Shown: positions 1-64,000, counted from the first letter of the stretch. The stretch: 64,000 nucleotides of DNA from an uncultured Candidatus Saccharibacteria bacterium (GCA_964507855.1 CAZDQS010000002.1:27284-91283); one strand, 5' to 3'. The notes: generated from the letters alone by a model not told the origin. Numbers and translations: made by a program.

Positions 1-466
1 TGATGGTCTGGTTATGCACATTTGAACTACCGCCAAAGTAATGCGGCTCGCTCTCAACCAACGCACCGGTCAACTTGGCTGCCTCCACCACTATCCGCGT
101 CTCAGTAATAATGTCCTGCAACGTGGCATCTTTCCGCGCCTGTGAGATATCAATGTGAATGAACTCAAAGCCTGCTTCGATACCGGCAATCGCATCAGCA
201 ACGGTGGGCGAGTGGTCGAGGTTGATGTACATCTCAATGCCAAACTCGGCCTTGTAGTTGTCCACCATGTCGCGGACGTTATCAAGCCCCATGGCTTCAA
301 CTTCGCCTTGGCTTAATTCAACCAGAACCGGTGCATGCTTGACCTTGGCTGCCCGTGCGACGGCGATGAGCGTCTCCTGGTTATCCAGGTTAAAGGCACC
401 GAGCGCAAATTTTTCCTGGCGTGCCCGTTCCATAGTTTGGCGTGCCCGGGCACAGTTTTCTCGCAT
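1..466 (-). CDS. fba: Class II fructose-bisphosphate aldolase, N-terminal part (gene continues beyond window start)
   Basis: Own minus-strand translation from ATG at 466: MRENCARARQTMERARQEKFALGAFNLDNQETLIAVARAAKVKHAPVLVELSQGE...MYINLDHSPT...GFEFIHIDIS, the layout of class II ketose-bisphosphate aldolases. Absent from the ORF track because no stop lies inside the window. Confidence 0.75.
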   Translation of the reverse strand, partial: MRENCARARQTMERARQEKFALGAFNLDNQETLIAVARAAKVKHAPVLVELSQGEVEAMGLDNVRDMVDNYKAEFGIEMYINLDHSPTVADAIAGIEAGFEFIHIDISQARKDATLQDIITETRIVVEAAKLTGALVESEPHYFGGSSNVHNQTI

Positions 467-470
467 TTCC

Positions 471-1487
471 CTAAGAGTGAGTGACATAGCTTTTGTCCTT
501 GTGTGTTACTTCTTTATTTTCCATAACATCGTGTACAGCCAACATGATGTTCTTGGCAGTGAGGCCAAAGTGTTTCATAAGTTCATCTGGTTTGCCAGAT
601 TCGCCAAAGCGGTCTTTGACGCCAATACGTCGCATCGGTGTCGGAAGCTGTTCGGCAAGCAACTCAGCGACAGCACCGCCAAGCCCACCGGCAATTTGCC
701 CTTCTTCGGCTGTAACGACCGCGCCGGTTTTTCTGACACTTGCAAGGATGGTTACTGCATCAAGCGGCTTGATGGTTGGCACGTGTACGACCTCGGCATC
801 AATCCCGTCCTTAAACAGCTTCTGGGCCGCCACAAGCGCCTGGTACGTCATTGTGCCGGTTGTAATGATAGTCACGTCGCGGCCAGGTTCTAAGACATAC
901 GCCTTGCCAATCACGAACGGCGTGTCTTTGGTAGTGAATACCGGTGTCGCTTCCCGGGCCAAGCGCATATATCCTGGCCGTTTGTCTTTGGCGAGCGCAA
1001 GCGTTGCCTTCTCCGCTTCCACGCTATCACCGGGCGCAATGACTACCATATTTGGCAGCACGCGCATAATGGCGATGTCTTCGAGCATCTGGTGCGTTGC
1101 GCCATCAGGCCCGACCGAGATACCGGCGTGCGAGCCGATAATCTTCACCGGCTGATCATTCAAACAAATGGTCGTGCGTATCTGCTCCCAGTTGCGCCCA
1201 GGGCTGAACGCCGCGTAGCTGGAAACAAACGGGATCTTACCCATGGCAGCCAGGCCCGAGCCAACCGTTACGAGGTTTTGCTCGGCGACGCCGATCTCCA
1301 CAAACCGCTCAGGGAATTCGTCACGGAAGAGGTGCATCTGCGTCGATTCGGTCAAGTCAGCGCAAGCCGCAACGACTTGGTCATTTTGCTTGCCTGCTTC
1401 CAGTAGGCCGCGGCCGAAACCTTTGCGGATCGGTTCTTTGACGATATCGTCAGCCAAAATGTCTTTCACTAAATGCATATCGCTCAT
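471..1487 (-). CDS. tkt: Transketolase, C-terminal (pyrimidine-binding) subunit of a split enzyme
   Basis: 338-aa ORF with FVEIGVAEQNLVTVGSGLA and GPDGATHQMLEDIA motifs. Its ATG overlaps the stop of the upstream half (TAATG). Confidence 0.9.
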   Translation of the reverse strand: MSDMHLVKDILADDIVKEPIRKGFGRGLLEAGKQNDQVVAACADLTESTQMHLFRDEFPERFVEIGVAEQNLVTVGSGLAAMGKIPFVSSYAAFSPGRNWEQIRTTICLNDQPVKIIGSHAGISVGPDGATHQMLEDIAIMRVLPNMVVIAPGDSVEAEKATLALAKDKRPGYMRLAREATPVFTTKDTPFVIGKAYVLEPGRDVTIITTGTMTYQALVAAQKLFKDGIDAEVVHVPTIKPLDAVTILASVRKTGAVVTAEEGQIAGGLGGAVAELLAEQLPTPMRRIGVKDRFGESGKPDELMKHFGLTAKNIMLAVHDVMENKEVTHKDKSYVTHS

Positions 1488-2371
1488 TACTCGTGCTCCG
1501 ATCGAATTTTGCCTCGGAGCGTCCTGAGCTCCTTGAGGGCTAGCTTTGCCTGGTCTTCTTTCGGTGGAGCACCTTCCGGCTCAATTCCCCCTGGAGGCGC
1601 ACCATGCCACCGGAAGTCATACTCCATAAATTCAACACCCTTGCCTGGAATTGTGTGAGCAATGATCATAACTGGTTTTTCGACAATAGCCCGACCCATG
1701 GCACAGGCATCGATAACAGCTTCGATATTGTTGCCGTCAATATCCATGACGTGCCAACCGAAAGCTTCCCATTTGTCCTTGAGATCCTCAAGCGGCATGA
1801 CTTCTTCGGTCGGGCCGTCAATCTGGATGTTGTTGCGGTCAATAATGGCAATAATGTTATTCAGCTTGTACTTGCCGGCTAGCATGGCAGCTTCCCATAC
1901 GTTGCCTTCGTTAATCTCACCATCACCCATAACGACGTAAACCCAGCGGTGTGTCTCACCGTTCATGCGCATTGCCAGTGACATACCCGCAGCCTGGCTC
2001 AGGCCACAGCCCAGCGGGCCACTGGTGTTTTCTAGCCCTGGCAATAGCTTGCGCTCTGGGTGTCCCTGCAGACGTGAGCCAAATTTGCGCAAGGTCATCA
2101 GTTCCTTGCGGTCAAAGTAGCCAGCGTGCGCCATGGTTGCGTACTGCACTGGTACACAGTGGCCGTTGCTGAGCAAGAATATATCGCGCCCATCCCAATC
2201 AGGACGCTTCGGGTCGTGCTTTAAGATGTCAAAATACAGCGCCGTGAAGATATCAGCCAGCCCGAGCGGACCAGCACTATGGCCGCTACCAGCCTCCTCA
2301 AGCATGCGGATAATATCCTGCCGGATATCATTTGCAACCAGTTCTAATTCTTCTATTGTTCGTTTTTGCAC
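1487..2371 (-). CDS. tkt: Transketolase, N-terminal (thiamine-diphosphate-binding) subunit
   Basis: 294-aa ORF with SGHSAGPLG, LSNGHCVP and GDGEINEGNVWEA motifs. Confidence 0.9.
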   Translation of the reverse strand: MQKRTIEELELVANDIRQDIIRMLEEAGSGHSAGPLGLADIFTALYFDILKHDPKRPDWDGRDIFLLSNGHCVPVQYATMAHAGYFDRKELMTLRKFGSRLQGHPERKLLPGLENTSGPLGCGLSQAAGMSLAMRMNGETHRWVYVVMGDGEINEGNVWEAAMLAGKYKLNNIIAIIDRNNIQIDGPTEEVMPLEDLKDKWEAFGWHVMDIDGNNIEAVIDACAMGRAIVEKPVMIIAHTIPGKGVEFMEYDFRWHGAPPGGIEPEGAPPKEDQAKLALKELRTLRGKIRSEHE

Positions 2372-2445
2372 CCTTAGTACCCTGTTATCTCGCTTATGAC
2401 TATAGCAGACCCTGGTAACTATTCCAAAATCACCCTGTTAAGCCA

Positions 2446-3075
2446 CTATCGCACGGCATTTTGCAATCGCCGGTAGGCTGCCTCAGGATCATTGGCCTTT
2501 TGTATATAGCCGCCGACATTAAGCACATTCACGCAGTGCTCCGCCAACGCGGCCGCGTTTTCGTCGTTGATACCGCCGTCCCAGCCTATTTCCAAAGACT
2601 GTTTCAGATCCTTGAGCTGCTTCACCTTCTCCAGCAGCGACAGGTCGGCTTTACCGCCGAAATACCCTAGATCACCGCTAAAGACGAGCACATGATCAAT
2701 CATTTCCAGCGCCGGCTTAATGATATCTATCGGCGTATCCTGCAACAGTGCGACACCTGTCTTAATGTCGAGTTTCTGAAGCTTCCGTGCAAAATCAAAG
2801 AAGCCGCCTTCGGCTTCTGCATGCACAATAATAAGATTGGGCTTGAGACTAATGAGTGTCTCCAACTCATCCATCGGGTAGCGGTACATGATATGTATGT
2901 CTGCCTGCATGCCTTCCGGCCACCACACCTGCGCAGGATTAATCAATCTGGTCGGCGCAAACTTACCATCGGCAAGGTCGATATGAACGCGCTTGGCAAA
3001 CGGTGCTATCCGCTCCATCTGTTCGCGGTATTCGTGCGGATCTCCCGTCGTGACGGTTGGGCAAATTGTTATCAT
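2446..3075 (-). CDS. rpe: Ribulose-phosphate 3-epimerase-like TIM-barrel protein
   Basis: 209-aa ORF with VHIDLADGKFAP (compare H-x-D-x-M-D-G-x-F-V-P of RPE). Sits between tkt and rpiB. Confidence 0.6.
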   Translation of the reverse strand: MITICPTVTTGDPHEYREQMERIAPFAKRVHIDLADGKFAPTRLINPAQVWWPEGMQADIHIMYRYPMDELETLISLKPNLIIVHAEAEGGFFDFARKLQKLDIKTGVALLQDTPIDIIKPALEMIDHVLVFSGDLGYFGGKADLSLLEKVKQLKDLKQSLEIGWDGGINDENAAALAEHCVNVLNVGGYIQKANDPEAAYRRLQNAVR

Positions 3076-3431
3076 GAACCTTCCTCTCTCATTTCAAGCA
3101 GCTGCAATAACCCTTCGGCTACCCTCTGCGTACGCGCATGCTCTACCTCATGGTAACCTTCGATACCATCACCTTCAAAGGCCTGCACGTAGGTCGATCC
3201 ATCCGAACCGTATTCAAAATGAACGACATGCTCTATACCACCCGCACCATCCACCCGCCCGCTCATAGTGGTGAACTGATGGCCGTACTCAATCTCCAGT
3301 CCGCCGGGAGTCTCAGCCCGTACTATATAGCCCTCGCTGAAACCTCTGGGTACAAGCTTATTCGCCACAAGATAGGTAATGCTTCTTCCCCGCAGCTCAC
3401 CAAGTGCATCTGCTGGCTTAATAGTATTCAC
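3072..3431 (-). CDS. Hypothetical protein (119 aa) inside the sugar-phosphate operon
   Basis: ORF with a 4-nt overlap onto the rpe-like gene. No motif recognised. Confidence 0.5.
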   Translation of the reverse strand: MNTIKPADALGELRGRSITYLVANKLVPRGFSEGYIVRAETPGGLEIEYGHQFTTMSGRVDGAGGIEHVVHFEYGSDGSTYVQAFEGDGIEGYHEVEHARTQRVAEGLLQLLEMREEGS

Positions 3432-3455
3432 GACTGCCTCCCTTGAATCTTATTG

Positions 3456-3902
3456 TTACCCCAACTCATCCATTTGCTTATTGCGGCGGTGAAACCTCGC
3501 AGCACCGGCAAACGGTGTCGTGAGCCACGCATCGACAATCTTGAACGCTTCTTTATCACTCAGAATCCAGGCTGGGATACAGAGCACGTTGCTGTCCTCA
3601 TCATTACGGACCGCTTTGACCGTATCAACACTAAAGCCTACGGCCGCGCGTATGCCTTTGAACCGGTTGGCAGCCATGCACACGCCCTGCCCGCTGCCGC
3701 ACACCAGGATACCGCGCGGGTCCTTATCGTCACTCGCAAGCACGGCAGTGGCGACCCGAGCCGCAAACACAGGGAAGTCATCATTGGGATCCAAGCTGTC
3801 GCTGCCTTTGTCGGCTACGTCGTACCCGGATTTCTCAAGATACTTCTCAAGATCTTCTTTGAGATGAAAGCCGTTGTGGTCCGCGCCAAGGTAAATCTTC
3901 AT
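3456..3902 (-). CDS. rpiB: Ribose-5-phosphate isomerase B
   Basis: 148 aa with the RpiB/LacAB pattern: MKIYLGADHNGFHLK...LVCGSGQGVCMAANRFKGIRAA. Confidence 0.9.
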   Translation of the reverse strand: MKIYLGADHNGFHLKEDLEKYLEKSGYDVADKGSDSLDPNDDFPVFAARVATAVLASDDKDPRGILVCGSGQGVCMAANRFKGIRAAVGFSVDTVKAVRNDEDSNVLCIPAWILSDKEAFKIVDAWLTTPFAGAARFHRRNKQMDELG

Positions 3903-3916
3903 AGACTTATCTTACC

Positions 3917-4939
3917 TTATTTCTTGTGCAGCATCCGACCGACATCCGATACGACCTCGACAAGCCGGTTGGAGTAACCCCATTCGTTGTCATACCAGGC
4001 AACAACTTTGAGCATATTACCGTCAATTACTGCTGTCAGGTTGAGGTCCACTATGGCCGAGTGACTATTGCCAATAAAATCGCTCGAGACCAGCTCCTCT
4101 TCGGTCACATCAAGGATTCCTTGATAGTACGGCTCTTTGGCTGCCTTCTTGAATACCTCGTTGACCTTCTCTACGGTAACGGGCTTTTTCGTGATAATCA
4201 CAAAGTCACTCAACGACACCACCGGGGTTGGAACACGGATACTCAAACCACCAAAAATACCCTTCAGCGACGGCAGCGCCTGGGCTGCAGCGATGGAGGC
4301 GCCAGTGGTCGTCGGCACGATATTCTCCGCCGCGTTGCGTGCTTCGCGAAGGTCTTTAGCCGGGGCGTCCTGCAGACGCTGGCTGGCCGTGTAGCTGTGG
4401 ATGGTCGTCATCATTGCCTTCTCAATACCGAAATGGCCCTCAATCACACTGGCTACTGGCGTAATACAGTTCGTGGTACATGAGGCATTGCTGATGACAC
4501 TACTTGCATCCTTGTCATCAAGCGCATCTTCATTGACGCCCAAGACCACGGTCGTTGCGCCTTCGCCTTTGGCCGGGGCGGATATCACGACCCGTTTCGC
4601 GCCAGCGTCAATGTGCGCGCGAGCTTTGGTAGGATCAACAAAAAACCCTGTAGATTCTATAACAACATCAACCTTCAACTCTTCCCATGGCAGGGCAATC
4701 GGCTCTTTCTCGGCTAGTACTTTAATCTGGTGCTTATCAACGATGATGTGCTCTGCATCATGGCTCACCTCGTGCGGATATATACCATAGTTACTGTCAT
4801 ACTTCAGTAAATGTGCCAGTGTTTTGGTGTCTGTGAGGTCGTTAATTGCGACTATCTCAATGTCCGACCGGTCAAACGCTACCTTAAAGGCACTACGCCC
4901 AATCCTACCGAACCCATTAATGGCTACACGTGTCTTCAT
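3917..4939 (-). CDS. gap: Glyceraldehyde-3-phosphate dehydrogenase
   Basis: The ORF track begins at 4999, but the canonical N-terminus MKTRVAINGFGRIGR starts at the ATG at 4939. Active-site motif NASCTTNCITP is present. Confidence 0.92.
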   Translation of the reverse strand: MKTRVAINGFGRIGRSAFKVAFDRSDIEIVAINDLTDTKTLAHLLKYDSNYGIYPHEVSHDAEHIIVDKHQIKVLAEKEPIALPWEELKVDVVIESTGFFVDPTKARAHIDAGAKRVVISAPAKGEGATTVVLGVNEDALDDKDASSVISNASCTTNCITPVASVIEGHFGIEKAMMTTIHSYTASQRLQDAPAKDLREARNAAENIVPTTTGASIAAAQALPSLKGIFGGLSIRVPTPVVSLSDFVIITKKPVTVEKVNEVFKKAAKEPYYQGILDVTEEELVSSDFIGNSHSAIVDLNLTAVIDGNMLKVVAWYDNEWGYSNRLVEVVSDVGRMLHKK

Positions 4940-5025
4940 GTTTGTCTCCACCCTCGTACAGTTAGCATTAGCAGTTCTATAACCCCATTGTATAGCCAAG
5001 GATATTGGAGTGCAACGCCAAAAGC

Positions 5026-5337
5026 TTAGGCTTCAGCACCTTCAGGTGGGTGTACTACAGTCTCCGCCAGGTGGCGCAATACCGCTATATGCCCTGGTGC
5101 AACTTCCGTACCATCAACACTGAACCTGGCAGCAGCTCTGTGCTCCGCAAGCACGCTCGTGTCACTCAAAAAAACTTGCGCTTCTCGAGAACTCGGCGTT
5201 GGCACCGGTTCAAACGCCGCATAACCCGCGGCTGGCTTAAGATGCCGCTCTATATAATCAGACACGCGGGCGCGTGCCTGATCTACTCTTGCTTCTGAGG
5301 ATTCTGGAGATTGACCACCGATTTCTAGCAATGCCAT
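5026..5337 (-). CDS. Hypothetical protein (about 103 aa)
   Basis: ATG at 5337 is preceded by a G-run. The track's upstream TTG start is less likely. No motif recognised. Confidence 0.4.
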   Translation of the reverse strand: MALLEIGGQSPESSEARVDQARARVSDYIERHLKPAAGYAAFEPVPTPSSREAQVFLSDTSVLAEHRAAARFSVDGTEVAPGHIAVLRHLAETVVHPPEGAEA

Positions 5338-5425
5338 ATGACCCCCGTCATCTAACAATTAGTGTGAGAATTCTAACACTCACTACCTTCTGTTATACGC
5401 CTTTTACTGGGTGCGTCAATACGAG

Positions 5426-5947
5426 CTACTTTTGAGCGCGGGTGATAGATTCTTCGATGACTTTGCGGGCTTCCTCTGGGCCACCCCAACCGTTGAGCTT
5501 GCCATCCACGCCCTTCCAGTCTTTCTTCCAGTCTTTGTAGTGCGAATAGAAATGCTCGAGGTTCTTCTTGAACGCTTCACCAAGGTCATCAAGGTGTTTG
5601 ATGTGGTCTTTGGAAATGTCATCAGCTGGGACGCAGATAAGCTTTTCGTCCTTTTCGCCGTCGTCTTCAAAGTATAAGACACCGACCGCCCGCGCAGGCA
5701 CGACAACGCCGTGCGGCAAAGATTCGTCAATCACCACTAGCGCGTCAAGCGGATCGCCGTCCTCGCACAACGTATCAGGAATATAGCCATAATCAGTTGG
5801 ATAACCCAACAGCGTGCCGTTGACCCGGTCAAGGAACAGTCGCCCCGTCGCCTTGTCTACTTCGATCTTGTTGCGGCTGCCACGCTGGATCTCAATAACT
5901 ACATTGACTACATGTGGCGCGTCATCGCCATAAGAAACATCAGCCAT
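5426..5947 (-). CDS. ppa: Inorganic pyrophosphatase (family I)
   Basis: 173 aa with YGYIPDTLCEDGDPLDALV and VNVVIEIQRGSRNKIEVD, typical of soluble PPase. Confidence 0.9.
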   Translation of the reverse strand: MADVSYGDDAPHVVNVVIEIQRGSRNKIEVDKATGRLFLDRVNGTLLGYPTDYGYIPDTLCEDGDPLDALVVIDESLPHGVVVPARAVGVLYFEDDGEKDEKLICVPADDISKDHIKHLDDLGEAFKKNLEHFYSHYKDWKKDWKGVDGKLNGWGGPEEARKVIEESITRAQK

Positions 5948-6007
5948 TCTACCTCCTCAAGGTATCTAAAATTACGCTCTATACCGTATACTATATACCA
6001 AGACACC

Positions 6008-6712
6008 ATGAAAATCATCGGTCATAGGGGCGCAGCTGGCCTTGCCCTCGAAAACACAATTGAATCAATCCAAAAAGCACTCGACCTCGGCGTCCACGCC
6101 ATCGAATTCGATGTGCGCTTGACGGCAGACCGAAGACTTGTCCTCTGCCATGACGCTGATCTTGCCCGCGTTAGCGGCGACCAAGACCCGCGCAAAATTA
6201 GCGAACTCACCTCTCAAGAACTCAAAAGCATCAAGCTCCTCAACAGTGAGCACCCACCGCTCTTGCGCGATGTCCTAAAGATTGTCGGTGACACTCCTGT
6301 CATCATCGAAACAAAAGTAGATGATTGCGCGTATGAGTTGCTGGCACTGCTTGATGAGTTCCCGAGCGTCAATGCAATTATCGCCTCTTTCGACCACAAC
6401 GAGATCATACTTATCAAGAGCCTGCGCCCAGACCTACCAGTATTTCTCGCCGAACGCACCAAACCGGTTGAGATAATCCAGCTGGCCCGGGCCATCAAGG
6501 CAGAGGGTGTTGACCTGAATCTCTGGGTGCTTAACCCGCTCACGTACTTCTTAGCCCGCAGAGCCAACCTGACAATCATGGCCTTCACCGCAAACAGTCG
6601 CTTCCTGGTGTGGTTTATCCGACTGTTCTACCCCAAGGTCTGGCTGTGCACTGATTACCCAAACCGCTACCTGCCACGGAAGAGAAGGCGGCGCGCCCGA
6701 AAACCCGCTTAA
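6008..6712 (+). CDS. Glycerophosphodiester phosphodiesterase (GDPD family)
   Basis: MKIIGHRGAAGLALENT (HRG...ENT motif) and EFDVRLTAD. ATG at 6008 chosen over the upstream start in the track. Confidence 0.85.
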   Translation: MKIIGHRGAAGLALENTIESIQKALDLGVHAIEFDVRLTADRRLVLCHDADLARVSGDQDPRKISELTSQELKSIKLLNSEHPPLLRDVLKIVGDTPVIIETKVDDCAYELLALLDEFPSVNAIIASFDHNEIILIKSLRPDLPVFLAERTKPVEIIQLARAIKAEGVDLNLWVLNPLTYFLARRANLTIMAFTANSRFLVWFIRLFYPKVWLCTDYPNRYLPRKRRRRARKPA

Positions 6713-8055
6713 GTAATCCGGCCGTTCTTGTGCAACGAAAAGCGCTCGGTATATATTTTGCGCTTTGGTACACCAAGCTGTGTCAGCTCGCGCGTCACAG
6801 CGTCCATCATCGGCACCGGTCCGCACAAGAACACCTCCCGCTCCGTCGCATCAGGCACCAGACGCTGAATCAGCTCGGCCGTAACAAAGCCCTGCTCATA
6901 ACCTGATTTTTGCTCATCGCTCAAAACATAATGCCGCTTCCGTACAAGCTGCTCCAGCTCATGCTTCAGCGCCACATCATCAGCTGTACGTGCGGCATAC
7001 AGAAGTGCCGTATCAGCATCGCCACCCGCCGCTTGGCCAAGCATTGCCCTGAGCGGCGTTATGCCGATACCACCGGCAATAAAAAGCAGCTTACTTGACG
7101 TTGCCTTCGCCAGTGTAAAGCGTCCGTACGGGCCGTCCACCAGCACACGTGTACCCGGCTTAAGCTGCGGTAATGTCGCCGTATAATCTCCCACCGCCTT
7201 GGCCGACACCCGGAGCCGTCCATCTTGTTGCGGCTCCCACGAGATGGTAAACGGATGCGCCTGCGTCCAGTAACCTTGTGCCAGGAAGCGGAAGATTGCA
7301 AATTGTCCCGCCTGATGCCGAAACTTATCCAAATGCTTTCCCGTAATGTACACCGACACCACCTTCGCGCCGGCCGGTTCAACCTTCTCGACCCTGAAAT
7401 CATGACGCTTGAGCAACCACAAAGGGCGAATAAAGCGAAAGGCAAGGATGCTTACAAAAACTACCGCATATAGCCCCACCCAGTAGTACCGGAACACATC
7501 TTGCTTGATTAAGTCGCCGCCCAAAGTGATTTGGTGCCCCAGCGGCAGCAGTACGCCCGCATACGCCAGCAGATGGACGTAGTACCATGATTCGTACTTT
7601 AAATGCCGCCGGACAATAATAACGGACGTCACAACCACCCCAAGCAACAGCACAAAACCAATAACAGCACCGTTTATAAACTGGTAATTTTCAAGAAAGG
7701 CGAATATTTGCTGGATAAAGGAATTCCGCTCAAATGCACTGTACGCAAGGGTGATCGTCAACACGTGCGTGATAACGAAAACGTAGGCCACCAGACCGTT
7801 GGTCTGATGATGCCGGCTTAAGACATCAAGGCCGAAAACGCGTTCCAGTATCGGCAGGCGGCTCATGAGCAGCAATTGCACGAGCAACAGATAGCCGCCG
7901 ACAAGCGCACACAGGCACGACAGCGCCAGAACCATATCCTCTGGAAACCCGGACCGCAACAAGCCGCCCGAACCCTGCTGCCAGAAATAGAATATGACAA
8001 GGAGGTTTGCAGCAAACGCACCGTACCAGAGGTGTTGTCTTGTTTTGGTGCTCAT
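6709..8055 (-). CDS. Ferric-reductase/NOX-like flavocytochrome (6-TM haem domain plus FAD/NAD(P)H dehydrogenase domain)
   Basis: 448 aa. Two His pairs lie in TM helices (HHQTNGLVAYVFVITH and HLLAYAGVLLPLGH, spacing 13-14). HPFTIS is the FAD motif, GGIGITP the NAD(P)H motif, and CGP is near the C-terminus. Confidence 0.75.
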   Translation of the reverse strand: MSTKTRQHLWYGAFAANLLVIFYFWQQGSGGLLRSGFPEDMVLALSCLCALVGGYLLLVQLLLMSRLPILERVFGLDVLSRHHQTNGLVAYVFVITHVLTITLAYSAFERNSFIQQIFAFLENYQFINGAVIGFVLLLGVVVTSVIIVRRHLKYESWYYVHLLAYAGVLLPLGHQITLGGDLIKQDVFRYYWVGLYAVVFVSILAFRFIRPLWLLKRHDFRVEKVEPAGAKVVSVYITGKHLDKFRHQAGQFAIFRFLAQGYWTQAHPFTISWEPQQDGRLRVSAKAVGDYTATLPQLKPGTRVLVDGPYGRFTLAKATSSKLLFIAGGIGITPLRAMLGQAAGGDADTALLYAARTADDVALKHELEQLVRKRHYVLSDEQKSGYEQGFVTAELIQRLVPDATEREVFLCGPVPMMDAVTRELTQLGVPKRKIYTERFSLHKNGRIT

Positions 8056-8124
8056 AGCTTATATGTTCCTTGTTTGTCTTAATTGTACGGCTTCACGTTT
8101 CGGCTTACAAAATTTCTGTAACGC

Positions 8125-8562
8125 TTAGGGCTTGGCGTCAGCTAGTCGACTAAGTGCTTGCAGATATGCGTCAAGGTCCTCAATACCGTTCTTCTTAAAC
8201 CACGCGTCCAGATCCTTGTGCAGCTCCGCCTCAATCTGCTGGATACGCGCTTTGCCCTCCTCTGTCAGACACACCTGCCTGAGCCGGCTATCGCGCTTCG
8301 ATGAGATCTTCTCCACCATCCCAGCCTTCACCTGCTTGCTCACCATAACAGAGGCCAGCGCTGTCTTGACGTTCAGCATACCCGCCAGATCTGTTACGCT
8401 CACCCCGTCCTTCTGATGCTGGCTGACAAGCCCGAGCAATGCCCATTCCATGACCGTCATACCCTGCGTCTTCAGCCGTTGGCTTAAGTGATTACGAAAA
8501 CTTCTGTGGGCGCGAGCGTGCAAGACTGCTGTTTGATAGGTGGTAATTTTCTTATTCGCCAT
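8125..8562 (-). CDS. MarR-family transcriptional regulator
   Basis: Winged-helix MarR pattern: MTVMEWALLGLVSQ...VTDLAGMLNVKTALASVMVSKQVKAGMVEK...DSRLRQVCLTEEG. ATG at 8562 follows GAGGGAG. The track start at 8568 is a GTG. Confidence 0.85.
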   Translation of the reverse strand: MANKKITTYQTAVLHARAHRSFRNHLSQRLKTQGMTVMEWALLGLVSQHQKDGVSVTDLAGMLNVKTALASVMVSKQVKAGMVEKISSKRDSRLRQVCLTEEGKARIQQIEAELHKDLDAWFKKNGIEDLDAYLQALSRLADAKP

Positions 8563-8625
8563 AAACACTCCCTCGCTTACTAAACATTTGCATTTTTACA
8601 ATAAACTGACCGCACGAAGTCGTAT

Positions 8626-8641
8626 GTGAAATTTCTTTCAC
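8626..8641. promoter_or_regulatory. Palindrome GTGAAA-TTTC-TTTCAC upstream of the MarR gene (candidate auto-operator)
   Basis: 6-bp arms read directly. About 65 nt upstream of the marR ATG. Confidence 0.3.
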
Positions 8642-8682
8642 TTTCTTAACTTTTCCACCCAGTCCCAGAATGGCCGCCAGGG

Positions 8683-9630
8683 TCATGCAGCCGGTTCAAG
8701 ATACTTGCGAATCATTAATGCCGCGGTCGCGCCCTCCCCGGTCGCGCTGGCGATCTGCATTGTTGCCCCGCTCCGGACGTCGCCGGCCGCGAACACGCCA
8801 GGCATTGAAGTCTCCAGCCGCTCATTGGTCTTTATGAGACCTACCTCGTCCAACTCAATCGGACTGTCTTTCAGGAACTGCGTGTTTGGTAATAAACCAA
8901 TAAAGATGAATACACCGTCCGTAGGGAATTCTACCTTTTTGCCAGATGATGTGTCTGTACCGACAACTTTGGTAACCTTGCCCTCTTCGCCAACAATCTC
9001 ATCAGGCGTAATCCCGTAATGTATCGTTATCTTGTCCTTGTGCTTTTCCAGCTCTTGCTGCAACACCTCAGACGCTCGAAGTTTGCTGCGCACCAGCATG
9101 TCAATCTTGGTCGCAAAACGGGTTAAGAATATCGCCTCCTGCACCGCCGAGTTGCCGCCGCCCACAACCACCAGCCGCTTGTCACGGTAAAAGGCACCGT
9201 CACAGGTAGCGCAATAGTGCACGCCCCGGCCATAAAAGTCCATTTCTCCCGGAATACCGAGCTTCTTGTAGTCGCTCCCTGTCGCAATCAGCACCGCCCT
9301 TGCCAAGACTTCCCCGTCGGTTGTCTTCAGCACCTTATGTTCGCCCTTGTCGGTAATTTTCATTACCTCTCCAAGCTCAATCTTGGCACCAAAGCGCTCT
9401 GCCTGCTGCCGAAGCCCTTCAGCTAAATCAAGCCCAGAGATACCCTTGGGAAAGCCAGGATAATTGTCCACCCAGTCGGTGATGGCCGCCAAGCCGCCAA
9501 TCACGCCCTTCTCATACAGCACCGTCTCAATGTCTTCCCGGGTCGTATAAATAGCAGCAGTCAGCGCCGCCGGCCCGGCGCCGATCATGACCACATCATG
9601 AGTATTAGTCTGTTGATTATCGGATGTCAT
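8683..9630 (-). CDS. trxB: Thioredoxin-disulfide reductase
   Basis: 315 aa with GAGPAALTAAIY (FAD), redox-active CATCDG, and GGGNSAVQEA (NADPH). Confidence 0.92.
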   Translation of the reverse strand: MTSDNQQTNTHDVVMIGAGPAALTAAIYTTREDIETVLYEKGVIGGLAAITDWVDNYPGFPKGISGLDLAEGLRQQAERFGAKIELGEVMKITDKGEHKVLKTTDGEVLARAVLIATGSDYKKLGIPGEMDFYGRGVHYCATCDGAFYRDKRLVVVGGGNSAVQEAIFLTRFATKIDMLVRSKLRASEVLQQELEKHKDKITIHYGITPDEIVGEEGKVTKVVGTDTSSGKKVEFPTDGVFIFIGLLPNTQFLKDSPIELDEVGLIKTNERLETSMPGVFAAGDVRSGATMQIASATGEGATAALMIRKYLEPAA

Positions 9631-9755
9631 AGTGTCTTATATGTAATCTCGTTAAGAAAATATGGGGGGGAACGTATTTCGTATTAAGTATACCGTATAA
9701 CGGTGGCCTATCTGTCGATACCGTACTACGCTATACGTTATACGGCATACGAAAG

Positions 9756-10004
9756 CTAGGCGACGGCTGGAGCCAGTTTCGCGAGGTTGTATCCGACGAT
9801 AACTTCTTTACTGTCGTCTTCTTTCGTAACGACCGTCACAGGCACGGTCAGCGCACCACTCAACTCCAGCGCTTCAGCTTGACGCTCTGGGTTCTGGTCA
9901 AGGTTGACCTCTTCGTATGACAATCCTTTGCTGCCAAGCCACTTCTTAACCATCACGCAGTAGGCGCAGGTATTCGTGGTAAAGATAGTGATGTTTTTGG
10001 CCAT
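9756..10004 (-). CDS. Glutaredoxin-like (NrdH/YruB-type) small redox protein
   Basis: 82 aa. N-terminal ITIFTTNTCAYCVMVKKWL has a CxxC in the thioredoxin-fold position. Confidence 0.75.
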   Translation of the reverse strand: MAKNITIFTTNTCAYCVMVKKWLGSKGLSYEEVNLDQNPERQAEALELSGALTVPVTVVTKEDDSKEVIVGYNLAKLAPAVA

Positions 10005-10103
10005 GGAATTGTCCCCTTTTCTTTTATATTTGCTTGCTTAAATTATTATATATAGCGCCTAAGCTTATTTCAACACGCTATATGTTGTGCTTTTAGCATT
10101 TTT

Positions 10104-10658
10104 CTACTCGTCAATGCTAACGAGCTCGATGTCAAAGACCAGCGGTTCGTTCGGCCCGATCGACGGCGGACTGCCGGCTTCGCCGTAAGCCATGTCAGCA
10201 GGAATAATCAAACGCCGTTTGCCGCCAACCTTCATGCCTGGCACGCCCTCAGTCCAACCTTTAATTACACCGTCCAATGAAAACTGGATTGGTTGACCCA
10301 TATCGTGCGAGCTCTGGAAGATAGTCCCATCCTTAGCGAGCGCACCGGTGTAATGGGCAGTAATGGTCGCACCCGGCTTTACCTCAGGGCCCTCACCTAC
10401 CACTGTGTCGACAGCCTGAAGTTCACCCACCTCGGTAAGCGGTTCGAAGTTTTCTAATTTTGTTCCCTCTAGCATGTCTCCCCCTTCATCGGTTTGCTGC
10501 TCATTAATTGCTGCTTGGTCAGATAGATCTATCGTTGTGCTATCTTCCTTGCCATCTTGATACATTTGCCACAAAGCAAAGCCGGTAAAGCTGAGCGATG
10601 ACAGCACAAACAGTAGTAAAGTCACTAAAATAGCCGTGCGTTGCGCAGGTGACGCCAT
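10104..10658 (-). CDS. FKBP-type peptidyl-prolyl cis-trans isomerase, membrane-anchored
   Basis: N-terminal TM helix followed by AHYTGALAKDGTIFQSSHD...GVIKGWTEGVPGMKVGGKRRLIIP...LVFDIELV. Confidence 0.85.
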   Translation of the reverse strand: MASPAQRTAILVTLLLFVLSSLSFTGFALWQMYQDGKEDSTTIDLSDQAAINEQQTDEGGDMLEGTKLENFEPLTEVGELQAVDTVVGEGPEVKPGATITAHYTGALAKDGTIFQSSHDMGQPIQFSLDGVIKGWTEGVPGMKVGGKRRLIIPADMAYGEAGSPPSIGPNEPLVFDIELVSIDE

Positions 10659-10694
10659 AATTTCTCCCTCTCTTCTTGCCTAAACCAGTATACC

Positions 10695-11153
10695 TTATCT
10701 TAGCTGGTCGAGCGCAAGTGTTTTTATGTCTTTGGAAAAGCCGTTTTTAAGATCCTCGAGCAATTGTTCTTGAATCGGTTTCCATACGGTAAACGGCAGT
10801 TCGGAGAGCGCCTCGAGTGGCTGCCAGCCAGGCTGAAAAAGGTTTTTGCCACCTGCATGGGCTTTGGCTTCTTCGGAATCTTCGGCTAGCCGCGGCTCGC
10901 CGCTTTTGTACGAACAAAGAAAAATATAATGCTTACAACCATCTGGTGTTTGCATTTCATACAGCTGCCGCTCGACCCCTACCACCACACTCATTTCCTC
11001 AAGAATCTCCCGTACAACAGTCTCTTCCGGCTTTTCGCCGGCTTCGATGCCGCCGCCAGGGATAGAGAAATAATGCATACCATCCCGCCAGCGCTCCATA
11101 AGCAGAATCTTGCCATCGTGGATGACGATTCCTCGGGCAGTATTACGCTGCAA
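10695..11153 (-). CDS. NUDIX hydrolase
   Basis: Nudix box GGGIEAGEKPEETVVREILEEMSV. Confidence 0.85.
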   Translation of the reverse strand: MQRNTARGIVIHDGKILLMERWRDGMHYFSIPGGGIEAGEKPEETVVREILEEMSVVVGVERQLYEMQTPDGCKHYIFLCSYKSGEPRLAEDSEEAKAHAGGKNLFQPGWQPLEALSELPFTVWKPIQEQLLEDLKNGFSKDIKTLALDQLR

Positions 11154-12921
11154 TCTCGAACTCCTTCAACTTCTTCTGGCTTGCATCGGTCTGACCGCGC
11201 TGCAGCTTGAGCAGCTGGGCGTAGATACCGCCACTTTTTGCCAGCTTCCGCGGACTGCCGATCTCGTCCACCGTGCCACCGCGGATAGTGATAATCTGGT
11301 CTACGTTCTGGATGGTACTGAGGCGATGGGCAATGATGATAGTCGTCCGCCCCTTCATCAGCCGCTCCAGCGCCTCCTGCACCATCGCCTCGCTCTTGCT
11401 GTCCAGGCTGCTGGTGGCTTCGTCCAGTATGAGAATAGGCGCGTCCTTGAGCAGCGCCCGCGCAATCGCAATCCGCTGCTTCTGGCCGCCACTTAGCTTG
11501 AGTCCCCGCTCACCAATCTCCGTATCGTAACCCTTTTCAAACTTCTCAATAAACTCATGTGCATTGGCTGCTTTGGCCGCCGCAATAATCTCGTCCTCGC
11601 TCGCCTTCGGGTTAGCATAGCTGATATTCTCGCGGATAGTGCCGCTGAACAGTGCCGGCTCCTGGAAAACCACGCCAATCGCCTCTCTCAGCGACTGCTG
11701 TGTCACATCGTTGATATTCTGTCCGTCAATGAGAATCTGGCCTTCCTGCGGCTCATAGAGGCGCATGAGCAGGTTGGTGATGGTTGTCTTGCCCTCGCCG
11801 CTTTCGCCCACCAGCGCCACTTTTGTATCCGGAGTGATGACGAAGCTGATATCGTTAAGTACTCTCTTGCGGTCGTAGCTGAACGACACGCTATCATAGA
11901 CTATCTCGCCTTTTGTTACCTTCAGCGGCGCCGCATCTTTCGCATCAGCAATCTCAGGCTTCACATCCATAACTTCGAAATAATCTTTACTATCGGCTAT
12001 CGCCCGCTGCGTACGGTCAATCAAAAAACTGATACTGAATATCGGCAGACGGATAAGCGCCGCGTACTGGATGAGCAGCACCATCTCACCGATGGTATAA
12101 ACACCGCGCGCCGTCTCCACGAACACATAAGCAAACACCGCCAGGAAGATAACATTCAGCACCAACCGCCGCGCAATATCCTGTTTGTGCCAGAACCGGC
12201 TCTGCGGCCGCGTCGTGCGGACAGCCTTGTCCATGTGCTGGTTAAAGAACTTCAGCTCGCGCGCTTCCTGGATGAAACTCTTGACCACCTTGACCTGGCC
12301 CACGCTCTCCGCGAACCGGCCGCTGGCAATATCCAGCTCCTCATTGATGGTCTTCTGATAGCCCTGCCACTTCTTGCTCGTACGGCTCGTCATCCACATG
12401 AATATCGGATACAGCACGCCCAGCATGAGCGCCACTTGCCAGGAATAAATCGCCACAATCACTAGGGAAAAAACCGTGCTGAAGATAAACTGCAGAAAGT
12501 TATTGCTCATCATCTGCATGAAGTCGCCGATCTGCTGAATACCGCGGCTCATGCGGTTGATAATTTTGCCAGAAAGCTCAGTGTCAAAGTAAGCCTGAGG
12601 CAGGCTCAAAAGATGCTGATAATATCGCTCGCTCAGGAGTCGCTTGAGCTTAATCATCAACAAATCACCCAAATACCCGCCGATATTACTAAAAAGCGTC
12701 TGCCCTGCATCAGTAAGGAATATCAGCACGGCAAAGAGCGCAACCAGCCGGACGTTCGCCTCGCCCCCGCCGACCAGCTTGGTGATTTCATCAACCGCGC
12801 CTTTGGTAAGCAGCGGCTGCAGCTGGCTCATTGCCGCCAGAATAATCGTAAAGAAAGATATCGCGGCATAGTACCGCCACAAACTCCCAGAAAACCGGAT
12901 AATCCGCCAAATATGTTTCAT
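11143..12921 (-). CDS. ABC transporter, fused permease/ATPase (MsbA-like exporter)
   Basis: 592 aa with a 6-TM N-terminal half, Walker A GESGEGKTT, signature LSGGQKQR, and Walker B ILILDEATS. Confidence 0.9.
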   Translation of the reverse strand: MKHIWRIIRFSGSLWRYYAAISFFTIILAAMSQLQPLLTKGAVDEITKLVGGGEANVRLVALFAVLIFLTDAGQTLFSNIGGYLGDLLMIKLKRLLSERYYQHLLSLPQAYFDTELSGKIINRMSRGIQQIGDFMQMMSNNFLQFIFSTVFSLVIVAIYSWQVALMLGVLYPIFMWMTSRTSKKWQGYQKTINEELDIASGRFAESVGQVKVVKSFIQEARELKFFNQHMDKAVRTTRPQSRFWHKQDIARRLVLNVIFLAVFAYVFVETARGVYTIGEMVLLIQYAALIRLPIFSISFLIDRTQRAIADSKDYFEVMDVKPEIADAKDAAPLKVTKGEIVYDSVSFSYDRKRVLNDISFVITPDTKVALVGESGEGKTTITNLLMRLYEPQEGQILIDGQNINDVTQQSLREAIGVVFQEPALFSGTIRENISYANPKASEDEIIAAAKAANAHEFIEKFEKGYDTEIGERGLKLSGGQKQRIAIARALLKDAPILILDEATSSLDSKSEAMVQEALERLMKGRTTIIIAHRLSTIQNVDQIITIRGGTVDEIGSPRKLAKSGGIYAQLLKLQRGQTDASQKKLKEFEIAA

Positions 12922-12963
12922 TCGTCCTCTAGCTTAATACGTTACCGCCACCAGCCGCAAATC

Positions 12964-13647
12964 CTAAGCTGCTTCCTGATGAGTGAATGCATATGTATCG
13001 GCAGTATTGTCGATTACGTTAACGTTCGCTCTGAACATCTCAAGCGGAGTTCGAGCTAAAAGTGCAATGTCTCCGCCAAGCGAAGCCCGCTCAAAGTAAT
13101 CAATATCCTGTCGCATTGACTCTCGATACAGCTCGGGCAACTTTCCATGCAGATAGTTGTGTCGCAAGATTTGACCTGGCCCGACCAGCCCTGGCCTGAC
13201 CGCCTTATAATAGTAGTACCAATCAACAAAAAGCTTCGGATCGGCATCCGCCATAAATTCCAGGTCCTGTGGAACAAGAGGCCGCGGCCCGACCAGTGAC
13301 ATGTCACCCTTGATGATATTCACAAGCTGCGGTATTTCATCTATTCCAGTTTGTCGAATGAGCCGCCCAATTTTACTTGCCCGTGGGTCAAAAGCACCAA
13401 ACGTCCTTATTGCTTCAGTGGTCTTATCCTTAGCAAGCGTCCTGAACTTAATGATTTCAAATAGTTTACCACCGACCCCAACCCGTTGTTGGCGGAAAAA
13501 TGGATGGTAACTTCTGGTGTCCGCCATAGATATTGCGCCCGTCAAAGCCATAGCCGGCAATAAAGCGCCAGCAATCGCAATGCCACCCACTACATCAAGT
13601 CGGCGTTTTGAATCACTTAATAGATACTCTAGGCCACGTTCAGTCAT
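12964..13647 (-). CDS. Polyprenyl-phosphate sugar-phosphate transferase (bacterial sugar transferase family)
   Basis: KFRTL...KIGRLIRQTGIDEIPQLVNIIKGDMSLVGPRPL matches the WbaP/WcaJ-type C-terminal catalytic domain. Confidence 0.85.
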   Translation of the reverse strand: MTERGLEYLLSDSKRRLDVVGGIAIAGALLPAMALTGAISMADTRSYHPFFRQQRVGVGGKLFEIIKFRTLAKDKTTEAIRTFGAFDPRASKIGRLIRQTGIDEIPQLVNIIKGDMSLVGPRPLVPQDLEFMADADPKLFVDWYYYYKAVRPGLVGPGQILRHNYLHGKLPELYRESMRQDIDYFERASLGGDIALLARTPLEMFRANVNVIDNTADTYAFTHQEAA

Positions 13648-13913
13648 CGAAAATACGTAATATAATTAAACGTAATTTTACGCTAGCGCTTTAGAAATTT
13701 CAATGGTCTAATATACTTCAGAGATAGGCTACACTGGTTTGCTTTTTTATATTTTTGTGGTATTATATAAAGATGATTCATAGAGATCCTGGTGAGCACC
13801 AGGAACTATCAGCTCGATCGGTGGCTGCCGCTTGCGGCATGCTCATTAGCAGCCGTGTTTTGCGCGCGCTCGCCGAACGCGTGGATCCGCCGGAACTGAG
13901 CCGCGGCTAAACG

Positions 13914-16433
13914 CTACAATCGCTCGGCGTTGAATTTTTTATGGGCTGGCGCTGCCGCCGTGTCCAGCATGGCGTTGACTTCTTCGGCTTTCATCGTGCG
14001 TTGGTAGGAGGCAATGGTGAGGCGAAGGGTGATGTTTTTATGTGCCTCGTCATCCTCGCGCTGATAAATATCTATTGGGGTCAATGAGAAACGCATTTCT
14101 TCTTCTGCCTGAGCATCGACTAGCTTCCGGATTTCCTGCTCTACCAGACCAGCGAGGTCACCGTAAGCCACATCGACCGGTACCTTCAGGCTGATATCCT
14201 GCTCAACTTTCGGAAAGCGCGGAATCGGCACATACTTTTCAGCAGTATTCTTCTCAAGCGCCTCAAGCACATGTGTCGTCCCAATCTCGAATGCCGCTAC
14301 TATTGCTGGTAGCTTGAGATTACGTCGGGCGGAAGCTGTGATTTCACCAACAATACCGACAAAAACCCCTGTGTTCGCTTCAGTAACATAGGCAGACCGG
14401 GCCAGATCAAAAGGCTTTGTCACGGCAAACTGCGGGCTGTCAGTAATAGGAGCGTAGGTAAACCGTAAGCCCAAGCCCTTAGCCAGCCAATCCAGGTAGC
14501 TCTTTGCTTGATAGTATGCAACGCCTGACGGCTGGGCTTTGGCATCCTTTGCAGCATATACCAGTGACACCATCTCGATTTCTTCAGGTACGCCTTCATC
14601 CGTCTTCGTCATTGACTTGTTGTGTGTCTTGCCGATTTCAAATATTGCGAATTTGTCGTAACCACCCTTGATATTTGGGTGCACTTTCTCGAGCAAACTC
14701 GGCGTTAATGTCAGTCGGTAGTACTGCAAGTCCGGACTGATGGCATTGCTTAGGCGGAACGCCTGGCCAAGGTCCTGCCCAACTTTCTCGAGCAAGTTAC
14801 CGTGCACGAAGCTATAGGTCAGCACTTCATTGGCGCCGGCCCTGCTCATCACATCCCGGATCTTGCTCTTGAGCGTCATCAGCATGTCTTTTGGCGCCGG
14901 AGTCAGGTCGCGCTTGGGCAACTCAAGCGGGAGATGGTCATAGCCATACAGCCGTCCGACTTCCTCGACAACATCTTCCGGAATCTCGATATCCGTGCGC
15001 CAAAACGGCACTTTGACCGTCAGTTCATCATTATCAGCTTCGACGTCAAATTCAACGTTCTCAAGTAACTTTTTCATCTCGGTGGCGCTGAGACTCAAGC
15101 CAAGCCGCTCATTGATAAACGACACACCCACCCGCACGCTCGCCTGCTGCTTCTTGGTATGATCATTATCCTGCACCACACCAGCTATGTGACCACCGGC
15201 GAGCCGCTCGATATCCTCTATCATGCGAGCCAGCACACGGTCGCTCTGGTATGGCGACTGGCCCTTGTTAAACCGCGTCACAGCGTCGGTGAACAAGCCG
15301 TGCTCCATGCTGGTGCGCCGAATAGAATACATATCGAAGTTCGCTACTTCTATCACGATGCGCCGGGTATTCTCATCCACCTCGGTATCCGCACCGCCCA
15401 TGACGCCACCAACACCAATCACGCGCTTGGCGCTGGCAATCATAATCGCATCGTCACGCGGCTCGATTTCCTTATCGTTCAGGAGGCGGAGCTTCTCGCC
15501 TTTCTTGGGCTTACGGACAGTAATAACCGCCCGGTCGGACTTGTCGAGCTTGAGCAGCTTGTCGTAATCATAGGCGTGCGTCGGCTGGCCGGTCAGATAC
15601 ATGTAGTAGTTGGTCAGATCGACAATAAGATTGATTGGCCTCAGTCCCACCCGGCTCAGGTACGTCTGCAGCCACAGCGGGCTTGGGCCATTATGCGCAA
15701 TCTTCATTGGCGCAGCCATAAAGCGCGGCACAAGTTCGGGCAGCTCGTTTTTCACCTCGACCACCATATCACCGCCACCATCGGCAAAGTTCGGCCGCTC
15801 CAGATACCACTCAGGCGACGTGAACTGTTGGTGCGTAATACCGGCAATCTCGCGGGCAACGCCGAGGATACCAAAGCAATCCGGCCGGTGTGTGAACATC
15901 TTGTTCTCAACGTCGATAATGGTGTCGCGCAGTTTGTAGACTTCAGCAAAGTCATCACCAGGCTTGGCGATCTTCTCATCAAGCTCAACAATGCCGGAAT
16001 GGTCGTCACTAATGCCCAGCTCGCTGGCACTGGCCAGCATGCCATTGCTCATCTTGCCCCGCAGCTCGCGCGCTTCGAGCACGAACGGCTCTTTGTCGTG
16101 GCTTGCCGGCACTGTCGCGCCTGGCGGCAACCACGCTACCAACATACCTGCCTTAACGTTCGGCGCGCCGCATACCACTTGGACATACCCACTACTAGTG
16201 CGCTCCACGCCCTTCACTTTACCGCCGTCGTCAATGAGACATAGCGAAAGCTTGTCAGCGTTCGGGTGCTTCTCGCACTGCACCACTTTGGCGACCACAA
16301 CGCCCTGGTACTTTTCACTAAGATCAATGACTTCCTCGACCGCCCCCAGTTGCGCCCCAATCTTCTCAACCAGCTCTTGGACAGGCAGCTTAACGTCAGT
16401 AAATTCCTTAACCCAGTTCAGACTAATTTTCAT
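13914..16433 (-). CDS. pheT: Phenylalanine--tRNA ligase beta subunit
   Basis: 839 aa. N-terminal MKISLNWVKEF tRNA-binding domain, then B3/4, B5 and FDX-ACB regions. 4-nt overlap with pheS. Confidence 0.92.
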   Translation of the reverse strand: MKISLNWVKEFTDVKLPVQELVEKIGAQLGAVEEVIDLSEKYQGVVVAKVVQCEKHPNADKLSLCLIDDGGKVKGVERTSSGYVQVVCGAPNVKAGMLVAWLPPGATVPASHDKEPFVLEARELRGKMSNGMLASASELGISDDHSGIVELDEKIAKPGDDFAEVYKLRDTIIDVENKMFTHRPDCFGILGVAREIAGITHQQFTSPEWYLERPNFADGGGDMVVEVKNELPELVPRFMAAPMKIAHNGPSPLWLQTYLSRVGLRPINLIVDLTNYYMYLTGQPTHAYDYDKLLKLDKSDRAVITVRKPKKGEKLRLLNDKEIEPRDDAIMIASAKRVIGVGGVMGGADTEVDENTRRIVIEVANFDMYSIRRTSMEHGLFTDAVTRFNKGQSPYQSDRVLARMIEDIERLAGGHIAGVVQDNDHTKKQQASVRVGVSFINERLGLSLSATEMKKLLENVEFDVEADNDELTVKVPFWRTDIEIPEDVVEEVGRLYGYDHLPLELPKRDLTPAPKDMLMTLKSKIRDVMSRAGANEVLTYSFVHGNLLEKVGQDLGQAFRLSNAISPDLQYYRLTLTPSLLEKVHPNIKGGYDKFAIFEIGKTHNKSMTKTDEGVPEEIEMVSLVYAAKDAKAQPSGVAYYQAKSYLDWLAKGLGLRFTYAPITDSPQFAVTKPFDLARSAYVTEANTGVFVGIVGEITASARRNLKLPAIVAAFEIGTTHVLEALEKNTAEKYVPIPRFPKVEQDISLKVPVDVAYGDLAGLVEQEIRKLVDAQAEEEMRFSLTPIDIYQREDDEAHKNITLRLTIASYQRTMKAEEVNAMLDTAAAPAHKKFNAERL

Positions 16434-17467
16434 TTGAATTGCCTCAAGAATTCTAGTTTGCCGGATTCAAAGTGGCGGATGTCCTCGATGCCGTACTTCA
16501 TCATGACCAGCCGTTCAATACCGCCGCCCCAGGCGAAACCGGTGTACTCTTCCGGATTGATCCCCGCCATTTTTAGCACATTTGGGTGGATCATGCCGCA
16601 GCCGAGCAGCTCAATCCAACCGGAGTAGCTACAGACATTACAGCCCTGCTTGTCGCAGAACGGGCAGGACAGCGCAAACTCAAAGCTCGGTTCAGTAAAC
16701 GGAAAGTAAAACGGCTGGGTTTTGACATCCAAGTCCTTCTGATAATACGCCTCCAGGAATGTCTTGAGCGTGGCAATCAGCATGCCGGCATGCACGCCCT
16801 TGTCCACATAAATACCCTCCAGCTGATAAAAGGTGTGCTCGTGCCGGGCGTCGAGGTCCTCGTTACGGAACACGCGGCCGGGGATGACTGCAGCAATTGG
16901 CTTGCCTTGCTTGAGATTGCTCTTCAATGCCTTCAAGACACGGTTTTGCATCGTGCTGGTGTGCGCCGGCGCTATGAGACCCTCGGTCGTCATAAACGTG
17001 TCATAGTCGTCGCGGGCAGGGTGACCTTCAGGGAAGTTCAGGCTAGTGAACATGTGATAATCGTCATCAATCTGGCGGGACTCAACGGCCGTGAAACCCA
17101 TCCGAGCAAAGATATCCAAGACTTGCTCGAGCTCGCTCATGAGCGGGTGCTTACTGCCCTGAGCCGCATCCAAGTGACGCGGGCGCTTATCGGCAGGTGT
17201 GTTGGCATCAAACGGCGCCGTGACATCAATCGGCGGCAAGGCCTCGGCCTGCTCTTTATGCTCGGCGATCAAACGCTCCAGGTCGGCCTTCAATTCATTA
17301 ATTTCTTTGCCGAACCCCGCCCGTTCCTCTGGCGCAAGCAGCGGTATTTCTGCATAGAGTGCCCTCAGCTCCGGCGCGCGCAAAATAGCCGCCTTGTCAT
17401 CCAGGCCGCCAAGCCGTTTTTTCAGCACCTCGGCAACATCAGCAATCTTCTTGTTTTGATATACCAT
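16430..17467 (-). CDS. pheS: Phenylalanine--tRNA ligase alpha subunit
   Basis: 345 aa with class II motifs: HPARDDYDTF, FRNEDLDARHEHTFYQLEG, GFAWGGGIERLVM. Confidence 0.92.
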   Translation of the reverse strand: MVYQNKKIADVAEVLKKRLGGLDDKAAILRAPELRALYAEIPLLAPEERAGFGKEINELKADLERLIAEHKEQAEALPPIDVTAPFDANTPADKRPRHLDAAQGSKHPLMSELEQVLDIFARMGFTAVESRQIDDDYHMFTSLNFPEGHPARDDYDTFMTTEGLIAPAHTSTMQNRVLKALKSNLKQGKPIAAVIPGRVFRNEDLDARHEHTFYQLEGIYVDKGVHAGMLIATLKTFLEAYYQKDLDVKTQPFYFPFTEPSFEFALSCPFCDKQGCNVCSYSGWIELLGCGMIHPNVLKMAGINPEEYTGFAWGGGIERLVMMKYGIEDIRHFESGKLEFLRQFK

Positions 17468-17567
17468 AGTTAGTAGCAGTATATCATCTGTTACGCACGC
17501 TGTGCACGTACTTCCAGCAGCATAATGCGCGGTATTCGTAGCTTAAGAACCTAGCGGTCTTAGTTGA

Positions 17568-18257
17568 TTACTGCGGAACACCGACAAGTGTCTTAACCAC
17601 TGGCCGCAGTTTTGCGCGTATGGCATCAGGGGTGTGCCGAACATATACCTTACGAGCCCTAAAGAACAGCCCGGGACGCTTCAGAGAAGCCAGCTGCCTG
17701 AACGGCTCGTAATATTGGTCAGGCAACGGATTCTCCTCCTGGCTTACAATGGAGTTTTGCAAAGCACGCCGCGTGCGAATATCCTTCGCACGTATGAGAC
17801 CGCTCAGCCCATAAGCCGCTACTTGCGTTTGAGGACGCACAGTAAGACAAGGAATGCCAAAAACAGTTGTCCCCTCTAGGGGCTCCATTACGGCTTCATG
17901 AACCGGCTCGAAGAAGTGATACTTCTGCGATGACAAGTACCACTGATCTCCTTCCCTCCGAAGCCGCGCTTCGTCAGAGTTCCAGACTTCACCATCAGCA
18001 TAATAAGGATCTCTCCCTCCAACACCTTCTGCATCAGATATCACATCGATGTCGCGCGCCAATCCCCCCTTTGCCCTCAGTGGCTGCTCACGCCGCAAGT
18101 CGTACTCAAACATGGTGTTATTCAAATATTTGTGATATAGCGCAGCCCTTCCAAGTGACCCAACAAGTAACGTATTGGGGTCGCTCAAATATAGCCCTTC
18201 AATCTGTCCTGCCAGGGCTTCAGGAGTGTGTATGCCTCTTTCGAATGGCACATTCAT
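17568..18257 (-). CDS. Hypothetical protein, possible nucleotidyltransferase-fold
   Basis: LLVGSLGRAALY ... ARDIDVIS resembles the G-S ... D-x-D pattern of NTase-fold enzymes, but the spacing is long. ATG at 18257; the track GTG is at 18278. Confidence 0.45.
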   Translation of the reverse strand: MNVPFERGIHTPEALAGQIEGLYLSDPNTLLVGSLGRAALYHKYLNNTMFEYDLRREQPLRAKGGLARDIDVISDAEGVGGRDPYYADGEVWNSDEARLRREGDQWYLSSQKYHFFEPVHEAVMEPLEGTTVFGIPCLTVRPQTQVAAYGLSGLIRAKDIRTRRALQNSIVSQEENPLPDQYYEPFRQLASLKRPGLFFRARKVYVRHTPDAIRAKLRPVVKTLVGVPQ

Positions 18258-18327
18258 GATGCTTAAATTACATAACACTAATTTACGTTTGTCAATTTAC
18301 TTCTTCTTCTCGTGTTACAATACAGCT

Positions 18328-18825
18328 ATGGGGAGCTTTTCATTTGACATAGTCAGCGAATACGACAAAGCGGAGATGAATAACGTCTTCGACCAGGTGC
18401 AACGCGAACTTGCGAACCGGTATGATTTCAAGGGCACACCCGCCGCAGTCGAGTGGCTCAATGCTGACAAGACGGGTCTCAAAGTCACCGGCAATGGCGA
18501 CTGGCAAATTGACGCAATACTCGACATTGTGCGTAAGAAGCTCGCCGCCCGGAACCAAAGCCAAAAGGTGCTCGACACCACGAAAGAACCAGTTACAAGC
18601 AATCTTAAGACCACCAAAGAAGTCCCATTCAAGCAAGGTCTCGACCAGGAAAAAGCCAAGAAAATCACCAGCCTCATCCGCGACAAATCACCGAAGGTCA
18701 AGACACAAATCCAAGGCGATGCTGTGCGGGTCATGAGCAGCAGTAAGGACGACCTCCAGGCCGTCATGCAATTGCTCCGCACCCAGGACTTCGACTTTCC
18801 TCTCAGCTTTACGAACTACCGCTAA
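18328..18825 (+). CDS. yajQ: YajQ-family nucleotide-binding protein (UPF0234)
   Basis: MGSFSFDIVSEYDKAEMNNVFDQVQRELANRYDFKG is the characteristic YajQ N-terminus. About 165 aa from the ATG at 18328. Confidence 0.85.
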   Translation: MGSFSFDIVSEYDKAEMNNVFDQVQRELANRYDFKGTPAAVEWLNADKTGLKVTGNGDWQIDAILDIVRKKLAARNQSQKVLDTTKEPVTSNLKTTKEVPFKQGLDQEKAKKITSLIRDKSPKVKTQIQGDAVRVMSSSKDDLQAVMQLLRTQDFDFPLSFTNYR

Positions 18826-18871
18826 CACGCGATTGGCCTTAACCATAAGCGTTCGTTATACTTAAGGGCAT

Positions 18872-20275
18872 ATGAATCCGGACGAAGTGCTTGAGCAGGC
18901 GAAGGGCGTGCTTGAGAGAAACCAAAAAGACGAACACACCATACCGGCCGAAGGTCTCTACCCGCACCAATGGCTCTGGGACAGTTGCTTTATCGCCATC
19001 GGGTTGCGGCATTATGACTTAGAGCGCGCCAAGCGGGAGATATTGAGCATGCTCAGAGCCCAGTGGACGAACGGCATGATTCCCAACATGATCTTTGCCG
19101 AAGGGCTGAACCGCAAGGCCGACCAGCACGCCTGGCGCAGCTGGACCAACCCGAACGCTCCAGACGGTATCGCAACAAGCGGTATTACCCAGCCGCCGAT
19201 GCTTGCCGAGGCCATCGTACGGCTTGGCGAAAAAATGCCCCTTGCGGAACGCCGCACATGGTACCAGACTGTGTATCCTGCGCTTCTCTCTTATCATCAA
19301 TGGCTTTACAACGAACGCAGCCCGCACAAAGAGGGCTTGACGCTCCAAATCCACCCGTGGGAAACCGGCTTGGATAACACGCCGCCTTGGATGCGCGAGC
19401 TGCACGAACACGAATTCCCCTTCTGGGTTCGTGTCGCCACCACGCCTCCTTTCCGTAATATTGTCGATTTCTTCCGGCGCGATACCAAGTTTGTGGCGCC
19501 CGGCCAACGCTTATCTACGTTTGAAGCATTGGCACTTTATAGCGTCCAGCACCGGCTGCGACGCAAAAATTATGATATTGACCGTATCCTGAAGCACTCC
19601 CTGTTCGCTATCGAGGATCTGACGTTCAACTCTATTTTTATCCGCGCCAACCAGCAGCTGAAGGCTATCGCAAAAGCCATCAACCGCGAATTGCCCGAAG
19701 ACCTCCTCGAAAACATCAAAAAGACCGAGCACGCGCTCGACCTCCTCTGGGATGCGTACTCCGAACAGTACTACTCACGCAGCTTCGTGACTCATAAACT
19801 CATCAAGGAGCAAAGCATTGCGGCCTTTATGCCGCTCTACGCCGGCAGCATCACCAAGGAGCGTGCCGCCCAGCTGGTCAAGCTGCTACAGGATGAACAT
19901 TCTTTCGCCACCAAATACCCTGTACCAAGCGTGCCACTCAACTCCCAATACTTTAAATCGCATAATTTCTGGCAGGGCCCTGTCTGGATCAATACCAACT
20001 GGCTGATAGCTGATGGGTTGCGGCGCTACGGCTACGACGAACTGGCAAATATCATTGCCGGCAAATCCGTGGAATTGGTGGCCAAAAACGGCTTTTATGA
20101 GTATTTCTCACCCCTCGACGGTACGCCAGCCGGCGCCAAGAACTTCTCCTGGACCGCCGCGCTTGTTGTTGATTTCCTGAGTGATAACATCAAGATAGCA
20201 CCCCAAGAAACCAAAGTGCCGCAAGACACGGCCAAAAAAGAAACCGCCGCAGAAACTGCGACTGCGGTATCATAG
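18872..20275 (+). CDS. Six-hairpin glycoside hydrolase (GH63 / mannosyl- or glucosylglycerate hydrolase-like)
   Basis: 467 aa with LYPHQWLWDSCFIAIGL, HPWETGLDNTPPW and GPVWINTNWL, patterns I associate with GH63-like (alpha/alpha)6 hydrolases. Confidence 0.6.
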   Translation: MNPDEVLEQAKGVLERNQKDEHTIPAEGLYPHQWLWDSCFIAIGLRHYDLERAKREILSMLRAQWTNGMIPNMIFAEGLNRKADQHAWRSWTNPNAPDGIATSGITQPPMLAEAIVRLGEKMPLAERRTWYQTVYPALLSYHQWLYNERSPHKEGLTLQIHPWETGLDNTPPWMRELHEHEFPFWVRVATTPPFRNIVDFFRRDTKFVAPGQRLSTFEALALYSVQHRLRRKNYDIDRILKHSLFAIEDLTFNSIFIRANQQLKAIAKAINRELPEDLLENIKKTEHALDLLWDAYSEQYYSRSFVTHKLIKEQSIAAFMPLYAGSITKERAAQLVKLLQDEHSFATKYPVPSVPLNSQYFKSHNFWQGPVWINTNWLIADGLRRYGYDELANIIAGKSVELVAKNGFYEYFSPLDGTPAGAKNFSWTAALVVDFLSDNIKIAPQETKVPQDTAKKETAAETATAVS

Positions 20276-20328
20276 CCCTATCTTCTCATTGTATCACATT
20301 TTATATGATTTGTCAATAGACAGCAGAT

Positions 20329-21513
20329 TTAGTGCTCTTCTATGCCGTCGAGGAGCGGCGGGGCTTCGGCTGTTTCTGTGGCTTTGTCCGCCAGGCGCTG
20401 GACCTTGCCGAGCTTACCCTCGATAGTCCGCGATTTGCGGCTGGCTGTATCAATCGTGTTCGTAGCCTGCACCAACTTCTCGCGCGTCTTGTCCAGCAGG
20501 TCGCCAAACTTGCCGAACTCGCCCTTGATAACCGTCAGCAGCTCCCATACCTGGCTGGTCTGCTCAGCAATAGCCAGCGTGCGGAAACCAAGCTGGTAGC
20601 TGTTGAGGATAGCGGCTATCGTCGTGGGCCCGGCAATCGTCACGCGGTAGTCACGCTGCAACTGCTCGAACAGCCCTGGCTGGCGCAAGACCTCGGCGTA
20701 CATGCCCTCAATCGGTACATACAGCACGGCAAAGTCGGTCGTCTTGGGCGGCACGATATACTTCTCCTTGATGGACTTCGCCTCAAGCTTGATACGGTTA
20801 ATCAGCGCCTTGGTGGCTTGGTCAACCAGCGCCACATCACCCTTCTCCTGGGCAGCCATCAGACGCTGGTAGTCCTCTATTGGGAACTTGGCATCAATCG
20901 GCAGGTAAATAAAGCCGTCTTTTGAGTTCTTGTCAGGCAACTTGATACAAAAATCCACTTGGTCGCGGCTGCCCGGCGTCAACATCACCTGCTTGTCATA
21001 GTGGTCTTTGATAAATATTTGCTCCAGCAGGTTCTCAAGCTGGACTTCACCCCAGGTACCGCGCGTCTTGACATTGGTCAGCACGCGCTTGAAGTCGCTC
21101 ACGTCACTGGCCAGGCCCTGCATTTCGCCCAAGCCTTTGTGGACTTGCTCCAGCCGGTCACTCACCAGCTTGAAGCTCTCACCCAAGCGCTTCTCCAGCG
21201 TGCTTTGCAGCTTCTCGTCCACCGTTGCGCGCATTTTCTCCAGCTTGTCGGCGTTGTCCTTTTGTAGAGACTCCAGCCGGCCTTCGACCGTCTTGCGGAT
21301 CTGCTCCAGCTTGTCATCGTTTTTGTCGCGAAGTTTATCAAGCCGTTCGGTCAATTCTATCCGCAAATCTTTGTTCGCATCAGAAAATTCCTTCCGGTTA
21401 CGAGCGAACTCATCCCGCAAAGGCCCATCCAACCCGGCACCGCTCTTACGCGTCGCAATATAGGCCAGTAACGTCAAATTGAGCACCCCAATAACCACAG
21501 CAAGATAAAGCAT
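20329..21513 (-). CDS. rmuC: DNA recombination protein RmuC
   Basis: 394 aa. N-terminal TM, long coiled coil, and a C-terminal nuclease-like region with DFCIKLP...LPIDAKFP. Confidence 0.85.
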   Translation of the reverse strand: MLYLAVVIGVLNLTLLAYIATRKSGAGLDGPLRDEFARNRKEFSDANKDLRIELTERLDKLRDKNDDKLEQIRKTVEGRLESLQKDNADKLEKMRATVDEKLQSTLEKRLGESFKLVSDRLEQVHKGLGEMQGLASDVSDFKRVLTNVKTRGTWGEVQLENLLEQIFIKDHYDKQVMLTPGSRDQVDFCIKLPDKNSKDGFIYLPIDAKFPIEDYQRLMAAQEKGDVALVDQATKALINRIKLEAKSIKEKYIVPPKTTDFAVLYVPIEGMYAEVLRQPGLFEQLQRDYRVTIAGPTTIAAILNSYQLGFRTLAIAEQTSQVWELLTVIKGEFGKFGDLLDKTREKLVQATNTIDTASRKSRTIEGKLGKVQRLADKATETAEAPPLLDGIEEH

Positions 21514-21537
21514 AGGCTTATTGTACCCTAGTCGTTC

Positions 21538-21565
21538 TTGACAAAGAAGGCAAAAGTAATATATT
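21538..21565 (+). promoter_or_regulatory. Sigma-70-type promoter TTGACA-16 nt-TATATT, 10 nt upstream of the ATG at 21576
   Basis: TTGACA at 21538-21543 and TATATT at 21560-21565. Implies a leaderless or near-leaderless mRNA. Confidence 0.5.
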
Positions 21566-21575
21566 TAGCCACAAT

Positions 21576-21860
21576 ATGAGTGAACTTCAAGAACCCGTAC
21601 CAGGCCATCACCCCCAATTTCTGGCCGAGACAAGAAATATAATTCACCAGCTATCCCCAGCAGAAGCAACAGCTGTTGGTGTAGTTGATACTGTAATTGG
21701 TGCGGCAGCCGTCTTTGCGCAAGATAAATACAATGTCACCCCAGCGGCAGTCGAAGTTCTGGTGAAAACAGTGGGCGTGTCATTTGCCGCTTTTGGCATA
21801 GCATCCCTCACACATGCAGCGAGATCAGGTTGGGCACGTCTCCATACCCGCCACGAATAA
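21576..21860 (+). CDS. Hypothetical small membrane protein (94 aa)
   Basis: ORF directly downstream of a TTGACA-16-TATATT promoter. Two hydrophobic segments. Confidence 0.45.
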   Translation: MSELQEPVPGHHPQFLAETRNIIHQLSPAEATAVGVVDTVIGAAAVFAQDKYNVTPAAVEVLVKTVGVSFAAFGIASLTHAARSGWARLHTRHE

Positions 21861-21872
21861 ACCCTTTTGAGA

Positions 21873-22685
21873 TTAGTGGTCGTGCCGTTCTGAGTTCTGA
21901 GATGACTCTTCTTCGTGGCCGTGGTTAACATCTACATAGCGATGGGCCAGGTTTATCGAAAGCCCTACGATGACAAGCCCGGCAATCAATAGCAGTGCTT
22001 GCCGGTCAAGCAGCCGCTTCGCTGGCCGTTCGTGGATCGATGGTATGACGTCACTGAGAGCGATGTAGAGCAAAAAGCCGGCACTGACGCCAAGCAGCAC
22101 ACCAACCGGCAATGTCGTTCCACTGCCGAGCGCGAACGTCACAACCGCTGCCGCTACCGTAGCTAGCGCGCTAACTATATTGACCAGCAGCACCGACCGG
22201 CGCTTCATACCCTTTGCTAACAACAGTCCGAAATCCCCAATTTCTTGAGGTATTTCGTGTGCCGCGACAGCAAAAGTGGTCACAATACCCGTAGGCACGC
22301 TGATAAGAAACGCTGCCGCGATCGCCACACCGTCAAGCGCGTTGTGCAAGGTATCACCCGCAATAATGAGCGTCGTCGAAGGATCGGCATGCTGCCCTTC
22401 ATGGGGATGATGGTGGTGGAACCAGCGCAAGAACCGCTCCGCAAAGAAGAACAGGAGCACTCCGGCCAGCGCGGACATCATGACCGTTTCGACCTCCGAT
22501 GACTGCACTCCTTCTGGCAATAGGTCGAGGAATACAGCAGCCAAGAGCGCGCCGGCAGCAAAGGGCGTCGCATATGTTGCCAGCTTTTCTGACCATGTCT
22601 TGTTTCGCAAAAGCAGGATTCCCCCCAACAGGGAGAACAACCCTCCTGCCAGGGAGTAGATAATCACATCTGTGTATGTTGCCAT
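21873..22685 (-). CDS. ZIP-family divalent metal (zinc) transporter
   Basis: 270 aa with HHHHPHEGQH loop and HEIPQEIGDFGLL ZIP signature. Confidence 0.88.
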   Translation of the reverse strand: MATYTDVIIYSLAGGLFSLLGGILLLRNKTWSEKLATYATPFAAGALLAAVFLDLLPEGVQSSEVETVMMSALAGVLLFFFAERFLRWFHHHHPHEGQHADPSTTLIIAGDTLHNALDGVAIAAAFLISVPTGIVTTFAVAAHEIPQEIGDFGLLLAKGMKRRSVLLVNIVSALATVAAAVVTFALGSGTTLPVGVLLGVSAGFLLYIALSDVIPSIHERPAKRLLDRQALLLIAGLVIVGLSINLAHRYVDVNHGHEEESSQNSERHDH

Positions 22686-22759
22686 TAAGGTATCCTTTGG
22701 ATGTTATATAACGCTTGCAGTAACTATATAGCCGCGGGGTTTCTAATTGCAAATATGTC

Positions 22760-22779
22760 GCAATCGATGCTACGATTGC
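22760..22779. promoter_or_regulatory. Candidate Fur/Zur operator: inverted repeat GCAATCG-N6-CGATTGC
   Basis: Perfect 7-bp arms at 22760-22766 and 22773-22779, in the ZIP/Fur divergent intergenic region and ending 6 nt before the regulator ATG. An extra ATTGC at 22745-22749 pairs with GCAAT at 22760-22764. Confidence 0.4.
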
Positions 22780-22785
22780 AGCACA

Positions 22786-23232
22786 ATGATTGAGGCGCAT
22801 ACAGTCCTAAAGGAGCGGCTGCAAACGGAGGGTTACAGCCTGACAAAACCTCGTCGGGCGGTGTTTGACGCACTGCGCGGTCGCGAAGCCCAAAGTATGC
22901 GCGAACTCATCAACCGTCTTGCCGGCACCATCGACCGGGCCAGCGTGTATCGCACAGTGACTTTATTCGAGCAGCTCGGTATCGTACAACGCTTGCAGAT
23001 TGGCTGGAAGTATAAGATCGAGCTCAGCCACACCTTCAGCGACCATCACCACCACCTGATTTGCTTGCAGTGCGGCAAGGTATTCACGTTCGAAGAAAGC
23101 CTGGAGCTCGAAGAAGAAATCGAGCGCACAGCCCGACGACACCACTTCACGGTATCCGAGCACCAACTTGAAATCCGCGGCCTGTGCGAAACCTGCGAAA
23201 TCAACCAAGCCCTCGCCAAATTACCCAACTAA
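22786..23232 (+). CDS. Fur-family metalloregulator (Zur-like, divergent from the ZIP transporter)
   Basis: LTKPRRAVFDAL...HHHHLICLQCGKVFTF...CETC: winged helix plus two CxxC pairs. ATG at 22786. Confidence 0.85.
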   Translation: MIEAHTVLKERLQTEGYSLTKPRRAVFDALRGREAQSMRELINRLAGTIDRASVYRTVTLFEQLGIVQRLQIGWKYKIELSHTFSDHHHHLICLQCGKVFTFEESLELEEEIERTARRHHFTVSEHQLEIRGLCETCEINQALAKLPN

Positions 23233-23255
23233 TTGAGAGCTATCAGCATCTGTTA

Positions 23256-23379
23256 ATTGATGGTACGCGCTTAGTGCAGTTCGGGTGAAAAAGGAGCACC
23301 GCAAAGGAGCCGTAGTTAGCCTACGGTGACTGCGGAGCGCATCTTTTTCGCCCGAAATGTGCAAGCGCATACCATTAAT
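23256..23379 (+). ncRNA. Candidate structured RNA (about 124 nt) in the convergent gap between the Fur-family and PAP2 genes
   Basis: Closing helix of about 17 bp (23256-23272/23363-23379). Inner helix GCACCGC/GCGGAGC (23296-23302/23332-23338). Apical hairpin CCGTAG-ttagc-CTACGG (23310-23326). The G-U pairs favour the plus strand. No family recognised. Confidence 0.25.
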
Positions 23380-23464
23380 CACAAAAAGAGAGCCCCGAAT
23401 CTACGGAGCCCTCACTGGAAGCCTCACACTTCCACCTCCAATTATAACCCAACCACTAGCAAGT

Positions 23465-24097
23465 TCAAGCCTTCTTGGTTTGCCGACTGGCTCGCTCGCT
23501 GGCCATCATGACCACCGCTGCGACAGCCCAACCGATGGCAAAACCGCCCACCACATCCATGGGCGCATGTACCCCCAGATAAATGCGCGACAGCCCGACC
23601 AGAGCGATGACGGGCAGCACCACCCACCGGTAGTGCCCGGGTATATGCGGCCGGGCAATCAACGCGATTGCCGTTGCCAGCGCCATATGCCCAGATGGAA
23701 AGCCAGGCCCCCAGGAAAAGTCCCTCAGCACCAACCCAAAAATAAATCCATCCGGCCGCGGCCGGCCCAGCGCCCCTTTTGCAAAGCCGCTTATCATGTA
23801 CGCCGCCAGGCCGCCAATGAGCAGACGCAACGTCAACAAACGATTCCGGTTTAAGAGCAAAAGCGCTGCCAGCGCAAGCAGCACCCAGATATTGCCAAGC
23901 TGGGTAATCGTTATGAAGAACAGCCACAGCCACGACGGCAGATCATACACTGCATGGAACACCACCTCTTCCCAATGCCCTATGATACCTCCGGTCGCCA
24001 CCCACGTTGTCACCCAGAATATAATGACAGCGAACACCAGCTGTACGGCGTAGCTGAAATGAAACAGCCGTCTTGATTGTGGCGGTTTGTGGCTCAT
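23465..24097 (-). CDS. PAP2-family phosphatase (lipid phosphate / undecaprenyl-diphosphate phosphatase-like)
   Basis: KGALGRPRP ... PSGH ... SRIYLGVHAPMDVVGG (PAP2 motifs C1-C3); polytopic membrane protein. Confidence 0.85.
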   Translation of the reverse strand: MSHKPPQSRRLFHFSYAVQLVFAVIIFWVTTWVATGGIIGHWEEVVFHAVYDLPSWLWLFFITITQLGNIWVLLALAALLLLNRNRLLTLRLLIGGLAAYMISGFAKGALGRPRPDGFIFGLVLRDFSWGPGFPSGHMALATAIALIARPHIPGHYRWVVLPVIALVGLSRIYLGVHAPMDVVGGFAIGWAVAAVVMMASERASRQTKKA

Positions 24098-24110
24098 CTT
24101 GGTATTAACT

Positions 24111-24677
24111 TTAGCGTTTTATGGGCTTGGATACAAACTGGTTGTCTTTGATAAAAAACCGCCACGGCTGGTCGACCGCCTTGGATATGCCAACACGTGT
24201 TGTCTGCACAATCTCCTCCGGCGTAAAACCTTTTTCGAGCACCAATACGCCGTCATTCAAGTGAATACCACTCAATTGCCTGGTGATACCAAGGGCTTGG
24301 GCGGCCTTGGCGGGCCCGCTGGTCAGCTCCCGGACTTGATCGGTGCCACGATTCCGCATCATAATATCTAGCCCCTCGACCGGCTCCAGCGCACGTATCA
24401 GCACTCCTTGGCCATGCCCGGCCTGCCCGGTCACAATGTTGAAACAATAGTGCATGCCATAGGTGAAATAGACATAGACCGTACCAGCCGGGCCAAACAT
24501 CGGCGCATTGCTTTTGGTCGGCCCGCGGAAGGCATGGCTAGCCGGATCTTCCTGAGTGTAGGCTTCCGTCTCGACAATGTAGCCACCGACCCGCCCATCT
24601 GGCGAAACATATACCAACTTCTGTCCAAGAAGATTCTGTGCCGCCGCTACCGCATCCGTCAATACATCAATCATCAA
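24111..24677 (-). CDS. mpg: DNA-3-methyladenine glycosylase (Mpg/AAG family)
   Basis: GYIVETEAYTQEDPASHAFRGPTKSNAPMFGPAGTVYVYFTYGMHYCFNIVT. Confidence 0.9.
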   Translation of the reverse strand: MMIDVLTDAVAAAQNLLGQKLVYVSPDGRVGGYIVETEAYTQEDPASHAFRGPTKSNAPMFGPAGTVYVYFTYGMHYCFNIVTGQAGHGQGVLIRALEPVEGLDIMMRNRGTDQVRELTSGPAKAAQALGITRQLSGIHLNDGVLVLEKGFTPEEIVQTTRVGISKAVDQPWRFFIKDNQFVSKPIKR

Positions 24678-24724
24678 CGTATATTGTAAAGGTATACGTA
24701 ATATAAAGGGTATAATGCCTCAAA

Positions 24725-25624
24725 ATGGCAGCACAAGATTACTCGAATATTACTATCATCTACAATCCGAACAGTACCGGCGGACGCGCGGAAGCAAAAG
24801 CCAAGCGATTGCAGCGCCACCTCATCCGGCACGCCGCCAACGTACACCTGGTCCAAACAGAATATGCCGGCCATGCCGAGAAGATAGCCTACACTCTGGC
24901 CAAGCGCTACAAGCGGCCGCTCATTATCTCCTCAAGCGGCGATGGCGGCTACAACGAGGTCATTAACGGCGTCATGCGTGCCCGTGACGAAGACAAGGCT
25001 CGCGAGCCAGTCTGTGCTGTGTTACCGGCCGGCAATGCCAATGACCATCGGCGCGCTACCCGCAAGCGCCCGCTGGCCTACGCCATCCTCCGCAACGAGC
25101 CTGAAGCAGTCGACGTCCTGCGCCTGCAGGTCAGCAGCCCGACCACCTCTCTCACCCGCTACGCCCACTCGTACATCGGCCTCGGCATCACCTCAAAGAT
25201 TGCAATTGAACTGAATAACACTCACCTCAATCCGTGGAACGAACTGCAGATAGTGTGGCGCAACTGGCTCCATTCCGAACCGTTTGCCATTCGCCCAAAA
25301 GAAGAACCGGCCCGCACGCTCGACAGCCTTGTTTTTGCCAATATCAGCCAAATGGCAAAAGTACTAAAACTTGGCGGCCGCACCAACCTGCACGACGGCC
25401 TGTTCCGGGTCGTTGCTATCCCGCATCGCAACCCATTCCGGCAACTTGTTACCTATACCAGCATTGCCATCCGCGGCTTCAAGTCACCGCCACAAACCGC
25501 TACGTACGAGTTCACCCTGCCGCGCACCCAGCTCGCGCATACCGATGGCGAAGTCCTGAAAATCCCCGGCGGTTCACGCGTCCGTGTCAAAGGTCTCAAA
25601 GAAGTGTTGCTGACTATCCGTTAA
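24725..25624 (+). CDS. Diacylglycerol/lipid kinase family protein (YegS-like)
   Basis: IIYNPNSTGG ... ISSSGDGGYNEVINGV (the GGDGT-type motif); 299 aa. Confidence 0.7.
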   Translation: MAAQDYSNITIIYNPNSTGGRAEAKAKRLQRHLIRHAANVHLVQTEYAGHAEKIAYTLAKRYKRPLIISSSGDGGYNEVINGVMRARDEDKAREPVCAVLPAGNANDHRRATRKRPLAYAILRNEPEAVDVLRLQVSSPTTSLTRYAHSYIGLGITSKIAIELNNTHLNPWNELQIVWRNWLHSEPFAIRPKEEPARTLDSLVFANISQMAKVLKLGGRTNLHDGLFRVVAIPHRNPFRQLVTYTSIAIRGFKSPPQTATYEFTLPRTQLAHTDGEVLKIPGGSRVRVKGLKEVLLTIR

Positions 25625-25634
25625 GCCACGAAGC

Positions 25635-26132
25635 CTAACGCCGCCAGCCCAGCTTCTTGCCAACGATGCCATCAAGATAAAGATGGCTGAAATAACCGCT
25701 TACCGCGGCGCCGTATATCAAAAGCCCGGTATCCCAGATGTAGCGATCATGGAGGTATGGAACCAGGACAATCGGCAACGGCACCAGTACCATAGCCAAA
25801 AACGTATGTGTCCAACCACGATGCTTACCAATAATTGGCGTCATGGCCAAGAGCCCTAAGTATGCCGCAGCCTCGAACCGCCCCGTCGCAATCAAAATAA
25901 TGTCCGCAACAAAAGCCAAACCAAAGAAAATATTCTGGCCCATGGAATTCGTATCAACATCCGGCCACAACCCAAACAGCACGGCAATCACCAGTAGCCC
26001 AGCCAACATTTGCCAGTCGCTTAAAATACCGCTGGTTTGCTTCAGCGCTTCCCCCGGCACTGCCGACAGCGCCGCCACGTACAAACCGCACGCAACTGTC
26101 GCACCGAGCACATGTCCTTTATAGTTCGCCAC
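25635..26132 (-). CDS. Membrane-bound metal-dependent hydrolase (YdjM/DUF457-like)
   Basis: 165 aa, polytopic. N-terminal MANYKGHVLG, with later His residues in short loops. Confidence 0.5.
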   Translation of the reverse strand: MANYKGHVLGATVACGLYVAALSAVPGEALKQTSGILSDWQMLAGLLVIAVLFGLWPDVDTNSMGQNIFFGLAFVADIILIATGRFEAAAYLGLLAMTPIIGKHRGWTHTFLAMVLVPLPIVLVPYLHDRYIWDTGLLIYGAAVSGYFSHLYLDGIVGKKLGWRR

Positions 26133-26163
26133 GAACGCAGTTAAACATAAGCTGTTCTGTTTG

Positions 26164-26973
26164 TTAAGACTTGGCGCGCATGCTTAGTGAGTTGTCAATC
26201 AAGCCGGCGACAAACTGGCCGTACCCGACGTCTATCTCATGCCGCTCGTATATCATGTGGAGCGTTATGTTCTTCTTGGATTTTGCAAGCGTCTCTAAAT
26301 TACGCTTGACGACGAAAATATCAAAATGACCGCACACTAAATCTATTGGCATACTGAGCTTTTGCGCGTCCTCAAACGTCGTTTGCCGCATGATAGTATT
26401 TTCGAGACTCATGCGGTTAGCGTGCCATGTCTTCCTCGTCAGACCAAATCCGACCATTTGTGGCAGCAGCTTCGTCACCAGCGCAGCGCTTTTGAGCGTA
26501 AAGCGCGGCCGCTCGATGAGATATTTATAAATAGAGAAATACATCGTGCTGCTTTTTCGTGGCGGATTGTTCCGGTATATCGGCATGCCGCACAATATCA
26601 GCCGCTTGACCATTTCCGGACGTTGCTTGGCGATTTCAACCGACACCAGGCTCCCCATAGAATGCCCGACCAGTATGACCGGCCTGTTAACGCCAATCCT
26701 ATCGAGTGTTTCGAGCACAAGGCGAGCATGTTCTTTCGTCGAATAATCCGACCGACGGGGTTTCGGCGACCGGCCAAAACCTAGCATATCGATAGCAATC
26801 ACACGGCAACGACGCCGGATATGTGGCAACACGTATGCCCAGTTATTGTGGTCACTGGCCAAACCATGCAACAACACGACTGGCTGGCCCGAACCAAATT
26901 GTATCGGCACAGCCAGTTTGTGCGGCCGCCGCAAAATCCTATGCCATAACCATTCGCTAAACCGTTCAAACAT
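26164..26973 (-). CDS. Alpha/beta-fold hydrolase
   Basis: VVLLHGLASDHNNW and nucleophile elbow VGHSMGS. Confidence 0.8.
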   Translation of the reverse strand: MFERFSEWLWHRILRRPHKLAVPIQFGSGQPVVLLHGLASDHNNWAYVLPHIRRRCRVIAIDMLGFGRSPKPRRSDYSTKEHARLVLETLDRIGVNRPVILVGHSMGSLVSVEIAKQRPEMVKRLILCGMPIYRNNPPRKSSTMYFSIYKYLIERPRFTLKSAALVTKLLPQMVGFGLTRKTWHANRMSLENTIMRQTTFEDAQKLSMPIDLVCGHFDIFVVKRNLETLAKSKKNITLHMIYERHEIDVGYGQFVAGLIDNSLSMRAKS

Positions 26974-27035
26974 ATTTGTATTGGCCTAATTTCTCTATCA
27001 GCAGTTAAGCATAAACAGTGTGAGTTGTATACCGC

Positions 27036-28829
27036 TCACCAGCCACCACCACCGCCTCCGCCACCACCACCGCCGGAGAATCCTCCGCCGCCACTGAAAC
27101 CACTGGAGCCTGAGCTGCTTGGCGCCGTGAACGCGGCTGTGCTTGCCTTGGAGATACTCGACATGGAAGACATAAGATAGGCAGTATGGAATGTCGTGAA
27201 GTCACCGCGATACCAGCCAGGCGGCTGGTCATACAAGCCCTCGAATTGCTTCGCCCACTGCTTCTCCATCCCAAACAGCATGGCGTACGGCAGCAGCGCT
27301 TCGAAGAGCTTTATCTTAAATGACGGATCATTGATGTCCGTGCCATCCGGCAACTTTTCGGCCCCTTCCGGACTCTGGAGAAATCGTATCCGTTCCTGCT
27401 CAGCCAAGCCGATATACTCCTTCAGCCCACGGATGTGGTCACGCAGCCGCACACCTTCCGCCGTCCGTGCCGGCATGTAACGCATGCCGATGAGCAGAAT
27501 CAGCCCACTCACCAACAGACCAATTCCCGGCAGCACCAGCAGTCCGCTGACAGATACCAAAAACCCTATCACCAACAGCGCAATCCCGCCACCAAGATAC
27601 ATCACCCGGGCCTTGTGTGGGGGCATGCGGTACAGCCCTCTTGCATGTAAATCTTCGCTTACTGAGCTGTCCAACTTCTTCATGTGCTGGTAGAGTTTGT
27701 TCTTTAGTGACGTCAGGCTCACGCGCTTGCCAGGTTGTGTTGGGTTATCAAACAGCGCGTCGATAAGCTTCCGGTCCGGTGTGTCTGTTTCCGGCAAATT
27801 ATTAAGCTCGATATCATACGTCTTGCGCTTGGTTTTGCCCTTTTCGTAAATCGTGATGTAGCCGCTTATCGCAAGGTTGATAATGGCCGCCGAGACGGCT
27901 TTCGGCTGCAGCCGATCATCGAGCAGCATGGCGCTATCAAGCAAGCTGAAGTCCTTCGGCGGCACGTACTCAGGCACGATGACGCCGCGGCCGGCCGCGT
28001 CACGCCCGGATGTACGCCACCGGCGAAAAACATACCCAAAGGTTACAAGCGGCGGCAGCACGGACGCTGCAATCATAAGGTTACGTAACAGCCGTTTTCG
28101 CTGCAGATCCCTAAGCGCCTCCGGTCCTTGCTCGAACGTCCCGTCATCGAACGCCAAAACAAATGAAAGATTTTCGCGTGATCGCAAATTCCGTGCCTGT
28201 ACCGTAACGAGCACCCCGCTCTCCTCATCCGCTATGGTGATGGTGCAGTTTTCTGCCGTACTGCCATATGCACCCGCAAAGCAGCGCCGCCTGTCCTGCA
28301 GACTGGCCGCAATATCCGCCGGGATATGGATACGGGCAGTCACCGTGCCGAACGACTGCCGCCACTGGTCGCCGTTCACATCCCAGTAAAATTCATCGTG
28401 CGATTCTTCGTAGGAAATAACGTCACGCAAGGTGTAGACGATGTTATAAACCACCTCGCCATGAACGAAACGGTTCGGGTCACCGATACGCACTACCAGA
28501 TTGTTGTTCTCTGTCTCGGTCGTATAGGGATGCGGTTGGCCAGAATCATCGGTCACGCCCTGGACTTCCAAGCCCACCGTGTGGTCCTGATAGTCTTTGG
28601 GAATGGCGCGCAAAATGCCGCGATTTTGGTCAAAGTTTGGAAACCGCGCAACAATCCGCTCCTCAACGCGGAGCTGGCTCGTCTTTGCCTCATCGCGGCT
28701 TACGTAATAATCAGCCTCGAACGATTCAATGGTGAAGTTTTGTGTATTCTGCGCGCTTGTGTTTGGTGTGTGTAAAATGATCACTGCCATGACAACAGCA
28801 ACCAACGTTGTAACTCGACGTAAACTCAT
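27036..28829 (-). CDS. DUF2207-type membrane protein with poly-glycine C-terminus
   Basis: 597 aa with a signal peptide, a large extracytoplasmic domain, 3-4 TM helices, and the tail SSGSSGFSGGGGFSGGGGGGGGGGGW. Confidence 0.75.
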   Translation of the reverse strand: MSLRRVTTLVAVVMAVIILHTPNTSAQNTQNFTIESFEADYYVSRDEAKTSQLRVEERIVARFPNFDQNRGILRAIPKDYQDHTVGLEVQGVTDDSGQPHPYTTETENNNLVVRIGDPNRFVHGEVVYNIVYTLRDVISYEESHDEFYWDVNGDQWRQSFGTVTARIHIPADIAASLQDRRRCFAGAYGSTAENCTITIADEESGVLVTVQARNLRSRENLSFVLAFDDGTFEQGPEALRDLQRKRLLRNLMIAASVLPPLVTFGYVFRRWRTSGRDAAGRGVIVPEYVPPKDFSLLDSAMLLDDRLQPKAVSAAIINLAISGYITIYEKGKTKRKTYDIELNNLPETDTPDRKLIDALFDNPTQPGKRVSLTSLKNKLYQHMKKLDSSVSEDLHARGLYRMPPHKARVMYLGGGIALLVIGFLVSVSGLLVLPGIGLLVSGLILLIGMRYMPARTAEGVRLRDHIRGLKEYIGLAEQERIRFLQSPEGAEKLPDGTDINDPSFKIKLFEALLPYAMLFGMEKQWAKQFEGLYDQPPGWYRGDFTTFHTAYLMSSMSSISKASTAAFTAPSSSGSSGFSGGGGFSGGGGGGGGGGGW

Positions 28830-28881
28830 GCCTTAAATTATGCACCATGCTGGTGCTTTATATAAGCCTCTTTACGTTTTG

Positions 28882-28914
28882 TTCTGGCGTTTGCGTTTGT
28901 TGGGGTCGAGTTCT
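28882..28914. repeat. 33-bp perfect direct repeat, copy A (displaced duplicate of the typA 3' end)
   Basis: ttctggcgtttgcgtttgttggggtcgagttct is identical to 29083-29115. On the minus strand it reads [13 protein letters not shown]-stop. Confidence 0.9.
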
Positions 28915-28950
28915 TTATGAGACACCCTTTCAGGGTTTCTATAGCTTCGG

Positions 28951-28991
28951 GCCAGGCTTGCTTTTTCTTTTCACAGATTAGCAAGCTTGGC
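28951..28991 (+). other. 12-bp stem / 17-nt loop hairpin inside the typA-proximal insert
   Basis: GCCAGGCTTGCT (28951-28962) pairs with AGCAAGCTTGGC (28980-28991). The one G-U pair on the plus strand becomes an A-C mismatch on the minus strand. Confidence 0.5.
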
Positions 28992-29075
28992 CTCTGCATA
29001 TAATCTCGCTAACCGCTCGATTATCATCGCGCCGGGAAGCGAATGAATCGCTTCATCGGGCTGCTCTTCCCAGCC

Positions 29076-30905
29076 TTACTTATTCTGGCGTTTGCGTTTG
29101 TTGGGGTCGAGTTCTCTTTTGCGGAGGCGGAGGCTTTTGGGTGTGACTTCAAGCAGTTCATCGTTTTCGATAAAGTCGAGGCACTGCTCCAGCGACAGGA
29201 TAGTCGGTGGCGTCAACTGCACGACACCATCGCTGGATGAACTGCGCATGTTGGTAAGGTGCTTGGTTTTACAGACGTTTATCTCCATGTCTTCTTGGCG
29301 CTTATTTAAGCCGACAACCTGTCCGGCATAGACCTTTTCGGCAGCACCGACAAAACATATGCCGCGCTCTTCGGCTGTCTGCAGGGCGTATGGTGTAGTC
29401 ACCCCGCTCTCAAAGGCGATGAGCACGCCGTTGCGCAGCTGCTGCAAAGGTGCGCCAAGCGGCTGGTAGCCAATCATGAGACTATTCATGACAATCGTGC
29501 CTTTAGTATTGGTCATGAGAATATTGCGCAAGCCAAGCAATGTCCGTGTCGGCATCTCATACACAAGCTTGGTTATGCCTTTAGGGCTTGCAAACTGCTC
29601 CTTGAGCGTCGCACGCCGGGCGCCCATTTCCATCTGCACCGTACCGACATGCTCAGCCGGCACTTCGATAATTACTTCCTCAACCGGCTCGACAGTCTCG
29701 CCGTCTTCCTCGCGCGTCACTACCTGCGGACGGCCAACTTCAAACTCGAAGCCCTCTCGGCGCATCGTTTCAATCAAAACACTCAAGTGCAGTTCACCGC
29801 GGCCACTGACCAAAAAGCCAATGCCTTCTTCCTCCACCCTCAGACCGACATTTGTCTCTAGCTCTTTGTTCAAGCGTTCGCCAATTTGCCGGGAAGTCGT
29901 AAACTCACCTTCCGTACCCTTGAGCGGACTCGTATTTGGGCCCAAGTAAACCTTCAGTGTCGGCGCTTCCACCTCTATGACTGGCAGTGCTTCCGGGTTG
30001 GCAGCGTCGGCAATTGTCTCGCCGATCTGGGCGTCACCAATGCCGGTCAGCTGCACAATATCGCCTGCCACGCCCTCCGGCACCTCGAACTTGCTCACCC
30101 CTTGACTCATAAATACCAGTTCGACTTTCGCGCGGACCTGGCTGCCATCTTTTTTGCACAATACCACCTGATCGCCGGCCTTTACCTTGCCACGGGCAAT
30201 ACGACCAATGGCATATTTCCCTTTGTAGCTGTCCCAAGCGAGCGCTGTCACAAGCATCTGAAACGGCTTATCCGCTTCCACGACCGGGGCCGGAACAGTA
30301 TCAATAATAGCGTCAAATATAATATCGAGATCAGCGTCAACTTCAGGATTTGCCGGCGGCGTCTGCCACGCTTTGCCTGCTCGGCCAATGGCGTAATATA
30401 CCGGGTAGTGCAACTGGTCTTCGTGGACGGCCAACTCCAGGAACAAATCCGCCAACTCGTTTTCGACTTCTTGGATCCGCGCACCCGGCTTGTCAATTTT
30501 ATTGATAACAACAATTGGCTTCAATCCACTTGTCAGTGCCTTGGTCAGCACGAATTTCGTCTGCGGCATCGGCCCTTCCTGGGCGTCGACAATGAGCAAG
30601 CAACCATCCGCCATGTTGAGCGTCCGCTCTACTTCGCCCGAAAAATCCGCGTGTCCAGGCGTATCAATAATGTTGATCCGATAATCACCATGCTGTACGG
30701 CTGTCACCTTGGCAGTAATGGTAATGCCACGCTCCCGCTCTTGGTCGCCGCTGTCCATAATGAGCTCCTGGGCCATCTCCGCCTGGTTATCGCGAAAAGT
30801 TTGACTTTGCTTGAGCAGGCCATCAACCATGGTCGTCTTGCCATGGTCAACATGGGCGATAATAGCGATGTTGCGGATTTTGCTTGGGTCTTGGACTGTT
30901 GCCAT
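29076..30905 (-). CDS. typA: Translational GTPase TypA/BipA
   Basis: [31 protein letters not shown] at 30905; the track TTG is at 30914. Confidence 0.93.
29083..29115. repeat. 33-bp perfect direct repeat, copy B (the functional typA 3' end)
   Basis: Identical 33-mer encoding [11 protein letters not shown] of the TypA C-terminus. Confidence 0.9.
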
Positions 30906-31010
30906 AAAAATCAAATGCCCTTTCCGGGCTTAGCTTACGTATGTATTGTTCCTTAGCAATATTATGGCATAAGCTCTATATAATATCAATCAAAAATTAA
31001 AATCTCTCCA

Positions 31011-31039
31011 TTGACTCTAAAACGAACTTATGGTAATAT
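31011..31039 (+). promoter_or_regulatory. Sigma-70-type promoter TTGACT-17 nt-TAATAT upstream of the DEAD-box helicase leader
   Basis: TTGACT at 31011-31016, 17-nt spacer, TAATAT at 31034-31039. Confidence 0.5.
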
Positions 31040-31045
31040 TAAGCA

Positions 31046-31279
31046 CATTGTTTTCGATGAATCCGGGGTAGTTGGTTGTTCACTCGATTTTCATTCAAAG
31101 CAATCGAGTAACACTAACTAACTGAATTTATTGCATATCTTTCTCTGTATTCGAGGGTAAAAGCACCGAGAAAGATAGCGGCTTTCTTGCGACAATGCGT
31201 ACCTACAAGGTACGCAGCGAAGCAAAAAGACGATAGCCTTTCCGGTACTTTTGACCGCAGAACAGAGAAGAGGTATGCA
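31046..31279 (+). promoter_or_regulatory. Long structured 5' leader of the DEAD-box helicase gene
   Basis: Three perfect stems read directly: 31082-31089/31102-31109 (8 bp), 31136-31145/31168-31177 (10 bp) and 31196-31204/31208-31216 (9 bp, 3-nt loop). Confidence 0.4.
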
Positions 31280-32506
31280 ATGAATTCAATAAAGGATTCT
31301 TTTTTTATGTATCAATCTACAACTCGCCGTCCTGCACGGCGCATCACTGGCGCGCGCCACTTTGGCCCGAGCCGCAACACCAGACGCAAATCCAATAAGC
31401 AATTTATCAACCCGAGCCGCTTCATTAAGCCAGCGCGGGCAGTGGAGGCTGAGGAATATCAGCCGACACATACGTTTGAAGATTTTGCCGTCCACCCTGT
31501 CATCAAGCAAAATATTGCCGCCAAAGGCTTCAAGACGCCTTCCAAAATTCAGGACGTGGCCATACCGCACGGCCTGGCTGGCAAAGATGTCGTTGGTATC
31601 GCCAACACCGGTACCGGCAAAACGACCGCGTTTGCCGTTCCGGTCATCCACAAGCTGCTCGAGGACAAAAACTCCCGCGCCGTCATCATTGCGCCGACCC
31701 GCGAGCTTGCCGACCAAATCCGCAACGAGATATTCAGCCTCAACAAGGGTTGCAACATGTATTCTGCGTTGCTCATCGGCGGCACCTCAATGTTCCGGCA
31801 AGTACGCGACCTTCAGCGTAAGCCGCACATTATTATCGGCACACCCGGCCGCATGAAAGACCACATCGAACGCGGCAACTTAGATTTAAGCACCGTTAAC
31901 ACCGTCGTGCTTGACGAAGTAGACCGCATGGTGGACATGGGCTTCATCAATGACATCCGCTTTTTACTTGGCAAAGTCGCCCCTGCACGACAATCGCTGT
32001 TCTTCTCGGCAACGATGGACGAGAAAGTTAAAGGCTTGGTGCACAGTTTCTTGAACGAGCCGGTGACAGTTTCTGTCAAGACGGGCGAGACGAGTGACTT
32101 TGTCGAGCAAGATGTTGTCCGTTACGACAGCGAAGCGACCAAGCTCGACAAGCTACACGATGTCCTCATCAGCCAGGCAGCCGCCAAAATCCTGGTATTC
32201 GACGAAACCAAGCGCAGCGTGGAACGCCTCAGCCGCGAACTCGTTGCCCGCGGCTTTAGCGCCGATGCTTTGCATGGCGGCAAAACCCAAGGCCAGCGCC
32301 AACGTGCCCTGAACGCTTTCCGCGACAATAAGGTCAACATCCTCGTGGCGACAGACGTTGCTGCCCGCGGTATTGATATCGCCGACATTACCCACGTCAT
32401 CAATTACACGACCCCAAACACCTATGATGACTACACGCACCGTATCGGCCGTGCCGGCCGAGCAGGCCGTACTGGCTACGCGCTGACATTCGTCTGCGAG
32501 CGGTAG
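31280..32506 (+). CDS. DEAD-box ATP-dependent RNA helicase (motif II is DEVD)
   Basis: PSKIQ (Q-motif), ANTGTGKT, LDEVD, SAT, VATDVAARGIDI, HRIGRAGRAG. ATG at 31280 lies 6 nt after GAGG. Basic N-terminal extension. Confidence 0.9.
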   Translation: MNSIKDSFFMYQSTTRRPARRITGARHFGPSRNTRRKSNKQFINPSRFIKPARAVEAEEYQPTHTFEDFAVHPVIKQNIAAKGFKTPSKIQDVAIPHGLAGKDVVGIANTGTGKTTAFAVPVIHKLLEDKNSRAVIIAPTRELADQIRNEIFSLNKGCNMYSALLIGGTSMFRQVRDLQRKPHIIIGTPGRMKDHIERGNLDLSTVNTVVLDEVDRMVDMGFINDIRFLLGKVAPARQSLFFSATMDEKVKGLVHSFLNEPVTVSVKTGETSDFVEQDVVRYDSEATKLDKLHDVLISQAAAKILVFDETKRSVERLSRELVARGFSADALHGGKTQGQRQRALNAFRDNKVNILVATDVAARGIDIADITHVINYTTPNTYDDYTHRIGRAGRAGRTGYALTFVCER

Positions 32507-32517
32507 TCACCACACAA

Positions 32518-33606
32518 CTAGCCGTTTCGGCGCTTTCGCAGCTCCTCTTCGTTCAGTCCAGCCCATATACCATAGTCCTCTTTATTGGCCAACGCCTGCT
32601 GAAGGCACTGGGCAATAACGGGGCATGAGCGGCAGATAGCCTTAGCTCGCGCTTCACGGCTCTCCCTATCTGCCCTCACTTCACCGGAAACAGGGAAAAA
32701 CAGCCGGGCGGTATACGGATCCCGACATGCCGCCCTTGCCTGCCACTCGGGCGAGAACTCGTGACGTACATTCCGCTGCAGAAACCCCTGCTCTCGCCGG
32801 GCAAGCTCATGTGCTGCAGCCTCGGGCGAGGCCACATCGCTTCGATGCGCGACAAGAGCGGCTCGCTGCTCCGACAGAAGCTTAAACCTGTCTTCCTGGC
32901 CTGGGCTCAAGCCCTTGCCCGCTGTTTCACTCAGCGCAATTTTTGATGCCCTCATACTTTCGGCCTCTCTCATAGACGGCAACTGGCCGCCGTTCAGTAT
33001 GTAATGCATAAAGGCTTCTCTCGCATGATGAAAGCGCGCATCTTTATACGACAGTGTGTGCCTGATATCGTCCACCACAACATCGCTCAATCCATACACT
33101 GTTCTGCTTTTTGTGCCTTCACGCGTTATAGCCGACCGTCCTTCGGTATCAACGATAAGACCCTCCAACTGTCGGATGGATTTACTGAATGCATTCGCCC
33201 GTGCGTCATCCCTCGTTACGTCACTCAAAATCGGATATCGCAAGTAGTGCGATCGCCGCGCAAGGCGCCGTTCAATAACCAATGCCCCAAGAACTTCCGC
33301 GGTATGCTCATTTGGCAATCGATAGACAGTGGCTTCACCGAACGCGACCACATCAGGGCCAACAATCTTCAAGCGCCGAGCTTCGGTGCCGAACTCACGT
33401 GTCACACGTGCATTTACACCCCGTAGCTTGTCTGCAGAAACCAGAGGTATATACACCTCGTCCCTGACATAAGCCGTTCGGCCAACTGAGGCAAGCATCT
33501 CATCATGCAAAGTTCTCGTTCGGCTTTCCCGCTCCTCGCTTGGCACAGCCTCAAGCTGTGACGTACCTGCTGATGGATGCGATATGACCTCTGGCTGGCT
33601 CATCAC
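32518..33606 (-). CDS. WhiB-like (Wbl) Fe-S domain protein with an uncharacterised N-terminal region of about 285 aa
   Basis: C-terminus WQARAACRDPYTARLFFP...AKAICRSCPVIAQCLQQALANKEDYGIWAGLNEEELRKRRNG has four Cys (C..C-x2-C-x5-C), the G-I-W-A-G turn and a basic tail. The first codon is GTG at 33606, with an ATG at 33603. Confidence 0.8.
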   Translation of the reverse strand: MMSQPEVISHPSAGTSQLEAVPSEERESRTRTLHDEMLASVGRTAYVRDEVYIPLVSADKLRGVNARVTREFGTEARRLKIVGPDVVAFGEATVYRLPNEHTAEVLGALVIERRLARRSHYLRYPILSDVTRDDARANAFSKSIRQLEGLIVDTEGRSAITREGTKSRTVYGLSDVVVDDIRHTLSYKDARFHHAREAFMHYILNGGQLPSMREAESMRASKIALSETAGKGLSPGQEDRFKLLSEQRAALVAHRSDVASPEAAAHELARREQGFLQRNVRHEFSPEWQARAACRDPYTARLFFPVSGEVRADRESREARAKAICRSCPVIAQCLQQALANKEDYGIWAGLNEEELRKRRNG

Positions 33607-33716
33607 TAATCAGCTTAACACACCATATAGTCGAAGAATCGTAATTATTACACGCTATGTTCGTAGTATCGCTTCCTTGTCAAAACACGCATTATCGCCT
33701 ATAAAACCTATAAGGT

Positions 33717-34379
33717 ATGGCGAGTGATTCTAAACAATATGAAAGAGCCCTACAAAACTGGGAGCATCTTCACGCTCAAGCGGCTTACAGTGTTCCGCAA
33801 GGAATTGGCCGGACTGCCATACTTTGTTCATACTTTACAGACGTATATTCCCACTACTCACGCTCAGGCCGCGAAAATCAAAGTTACAAAGACATCCGCA
33901 ATTTCCGAAAAGAAGCACTCCAGATTGCAGACGACATCCTGGCCGAAGGCGGCGAAGTGGACGTGGCACTCAATGCGACAGCAGCCGATGCCAAGCGAGT
34001 TCTTCAGGACCCCGAAATAAGTGACATAATCACCATTGGTCACGGAAGTCTTACTCAGCTCTACCTTAACGACACAGCTCAAGAAGGCATACTGCACTGG
34101 ACTGATGTGGCTGGCATGGCTGATCATCTCAAGCGTGGTGACTTTGTCCAGCGACAATGTGGCCATTTCACTATGGGAATTGCACCAGTTCCGCTTGGCC
34201 TGTTTGCCGTTGATGATCACAGACATGTTTTTGCCGCTGTCGGCCAGTACATAGAACCACGCGGGTTACTGCATCCACACAACAAGCTCATAACTCCCGT
34301 AACAGATAGCTGGCGCTTGAGTTATAGAGGGCTGAAAGCAGCCATACAATCGCCTGCACCTGAAATGCAGGATGCTTAG
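33717..34379 (+). CDS. Hypothetical protein (220 aa) with possible caspase-like His/Cys dyad
   Basis: DIITIGHGS ... about 40 aa ... GDFVQRQCGHF: a hydrophobic strand ending in GHG, then a strand ending in Q-C, as in clan-CD peptidases. Tentative. Confidence 0.55.
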   Translation: MASDSKQYERALQNWEHLHAQAAYSVPQGIGRTAILCSYFTDVYSHYSRSGRENQSYKDIRNFRKEALQIADDILAEGGEVDVALNATAADAKRVLQDPEISDIITIGHGSLTQLYLNDTAQEGILHWTDVAGMADHLKRGDFVQRQCGHFTMGIAPVPLGLFAVDDHRHVFAAVGQYIEPRGLLHPHNKLITPVTDSWRLSYRGLKAAIQSPAPEMQDA

Positions 34380-34429
34380 ACACTCCACCACAAGCCGACT
34401 GTACTCTAGGTCTATGTACGTAATGCTGA

Positions 34430-34699
34430 TTATTGTTTTATAGCCGATTCATACCCTGGAAAATACCGGTTTATGAGCGGAAGCTCGAAGACGGGTAGTA
34501 TTGAATCAGGCCCTTCACGCTCCAGCAAGAATTCGAAAGATTTCCGGACTAACTCTGCTGGCAACACCTTACCGCTGGTCAGTTCCAAATAGTAAGCCTT
34601 TGGGACGGCTACGCTGTATTCACGCCCATCGACAGCTACCCGAAACATATAAGTGTCTCTGTTTTCATCTGTCTGAGCAATTATTATGGTATGTTTCAT
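34430..34699 (-). CDS. Hypothetical protein (89 aa)
   Basis: Last gene of the M23 operon. No motif I can name. Confidence 0.5.
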   Translation of the reverse strand: MKHTIIIAQTDENRDTYMFRVAVDGREYSVAVPKAYYLELTSGKVLPAELVRKSFEFLLEREGPDSILPVFELPLINRYFPGYESAIKQ

Positions 34700-34722
34700 A
34701 GCTCTAGCCTAGCAGAATACAC

Positions 34723-35472
34723 TCAAGCAGGATTACCAGATATGAAATCGCGTGGATTGACTGGTGTGCCATTTCGGTGAACCTCAAAATGCAGATGCAC
34801 GCCCGTGGCCATGCCGGTTGCACCCTCCCTGCCTATCTTATCCCCGGCTTTGACCTGTTGGCCTTCCTGAGCGGCCGTAGCCGATAAATGTCCATAGTAC
34901 GACACAATGCCCTCGCCATGATTAATAATCACGTGATTGCCAAGACCACGGCCGGAGTGTATGACTTTCTCAACCGTCCCCGCCCGGAAGGCTCGCACGT
35001 CAGCGCCAGCTCGATTGCCACTCGAGATATCCATACCTGTATGTCGGGCTTGCCACGGCCAGTGCGGCCGGCCAAAATCCGCCGTCACGCGACCACGAAT
35101 AGGCCACACTGCCTCGCCTGCCGGCACAAAAACAGCTGTAGATATGGGAGCAACCGGCGCAGCACCCTCCGGGCTTGAGACAGTAGTCACTGCCGCAACA
35201 CGCCCTGAGCCCGCGGCCCGGTGCCGCATCGCAATCGCCACATCAGCATTGTGTCGCCCCTGCCGAAAAAGCACCGCATCCATAACTGGCAGCAAAATGA
35301 CTATCAGCGAGAGCGCAGCAATGAATATCATCTCCGCCTTAAACTGCTCTAATGTGTCCTGAAAAGCCGCCAAACGCACACCCGTCACCTCCTTACCTGT
35401 CTCATCGTAAAGAAGGTTAAGGGTTCTGGGTGTAAGGAAACACACAGTTTGGGGTGTATATCGTGCCAGCAC
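34723..35472 (-). CDS. M23 (LytM-type) peptidoglycan metalloendopeptidase, membrane-anchored
   Basis: HTGMDISS ... NHVIINHGEGIVSYYGHLS ... GATGMATGVHLHFEV. The track start at 35472 is a GTG. An alternative ATG at 35331 sits just before the TM helix MIFIAALSLIVILLPV. Confidence 0.85.
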   Translation of the reverse strand: MLARYTPQTVCFLTPRTLNLLYDETGKEVTGVRLAAFQDTLEQFKAEMIFIAALSLIVILLPVMDAVLFRQGRHNADVAIAMRHRAAGSGRVAAVTTVSSPEGAAPVAPISTAVFVPAGEAVWPIRGRVTADFGRPHWPWQARHTGMDISSGNRAGADVRAFRAGTVEKVIHSGRGLGNHVIINHGEGIVSYYGHLSATAAQEGQQVKAGDKIGREGATGMATGVHLHFEVHRNGTPVNPRDFISGNPA

Positions 35473-35511
35473 ATTTCTGCGCTGTTATGGATTACATCCT
35501 ATGCCTCCTCC

Positions 35512-35961
35512 TTAGCGGAGGTCGTGGGACAGGGGCGGAGATTGGGGAGCAGGGCGGTGTATTGGTACGAGCATCTCCTCCATCAAAGCCTCCAACTCAT
35601 CATCAAGGGACTCAATATTTGACCGGAAGTATCCTGTGTCTGTTGGTGTGCCATCAATCACTATACGTTTGCTCGCATCCCGCCAGTAGCCACACTGATC
35701 AAACTCGCCTTCGGTCGACAATTCAGGCTGTAAATCAACGTCAAGAATATTAAACCCAACCCTGTAGAGACCATTCTCCTCCTGCGATACCCCGAGGATG
35801 CGTGCCGGCTTCTTGGCTGCCTGTCGCGCACGATTACGTGATCTCAGACTTAACATAAGCAAATGTATTTCGTCCACCATCAGCTCGGCAGGCTGCAGTT
35901 TCTCTGCCTCACCATCAAAATATTCTTGTAGGTCGCAATAGCCAATGTCAAACGAACTCAT
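35512..35961 (-). CDS. Hypothetical protein (149 aa)
   Basis: ATG-initiated ORF between the zinc-ribbon ORF and the M23 gene. No motif recognised. Confidence 0.5.
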   Translation of the reverse strand: MSSFDIGYCDLQEYFDGEAEKLQPAELMVDEIHLLMLSLRSRNRARQAAKKPARILGVSQEENGLYRVGFNILDVDLQPELSTEGEFDQCGYWRDASKRIVIDGTPTDTGYFRSNIESLDDELEALMEEMLVPIHRPAPQSPPLSHDLR

Positions 35962-35998
35962 AATTTTATTATGCCATATTTCGTCAAGTTGTAAAAGA

Positions 35999-36175
35999 CT
36001 AGCGTCTAGGTTTTGAGGAGAGATGGAAACCGGAACAGACGGGGCACTTATAGACGCGTGTCGGACCCCTTCCGGCCCGACCCGGATTGATTTTCTTCAA
36101 CGCCGCTTGAGCAGCAACATCATTCGCGAACCGTTTCTTGCGCTTACACTGCGCGATTTCATTTGCGCTTGGCAT
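35999..36175 (-). CDS. Small zinc-ribbon protein (58 aa), not in the ORF track
   Basis: Own translation: MPSANEIAQCKRKKRFANDVAAQAALKKINPGRAGRGPTRVYKCPVCSGFHLSSKPRR. Basic N-terminus plus the C-terminal Y-K-C-P-x-C-x-G-F-H-L-S-S motif, which I recognise from small actinobacterial and actinophage proteins. No clear SD. Confidence 0.55.
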   Translation of the reverse strand: MPSANEIAQCKRKKRFANDVAAQAALKKINPGRAGRGPTRVYKCPVCSGFHLSSKPRR

Positions 36176-36315
36176 AATTATTCTTATTCTAGCCTATTAG
36201 AGATTGTGGTGTTAGACTTTCCGCTGCACAGTACAGAAGCCAAAACTAGCACTAAGAGCTATGCGGACTGGTGTGGTAATTTATTGGTAGTACAAGTGCT
36301 ACATGAGGAGCCTAC

Positions 36316-36684
36316 ATGCCAAGAAATGGTGAGCTATTCCCGAGCGAAAGTATGAGTGATGCGGAAATAGATCGCATCATTGAGGATGATGAGCGCTTTT
36401 TCAGTTTACAGCCACGCGGTAATTTGGACTCCTATGTTCGTATGAGGCGCAAATTGCTTGGTCCTGTTGCGGATATCACCCATCCTGAGTTCGGCCGCCC
36501 TAACCGTCCCGAGGAAAACTTTTCTATTATTTACCGCGTCCGTGAAATCATCAAGCAGATTGAGGTTACGGGCTTTAATGGACGCAAGGAATACATCGAA
36601 AAGCCTGATTACATTATTGATGAATTCATCACGGATATGGATGGGGATTTTGTCGATTTGGGCCCAGACGCATACGGTGAATGA
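36316..36684 (+). CDS. Hypothetical acidic protein (122 aa)
   Basis: ATG lies 6 nt after GAGGAG. No motif recognised. Confidence 0.55.
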   Translation: MPRNGELFPSESMSDAEIDRIIEDDERFFSLQPRGNLDSYVRMRRKLLGPVADITHPEFGRPNRPEENFSIIYRVREIIKQIEVTGFNGRKEYIEKPDYIIDEFITDMDGDFVDLGPDAYGE

Positions 36685-36783
36685 AGAACGTCATTTGTGG
36701 CTGGCTTCTCTGCCCCGTATTATGCGCACCTTCCTGTCATTCAGATCAGAGAATTCACAAGACTTGATGTAAAATAGTGATTC

Positions 36784-36799
36784 ACTTAACAAGTTAAGT
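36784..36799. promoter_or_regulatory. 16-bp palindrome ACTTAAC-AA-GTTAAGT (copy 1 of 2)
   Basis: Perfect 7-bp arms, with a second copy 73 bp away. Confidence 0.45.
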
Positions 36800-36856
36800 T
36801 AATTATTTGTAACTAGTCATTGCCCCAACTTATTAAGGTTCTCCATTCAACAGTAT

Positions 36857-36872
36857 ACTTAACGTGTTAAGT
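36857..36872. promoter_or_regulatory. 16-bp palindrome ACTTAAC-GT-GTTAAGT (copy 2 of 2), overlapping a TATACT -10-like hexamer
   Basis: Perfect 7-bp arms. TATACT at 36854-36859 overlaps the left arm. Confidence 0.45.
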
Positions 36873-36987
36873 TTTAGTATCTCTAGAAGGTATGCCTCAG
36901 CATCAAAAATAAATTAACGGGGATTACTAACATTGGCTTCATGGTGAAGTTGTCTTTTTCAGACCCAATGTGTTCATTCCCCGTCTT

Positions 36988-37020
36988 CCCCGGCGGCCGC
37001 CACATTTCTGGCCGCCGGGG
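36988..37020 (-). terminator. All-GC 11-bp hairpin 29 nt downstream of the lipoprotein gene (no U-tract)
   Basis: CCCCGGCGGCC (36988-36998) pairs with GGCCGCCGGGG (37010-37020). Confidence 0.4.
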
Positions 37021-37048
37021 GCATAGCCCACGCTCTCTCCCTGCTCGA

Positions 37049-37369
37049 TCACCGGGCTGACGCGCCTCCGCCGAGCAAGATCCCGGCACCGAGCACGAAC
37101 CCGAAGTCATACCAGTTGCCGTTGTTGTGCACCTCGTAGATGCTCACACCATCCTCGAACAGCGAGATGATGAAGGTGAACGGCGAGATGAACCCGTGCC
37201 AGAGCCCGTACAAGAATCCAGCAGGGTCACCAGTTGCATCAGCGGTTCCAACCGCGGGATTGGGGCCAGCCGCGCATCCAGCGAGCAAAAACACCAGCAC
37301 GATTGCCAGCACTGCATACTGCTTGCGATGCACTACTACCTCCAGAGGGGCATCCATGGGATTCGCCAT
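37049..37369 (-). CDS. Putative lipoprotein (106 aa), GC-rich cassette
   Basis: Lipobox VFLLAGCAAG after a TM-like signal, plus a C-terminal hydrophobic Gly-rich segment. Much higher G+C than the flanks. Confidence 0.6.
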   Translation of the reverse strand: MANPMDAPLEVVVHRKQYAVLAIVLVFLLAGCAAGPNPAVGTADATGDPAGFLYGLWHGFISPFTFIISLFEDGVSIYEVHNNGNWYDFGFVLGAGILLGGGASAR

Positions 37370-37499
37370 GGCGAACGCACACCTATTTGTGCTGAACTAT
37401 TTATAACATTTTTGTACTATTATTTCAATGCCTAGCTACTCTTCGTTAAGGCGTGTAAGTGCTGCGCTAAGCTCGTTTGCTTTTTTACAGCTTTGGGAG

Positions 37500-37937
37500 C
37501 TATTTGATGAAGAGGGTGAAGTACGGGAGCTTGTCTAAGCCTTCATAGCGGAACATCCAGTAGTTGGCTCGCCGGGCTGATTCTGAGAGTTTGTACTTTT
37601 TGAGATTTTTCTTAGGGACAAAAGGGTAGAATTTGATTTCTTGCCTTTGTACGTCTTTTTCTGTCCACTTAAAGTTAATGATAAGCGGCGGAGTAATGAA
37701 GCCGGATTTAAGTACCTTGTCCATAATGTCCCAGCCAGCACCTAAGATACTAGCTTTAGGCTTAGAATTAATTGACTTTATTTGCGCCCGGAAGCTACAG
37801 CCAGAACACTGGACATCAAAAAGAGGGTAACTTGGCGGCAACAGCATCAATGCTTTGCCACAGTTCGGACATGGAATCAAATCCACCACCTCCCGTTCGC
37901 CAGCATCACCAAATTGCTTGTTGAGTCCCATTATCAT
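37500..37937 (-). CDS. DpnI-like (Dam-replacing family) PD-(D/E)XK nuclease domain protein, lacking a C-terminal winged helix
   Basis: IPCPNCGKALMLLPPSYPLFDVQCSGCSFRAQIKS ... ILGAGWDIMDKV ... LSESARRANYW aligns, from memory, with DpnI CPNCG...PVADFYCNHCSEEFELKS...INDGAYATMMKR...APTARRAGW. ATG at 37937 chosen, since the longer track ORF would overlap the next gene. Confidence 0.55.
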   Translation of the reverse strand: MIMGLNKQFGDAGEREVVDLIPCPNCGKALMLLPPSYPLFDVQCSGCSFRAQIKSINSKPKASILGAGWDIMDKVLKSGFITPPLIINFKWTEKDVQRQEIKFYPFVPKKNLKKYKLSESARRANYWMFRYEGLDKLPYFTLFIK

Positions 37938-38000
37938 AATTAGATCATGAACAGCTCGTCGGAAGCAAGGAAGCATCAGTGATATGGTATCTTTAGAAGT

Positions 38001-39002
38001 ATGAAAGAGGTACTTTATTACCTGTTCGTGATCACAGCCTTCGTCGCTATGGTGGCGTTTTTTGTGGGGTTGGTGCGGCCCTGGAAGTTCCGGCGAATCT
38101 TGGGTAGTAAAGCCACTCGTCGGCACATTGCGCTCTACAGTTTTGTCTTATTCATGTTCTGTGGCATCATGTTTGGCATTTTTGAGCCAGAGAGCGTCAA
38201 GCAAGCACGCATAGAGCGCGAACACCAGGCGCAAATAGCCGAACAACAAAAGCTTGATGAAGAAAAACGACAGCAAGAGGAAGAAAACCGTCGTCGACAA
38301 GAAGCAGAAGAGACCGAACGAAAGGAAGCCGAAGAGCAAGCAAGACGAGCCGAGGAAGAAGCCAGAAAAGCAGCCGAACCGGTGGCCGTAGCGAGTGTCA
38401 TTGACGGCGATACCATCAAAGTGCACATTGATGATGATATTGAGTCAGTACGACTTGTCGGGATAGACGCGCCCGAGACATTCAACTGCTACGGCGATGA
38501 AGCCAAGCAAGCACTAACAAGCATATTGGAGGGCCAGAAGGTTCGCCTAGAAAAAGACGAGCTCCAGGGCGACCGCGATAAGTATGACCGCCTGCTGCGA
38601 TTTGTTTTCCTGGAAGATGGCACGCCAGTTAGTGAAAAACTGCTGCGCGATGGATTAGTGTTTGAAAAACTATTTACTAGCAAACCACACAAATACCATG
38701 ATGCATTCGTAAAAGCCCAGGAAGAAGCCAAATCTGCCCAGCGTGGTCTGTGGTCACCCACCACGTGCAACGGCACATACTCGCCCGTCCCACCTCCGGC
38801 ACCGTCTCCTGTCCAGAGCACGCAGACTCCAGCACCCGCCCCTAAGCCTGCTCCTGCCCCGGCGCCAACGCCCGCCCCAAGCACGGCCTACTACAAGAAC
38901 TGCACCGTTGCTCGACAAGCTGGCGTAACTCCCCTATATCGTGGCCAACCTGGCTACGGCTCACACCTTGACCGCGACAACGACGGCATCGCTTGCGAAT
39001 AG
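38001..39002 (+). CDS. Membrane-anchored thermonuclease (SNase) with coiled-coil, Pro-rich linker and Excalibur Ca-binding domain
   Basis: N-terminal TMs and an E/K/R coiled coil. SNase core VIDGDTIKV...VRLVGIDAPE...DKYDRLLRFV...RGLWS. PAPAPKPAPAPAPTPAP linker. C-terminal YYKNCTVARQAG...DRDNDGIACE. Confidence 0.88.
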   Translation: MKEVLYYLFVITAFVAMVAFFVGLVRPWKFRRILGSKATRRHIALYSFVLFMFCGIMFGIFEPESVKQARIEREHQAQIAEQQKLDEEKRQQEEENRRRQEAEETERKEAEEQARRAEEEARKAAEPVAVASVIDGDTIKVHIDDDIESVRLVGIDAPETFNCYGDEAKQALTSILEGQKVRLEKDELQGDRDKYDRLLRFVFLEDGTPVSEKLLRDGLVFEKLFTSKPHKYHDAFVKAQEEAKSAQRGLWSPTTCNGTYSPVPPPAPSPVQSTQTPAPAPKPAPAPAPTPAPSTAYYKNCTVARQAGVTPLYRGQPGYGSHLDRDNDGIACE

Positions 39003-39035
39003 CGTTTCTAGGCAATAGAACCGTCCGACTAGGAC

Positions 39036-40274
39036 TTATGGTTTAATCTCATCAGAAGCGGCTCGTGTCTTGCGGGCGAGCAGGACAAACGGAACTGCCA
39101 GCATCTGGATTATTGCACCGCCGACAAATGACGGGCCGTAACTCCACACATCGGCCACCTTGCCAAGCCCTGGCTGCACTACCGCGCCGCCGGATGAACC
39201 GACCAAGTTATCGGTTGAAAGCACCGTGGCTCGCTGCTCCGATGGTATCAAACCATTGATATACGCCTGGCGTACCGGGTAAGTGCCCGCGAATATCAGC
39301 GCCCATAACACGAGGAACACAATTGCGACATAGAAATCACCCGTCACACCTATAACAACCAGTGCGACGCTACTCAGTAATATACCCGCCAGGATGAAGG
39401 ATGTCCGGCGCCTGAAATACCGGTGAACGTGCGCAACCAGCAGGCCGCCCAGAATCTGCGCGCCAGCTACGATAGATGCCGCTAGCCCGGCAACAAGATA
39501 AGATTCTGTATTACCATACAATTGCAATAGATGTGGCTGCATTGCATAAAAGGCGTAGAACCCCACACCCGCGGTAAAGGGCGCAGCCAACATGACCCAT
39601 CGCACCGACGGGTTACCGAATCCATGCTGCAAGGACCGCTTGAAGGTATCCCTCATGTCACGAACTGCAGTTTGGCGTGGCTTCGGCGTAAAGCCGTAGT
39701 CATGCATCAAGAGATATGCAGCGATAAAGGTCCCCGCTAAAGCCGCTGCACGCATAATGTAGGGCACGCCGAGATTGGTAGCCTGAGCCACTGCCCCGCC
39801 GAGGATAGTGCCGCTCAACATGGCGACTCCGGTAGCAATCTGTCCCTTTGCAAATGCCGCATCCAGCGAGCCTTTATAACCAGTCGCCTGCAAGGCATCA
39901 ACAAGCCACGCTTCCACTGCGCCCGAGAAGAAGGTAAATCCCAAGCCTAGCGCGGCTGAGGTCACTGCCCACATCCAGAAAGGACCACCCATTTCCCAGA
40001 TCAACAAATAAACAACCGTTGCGGCAAACAAAGTAAACGCGCCGAGCATGTACGACGCTCGACGCCCCCACGTATCCGCCACGACACCTGTCGGGACTTC
40101 AAACAGCACCTGACCAACCGCATAAAACGAATTGGCCGCAAAAGCCTGGGTGATACTAAGACCGGCGTCCAGCAGGAACAGCGTGTTCACGCCCCAGATG
40201 AACGAAGACGCAAATGTTGCCAACAAAGTCAGGACAATATAAGTCTGGAGAACACTACGGGATGAAGCACGCAT
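39036..40274 (-). CDS. MFS transporter
   Basis: 412 aa, about 12 TM, with GVVADTWGRR loop motif between TM2 and TM3. Confidence 0.85.
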   Translation of the reverse strand: MRASSRSVLQTYIVLTLLATFASSFIWGVNTLFLLDAGLSITQAFAANSFYAVGQVLFEVPTGVVADTWGRRASYMLGAFTLFAATVVYLLIWEMGGPFWMWAVTSAALGLGFTFFSGAVEAWLVDALQATGYKGSLDAAFAKGQIATGVAMLSGTILGGAVAQATNLGVPYIMRAAALAGTFIAAYLLMHDYGFTPKPRQTAVRDMRDTFKRSLQHGFGNPSVRWVMLAAPFTAGVGFYAFYAMQPHLLQLYGNTESYLVAGLAASIVAGAQILGGLLVAHVHRYFRRRTSFILAGILLSSVALVVIGVTGDFYVAIVFLVLWALIFAGTYPVRQAYINGLIPSEQRATVLSTDNLVGSSGGAVVQPGLGKVADVWSYGPSFVGGAIIQMLAVPFVLLARKTRAASDEIKP

Positions 40275-40315
40275 TTCCCCCCATTGTATATGACGTTGTC
40301 GGAATTGCTAAAACG

Positions 40316-40513
40316 CTAGAGCCCCAACAATTCAAGCGCTCGATGGGTGATGATGCCAGGCCAAACAATGGCCTTAAGCACGGCCAGGAGAAACCCGCCG
40401 AATCCCTCCGAATGCTGTACGAAGTACACCAGCGCCCCCACGAACGCCGCGAACCACACAAAGCCCGTTGGCCCACTCTTGTCGATTACTTTTACTGTTC
40501 TGCTGTCGGCCAT
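40316..40513 (-). CDS. Small membrane protein (65 aa, 2 TM)
   Basis: Strong SD (AAGGAGGG) upstream of the ATG. Two hydrophobic helices. Confidence 0.6.
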   Translation of the reverse strand: MADSRTVKVIDKSGPTGFVWFAAFVGALVYFVQHSEGFGGFLLAVLKAIVWPGIITHRALELLGL

Positions 40514-40610
40514 ACTGCTACCCTCCTTGCGGTTAGTATGGCCTCATCATAAACACGAAAAGCATCCAAGAAGCTGTGAACTGCCTTACAGTTCACTCCT
40601 AAATCAAAAA

Positions 40611-41039
40611 CTACACACCATCCCGCTTATTGATGTGCGGGATACTAGAGATGATCAGCGCCTGCAGCGCCGCGATAACACCGATAAAATAAAACCCAAA
40701 CCCTAAGGCCATGCCGACGGCCGCAGAGTACCAGATGCTCGCCGCGGTGGTGACGTTACTGATACGCTCGTCTTTCTCAGACTTGAGAATTAAGCCCGCA
40801 CCGAGGAAACCGATGCCCGATACAATCTGCGCCGCAATACGTGTCGGCTCGCCAAGACCCAGGTTCGTGGACAAGAACGCAAATGTCATACTTGCCGTAA
40901 CGACCAAGGACTGCGTACTAATCCCCGCCGGCTTGCGCTTCAGTTCCCGTTCGCTACCAATGATAAGGCCGCACAAGAGTGCCAGCACCAGACCAATTAA
41001 ATATTTAAGTTCTGTTTCACCAATTATTTCCGCAATCAT
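40611..41039 (-). CDS. mgtC: MgtC/SapB-family membrane protein
   Basis: LALLCGLIIGSERELKRKPAGISTQSLV is the MgtC N-terminal signature. Confidence 0.85.
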   Translation of the reverse strand: MIAEIIGETELKYLIGLVLALLCGLIIGSERELKRKPAGISTQSLVVTASMTFAFLSTNLGLGEPTRIAAQIVSGIGFLGAGLILKSEKDERISNVTTAASIWYSAAVGMALGFGFYFIGVIAALQALIISSIPHINKRDGV

Positions 41040-41081
41040 ATTGCCCTATTCTACCATTAAAAACGCTTTTGTTTACGTCGG

Positions 41082-41513
41082 CTACTTCAGGAGCGGCCAA
41101 TACTTCAACTGCCGTCGGCAAACAGCAACGAATTCATCCGGCTGCATGCCGTACTTTCCTGCGATGTGCTCGAGCTTGTGCAACTTCTGCGGATTGCGGA
41201 CCTCTGTCACCTTGCGATTCGCACCTGCCTTTTTGCCGGCACGGTAAAAGAACAGCCAGCGCAACGTATACTTCGGAAACATATAGATACTGCCGTAGAC
41301 GAACTGGCGTCGTTTGAGGGGCGAATCGAGAGTGTGTCCGCCGTGCCGGGCGCGCGTGAGGGTATAGACCACGTCTGAGTACTCACTCCACGTATGCACA
41401 AAGCCCGTGCTTTCGTGTAGTTCTGCGAGCTCGTCCGCAACGTCCCCTTTGTGCCACGCCAGGTCATGGCGATCCATATCGAGCAGCCGATGCCAGCCGC
41501 GATAGACAATCAT
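41082..41513 (-). CDS. Hypothetical protein (143 aa)
   Basis: ATG-initiated ORF. Helical, with acidic pairs (ADELAELHE...WSEYSD) faintly reminiscent of MazG-like all-alpha NTP pyrophosphohydrolases. Confidence 0.5.
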   Translation of the reverse strand: MIVYRGWHRLLDMDRHDLAWHKGDVADELAELHESTGFVHTWSEYSDVVYTLTRARHGGHTLDSPLKRRQFVYGSIYMFPKYTLRWLFFYRAGKKAGANRKVTEVRNPQKLHKLEHIAGKYGMQPDEFVAVCRRQLKYWPLLK

Positions 41514-41556
41514 GCCCCAAGTTTAGCAAATTGACCTATGGTGACATAATGGAAGT

Positions 41557-41907
41557 ATGATTGCGATAAAACGAGTCTACGCGCCTTACAACAAAAGCGA
41601 CGGAACAAGGATTCTCGTTGACCGGCTATGGCCGCGCGGCTTGTCTAAGCAAGAGGCGCACATTGATGTGTGGCTCAAAGACATTGCACCGAGCGACGAC
41701 TTGCGGAAGTGGTTCAACCACGACCCTGCAAAGTGGCCGGAGTTCAAGAAACGCTACAGAGCAGAACTCAAGGCTAACGACACAGCGGTTTCCGAGTTGA
41801 AAGGACGCATCGCAGACGGACACGCCACACTGCTGTTTGGCGCCAAAGACGCCGACCACAACCAAGCCGTTGTATTACAAGATTACCTTGAAGAGACTAA
41901 AGATTAA
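41557..41907 (+). CDS. DUF488-family protein
   Basis: IKRVYAPYNKSDGTRILVDRLWPRGLSK...WLKDIAPSDDLRKWFNHDPAKWPEFKKRY. Confidence 0.75.
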   Translation: MIAIKRVYAPYNKSDGTRILVDRLWPRGLSKQEAHIDVWLKDIAPSDDLRKWFNHDPAKWPEFKKRYRAELKANDTAVSELKGRIADGHATLLFGAKDADHNQAVVLQDYLEETKD

Positions 41908-42230
41908 CTCGATTCGACCTCGAGCACCGATTTGACGATAGATTGCACTACCTGATCCTGGTCGTTGATCTTGTAGAACACTTCCCTGCCAATCTTAGTC
42001 CGCACAAGCACACCGAGTGTTTCAAGTGTTTTGAGATGCTGCGATGCCAGCGGCACGGTTATGCCAAGAAGTTCGGCAACGGCGCCAACATTCAGGTTGG
42101 TGTTCTTCACAAACAGCCGGAACATATTGCAGCGATTCTGTTCGCCAAGCGCGTCGAAGATAATCGGCAACCGGGAATCCGACTCGGATATGTATTTCTT
42201 GAGTGCTTGCCTTTCCTTCGGCTTGAGCAT
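41904..42230 (-). CDS. ArsR-family HTH transcriptional regulator
   Basis: NRCNMFRLFVKNTNLNVGAVAELLGITVPLASQHLKTLETLGVLVRTKIGREVFYKI. Confidence 0.85.
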   Translation of the reverse strand: MLKPKERQALKKYISESDSRLPIIFDALGEQNRCNMFRLFVKNTNLNVGAVAELLGITVPLASQHLKTLETLGVLVRTKIGREVFYKINDQDQVVQSIVKSVLEVESS

Positions 42231-42919
42231 TAAACCCCTTCGTAACCTGGAAAGTAATCCAGTTTAATATGGTCTTCGGCGACACCGATTTTTTCTAACA
42301 TCACCTTGAAAGATTCTACCATCGGTTCGGGCCCAGAAACATAAAAATATGGCGAACCAAACATATCTCGATAGGATTTCAACACTTTTTCGTCAATACG
42401 ATTGTCCCCCACAAAGTACGTAATGTTGAAGTTTTCATGCTCGGCGGCGATAGCCTCCAGTTCGTCCTTGAATGGTGCTTCGTTCTCATCCCGCACCGCA
42501 TAAAGCAGCTCCACCTTGATGTCCTTGCCCTCGTGGTGCAATTGCTTGAGCATGGACCTAAACGGCGTAATACCGATGCCACCAGCGACAAAAACATACT
42601 GCCTGTCAGCGTCCTGCACCGTAAACTTGCCGTCGGGCGCCTCACCCTCGATGGTGTCGCCTGGCTTCAAGCCGACGAGCACATCCTTAAACGTACTGCG
42701 CTTGTCGTCAAAAATCCGCGTGCTGAGCCGGATTTCCTGCTCGTACGGCGCGCTCGAGATAGTAAACCAGCGCTCATCACCCCGATCGTCAACACCTTCA
42801 TGCGGCAACGTATAGTGGACGAATTGCCCGGCCTGCCATTGCACAGGTTCTTCCGGTTCAAAGATAAATGTACGGACATTGCTGACTTCGGGCTTAGCTT
42901 CTTTCAAAATATATTTCAT
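42230..42919 (-). CDS. FNR-like FAD/NAD(P)-binding oxidoreductase
   Basis: RWFTISS (R-x-Y-S-type FAD motif) and VFVAGGIGITPF (NAD(P) motif); 229 aa. Abuts the ArsR gene. Confidence 0.75.
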   Translation of the reverse strand: MKYILKEAKPEVSNVRTFIFEPEEPVQWQAGQFVHYTLPHEGVDDRGDERWFTISSAPYEQEIRLSTRIFDDKRSTFKDVLVGLKPGDTIEGEAPDGKFTVQDADRQYVFVAGGIGITPFRSMLKQLHHEGKDIKVELLYAVRDENEAPFKDELEAIAAEHENFNITYFVGDNRIDEKVLKSYRDMFGSPYFYVSGPEPMVESFKVMLEKIGVAEDHIKLDYFPGYEGV

Positions 42920-42996
42920 ACTTTAACCTTTGTTTAACTATTTAAGCATAGCAAAGGCACTTCCGGCGCGCAATTGAACTCACGCGCGCTACATTA

Positions 42997-43290
42997 TCAG
43001 GGGCAATCAGTGGGCAATACCGGCATTAGGCCCTGGGGAGTTTGCTCCAGCCAGCCAAGCTCAACCAAGCTGTTTATAGCAGCGAGAGCAGCAACCCGGC
43101 GTGGCCTGGGGCCGAGGCCTGCAAATACGTCCTGGCCGCGCATTGCATCATAAAAGCCTGAATTCACTTCCCACACCACCCGTTCCGATGAGACGGGTGG
43201 CCGGGTCGGATTTATACCTCGTATGAGGTTGTATACGCGTGCTTGGGTTTCTGCGTCTATTTCGCATATGGTATGGTGGCTACGCATCAT
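42997..43290 (-). CDS. Hypothetical protein (97 aa), possible winged-helix
   Basis: 4-nt overlap with the upstream HD gene. C-terminal AALAAINSLVELGWLEQ looks like a recognition-helix/wing. Confidence 0.45.
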   Translation of the reverse strand: MMRSHHTICEIDAETQARVYNLIRGINPTRPPVSSERVVWEVNSGFYDAMRGQDVFAGLGPRPRRVAALAAINSLVELGWLEQTPQGLMPVLPTDCP

Positions 43291-43853
43291 TGCCTCGCTT
43301 GGATTTGTTCGAAAACACCCGTAAGCTCCTTGAGCAGACTGGAGTTGGCGCCCAGTTTATCTTCCAGTACTTCAATGCGCTGCTGCCAAAACCACAGTCT
43401 GTCCCCTGTGTTGTGCTTCTGCATTTCTATGATGTGAGGATTACCAGCCTCCAAGTCGGCTTTCATAGACCGCATATTATGCAACAGATCCGCTGCAGAG
43501 ATAAGCGCTGTTTCTGGGCTGGACTGCTTCAAGTGGTCGAGGTATGCTTGCTTTCGCCCGCGATACAATGGGATTGATTTGTCCTCAGTGACTGATTGCA
43601 CAAGCCGAAGCACCCTATCGCCGAAATCTTGGCGTATCTGTTCCTCGGGATACTCATCAGAGACATCCTCAATAACATCGTGCAGAAGACCGGCGATGAT
43701 AACATCCTCATCTTCAGTATGCTGGGCAAGAATCCACGCAACTGAGAACGGATGCACAATATATGGTAAACGATTGTCTTTGCGAACCTGGCGCCGATGC
43801 GCAAATGCGGCATTATTAATAGCCAGCTGCAATCTATCAGTCAGTAGAGCCAT
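43287..43853 (-). CDS. HD-domain (p)ppGpp-hydrolase-like protein (SpoT/Mesh1-type small alarmone hydrolase)
   Basis: AFAHRRQVRKDNRLPYIVHPFSVAWIL...AGLLHDVIEDV. Confidence 0.8.
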   Translation of the reverse strand: MALLTDRLQLAINNAAFAHRRQVRKDNRLPYIVHPFSVAWILAQHTEDEDVIIAGLLHDVIEDVSDEYPEEQIRQDFGDRVLRLVQSVTEDKSIPLYRGRKQAYLDHLKQSSPETALISAADLLHNMRSMKADLEAGNPHIIEMQKHNTGDRLWFWQQRIEVLEDKLGANSSLLKELTGVFEQIQARQ

Positions 43854-43883
43854 ATCATCTATACTGTATCATGTCGAACAAGG

Positions 43884-44183
43884 CTACGGCGCCCGGTGGT
43901 CATTGTCCGGATCATATCTCTCGACAAAATCCGGGTCATTTGGCTCGGAAGCCTCGGCAGCGCCCGGCAGCCCCTCCTCATATACTTCTTCGGGCTGAAT
44001 ATTGGTATCCGTCACCGGATGTGTGTCATCCAGTCGCTGCACCTCTTCGGCGCGCTCAACCTCCGTACCGCCTACCTCATCCGATACCGGATCGGCCGGG
44101 CTGAACGGAGTTGGACCGTCCTGCGGTAATGGATTGATCGTCGAGTCATCCACTGTATCATCTGCTGGTACCCCTCCTCCCAT
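43884..44183 (-). CDS. Acidic, Pro/Asp-rich hypothetical protein (99 aa)
   Basis: SD GGAGGAGGGG upstream. Low-complexity acidic sequence. Confidence 0.5.
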   Translation of the reverse strand: MGGGVPADDTVDDSTINPLPQDGPTPFSPADPVSDEVGGTEVERAEEVQRLDDTHPVTDTNIQPEEVYEEGLPGAAEASEPNDPDFVERYDPDNDHRAP

Positions 44184-44261
44184 GGCAAACTCCTTTGTTA
44201 TGCCGCTTCATATTGTGAAGGAAGGCAGCGACACCAGCTATGATTTAGCTCACAGCAATAT

Positions 44262-44290
44262 AAAACGCGCCCCCGCTAATGGAGGGCGCG
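44262..44290 (-). terminator. Intrinsic terminator after the Pro-rich protein gene
   Basis: On the minus strand: CGCGCCC-loop-GGGCGCG followed by TTTTAT. Confidence 0.55.
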
Positions 44291-44345
44291 AATGATGCCT
44301 ATCTTCTTATTATAGCATAGTTCTTATGCTTTTGTCAATAAGTGC

Positions 44346-44750
44346 TTAGGCTTGAGGTTGCGGCGGAGTATCCGTTCCGTCACCTTGTACGCCTGCATCA
44401 GCAGCTGATGGTGCCTCAGGCGCAACAGGCATCTCAGGTAGCTGCACTGGTTGCGCAGGCTGCTCTTGGTCGACCGTCGCGTCCTGTGCAGTTGGTAGGT
44501 CAACAGCTGGTGCGACTGGCTCGGCAGGCGCTTGTGGCACTTCGGGCATAGAAGGTACGGGAGTTTCCGGCACTACGGGAGCCGGTGCGGCTGGCACTGA
44601 TTGGTCCTGCTCTACGCCCGTCATGTCGCCAACGACTGCTTGGCCCGGATCAGCAGTTGGAGCAGGTAGATCTACCTGCGGTGCCGGCACGCCTTGGTCC
44701 GCGCCGGGTACTACATTCTGATCGTTTTGGTTCGTGGTGTTTTCGTCCAT
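44346..44750 (-). CDS. Pro/Ala/Val/Gln-rich low-complexity protein (134 aa)
   Basis: ORF followed by an intrinsic terminator at 44262-44290. PAP/VP-rich, probably disordered. Confidence 0.5.
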   Translation of the reverse strand: MDENTTNQNDQNVVPGADQGVPAPQVDLPAPTADPGQAVVGDMTGVEQDQSVPAAPAPVVPETPVPSMPEVPQAPAEPVAPAVDLPTAQDATVDQEQPAQPVQLPEMPVAPEAPSAADAGVQGDGTDTPPQPQA

Positions 44751-44866
44751 GTGGGGTTACCCTCTTTTATATGGTGTTGCGCTCTATTGTGATGAAAGTC
44801 TATTGTGCCCGTCAAATCTTTATGCGTTGACCGAAGACATTACGGTGCTTAAGTGTTGTTAATTTA

Positions 44867-45253
44867 TCATCCTTCTGGATTGTTATTCTCAAGTTCGTGA
44901 ATCCGGTCATGGTCAAGCCCGTAGTGGTGGGCGACCTCATGCCACAAAGTTTTTGCTACTTGATCCTTGAGTTCTTCATGCGTGCTGCAGATACGAACGA
45001 TCGGGTTTTTAAAAATTGTAATTTTGTCGGGCAGAACCAGGCTGTAGTTGCCAGTGCGCTTCGTGCGAGGTATGCCCTCGTAGAGGCCAAAGAGCGTCCC
45101 GCCGCGAATACGGAGCTTCTCGAGCTGCTCTGATGTCGGCTCCTCCGCCCACGTGACAGCTACGTTATCCATATGCCGGGCATAATGTTCAGGGATGTTA
45201 TCAATTGCCTCAGCGATAATGGCCTCGAACTCTGTGTCAGTTACATCAAGCAT
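44867..45253 (-). CDS. Zincin-like metallopeptidase family protein (DUF1025 type)
   Basis: MLDVTDTEFEAIIAEAIDNIPEHYARHMDNVAV... and HEVAHHYG zinc motif. ATG at 45253 preferred over the track TTG at 45283. Confidence 0.75.
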   Translation of the reverse strand: MLDVTDTEFEAIIAEAIDNIPEHYARHMDNVAVTWAEEPTSEQLEKLRIRGGTLFGLYEGIPRTKRTGNYSLVLPDKITIFKNPIVRICSTHEELKDQVAKTLWHEVAHHYGLDHDRIHELENNNPEG

Positions 45254-45333
45254 TGCTTCATTATACGACTTGTTGACCCGCAAACAGATTAAGGCGTATG
45301 ATTAAGCCATTAAGCATAAACAGGACAAAAATC

Positions 45334-46137
45334 ATGAAACTACCTTTGGCAAAAGATAATCGGGGCATCGCCCACCTGGAGCTGATTGTGCTCGTCGTAG
45401 TCGTGGCCCTGATTGGTGGCGCCGGTTACCTTGTCTACAGCAAGAACAAGGACAACGGCGGCACGAATAGCAGCCTTAGTGATGCTGTCAAAGAGGCAGC
45501 CAAAAATTGTGACCTTGACGATAAAGACCTCTGTAAATTCTTTGCCAGCTGGACCGATACCGAAAAGATGCGGATGATATCGACCAGCACGGCCGACGGC
45601 GAGACCACGACGATGACATTCGAAAAGGACGGTGACAAGACATACCTCAAGTCCGAAGGTGGAATGTCATATGAAGTAATTACCATCGGCGATACTACCT
45701 ACACCAAGGCTCCGAATGGCACGTGGTGGAAGCAAACCCACAAAGCAAACGACCAGGACAGTCCGGTTGGTGACATTGACATCGACTTTGAAGAACCAAG
45801 CTCTTCTGACGAAGCCGAAGCGACCCGCTACGAAAAGCTCGGCAAAGAGGCCTGCGGCAACCTAAGCTGTTTTAAGTACCAGGTTATTACGCCCGGCTCT
45901 GACGGCACTGAATACCTCTGGTTTGACGACAAAGACTACCTGGTTCGCAAGACCCGCACAGAATACGAAGGAACTGTCAGCGAAGTAACATTTGAGTACG
46001 ACAACATTTCTATTAGCGAACCGTCACCGGTACGTGAGCTTGGTGAAAACCAATACCTCATGCCGGGCGAGGACGAGCCAGTGACCCTACCCAGCGATGC
46101 AGCCATGGAAGAAATCATGAATTCCTACGGGCTGTAA
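45334..46137 (+). CDS. Type IV pilin-like (prepilin-type N-terminus) protein
   Basis: MKLPLAKDNRG|IAHLELIVLVVVVALIGGAGYLVY: Gly at -1, Glu at +5, then a hydrophobic helix. Followed by a terminator. Confidence 0.6.
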   Translation: MKLPLAKDNRGIAHLELIVLVVVVALIGGAGYLVYSKNKDNGGTNSSLSDAVKEAAKNCDLDDKDLCKFFASWTDTEKMRMISTSTADGETTTMTFEKDGDKTYLKSEGGMSYEVITIGDTTYTKAPNGTWWKQTHKANDQDSPVGDIDIDFEEPSSSDEAEATRYEKLGKEACGNLSCFKYQVITPGSDGTEYLWFDDKDYLVRKTRTEYEGTVSEVTFEYDNISISEPSPVRELGENQYLMPGEDEPVTLPSDAAMEEIMNSYGL

Positions 46138-46162
46138 CCCCCAAAAAGTAACTATTCTACCA

Positions 46163-46193
46163 ACTACACCCCATACACGGGGTGTAGTTTTTT
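46163..46193 (+). terminator. Intrinsic terminator after the pilin-like gene
   Basis: ACTACACCCC-atacac-GGGGTGTAGT followed by TTTTT. Confidence 0.65.
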
Positions 46194-47346
46194 ATCCACG
46201 GGCAGATTCTTCAAGGCTGTAATCCGGACGTGGCGTGCGTGACCATACTTGGGTCAACAACAATCCAACGCCCATCCACATCGCGGCCAATAGCGCCAGG
46301 AAACCGAGTATCGGAATGATATACACAATCAGCAACAAAGCTGCGCCGACTAGCATGATGATGATGGGCGAGCGCGAGTCGCGCAAGATAAGTCGTCCGA
46401 TGAAGTAACCAGAGAGCGGGCCGGCCAGGAACAAAACGACAAACCACGTAAACAACAGTAGTAGTGCCAGCGGTATGCCCACTACCGTTATGAGCAAACC
46501 GAGTACGAGCATGGGCACAAGTAGGCTGGCGACGAAGCCGATTAGCAAGGTTCGGGCCGGATGCCGCAGACCAGTTTCACTCGCCTCATGGATAGGGCGC
46601 GGAAAGATAAGCACCAGAATTAGCGCAATAAGCAGGAGTGAGACCAGCAAATAGAGCGCGAATCCTGAGCTTATCGCAAAGAATGCCCCATCCTTGCCCT
46701 CGCGGCGCGGCGGGTCTTGCTTAGTGGCATCGCCAGTAATTTGCGCGCCGCTGGCAATGTTCGCGTCATTAACGCTCGTGTAGATGACTTCGCCACCGAC
46801 AGAAGCGTTTGATCCGACGTTCAAATTCGTAAGCGATGCGGTTATGTCGCGTCCGATGTCACCGTTGGCTGACAGCGTCGCGGCGGCGGCAAACACATCC
46901 CGACCCACCTGCCCGTTCAGTGTCATGCTATCGCCCGCCAGGCTGACGTCGCCGTCGACGCTTGCATCTGATTCCAGCGTCAGGGACTGGCCGGCGAACG
47001 ATACGTTGCTGCCGACTTCACCGCCAATAACTACTGTTTGTCCAGCCGCGCGCACGTCGCCCTCCACGTTGCCGGTGACGGTTATGTTCTGGCCGGCGCA
47101 TATCACATCACCGCGAACTGTACCGGAAATAGTAATGTTTTGGCCGACACAAAATATATCTCCCTGCACCTCACCAGCGATATCCAGTGCACGGCCGCTG
47201 GCAAACAGCGTGGTATCAACCGTCTCGTCTTCGGCGACCGTCACTGAGTCGCCAGAGCGGAAGTTCTGCGCACCCGCCACACCCACGCCCAGCAACAAAG
47301 GCACAGCCAGCAGCAATCCCGCCAAGAGAATTTTTGCTCGTTTCAT
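46192..47346 (-). CDS. Secreted/membrane beta-helix repeat protein (bactofilin-like repeats plus C-terminal TM bundle)
   Basis: Signal peptide, then repeats of the type GDIFCVGQNITISGTVRGDVICAGQNITVTGNVEGDVRAAGQTVVIGGEV, then 4 TM helices. SD GGAGGGAG. Confidence 0.65.
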   Translation of the reverse strand: MKRAKILLAGLLLAVPLLLGVGVAGAQNFRSGDSVTVAEDETVDTTLFASGRALDIAGEVQGDIFCVGQNITISGTVRGDVICAGQNITVTGNVEGDVRAAGQTVVIGGEVGSNVSFAGQSLTLESDASVDGDVSLAGDSMTLNGQVGRDVFAAAATLSANGDIGRDITASLTNLNVGSNASVGGEVIYTSVNDANIASGAQITGDATKQDPPRREGKDGAFFAISSGFALYLLVSLLLIALILVLIFPRPIHEASETGLRHPARTLLIGFVASLLVPMLVLGLLITVVGIPLALLLLFTWFVVLFLAGPLSGYFIGRLILRDSRSPIIIMLVGAALLLIVYIIPILGFLALLAAMWMGVGLLLTQVWSRTPRPDYSLEESARG

Positions 47347-47439
47347 AAACTCCCTCCGTTTACATTCTTAATAGTATTCCTGCTAACAGAGCGCGCTGTG
47401 TGATTTATCTCACCTAATGTACCGTATACTGGAAGTACT

Positions 47440-48618
47440 ATGGGAACACCATTAGCTGAACAGATGCGGCCGGAACGTTTGCGCGACGTCATCGGGCAAG
47501 AGCACTTGCTGGCCAAAGGCCAGATAATCCGGCAAATTGTCGAGAAAAAGCAGCCGACCAGCCTCATCCTCTGGGGCCCGCCCGGCAGTGGCAAGACAAC
47601 ACTGGCGCGCATTATTGCCACCGAAACAGATGCGGAATTTATCGAACTCAGCGCAGTAACATCCGGTAAAGCAGATGTGACTAGGGTCATCGAGCACGCT
47701 AAACAAAACCAGCGCCTCGGCCAGCGTACCATCCTGTTCGTTGACGAAATCCATCGCTTCAACAAAGCACAGCAGGATGCCTTCCTGCCGCATGTCGAAA
47801 GCGGCACCATAACACTTATCGGCGCCACGACCGAAAACCCAAGCTTTGAAGTAATTACCCCGCTGCTCAGCCGAAGCCGCGTCCTGGTACTCGAACCCTT
47901 GGGCACAAAAGACCTCGTAAAGATCATCAAGCGCGCCGCCAAGATGCTGAAGCTGGACGGCAAAGCTCTGCCGGCCAAAAGCATCGACCTGCTGGCTGAA
48001 CTGTCCGGCGGTGACGCACGGGTAGCACTCGGCAATCTGGAGCTTGCACTCCAGCTGGGTAAGCGGCCACTAACGCCCGAGGTCATTGAAACGGCCGCCC
48101 AAAGACGAGTTCCTGGCTATGACAAAGCCGGCGAAAACCACTACAACATCATCAGTGCGTTTATCAAAAGCCTCCGCGGCAGTGATGCCAGTGCGGCGCT
48201 CTACTATATGGCGCGGATGCTGCAGGCCGGCGAGGACCCGAAGTTTATTGCCCGCCGCATGGTTATCTTTGCCTCGGAAGATGTCGGCATCGCCGCCTCA
48301 CCGGCGCTCAACCTGGCCGTTGCGACCTTCCAGGCGGTCGAGCGTATCGGCATGCCAGAGTGTCAATACAACCTATTTCATTGCGCCATAGTACTGGCAA
48401 AGTGCAAGAAATCTCGTGTCGTGACTGATGCCATGAACCGAGCTCTCGCGGCGGCAAAAGAACATCCCGATTTATCAGTGCCTCTCCACCTCCGCAACGC
48501 CCCGACTAAATTAATGCGTGACTTAGGCTATCAAAAGGACTACGCCTGGGAAGCCGGCTTTGAACACGAGCAAGGGTTCTTGCCGGAGGAACTAAAAGAT
48601 TTCGACGTGTTCGCCTAA
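47440..48618 (+). CDS. rarA: Replication-associated recombination protein A (AAA+ ATPase)
   Basis: RPERLRDVIGQEHL, GPPGSGKTTLA, LFVDEIHRFNK and the MgsA C-terminal region. Confidence 0.92.
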   Translation: MGTPLAEQMRPERLRDVIGQEHLLAKGQIIRQIVEKKQPTSLILWGPPGSGKTTLARIIATETDAEFIELSAVTSGKADVTRVIEHAKQNQRLGQRTILFVDEIHRFNKAQQDAFLPHVESGTITLIGATTENPSFEVITPLLSRSRVLVLEPLGTKDLVKIIKRAAKMLKLDGKALPAKSIDLLAELSGGDARVALGNLELALQLGKRPLTPEVIETAAQRRVPGYDKAGENHYNIISAFIKSLRGSDASAALYYMARMLQAGEDPKFIARRMVIFASEDVGIAASPALNLAVATFQAVERIGMPECQYNLFHCAIVLAKCKKSRVVTDAMNRALAAAKEHPDLSVPLHLRNAPTKLMRDLGYQKDYAWEAGFEHEQGFLPEELKDFDVFA

Positions 48619-49541
48619 AGCCAGCGTTTACGAAAAAAGAACACCATGACTGATGCGGTGCTCGCCACAATGACACCGACGAGGATCCAAAAGGCAGCCG
48701 GGTTATCCGCAAGGGGCAGATCGACATTCATGCCGTACAGACTGCTCACAACTGTCGGGATAGCTAGAAATATGCCGATGCTGGTTAGGCGCTTAAACAC
48801 GCTGTTTAGGTTATTGGCGGCGATGGTAGCGTAGGCCTCGCGGATGTTCGAGATGGTGACCAGACGGGAGTTAGTGAGGTCAATGAGCTCTGTCGCGCCC
48901 AGTAAGAGGTCTTCGATGAGATCTTTGTCGTCCTCATAGAGCCGGAAGTACCGGCCGGTCAGCAGCGTCCGAAGCAGCACGCCGTACGGCTGTAGCGCCG
49001 TCAGACATTCGTTCAGATCATCCTCAAGATCAATGAACTGGATGAGCTCGCGGTTACCGAGGTTGTCGCGCTTCATCTGCGTGCGGAAACCCAGAATCTG
49101 CCTGTTTACCCGATGGATGTGCTGGCGGTATGACTGGTTGATTTCTTCGAGAAACTCCAGCACCAGTTTAGTCTTCTGGGTCGTCACGACACGCGCTGCG
49201 CCTAAGATAAAGCGGTCGAACATTGAGCTGGCGCTTCGCATGACCGTAATGACATGCTCCGGCGTGTGGACGATAAGCAGTGGTTCAGTCGCGATAGCGA
49301 CACCTTGCGGGAAACAGTACCGCGTGAAGATGTAGACGTTCTCGCCTTCCTGCTCGACACGTGGTGACTCATATACGTCCAGCGCGTCCGCCAAAAGATC
49401 AGGATCAAGCGAAAACGTCTGCTCGAGATATGCCAGCTCATCAGGCGTCGGATCAACGAGGTGTATCCAGCTGCCAGCCCGCGGCTTGGTCTCAACCGCA
49501 ATGCCTGGCGAGCGAGTCGTACTGTAATAAATGGAGTACAT
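48615..49541 (-). CDS. corA: CorA-family magnesium transporter
   Basis: 308 aa with C-terminal SLYGMNVDLP (YGMN) between two TM helices. Confidence 0.9.
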   Translation of the reverse strand: MYSIYYSTTRSPGIAVETKPRAGSWIHLVDPTPDELAYLEQTFSLDPDLLADALDVYESPRVEQEGENVYIFTRYCFPQGVAIATEPLLIVHTPEHVITVMRSASSMFDRFILGAARVVTTQKTKLVLEFLEEINQSYRQHIHRVNRQILGFRTQMKRDNLGNRELIQFIDLEDDLNECLTALQPYGVLLRTLLTGRYFRLYEDDKDLIEDLLLGATELIDLTNSRLVTISNIREAYATIAANNLNSVFKRLTSIGIFLAIPTVVSSLYGMNVDLPLADNPAAFWILVGVIVASTASVMVFFFRKRWL

Positions 49542-49646
49542 AGGCAGCCTTACTGGAACGCACCCGAGAATAAAGTTTCCGGACGGGTTCTACTTATGTT
49601 TATTGTATTGTAACAGGGGCGCCCTGGATTACCAACAGCGAATTGC

Positions 49647-50465
49647 CTATACGCCGATATCCCGGCGCCGGAAGGCGATCCAGGATATCACACCGAGCAC
49701 TATGAGCAGGCCAACCATGTAAAGCCAGTTGGCGTAGTTGTGCGTGCCTTCCAATATTGCGGCTGGCTTGTAGTAGTGGAATGGAAGTACCATACTTGGC
49801 CACTTCAACCACGAAATCGTCTGCGACAAAGAAGTAATAAGGTAACTTGCCGTCGCCAGCAAACTCGCCACGCCAACTGCCGCGCCTCGCGCCATGCCGC
49901 CGAGCGCGGTTATTGTAAAGCCAATCGCGCCAAAGCACAGACTAAGTAGCACGGACCCGATGACCGCAAACAAGATATTAGGTATCGGTATGGGCAGGTC
50001 CACAAGCCGCGCGGTTATGGCTGTCGCGACAAATGCCGCCGCTGCAACGATAGCAATGATAATGCCGCCTGTCTTAACCTTGCTAAGCAAGAGCAAGCCA
50101 CGCGAAATCGGTCGACTCAAGAGTAGCTCAATGGTCCCCTCCCGCTCTTCTTTGCCGATAAGCGATGTGCCAAGTGATATAGCAAGAATAGAAAGCAGCA
50201 GCGGCAGCGGCATGTAGAACAACTGTGAGCTGACATAGCCGATTGGCGAGAAAAAATCACCCGTATCGGATAGCAACGCCATCGCCGCATCAGGCAGGTC
50301 ACTAAACGATTTTTCCAGTTCGGCTGACTGGTCGCGCATTGACGGATAGAGCAATATTGTCATGAGTACCAAACTGACGATGCCGAGAGTCCACCATATC
50401 GTGAACCACTTCCGTTGTCTCAGCCCCCAGCTTACGATACCTTTCGCCTGGCTTATGCGGCTCAT
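49647..50465 (-). CDS. ABC-2-type transporter permease
   Basis: 272 aa, 6 TM. 4-nt overlap with the upstream ATPase gene. Confidence 0.75.
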   Translation of the reverse strand: MSRISQAKGIVSWGLRQRKWFTIWWTLGIVSLVLMTILLYPSMRDQSAELEKSFSDLPDAAMALLSDTGDFFSPIGYVSSQLFYMPLPLLLSILAISLGTSLIGKEEREGTIELLLSRPISRGLLLLSKVKTGGIIIAIVAAAAFVATAITARLVDLPIPIPNILFAVIGSVLLSLCFGAIGFTITALGGMARGAAVGVASLLATASYLITSLSQTISWLKWPSMVLPFHYYKPAAILEGTHNYANWLYMVGLLIVLGVISWIAFRRRDIGV

Positions 50466-51370
50466 TGCTGTTCCCCCTCGTAATACTGTAAAAATTCACT
50501 TTCGAGGTGAAGTTCCTGCCGATCAAAGCCGAGCACTTTGTGCTTGGCCAGCACGGCAAACAACGGCGAGAGCTCACCAGCTATCTGCACCATAACAGAG
50601 GTATCGCTCACCTTTCGCACTGTTACACCAGATAGTTTTTTCAGCTCGGCAAGGGGCGGCTTCCTGGTAAATGTGACCAAAAACTCTTGCGATGCTTCGC
50701 GCTGAAGATCAGCAATTGAGTTCTCCATCACCAGCTGGCCGTTCCTAATGAAACCGACTCTGTCGCACATACGCTGCACTTCACTTAAGTTATGACTGCT
50801 GGCGAAAACGCTCGCACCACGGCCCTTCGCTTCGGACACCATGCGGAAAAATTCTTCTTGCATCAACGGATCGAGACCGCTCGTCGGCTCATCGAGGACA
50901 AGCACGTCCGGCTCATGCATGAACGCCTGAATCAGTCCGATTTTCTGACGGTTGCCCTTGGAGAGTGTCGACAGCCGCTTGTCGAGCTGCGCCTTCAGCC
51001 GTCGCACCAGTTCGTCACGATACCGCTGATTTTTGACCGGTTGAAGTTCATTCATGTAAGCGAGGAAGTCAGCACCCGTCATCTTGGGATAAGCAGTAAA
51101 GTCACCGGCAAGGTAGCCGATATGCGCCCGCGCCTGAAGGCTATCCCGAGCAATGTCATATCCCAAGATACTGCCGCTCCCCGATGTTGGCTGCAAAAAG
51201 TTTAAAAGCAGCCTAATGGCAGTGGACTTGCCGGCACCGTTTGGACCCAAAAAGCCGTACACTTCGCCACGCCTGACGATGAGCGACACAGTATCAAGCG
51301 CGTTAACGCTGCTATTCCCATAGCGTTTCGTGAGGTCATTCAGAACAATCGCCGGCTCTTTGTCTCGCAT
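50462..51370 (-). CDS. ABC transporter ATP-binding protein
   Basis: GPNGAGKST, LSKGNRQKIGL, VLVLDEPTSGLD. SD GAGGTGA. Confidence 0.9.
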   Translation of the reverse strand: MRDKEPAIVLNDLTKRYGNSSVNALDTVSLIVRRGEVYGFLGPNGAGKSTAIRLLLNFLQPTSGSGSILGYDIARDSLQARAHIGYLAGDFTAYPKMTGADFLAYMNELQPVKNQRYRDELVRRLKAQLDKRLSTLSKGNRQKIGLIQAFMHEPDVLVLDEPTSGLDPLMQEEFFRMVSEAKGRGASVFASSHNLSEVQRMCDRVGFIRNGQLVMENSIADLQREASQEFLVTFTRKPPLAELKKLSGVTVRKVSDTSVMVQIAGELSPLFAVLAKHKVLGFDRQELHLESEFLQYYEGEQQ

Positions 51371-51387
51371 TCACCTCAGTATACCAC

Positions 51388-51948
51388 TTATGGATACTGT
51401 GCCCTGGCAGTCGCCGCCAGGTAGCCAAGCCTGTAGATCGATATGACTGTAAGCAAGCTGGCAAGCAGGAGCGCCACGCTGCCGAGCAGCCCCACAAGAC
51501 TTGCCGAAGCCGTAACACCAATTGAGGCGAAAAGCGGCACCAGCAGCGACGTGCCGCACGCCGCACAACCCCCGCCAACAATCCCAAGCAACAAACCGAC
51601 GGCTCCGCTGTGCCGGACGGCCGTCATGCTCCTCCGCCGCACGACATAGACAAGCAGGCTCACATTAACACCGAACAGGAATGCAAAGACCACAATACTG
51701 ACAGCTTGCATGACGCCAAATGTTGTCAGCAACGCCCCATAGCCATCAACAAAAAACTTCAATTTTGTCCCGATACTAAAAGGTGCATCAAAGAGCACAT
51801 ACAAAAGCACCCGGTAATTAAGCGCCCATATAATCGCACCAGCCGCCAGGAATCCCGTCGCAAACGCCAGCGCCACATAACCAGGTTTACGCAGTACATG
51901 TCCAATTCCACCAGCGGCCACCCGAACGGTCAGGCGCGACAATTTCAT
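51388..51948 (-). CDS. Polytopic membrane protein with a single intramembrane CxxC (GGGCAACGTS), unclassified
   Basis: 186 aa, about 5 TM, and only two Cys in the whole protein. ATGA overlap with the upstream DsbA-like gene. Confidence 0.65.
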   Translation of the reverse strand: MKLSRLTVRVAAGGIGHVLRKPGYVALAFATGFLAAGAIIWALNYRVLLYVLFDAPFSIGTKLKFFVDGYGALLTTFGVMQAVSIVVFAFLFGVNVSLLVYVVRRRSMTAVRHSGAVGLLLGIVGGGCAACGTSLLVPLFASIGVTASASLVGLLGSVALLLASLLTVISIYRLGYLAATARAQYP

Positions 51949-52634
51949 TTGAGCTGAGACTCCACAAGCGTCTTAAAAACAGAGTACGGCTGGTTGCCAA
52001 GTAATCGCTGGTCGCCAATTATAAAAGCCGGCGTGCCCGCCACGCCATCTGCCTCAGAGGCTTGTAGGTCGGCCGTGACAGCACTCTGGTATGTCCCATT
52101 CTGCAAACAAGCAGCAAAAACCTGATCGTCAGCACCGATGTGCGCTGCAATCCTACTCAGCTGCTGCACTGTCAAGATATCAGCAAACTCAGCGTCTTCT
52201 GTCCCCTTCTGGTAATGTTCGGCCCACATGTACTCATACACGGCACTGTTGTACTGATCGAACTTCCCCTGGGCGGCCGCACAGTACGCACCTTCGGCCG
52301 CCCGTCGCGAATCCGGCCCCAAGTATGGCAAGTGCTTCACAAGCAGGCGAACCTTACCGGCGTTGATATACTCTGCCTTGAGCGTTGGGTAACTTTCACG
52401 GTGGAAGCGATTGCAGTTCGGACACTTGTAATCAATGTACTCAACGATAGTCAGCGGGGCATTGTCAGCACCAATGACTAGCTGCCGGGCTGTCGACCCG
52501 GCCGGACGCTCGGTTTCTTGATGGGTCGGCGTCGGCGCAACCCCATCATCCTGCCGCTGCATGAGCCACCAGGCGCCGCCAGCCGCCACAAGAACGGCGA
52601 TACTGATAGCTGCGATGATGGTGCGCTTAGACAT
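51945..52634 (-). CDS. DsbA-family thiol:disulfide oxidoreductase, membrane-anchored
   Basis: N-terminal TM and thioredoxin-fold active site YKCPNCNRFH; 229 aa. Confidence 0.85.
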   Translation of the reverse strand: MSKRTIIAAISIAVLVAAGGAWWLMQRQDDGVAPTPTHQETERPAGSTARQLVIGADNAPLTIVEYIDYKCPNCNRFHRESYPTLKAEYINAGKVRLLVKHLPYLGPDSRRAAEGAYCAAAQGKFDQYNSAVYEYMWAEHYQKGTEDAEFADILTVQQLSRIAAHIGADDQVFAACLQNGTYQSAVTADLQASEADGVAGTPAFIIGDQRLLGNQPYSVFKTLVESQLK

Positions 52635-52704
52635 TTGTGCTTAAGTATAGCAAAAGACGCCACCCCGAAGGTGACGCCCACTCAATTCTCAGGACCAGCT
52701 ATCG

Positions 52705-52812
52705 CTACCGGTCCAAATCTATAAAGGGATCCTCGTTTGCCTTGCGATACGTATCTATAAACTTGCTCGTTCCAATATCTTCCTGCTTGCCTCGTCTCCC
52801 AAATAAATTCAT
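52705..52812 (-). CDS. Small ORF (35 aa), not in the ORF track
   Basis: Own translation MNLFGRRGKQEDIGTSKFIDTYRKANEDPFIDLDR. AGGAGG lies 4 nt upstream of the ATG. Confidence 0.4.
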   Translation of the reverse strand: MNLFGRRGKQEDIGTSKFIDTYRKANEDPFIDLDR

Positions 52813-52862
52813 GTTTCCTCCTGCTGCGGCCACAATGGCCACAGCATTATTACCTCGCTTGC

Positions 52863-53018
52863 TTAGCGTACCAGCCACGCCGTGATGCCATAAGGCGTAC
52901 GCGAGCGGTCATCGCTGTGCTCAAGCTCAGGCGCCTGCATCAGCTCCGGGTACTGCGCCATTTTGCGCCCCAAAAACGCCTGGATCTTCCGCTCCAACTC
53001 CGCTTCGTTCGTTTTCAT
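52863..53018 (-). CDS. Small ORF (51 aa), not in the ORF track
   Basis: Own translation MKTNEAELERKIQAFLGRKMAQYPELMQAPELEHSDDRSRTPYGITAWLVR. GAGGAGGGGG lies 2-5 nt upstream of the ATG. The track's 61-aa plus-strand ORF is its antisense shadow. Confidence 0.45.
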   Translation of the reverse strand: MKTNEAELERKIQAFLGRKMAQYPELMQAPELEHSDDRSRTPYGITAWLVR

Positions 53019-53233
53019 AACCCCCTCCTCTTGTTGTTGATAATCATAAACGCTCCCCTAGCGTCTACGATTATCTATAGCCTACAGAAACCACGAGCAT
53101 AACACTGTAAACAACATCACATAAGCGATGTGATTTTTCTAACTTTACGACTACTGAGCACTATGATTTACTTGCAGTACTTTTTTAGGCCAAATTGGCG
53201 TATCATAAAAGGTGTAAACCAGAGAGAACATCT

Positions 53234-53902
53234 ATGGCACTAGAGCGTGGATTCGCCCCATTCCTGAAAAACTGCATGGTCCGCAAGTACCCAAAAGGCA
53301 GTATTATTATCTACCAAGGTGAAGTTCCTCGGTCAGCTTTCTTTATCAAAGAAGGCATCATAAAAGCATACGGCATCACATCTCAGGGCGAGGAAAAGAT
53401 AGTTACCTTCCATATCAAGAACGAGCCCTTCCCCACGTCTTGGATATTCAACAAGTCATCGAGCGCCATCCTCTACTACGAAGCGACCTCCGACTGTGAG
53501 CTCTACATCGCATCCAAAGAAGCGCTGCTCGAGTACGTCGACAGCACCCCGGCAGCCAAAGAAGCGCTGTTTAACTACTATGTGACCAACTTCTCGGGCG
53601 CGCTCTTGCGCATCCTGGCCCTCGAGCAAAACAAAGCGCGGGAGAAAATACTCTATACCCTCCATCACCTGACGGAACGCTACGGCCGCGAAGTCACCCG
53701 AGGGAACTACCGTATCCAGATTGAGCTGACTCACCAGGTCATCGCCAGCCTTGTCGGCCTGACACGCGAAACGACAGCCATAGAACTCAACAAGCTGCGC
53801 AAGCGAGGAGTCATCAACTACAAAGGCCATACCTACGAAGTGAAGAAAGCCGACCTCATAAGGATTATGGGAGAGGACGGCTGCAACGACCTTACGTTTT
53901 AA
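53234..53902 (+). CDS. Crp/Fnr-family transcriptional regulator
   Basis: cNMP-binding-like beta-roll (GEVPRSAFFIKEGIIKAY) plus C-terminal HTH (IASLVGLTRETTAIELNKLRKRGVI). ATG at 53234. Confidence 0.85.
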   Translation: MALERGFAPFLKNCMVRKYPKGSIIIYQGEVPRSAFFIKEGIIKAYGITSQGEEKIVTFHIKNEPFPTSWIFNKSSSAILYYEATSDCELYIASKEALLEYVDSTPAAKEALFNYYVTNFSGALLRILALEQNKAREKILYTLHHLTERYGREVTRGNYRIQIELTHQVIASLVGLTRETTAIELNKLRKRGVINYKGHTYEVKKADLIRIMGEDGCNDLTF

Positions 53903-53947
53903 AGCGCCGCAACCTTTAGCTTAGGCGAAAACCCCTACTCTCGTTAC

Positions 53948-54310
53948 TTAGAGCGTATCGTTCACGACCTGCACGAGCTCTTTCGGCGATGCCCAGGCCT
54001 TGAGGAGATAGCGCTGCGCGCCAAGCTCATATGCTTCGTCGATTTCTTTTTGCATGTCGTAATTACTAAAGACAATGACCTGCACATCAGGGTGGTTCTT
54101 GGTGAGGTTATATTTTTTCAAAAACTCAATGCCATCCATCTTTGGCATGCGCAAGTCCAGCAGGATCAGATCGGGTTCAAAGTTTTCCGTAACCTTCAGA
54201 GCTTCTTCGCCATCAAAAGCACACTTCACCGTGTGGCCTTCTTTTTCAAGAATCATACGGTAGGCATCATTAAGCATCTTTTCATCTTCGACAATAAGAA
54301 TTTTGGCCAT
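53948..54310 (-). CDS. Single-domain response regulator (receiver only)
   Basis: MAKILIVEDE ... PDLILLDLRMPKMDG ... K near the C-terminus; 120 aa, no output domain. Confidence 0.9.
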   Translation of the reverse strand: MAKILIVEDEKMLNDAYRMILEKEGHTVKCAFDGEEALKVTENFEPDLILLDLRMPKMDGIEFLKKYNLTKNHPDVQVIVFSNYDMQKEIDEAYELGAQRYLLKAWASPKELVQVVNDTL

Positions 54311-54405
54311 GAGTTAGACTAGTCCCTTTTGCATCCCTTCTTTATCCGAGTATGTAAGGCATATTGTATGTGCCCTATACCGGTATAACTGTTAAAAATA
54401 TTATA

Positions 54406-54422
54406 GCCGGGAATTTCCCGGC
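54406..54422 (-). terminator. Palindromic hairpin GCCGGGAA-T-TTCCCGGC abutting the kinase stop codon (terminator or attenuator before the response regulator)
   Basis: Perfect 8-bp arms. An A/T-rich run follows on the minus strand. Confidence 0.35.
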
Positions 54423-56189
54423 CTATCTTTTCGGTATTTCTATTGTAAAGATCGAGCCCTTACCTGGCTCTGACTCTACCATTATATCGCCACCATGCAA
54501 CCGAACCAAATGCCGCGCCAAATACAGGCCGATGCCACTGCCGCTCACTTGATGGGACAGCTCGTTGGGGAGACGAGAAAAACGCTGGAACAGCAGCTCG
54601 TGGTCATCCGCGCTTATACCAATACCATTGTCCTTCACATGGATAAGCAGGTTGCCGTGACGCTGAGTGAGACGAACAGCTATCTTGCCGCCGTCAGGCG
54701 TGTACTTGATGGCATTGCTAATAATATTTTCCAGCGTCATGCGCAAACAATGGCTATCGACATTAGCGAAGATATCTCTTTTTGGTAGTGTCAGGTCCAG
54801 CTTATGGCCGTGCCGCTTAGCTTCGCCGCGCTGCTCCTCAACCGTATCGCGGACCAGCGTCGAGATGTTGGCTTTCCGCTTGGCCAGTACAATCCCCTCG
54901 GCATCAGCCTTGGCAACATACAACAGGTCATTGATAATCCGCAGCTGCCGCTCATTACTCTCGTCTGCTTTGTCCAGAAGCTCTTGCTGTTGTTTGGCTA
55001 ACTTTCCGGCGTACCCTTCCCTGAGCATCCCGATGTATTGCTTGACACCTGTAGCTGGGGTGCGTAGCTGGTGGGAAGCGAGCGACAAGAGCTCGTCCTT
55101 GGCGGCCTGTACCTCGCGCTCTTCCGCCATAGCAAGAGTCCTGGTCCTGGCGGTAAGCAAGGTAAGTGTCAGTGCGGACAACAGAAAACTAAACATACCG
55201 CCCGACCACAAGATTGCAACCGGCCGCCGCCTCACCGTCTCTGTTATAGCATGCGGGTCAAAGCGGAAGTCGACCCGCCACATGCGGCCATACATATCCA
55301 AATCTACTGTGTGTGACATAGAATCTGCCCGATGAGCAAGCCGATCATAAGGACCGCTCTCATAGAGCACATCTTCATCCTCGCCGGAAATGTCATGAAT
55401 CTTAAGGCCGTATGGCTTGTCATCTATGTCAAACAGCTGCTCAAAAAGATCATTGCTGAAAAAAGGCGCATATGAATATCCGAGCAGCGTCCGCTCGCTC
55501 GGCAATAGCTCACTGCTGCCCGGCTCTTTTGTGTACACGGGTACGTACATCAAAAAGCCCGATTGCTCATCAGCAGCTGAGGCCTGCACAAGCTGCACAC
55601 GCCCCGATAGTGTCGTCTCGCCAGTGTCCCGCGCTCGAACCATCGCCTCCCGACGAACCTCGTTCGTGAACATGTCATACCCAAATGCCCGGACGTTTGC
55701 CGGTATCTGCGGCTCGAGATAAATGATTGCTGTATAAAATTCCCGCGGATCATTCGGATAAACACGGAAGTCTGCAATTCCCTCAGCCCGCATCCGCCGG
55801 GTGAGCGCCGGAATATCATCCTTGCCAATTACTCGGCTGTAGCCAATGCCTAATATACCCCTGTACCGGTTCGGTATATCAAAGGTTCGTACGTAATCCT
55901 GCCACTCGGTCCGCGTCACATTGCTGGATGCAGCAAACAAGCCCGCGCCCCCTTTGAGGATGACCTCATATGTGTGCAAACGCTCGGTAATCGCTTGCCT
56001 GACGTCTGACGTATAACGTTCTTTGGTCGCAGTGACTTCCGTCTCCAATGAACGGCGTGCCGCATGCGACGACCACACAGTAATTGCCATAAGTGATACA
56101 AATACCGCCAGCGCCGGCAGGATATGCAACAGCACCTTCTCCCGAGTCAGCATCGTTTTATACCGGTGCAATAGTCCTTTATGGAACAT
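54423..56189 (-). CDS. Sensor histidine kinase with extracytoplasmic CHASE-like domain
   Basis: TM - WQDYVRTF...YRGILGIGYSRVI...YTAIIYLEP...VRAFGYDMFTNEVRREAMVRARDTGETTLSGRVQLVQ...FLMYVPVY - TM. H-box SHQLRTP, N-box NAIKYTP, G-boxes DNGIGI and GSGIGL. Confidence 0.88.
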   Translation of the reverse strand: MFHKGLLHRYKTMLTREKVLLHILPALAVFVSLMAITVWSSHAARRSLETEVTATKERYTSDVRQAITERLHTYEVILKGGAGLFAASSNVTRTEWQDYVRTFDIPNRYRGILGIGYSRVIGKDDIPALTRRMRAEGIADFRVYPNDPREFYTAIIYLEPQIPANVRAFGYDMFTNEVRREAMVRARDTGETTLSGRVQLVQASAADEQSGFLMYVPVYTKEPGSSELLPSERTLLGYSYAPFFSNDLFEQLFDIDDKPYGLKIHDISGEDEDVLYESGPYDRLAHRADSMSHTVDLDMYGRMWRVDFRFDPHAITETVRRRPVAILWSGGMFSFLLSALTLTLLTARTRTLAMAEEREVQAAKDELLSLASHQLRTPATGVKQYIGMLREGYAGKLAKQQQELLDKADESNERQLRIINDLLYVAKADAEGIVLAKRKANISTLVRDTVEEQRGEAKRHGHKLDLTLPKRDIFANVDSHCLRMTLENIISNAIKYTPDGGKIAVRLTQRHGNLLIHVKDNGIGISADDHELLFQRFSRLPNELSHQVSGSGIGLYLARHLVRLHGGDIMVESEPGKGSIFTIEIPKR

Positions 56190-56237
56190 TGCAGTCCATT
56201 ATAAACCCCCTCGCGACATACGGTGAAGTATTAGAGG

Positions 56238-56813
56238 CTACTGTCTGCGGTTTGCCCGCACCACGACCCACAGCAAGCCGGCAAGCACAAAGAATATCGC
56301 CGAATAAAAGCTAATCGTCCCGTAGAGCTCGATCTTGTACCCTTCCCCGAAATTCTCCGTAAAATACCGTGTCGTCGCCAAGGCATAGATAGCGGTACTC
56401 AGTGCCGCCGTCGCAAAGAGCGCACTCCGGTTCAATAGCACGGCTGATATGATAATCGGCACTGCGAACAAGGCGACCGCCAGGCTCGCCATCCCGCGTT
56501 GCGTATAGACATTAAAGCCAGCCACACCGATATCCATGAGTACAAGACCCCATATCATCGCCTTGTGATACGCCACGTTGTTTACAATACTGCGCGCCAT
56601 ATACCATATCCACGTCGTGACGACGAGCATCAATGCTGCCATCGTCCATCGCTGGCCAACCGCTTGCGGCGTTATCAGATTCCAGGAATCAAAGATAATT
56701 ATTGACGCCGCGTACGCCAGCACATAGAAAAAATGCACCCGTGTTACCCGGACGACACTCGGTTGCAGCCAACTTACTTGTTTTTGCTTTTGAGCCATAT
56801 CTTCCATAGGCAT
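56238..56813 (-). CDS. Polytopic membrane protein (191 aa), unknown function
   Basis: 5-6 hydrophobic helices. Immediately upstream of the kinase on the same strand. Confidence 0.55.
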   Translation of the reverse strand: MPMEDMAQKQKQVSWLQPSVVRVTRVHFFYVLAYAASIIIFDSWNLITPQAVGQRWTMAALMLVVTTWIWYMARSIVNNVAYHKAMIWGLVLMDIGVAGFNVYTQRGMASLAVALFAVPIIISAVLLNRSALFATAALSTAIYALATTRYFTENFGEGYKIELYGTISFYSAIFFVLAGLLWVVVRANRRQ

Positions 56814-56865
56814 TCAACCATAGGTTAATTTCCCTTGTCAACGCGCTTATGTCTACAAATTCTAG

Positions 56866-57312
56866 CTACCCGGCAATCGTTCCCCTTCCGGCCTCATGCC
56901 CCAGCTTGTCTAGCATGGGAACAAGATTCTCTTTATCAATGTTCGAGCAGTCAATATTCTTATGTCTTGCAATAATATACCCCTGCATGATGCGCTTAAT
57001 CTTCAGCGCGTCCTCTCGCAGTAATTTGCTGATTCTCATAGGTTTATCTGCAAAAAACCGAGTCCACATCTTGACCGAGCCAAAGAATGGCCCGACATCC
57101 GCCTCAACATTCAACACATCCTCGATTTGTATGCTTATAACTTCTGCTACGCTAAAAAACGTCCTACGGGTAATAGTCACCTTGACGCGGTCGATTATGA
57201 TCGTGTCGGGAAACAGATCGAACGGAAAGAACGTGTCGGCCGATACAAGCACATCCTGTGCGTTGGCGGCAACGCTGGTGAGCTCTTGGTCTGTGATGCC
57301 TTCATGTGCCAT
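56866..57312 (-). CDS. Hypothetical protein (148 aa), possible bacterial PH-like (YdbT/bPH-type) fold
   Basis: TIIIDRVKVTITRRTFFSVAEVISIQIEDVLNVEADVGPFFGSVKMW...ISKLLREDALKIKRIMQG resembles the bPH strand and C-terminal helix pattern. Tentative. Confidence 0.5.
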   Translation of the reverse strand: MAHEGITDQELTSVAANAQDVLVSADTFFPFDLFPDTIIIDRVKVTITRRTFFSVAEVISIQIEDVLNVEADVGPFFGSVKMWTRFFADKPMRISKLLREDALKIKRIMQGYIIARHKNIDCSNIDKENLVPMLDKLGHEAGRGTIAG

Positions 57313-57505
57313 ACTGCCACTCCTGTCAGTGCATTAACTATACCGCCGTTACGTCAATTGCAGCCGTGAAATTTCTCTCAAAGCGAGAACACCGCTCTTT
57401 TTGTTTTTCGAAATAAACTTTCTTACAGCATCTCGATGAACACCTGTATAGTGTGTATTTGTTAATAATCTAAAACCAGCACAGAAGGTGCTTATTCTCT
57501 ACGCC

Positions 57506-58780
57506 ATGGAAAGAACCCGCATTCCCCTGACTATCGAAAGCAAACAAAATCAGCCAGAAGCCTTAACGGACGAGCAAATTGCCGGCCGACTAAATAGCTT
57601 GGTAGATGGCGCAGCCTCTGTCATCACCACCTATGAACCCGCCCCATACGATCCAGACGGACATCCGGACAGGAGCCTATCCCGCACTCAACTGCTTTCC
57701 TTGCTCATAGGATTCTGTGGCGCAGATACCAATGCCCCGCTCGACAACCGCACGCACACGCTCATCTACACCGACCCCGATAGCGGTAAATCTAATTTCC
57801 AGACCGTCGCCATCCCCGACTATCGGCAGCTTTCGCCATTCCTCCTCGAATTCGACCCACACGACCCCGACCGAGCAACTATCTGGGATAGAGTAAATGG
57901 AACAGCCGTAACTACCGTCAAGCCGCATGCACGTATTTTTGGCGCATCAAACCACTACTACAGCCGGGTTGGTCGTGATTTGCGAGAACTGCCGACCGCA
58001 GCTATTGTTTCTCCTTATAGCACGTGCGCTGGTGGTTGCCTGGGCTGTTCTCGGGGCGCAGTGCGCAGCTTCCATGCCCCCGAGAATGATTATGTAGCTG
58101 CGCATGTCAGGCAGCTTGCCGAGGACTATGACGAACGGAGTTGGGACAGAGCCGACTTAATATCCGTAAATATCACGACAGGCTGCCAACCAAGTGAAGA
58201 AAAGGAACTAGCCATGATGCTGCAACTTATGGAGGAGTATCGAAGGCAGGGGTTTAGCAATGCTAGATTTCATGTCTTCTCTTACAACATCTCCTCGCCT
58301 GAAGCCATGGAACAATTGCTAGACTCGGGCGCAATTGGATTTATCGGCACGATTGAGACCATGAACGACCAAGAAAGGATTCGGCAGTGGGGACACCAGA
58401 AGGGCGCCGTGACGTTTGCTCAACACCTGGAGCGCTACAAGCTTGCCCGTTCAATGGGATTTCCTATTGTGGAGACAGATTACGTATTAGGCGCTGACAG
58501 CTACTCCGAGATGCTTGAGGGCATCCATATATTGGACGAAAACGGCGTTGCCGTCGTGCCGAATATCAAACGCAATTACACCACAGCTCAATTGGCAAGC
58601 GTGCACCCTGATCTTTTTGAGTACGGTATGGACTACATAATAAGAGGTTTCGAGGCAAGCCTCGCAAGCTACCGGAACGGGACCATTAAACGCCGTGCCG
58701 CGCAAATGTCCGTCGATTGGCTCCATGGGCATGGCGATACAGAAGTTACCCTTTCTACGCTGCCCATCCGTCATACCTAG
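57506..58780 (+). CDS. CX3CX2C protein, possible divergent radical-SAM enzyme with a unique N-terminal region of about 170 aa
   Basis: IVSPYSTCAGGCLGCSRG gives C-x3-C-x2-C, but without the usual aromatic before the last Cys. Later NITTGCQP could be the GGE-like SAM motif. ATG at 57506; the track GTG is at 57488. Confidence 0.6.
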   Translation: MERTRIPLTIESKQNQPEALTDEQIAGRLNSLVDGAASVITTYEPAPYDPDGHPDRSLSRTQLLSLLIGFCGADTNAPLDNRTHTLIYTDPDSGKSNFQTVAIPDYRQLSPFLLEFDPHDPDRATIWDRVNGTAVTTVKPHARIFGASNHYYSRVGRDLRELPTAAIVSPYSTCAGGCLGCSRGAVRSFHAPENDYVAAHVRQLAEDYDERSWDRADLISVNITTGCQPSEEKELAMMLQLMEEYRRQGFSNARFHVFSYNISSPEAMEQLLDSGAIGFIGTIETMNDQERIRQWGHQKGAVTFAQHLERYKLARSMGFPIVETDYVLGADSYSEMLEGIHILDENGVAVVPNIKRNYTTAQLASVHPDLFEYGMDYIIRGFEASLASYRNGTIKRRAAQMSVDWLHGHGDTEVTLSTLPIRHT

Positions 58781-58871
58781 GGCCGAATTTTGTTCGGTTC
58801 TGGTTATTTCTTGAAGCTAAAATAATAGGCACATAGTCCGGAAAACAGACGACACACGATATAATGGCCGC

Positions 58872-59642
58872 ATGAGACGACCACCTGTTACACTCGAGAA
58901 TTACCAACAAGTATACGATTTCTATACAGAGTACCGGCCATACCAGCGTACGACCAAGACACTGGGCCGGCTTATGGCATGCCTCTTTAAGCCACAGGTC
59001 ACCTACGCCGAAGGTGCCGAGGAACAAATCGCGGAGTTATTCGATAATGATCGTAGTATCGTCATTGCCTCAAACCACGTAAGTGCCACGGATCCGCCAG
59101 TTATTGCCGCTATGGCCATGCGCGAATCCGTATTGCAACCGATGATAGGCAACAGTTTTATTCCCGCTAAGGCGTCACTCTTTAAGCGCCCTTTGCGTCA
59201 CGCGGTTGACGGCCTTGGCTCTATACCGGTCTTTCGCAAAGAAGACGCTACCCCCGAAACAGAGGCCCTCCTCCTCCGTGCTGGCTCGCGACTGTTTCGT
59301 ACCTGCATCGCACGACTCAACGCAGGTCAAAACATGGTAATTTTCCCAGAAGCAACACGGAACCAGAACCCTGACAATCTCCTCAAGCTCCAAAACGGCG
59401 TCGGCAAAATGGTATGCGCAGTGTCTGATGTAGAACAGCCAGCCGTCGTGCCTATGGCAATCCGCTACGATGGCACCAGGCCCGGCATGCGCAAACCCGT
59501 CGTTTACGTCAGCAATCCGTCCGAAGAGCCGTTCACACGGTCGCGTGATGTTATGAGCTGGCTCCAACCAGCTATGCAGGAAAGTTTGGACAGCGTAATA
59601 GAAATCAGCAAAAGCCCACACCAAGCCCTTCAGCCTAATTAG
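58872..59642 (+). CDS. plsC: Lysophospholipid (1-acyl-sn-glycerol-3-phosphate) acyltransferase family protein
   Basis: NHVSATDP (H-x4-D), VIFPEATR and a block-IV-like VVPMAIRY. Confidence 0.8.
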   Translation: MRRPPVTLENYQQVYDFYTEYRPYQRTTKTLGRLMACLFKPQVTYAEGAEEQIAELFDNDRSIVIASNHVSATDPPVIAAMAMRESVLQPMIGNSFIPAKASLFKRPLRHAVDGLGSIPVFRKEDATPETEALLLRAGSRLFRTCIARLNAGQNMVIFPEATRNQNPDNLLKLQNGVGKMVCAVSDVEQPAVVPMAIRYDGTRPGMRKPVVYVSNPSEEPFTRSRDVMSWLQPAMQESLDSVIEISKSPHQALQPN

Positions 59643-59762
59643 CTATACAAAGTACCGAATTTTCGGCTATACTGGTTATGTTACTCTTATAAAATATAAA
59701 GCGGCGACGTAGGTGTTTTGATATCGGAAAATAAATAGCCGACACTCCAGACGTAAAAGGAT

Positions 59763-60353
59763 ATGCCAGGGATTACAACATTCTTTATCACCATAGCCCT
59801 CATAGGCGCTGCTGCAGCGGTACTACGAATCGTCTTCGGGGTGTCGATCCACTTTGAGACCAAAAAGGCTGCCCGCACCCGCAAGGAACTGGAGCGCAAA
59901 CACGCTCAGGCTATTCGCAAGAAAGAAGAAGAAGCACTCGAGCAGATTATCGAAGACAGCACCAACAAAGTCCGGCGCAACCTGCAAAAAACCATCGATA
60001 AGATGGATACGTACATCAGCGACGAGTTCTCTCGGGCACTAGCCGAAGAAGTCATTGCCCACAAAAAGGCCGCCAATGACATCCGGACAGCCGCGCTCCA
60101 AACCATAGAACACTCCATGAGGGCCATTGAGGAACAGCGACAGACAGTTGACAAGGAAGTCGCGCGGCAAGTGGCCGAAGTAAAAGCAGCGCTAATTGTC
60201 GAGGTTGAGAAGAACTTGGCCGACATTCTGCGGTTTTATGTCGAGAACGCTATGCGCGACCAATTGAGTGTCGACGACCAAGTACGCGGCATCATCAGCG
60301 GGCTTGAACGTGACAAAAAGCGAATCCTACAGGACATGAAAGATGACCTCTAA
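59763..60353 (+). CDS. atpF: F-type ATP synthase subunit b-like (N-terminal TM plus long coiled coil)
   Basis: One TM helix, then a charged helix of about 160 aa. Position directly upstream of the delta/alpha/gamma/beta genes. Confidence 0.65.
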   Translation: MPGITTFFITIALIGAAAAVLRIVFGVSIHFETKKAARTRKELERKHAQAIRKKEEEALEQIIEDSTNKVRRNLQKTIDKMDTYISDEFSRALAEEVIAHKKAANDIRTAALQTIEHSMRAIEEQRQTVDKEVARQVAEVKAALIVEVEKNLADILRFYVENAMRDQLSVDDQVRGIISGLERDKKRILQDMKDDL

Positions 60354-60843
60354 AACATCTGCCGCACTACCGCCGTCACTGGTCAGCCGCTCGGACGCTA
60401 CCCGCCTGCTCCGCGAAATAAAAGATTATGACGAACTCGCAACTCAGCGTTCGCTTGCCAAAGGCACCAAGCGGCGCTCGACTCCGACCCGCCACAGCGA
60501 GCAGCTCATCGAACTTGCAGAAGCGCAATCATTGTCCTTGGCTAGCGCTGCAGACCGGGATGAAATTATCAACCAGCTTGCCTCGCTCCTAGAAACAGCC
60601 CCAGCTGTACATATTGACTTCGCAACCGAACCGTCGGCCCGTGCCCTGCACCGCATTGTGCAGTGGTTCAGGGAAGAAATACACCCACAGGCGCTCGTAG
60701 AGGTCGGACTGCAACCCTCACTTGTGGCCGGCTGTGTCGTCCGAACAACCAACCGGTATTTTGATTACAGCGTGCGCAGCCAGCTGGATGAGACCCATGA
60801 GAGTTTACAGAAAAAAATAGGGGCATTGGCTGGGCAGGCATGA
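60343..60843 (+). CDS. atpH: F-type ATP synthase subunit delta (OSCP)-like
   Basis: C-terminal [29 protein letters not shown] resembles the delta-subunit end (D-x-S-L-I-G-G...D-x-S-V). Overlaps both neighbours. Confidence 0.65.
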
Positions 60844-62287
60844 GCAGTGTCGATGCAAAAACCAGGATCAAACAATTTGATCGCCTCGTCAAAGCAGGCA
60901 ATCCTGTCGGCGAGGTGATTTCGGTCGACAGCTTCCTGCTGAAGATAAAAGGCCTGCATCCAGTCAACGTTGGCGCACCTATCCTGCTAGAGGACGGCAC
61001 ACGCGGCATGGTACGCCGCGTGCTCGAAGATTGCGTGGTGGTCCTCAGCCTCGGCAAAGAGCCAGCGACCGCCGGCATGCTAGCTGTAGTGGAAAGCGAA
61101 CTTTTTACGACCAAGGTAGGCGAAAAGTTTATCGGCAGGGTCATTTCCGTCGAGGGCGAACCGCTGGACGGTAAAGGGCCGATAGAAGCCGAAGGCGAAT
61201 GGCCGATATTCCATCCGGCCCCCAAAATCTACGAACGCCAGCAGCTTGACGACCTCTTGGTTACCGGGGTTACTATTGTGGACGCACTCTTCCCTATTGT
61301 CCGCGGCCAGCGCCTGGCAATTCTCGGTGACAGTAAGGCCGGCAAAAGCACCCTCGCCACCCAGCTGGTCATCAACCAAAAGAATACCGATATCGTGACC
61401 GTCTATGTCTTGATCGCCAAGAACGCCACGGACATTGACGGCCTTCTGTCCAGGCTGCACGAAAACGACGCACTCAAGAATGCGATCGTGGTCGTTTCCA
61501 CCATCAACGAAGCCCTCGGCAAGAGTTATCTTGCCCCCTACGTCGGCTGTGCCCTTGCGGAATATCTCTGGCAAAAGAAGAACCGCGACGTATTAATCGT
61601 CTATGATGACCTGACCGTCCATGCCCAAATCTACCGTGAAATTGCGCTGGTTTCCGGCGCCAACCCCGGCCGTGACTCATACCCTGGTGATACGTTCTAT
61701 ATCCACTCCAGCCTGCTCGAACGGGCAGGACGGCTTAACCGCAACCACAAGACCCTGACGTCGCTGCCGATTGTCCTCGCAATGGGCGGCGACGTCACAG
61801 CGTATCTACCAACGAACATTATCTCTATTACCGATGGGCAGTGGATTCTTGACATGGACGTGTTCCGGGACGGACGCCGGCCAGCTGTCAGCACGGGCTT
61901 AAGTGTCACTCGTGTCGGCGGCCGAGGGCACAACTCCCGCCAGAAAGAGCAGGCCGGCAGGGTCCAAAAAGCCCTGGCAACATACGAGGAAGCATTGGAG
62001 TTCTCGCACTTTGGATCCGACCTTTCGGCTGAGTCACGGCAGGCGCTTGCTATCGGTGAATACCTTAAGGTTATGTTCAGCCAGTTGCCCGGAGAGTCAT
62101 ACTCTATTAATTCCCAGCAGCTCATGCTCGACCTGATTCTTAACCTGCAGCCCGGCCAGGAAATTGACGTTGCCGCGCTCAAGAAGAGCGTAGAAGAAGC
62201 GGCAAGCAAAATTACCGACGACGACAAATCATACGAAAGAGTACTCAAATCACTTGAGACCAAGTTCGTGAAGGGGAGCGCAGCGAC

Positions 62288-62291
<4 letters not shown>
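60840..62291 (+). CDS. atpA: F-type ATP synthase subunit alpha (divergent P-loop GDSKAGKST)
   Basis: 483 aa: [75 protein letters not shown]. Confidence 0.88.

Positions 62292-64000
<1,709 letters not shown>

Follow-up and report, generated by a model that had tools for sequence, protein, structure and literature searches.

What does a pair of divergent genes for two predicted nucleases do at this locus, and do the two genes work together? The first-pass annotation of the window (the whole 64-kb stretch of DNA that was analysed) described a truncated DpnI-like domain next to a membrane-anchored SNase-Excalibur nuclease, and proposed that the two form a module. The principal features are:

37500..37931, minus strand: DpnI-like gene, 143 aa, stop codon included in the coordinates; single-domain PF06044 nuclease of the PD-(D/E)XK type, into which a zinc ribbon is inserted
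37932..38000, no strand: 69-bp spacer separating the start codons of the divergent genes
38001..39002, plus strand: predicted membrane-anchored thermonuclease gene, 333 aa, assigned by Pfam (SNase and Excalibur) and hydropathy

Family and residues of the DpnI-like protein

The minus-strand reading frame ends at 37500 and most likely starts with the ATG at 37931, giving 143 aa, in preference to one at 37937 (145 aa). This start was preferred because homologue N-termini read M-(x)-GLNKQ and homologue lengths are almost all 142-145 aa (best 120 listed of at least 1,372 clusters). Logan contig L081 carried an identical 143-aa gene call. With this start the spacer to the plus-strand gene is therefore 69 bp, and the earlier sizes of about 145 aa and 63 bp were corrected accordingly from the homologue N-termini. 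The strings CPNCG, PLFDVQCSGCSFRAQIKS and ARRANYW, on which the first-pass comparison with DpnI was built, were all found in the sequence.

Pfam PF06044 matched the protein at 36.6 bits (E 4.5e-9; gathering cut-off 26.7), and the match covered 30-151 of the 183 profile positions; the same family was precomputed for most of the 120 homologues listed. A family profile had DpnI (4esj) as its top match in the PDB (E 0.002) and, searched against 1.84 billion representatives, reached longer relatives of 254-330 aa, each over the PF06044 cut-off (E about 1e-9 to 5e-7). PADLOC mREase_II matched at E 3.8e-5, and Mrr-type Pfam families gave no significant match to the protein. When the AF2 model (pLDDT 83.5) was compared with the PDB by Foldseek, the best match was again DpnI (4kyw_A, E 4.4e-7, TMq 0.74 over the catalytic domain); the next unrelated matches had E of 0.05 or higher, and the Holliday-junction resolvase Hjc was a weak structural neighbour. 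Pairwise phmmer against DpnI alone was weak (E 0.36) and not significant by itself, so profile or structure comparison was needed to see the relationship. Likeness to DpnI is well above chance in both fold and family membership. The HMM search and structure prediction suggested as checks in the first-pass annotation placed the protein above the PF06044 cut-off with a model closest to DpnI, and its DpnI-family fold and zinc ribbon were borne out by Pfam, Foldseek and the profile match.

As the same annotation had said, a winged-helix domain is absent: Pfam gave no match to one in the protein, and the AF2 model contained no extra domain. The C-terminus lies 19 residues past the methyl-cleft tyrosine. 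Classifying the protein as a DpnI orthologue is not warranted. It has no hydrophobic segment or signal peptide by sequence and is predicted to be cytoplasmic. The residues aligned to DpnI are encoded as follows:

37776..37898, minus strand: predicted catalytic and zinc core, E12 to Q50-I51-K52
37896-37898, minus strand: E12 codon, opposite DpnI E25
37869-37871 and 37860-37862, minus strand: C21 and C24 codons, opposite the first CXXC of DpnI
37815-37817, minus strand: D39 codon, opposite DpnI D53
37806-37808 and 37797-37799, minus strand: C42 and C45 codons, opposite the second CXXC of DpnI
37776-37784, minus strand: Q50-I51-K52 codons, opposite DpnI E64-L65-K66
37554..37589, minus strand: methyl-cleft loop equivalent, L115-S-E-S-A-R-R-A-N-Y-W-M126, from the profile alignment to 4esj

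The codons of D39, Q50, I51 and K52 were read straight off the nucleotide sequence. All 77 family sequences compared had E12, C21, C24, D39, C42, Q50 and K52, and 76 of the 77 had C45. The predicted zinc site consists of C21-x2-C24 before D39 and C42-x2-C45 after it, matching the CXXC placement in DpnI. Alignment confirmed Q-I-K in place of the E-L-K of DpnI. This conservative variant of the canonical E-x-K motif, pointed out in the first-pass annotation, is not supported as a lesion: besides all 77 family members, 8 of 9 more distant relatives with an ARRAGWQGF-type motif carry Q-x-K (5 of 5 tested exceed the PF06044 cut-off), and the Mrr catalytic domain has been described as PD-QXK (PMC11037411). 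Q-x-K is a family trait. E64 of DpnI directly ligates the metal at site 1 (PMC4117772), and a glutamine at this position could behave differently in the present scaffold.

The DpnI loop residues L129, R135, W138 and G140 form a cleft for two m6A methyl groups; W138Y/H/F variants of DpnI are partly active, and Tyr or His occupies this position in natural homologues, including those of Neisseria (PMC4117772). The profile alignment to 4esj placed L115, R121 and Y124 opposite L129, R135 and W138, and these three residues were kept in 75 of 77 family sequences. Y124 replaces W138, and M126 replaces G140. Other DNA-reading positions of DpnI vary in the family, with N, S or G at the N48 equivalent and K, N or M at the R126 equivalent.

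Conservation and genomic surroundings

At least 1,372 homologous clusters (90% identity) have the form of about 143 aa, in many Patescibacteria lineages where named, which points to the same lineage for the window. In the alignment of 77 species, 38 of 143 columns were invariant and 73 of 143 were conserved at 90% or more. Median pS was 0.80 (synonymous sites saturated), and dN/dS was approximately 0.11 or less. The 143-aa form is a complete protein, the standard full length in a large family on which purifying selection acts strongly, and not a fragment or pseudogene; the description "truncated" was rejected on its length across these clusters, the invariant catalytic residues and the low dN/dS.

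Median identity of the DpnI-like protein was 69-70%, compared to 43% for DnaX and 28-35% for restriction-modification (R-M) neighbours in the same genome pairs. This level is well over the norm for restriction enzymes, and slow evolution in a defence gene is a small puzzle. Identity tracked that of DnaX (rho 0.58), which suggests mostly vertical descent. A pattern scan, which gives a lower bound, found the family in at least 147 of 185,579 species representatives. A phage origin was rejected, as IMG/VR viral contigs scanned with the family patterns contained no relative. Local GC dips to 47% at 36-38 kb, against 52.6% for the window. Recent horizontal transfer, which the dip might indicate, was also rejected: GC3 of the gene is 52.4%, close to window GC, GC3 follows flank GC across 77 loci (r = 0.74), and synonymous sites are saturated. 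The low overall GC of the gene is due to amino-acid composition.

The ARRAGWQGF-type relatives match the profile of the window family at E of about 1e-6 to 1e-9, and closer relatives at 1e-30 or below. Two more divergent relatives, P0128 (above the Pfam cut-off) and P0243 (slightly under it), have an added HARE-HTH, and one very divergent relative lacking Q-x-K has an FtsK-gamma winged helix.

Pfam searches of the ten flanking ORFs (33.7-41.5 kb) found no methyltransferase, and tblastn over the 64-kb window with D12, N6_N4, type I HsdM, type III Mod and C5 methyltransferases found no match, in agreement with the first-pass statement that none is adjacent. The window contained neither tRNA nor tmRNA genes, and no Rfam family reached its gathering score. 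A further open reading frame lies on the same side:

37049..37369, minus strand: 106-aa hydrophobic ORF, co-directional with the DpnI-like gene and 130 bp downstream of it

This ORF had no Pfam match, clustered with no gene of 80 related loci and recurred only on the identical-strain contig L081; it is part of the same variable segment and not a conserved partner.

R-M and defence genes predominate around the DpnI-like gene in related loci, where ORFs were called by a crude longest-ORF heuristic and neighbour counts are therefore approximate. Pfam searches of 146 directly adjoining genes from 76 loci identified ResIII (10), SWI2_SNF2 (7), Eco57I MTase (5), N6_Mtase, HSDR_N, DUF2726 and AAA_21 (4 each) and MmeI_Mtase (3). 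Type III R-M, TdeIII and AlwI systems adjoin the DpnI-like gene or lie close to it, as does a lone Tsp45I endonuclease gene in L084. All-vs-all clustering of approximately 900 neighbouring ORFs from 80 loci found no constant partner; the commonest neighbour, HsdM, occurred in 11 of the 80, and its position varied. A 232-aa HNH protein is encoded directly 3' of the DpnI-like gene in 5 loci of one clade, its ORF overlapping by 4 bp in both loci inspected, and is not found in the window. One of the clusters that recurred, "ORF cluster 6", had a gene of the window among its members; it proved to consist of ordinary ArsR-type regulators and was set aside. The gene's position shifts even among close relatives. 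The DpnI-like gene is located in a variable defence island, and it stands alone in that the window holds no detected methylase and defence genes surround it in related loci.

GATC was the lowest of 16 palindromic tetramers in the window, at an observed/expected ratio of 0.56 (140 observed vs 249 expected). Avoidance was moderate across 80 related loci (pooled ratio 0.80, second-lowest of 16 palindromes). It was also seen in four SNase loci, short contigs on which no DpnI-like gene was seen. GATC is under-represented in 38 of 42 genomes with DpnI-like IIM enzymes, and DpnII-type systems occur in sister strains; genomes that carry orthodox GATC systems typically show such avoidance as well (Rusinov et al.). 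The avoidance is supportive, and not specific to carriers.

The SNase-Excalibur gene and the proposed pairing

The plus-strand protein is organized as follows:

aa ~1-28 and ~42-66, plus strand: hydrophobic segments, by hydropathy
aa ~67-125, plus strand: charged Glu/Arg/Lys-rich stretch, from the sequence
aa 150-252 (nt 38448-38756), plus strand: SNase domain PF00565, E 6.5e-19, 68.8 bits, cut-off 21
between the SNase and Excalibur domains, plus strand: Pro-rich linker, from the sequence
aa 298-333 (nt 38892-38999), plus strand: Excalibur calcium-binding domain PF05901, E 4.7e-16, 59.3 bits, cut-off 22

Hydropathy windows above 1.6 begin at aa 1-10 and 42-48. Pfam and hydropathy together confirmed the layout given in the first-pass annotation, from the hydrophobic segments through the SNase domain and Pro-rich linker to Excalibur. 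The sequence carries DGDT, R-x4-D-A-P-E and DKYDR, which we take to be the catalytic and calcium-site motifs, as in staphylococcal nuclease. There were 210 homologues at E of 1e-10 or below, the taxon-named ones including Patescibacteria, Bacillales and Actinomycetes, and source records name them "thermonuclease family protein" or "endonuclease YncB". The NCBIfam thermonuclease NucI model matched at E 1.2e-24; the protein fell under the NCBIfam equivalog cut-offs and is therefore not an orthologue of NucI or EcnA. It has the SNase domain, C-terminal Excalibur and N-terminal anchor in common with staphylococcal nuclease and YncB-type Bacillus thermonucleases, and differs from them in its long charged spacer and Pro-rich linker.

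The 69-bp spacer presumably contains both promoters. A promoter and terminator scan of 36.9-39.2 kb gave counts not above those of shuffled sequence, and the spacer had no sigma-70-like consensus site.

It had been proposed that the DpnI-like protein reads methylated host DNA while the SNase-Excalibur protein harvests nucleotides for an epibiont. Both proteins are predicted nucleases, and their genes are adjacent and divergent across 69 bp in the window. The sole other adjacency was on one related contig, L082, where the two genes are co-directional rather than divergent. Among 80 loci from other species, an SNase gene was within 6 kb of the DpnI-like gene in only 3 and adjacent in none. Three close relatives of the DpnI-like gene (L084, L085 and L087; 79-84% identity by tblastn) have other neighbours and no SNase gene. 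SNase orthologues elsewhere are flanked by a DpnII cassette, C5-methylase genes or unrelated genes; in one related organism, a cassette of Dam-like, DpnA-like and DpnII genes lies directly 3' of the SNase orthologue. The anchored SNase protein, with its extracellular-type Excalibur domain, and the DpnI-like protein, with no export signal, would also be in different compartments. Co-conservation, the test that the first-pass annotation had itself put forward, failed across the 80 loci and the close relatives. These data largely refute the module, which we regard as extremely improbable; the adjacency is a matter of location. The result lends no support to a new host-DNA scavenging module.

Candidate functions and known systems

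We consider it probable, on balance, that the DpnI-like gene encodes a complete one-domain nuclease of the DpnI/Dam-replacing family, acting alone in modification-dependent, probably Gm6ATC-directed restriction from a defence island, with no link to the SNase gene. Methyl-directed (type IIM-like) activity, as first proposed, remains the most likely function. By analogy with DpnI, we infer nuclease activity, methyl dependence, GATC specificity and sequential nicking by a monomer. E12, D39, Q50 and K52 would build the metal site of a zinc-ribbon PD-(D/E)XK endonuclease that binds duplex DNA in the manner of the DpnI catalytic domain. Adenine-methylated GATC-like sites would be read through the conserved L115/R121/Y124 cleft, and the strands would be nicked one after the other. 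Incoming phage or other foreign DNA with Dam- or DpnII-type methylation would thereby be destroyed, and the cell's own DNA, being unmethylated, would be spared, so that a cognate methylase would be unnecessary. The island would simply happen to border a conserved chromosomal SNase-Excalibur gene.

AlwI recognizes GGATC, and an AlwI-family (PF09491) R-M system lies 3 kb from the DpnI-like gene in L071. In L044, a D12-class adenine methylase is 1.5 kb away. Either could conflict with Gm6ATC cutting if it modifies GATC.

The high conservation, unusual for a restriction enzyme, invites other readings. A role in the cell's own DNA metabolism (repair, recombination intermediates or imported DNA), as a conserved nuclease or a reader of DNA or methyl-DNA, is possible but unlikely. 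Such a role would account for evolution slower than that of DnaX (69% vs 43% identity), and it accords with the many invariant columns in 77 species, the largely vertical descent suggested by rho, the lack of copies in IMG/VR viral contigs, the weak resemblance to Hjc, and purely housekeeping loci such as L085, where the gene lies between UvrB and GatCAB. However, a core function should be near-universal within lineages, and the family is sparse among species representatives, has no conserved partner or operon, varies in position even in close relatives and is mostly surrounded by R-M and defence genes. Quite unlikely, too, is a lineage-specific, slow-evolving methyl-adenine (GATC) reader or nuclease with a cellular role in CPR bacteria, no ordinary restriction enzyme, which might, for example, tell self from host or imported DNA during uptake or recombination; this would likewise account for conservation above DnaX.

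The glutamine raises the possibility of a catalytically dead binder, in which the E-to-Q change abolishes metal binding and the protein serves as a methyl-GATC or other site-binding factor, a regulator or an R-M accessory. Glutamine is a weaker metal ligand than the glutamate that holds the site-1 metal in DpnI, the DNA-contact loop is conserved, and the gene often adjoins complete R-M systems. Nevertheless, we find this reading decidedly improbable. E12, D39 and K52 are invariant together with Q50, which is unexpected if catalysis has been lost; Q-x-K persists in the distant relatives that pass PF06044; no one R-M type accompanies the gene consistently; and comparable motifs are catalytic in Mrr and elsewhere, with D62/Q81/K83 in HinP1I and D99/N117/K119 in MspI. 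An orthodox, methylation-sensitive type II enzyme, cutting unmodified sites and protected by a methylase encoded elsewhere or adjacent in some loci, is very improbable. Methylases do occur within a few kb in L044 (an N6_N4 methyltransferase immediately upstream), L071 and L087 (type III Mod), and GATC avoidance would fit such a system too. Most loci, including the window, lack a solitary methylase nearby, however, and the nearby methylases mostly sit beside their own candidate endonuclease (TdeIII, an HNH protein, AlwI or type I/III Res). In addition, DpnI and Drg, the nearest relatives with a characterised activity, depend on methylation, and the window protein keeps the methyl-cleft residues.

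If the activity favoured here, stand-alone cutting at methylated GATC, is real, the 143-aa protein, a catalytic domain with no winged-helix reader, would be the smallest DpnI-type enzyme in nature. It would bear on how the catalytic domain by itself achieves m6A specificity, and enzyme engineering could make use of so compact a nickase or cutter for Gm6ATC. It would hint, too, that GATC systems of both the DpnI and the DpnII type circulate in related CPR bacteria.

R.DpnI of Streptococcus pneumoniae (type IIM, Gm6ATC-dependent; 4ESJ/4KYW) has the same fold, with approximately 21-23% identity in structural alignments. It shares the unusual zinc site, in which the "PD" Asp separates two CXXC motifs, the first following the helix Glu and the second preceding (E/Q)xK. 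Equivalents of E25, D53 and K66 are present, whereas E64 is Q50; those of L129 and R135 are present, whereas W138 is Tyr; and those of N48 and R126 are not conserved. Both genes stand alone without a methylase, in hosts that avoid GATC. [quoted passage not shown] That domain adds to binding and specificity through domain crosstalk (PMC4117772), and its loss could alter the behaviour of the window protein relative to DpnI. The window family occurs in Patescibacteria, not in Firmicutes or Neisseria, and evolves unusually slowly. The alternative DpnI/DpnII cassettes of pneumococci are loosely echoed by the DpnII-type cassette of the related organism, although that cassette lies across the SNase orthologue from the DpnI-like gene and not evidently in the same slot.

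Drg/NmeBII of Neisseria, the founding member of PF06044, belongs to the same Pfam family. Drg has been described as an endonuclease specific for GmeATC whose gene arrived as an inserted cassette; its GC is below that of its genome, and its patchy distribution has been attributed to transfers. In contrast, third-position GC of the window gene is ameliorated. The Mrr type IV domain, HinP1I and MspI also have Q or N instead of the second acidic residue and are still nucleases, but they belong to different families without a zinc ribbon, and Mrr has an N-terminal winged helix. The architecture is shared by uncharacterised relatives of about 150-160 aa (such as P0222, P0226, P0233 and P0250), which likewise lack the winged helix and have CXXC pairs and Q-V-K, with an R-A-G-W-x-G loop closer to that of DpnI than the loop of the window family.

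Gene Layout and Membership in the DpnI Family

The first-pass annotation described a divergent nuclease pair with the minus-strand gene starting at ATG 37937 and a 63-bp gap. The divergent pair is present; the start required revision. Nearly all homologues of the DpnI-like protein were 142-145 aa with the N-terminus M-(x)-GLNKQ, and a Logan contig carried an identical gene called at 143 aa. The start is, therefore, most likely ATG 37931.

Divergent genes in the window:
37500-37931, minus strand: DpnI-like gene, most likely start ATG 37931, 143 aa
69 bp: spacer between the two divergent starts
38001-39002, plus strand: SNase-Excalibur gene, 333 aa

The NCBI product for the DpnI-like gene (P0391; window 37500-37976) is 158 aa, 15 residues longer than the family's 143 aa; its annotated start, only 24 bp from the SNase start at 38001, is probably too far upstream. 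The motifs CPNCG, PLFDVQCSGCSFRAQIKS, and ARRANYW were all found in the DpnI-like ORF as quoted, and the earlier description of the plus-strand nuclease was correct: two N-terminal hydrophobic segments, a Glu/Arg/Lys-rich stretch, an SNase domain (PF00565, E 6.5e-19), a Pro-rich linker, and a C-terminal Excalibur domain (PF05901, E 4.7e-16). The SNase protein (window 38001-38999) also matched PDLC01096 'SNc+LTD', a candidate-defence model of PADLOC (E 5.8e-31); this match was confined to the nuclease domain and probably reflects just shared SNase homology.

The resemblance to DpnI noted in the first-pass annotation proved a good lead, although confirmation needed profiles, as a pairwise search of the window protein against DpnI was not significant (E 0.36). 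The protein scored 36.6 bits (E 4.5e-9; cut-off 26.7 bits) against Pfam PF06044, the DpnI/Dam-replacing family, and E 3.8e-5 against the PADLOC methyl-directed type II model. A PDB sequence search with a profile of 30 family members returned DpnI (4esj) as the top match (E 0.002), and the same profile, run against 1.84 billion representatives, recovered longer relatives of 254-330 aa, each above the PF06044 cut-off. The best structural match of an AlphaFold2 model (pLDDT 83.5) was DpnI 4kyw_A (E 4.4e-7, TM 0.74, 141 columns), with unrelated folds appearing from E of about 0.05. Public records already auto-annotate the family as 'DpnI domain-containing protein'. Taken together, these data make it almost certain that the window protein belongs to the DpnI family and has the DpnI fold. 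It is a Q-x-K variant without the winged helix. As it lacks both that domain and the canonical E-x-K, it should not be classed as a DpnI orthologue.

Family Form, Catalytic Residues, and Conservation

A word-based search found at least 1,372 clusters (90% identity) of the same protein of about 143 aa, the best 120 of which were 70-83% identical to the window protein. Codon analysis of 77 genes gave a dN/dS of about 0.11 or less, with synonymous differences saturated (median proportion 0.80). The domain is thus neither truncated, as it had been called, nor a pseudogene. A pattern scan, run on one genome per species, placed the family in 147 species representatives (a lower bound) out of 185,579 species, which indicates a patchily distributed accessory gene. 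No relatives were found in IMG/VR viral contigs. The Patescibacteria titles among the 80 best loci were Saccharibacteria, Paceibacterota, and Buchanan-, Magasanik-, Kaiser-, Berkel-, Kerfeld-, and Levyibacteria. The titles of L011, L012, L015, L023, L026, L027, L028, L033, L035, L038, L056, L070, and L073 include 'uncultured Gammaproteobacteria', 'archaeon', 'ainarchaeum', and 'Omnitrophota'; as these loci share 65-73% identity with the window protein, mislabelled or contaminated bins are the probable cause. GC3 of the family genes tracked flank GC (r 0.74, 77 genes). Recent transfer as the source of the local GC dip was ruled out, since GC3 of the window gene (52.4%) equals window GC (52.6%); the dip is, therefore, an effect of amino-acid composition.

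Residues were mapped by combining the DpnI papers with the family-profile alignment.

Residues of DpnI and their equivalents in the window protein:
DpnI E25 (helix): E12
DpnI first CXXC: C21/C24
DpnI D53: D39
DpnI second CXXC: C42/C45
DpnI E64-L-K66: Q50-I-K52
DpnI L129, R135, W138: L115, R121, Y124

E12, C21, C24, D39, C42, Q50, and K52 were invariant in 77 of 77 sequences from different species; C45 was kept in 76, and L115, R121, and Y124 in 75. The equivalents of DpnI N48 and R126 were not conserved in these sequences. DpnI L129, R135, and W138 form the cleft that takes both m6A methyl groups; W138Y/H/F variants retain partial activity, and natural homologues have Tyr or His there (PMC4117772). 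Q-x-K was also present in 8 of 9 more distant relatives (149-270 aa) with an ARRAGWQGF-type motif, and all 5 of those tested exceeded the PF06044 cut-off. Its invariance in the 77 sequences marks Q-x-K as a fixed trait of the family rather than the lesion it might have seemed. The same kind of substitution occurs in HinP1I (D...Q-x-K) and MspI (D...N-x-K), both active monomeric enzymes. In Mrr catalytic domains the motif is named 'PD-QXK' (PMC11037411). We consider it likely that the DpnI-like protein is an active nuclease.

In genome pairs with both genes, median identity was 69% for the DpnI-like protein versus 43% for DnaX; type I/III restriction-modification components were 28-35% identical. 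The DpnI-like and DnaX identities were correlated (Spearman 0.58, p 2e-4), which suggests that the gene changes very slowly and is in substantial part inherited vertically. Between the window and its close relative L084, identity was 84% for the DpnI-like protein, 78% for an MgsA-like ATPase, and 50% for a purine DNA glycosylase. Such conservation is atypical of restriction enzymes and is the main unexplained feature; it keeps a non-defence, housekeeping-like role in play as a rival reading.

Defence-Gene Neighbors and the SNase Gene

Clustering of about 900 neighboring ORFs from 80 loci yielded no constant partner of the DpnI-like gene. Pfam matches among the 146 immediate neighbors were chiefly to restriction-modification or defence domains (ResIII 10, SWI2_SNF2 7, Eco57I methylase 5, N6_Mtase 4, HSDR_N 4, DUF2726 4, AAA_21 4, MmeI_Mtase 3).

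Systems near the DpnI-like gene in related loci:
L084: Tsp45I endonuclease, two genes upstream
L087: type III Res/Mod pair, adjoining
L044: TdeIII with D12 methylase; HNH protein with N6_N4 methylase, upstream; Panacea/SocA protein, downstream
L071: AlwI-family system, nearby
L019:6420-7118 and L031:6420-7118: 232-aa HNH protein, 4-bp overlap with the end of the DpnI-like gene

At 5 loci of one clade (L016, L019, L029, L031, and L046; overlap inspected at two), the HNH protein is encoded immediately after the DpnI-like gene; it is about 80% identical between loci and has a C-terminal HNH motif, the only part matched by Pfam, and weakly, plus an N-terminal domain. These data suggest a two-gene unit in that clade. 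Some divergent relatives carried C-terminal DNA-binding modules in place of DpnI's own winged helix: P0128 (245 aa, E 4e-8, above cut-off) and P0243 (254 aa, 3e-5, just under cut-off) had HARE-HTH, whereas P0209 (211 aa), a very divergent protein that lacks Q-x-K, had FtsK-gamma (7.6e-9). Neighbor domains, loci, and fusions together are a defence-island signature.

The proposed module with the SNase was not supported. An SNase homologue lay within 6 kb of the DpnI-like gene in 3 of 80 loci, at 2.4-5.5 kb and never adjacent, and none was near three close DpnI-like relatives (L084, L085, and L087; 79-84% identity by tblastn). The closest retrievable SNase homologues were treated as orthologues.

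SNase orthologue loci and the corresponding window segment:
L082 (52% identity): DpnI-like gene adjoining, upstream, co-directional rather than divergent
L083 (45% identity), 1299-6339: directly downstream, a three-gene DpnII-type cassette (D12 methylase, Dam-like; N6_N4 methylase, DpnA-like; DpnII-family endonuclease), then a 95-aa ORF and an OLD-family ATPase-nuclease (AAA/TOPRIM)
L088: C5-methylase gene about 1.2 kb downstream, past two hypothetical genes
L089: C5-methylase gene directly downstream
L090: hypothetical genes only, apart from a DEAD-box helicase orthologue (59% identity) 1.3 kb away
Window 31187-32506: CshA-like DEAD-box helicase, 5.5 kb from the SNase
Window 32518-37369: ORFs of 220, 89, 149, 58, 122, and 106 aa without Pfam match, and an M23 peptidase

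The gene order of the L083 cassette matches that of pneumococcal dpnM-dpnA-dpnB. Window 32518-37369, between the helicase and DpnI-like genes, looks like a variable inserted segment. With such differing flanks, the SNase looks like a stable chromosomal gene beside which different restriction systems gather across relatives, so its adjacency to the DpnI-like gene is a matter of position. Hydrophobic segments are absent from the DpnI-like protein, and the SNase is, by sequence, membrane-anchored; the two would act in different compartments. Functional independence of the DpnI-like protein from the SNase is very probable.

The DpnI-like protein is best read as a minimal modification-dependent endonuclease of DpnI type that stands alone in a variable defence island, beside an extracellular SNase-Excalibur nuclease. 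The minimal architecture and unusually slow evolution of the DpnI-like protein are worth pursuing.

GATC Avoidance and Comparison with DpnI/DpnII Systems

The observation that no methyltransferase is adjacent extends further, as no methylase gene and no GATC-specific system were detected anywhere in the 64-kb window. Of the 16 palindromic tetramers, GATC fell furthest below expectation there (140 observed versus 249 expected under a second-order model; O/E 0.56), followed by CTAG (O/E 0.77). Pooled over 80 related loci, GATC was second-lowest (O/E 0.80), a moderate avoidance, and it was also avoided in four SNase loci on short contigs where no DpnI-like gene was seen. If the adenine-methylase systems near the gene in L071 and L044 modify both strands of GATC, they would be at odds with Gm6ATC cutting. 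We put m6A/GATC specificity of the DpnI-like protein at an even chance.

Of 42 genomes that encode type IIM enzymes like DpnI, 38 are reported to be depleted of GATC, and sister strains often have DpnII-like systems, as in the complementary pneumococcal DpnI/DpnII arrangement (Rusinov et al. 2015). The DpnII-type cassette beside the SNase orthologue in L083 fits this picture loosely. The cassette sits on the downstream side of the SNase and the DpnI-like gene, in the window and in L082, on the upstream side, so the two may not share a slot; neither L082 nor L083 comes from a close strain of the window organism.
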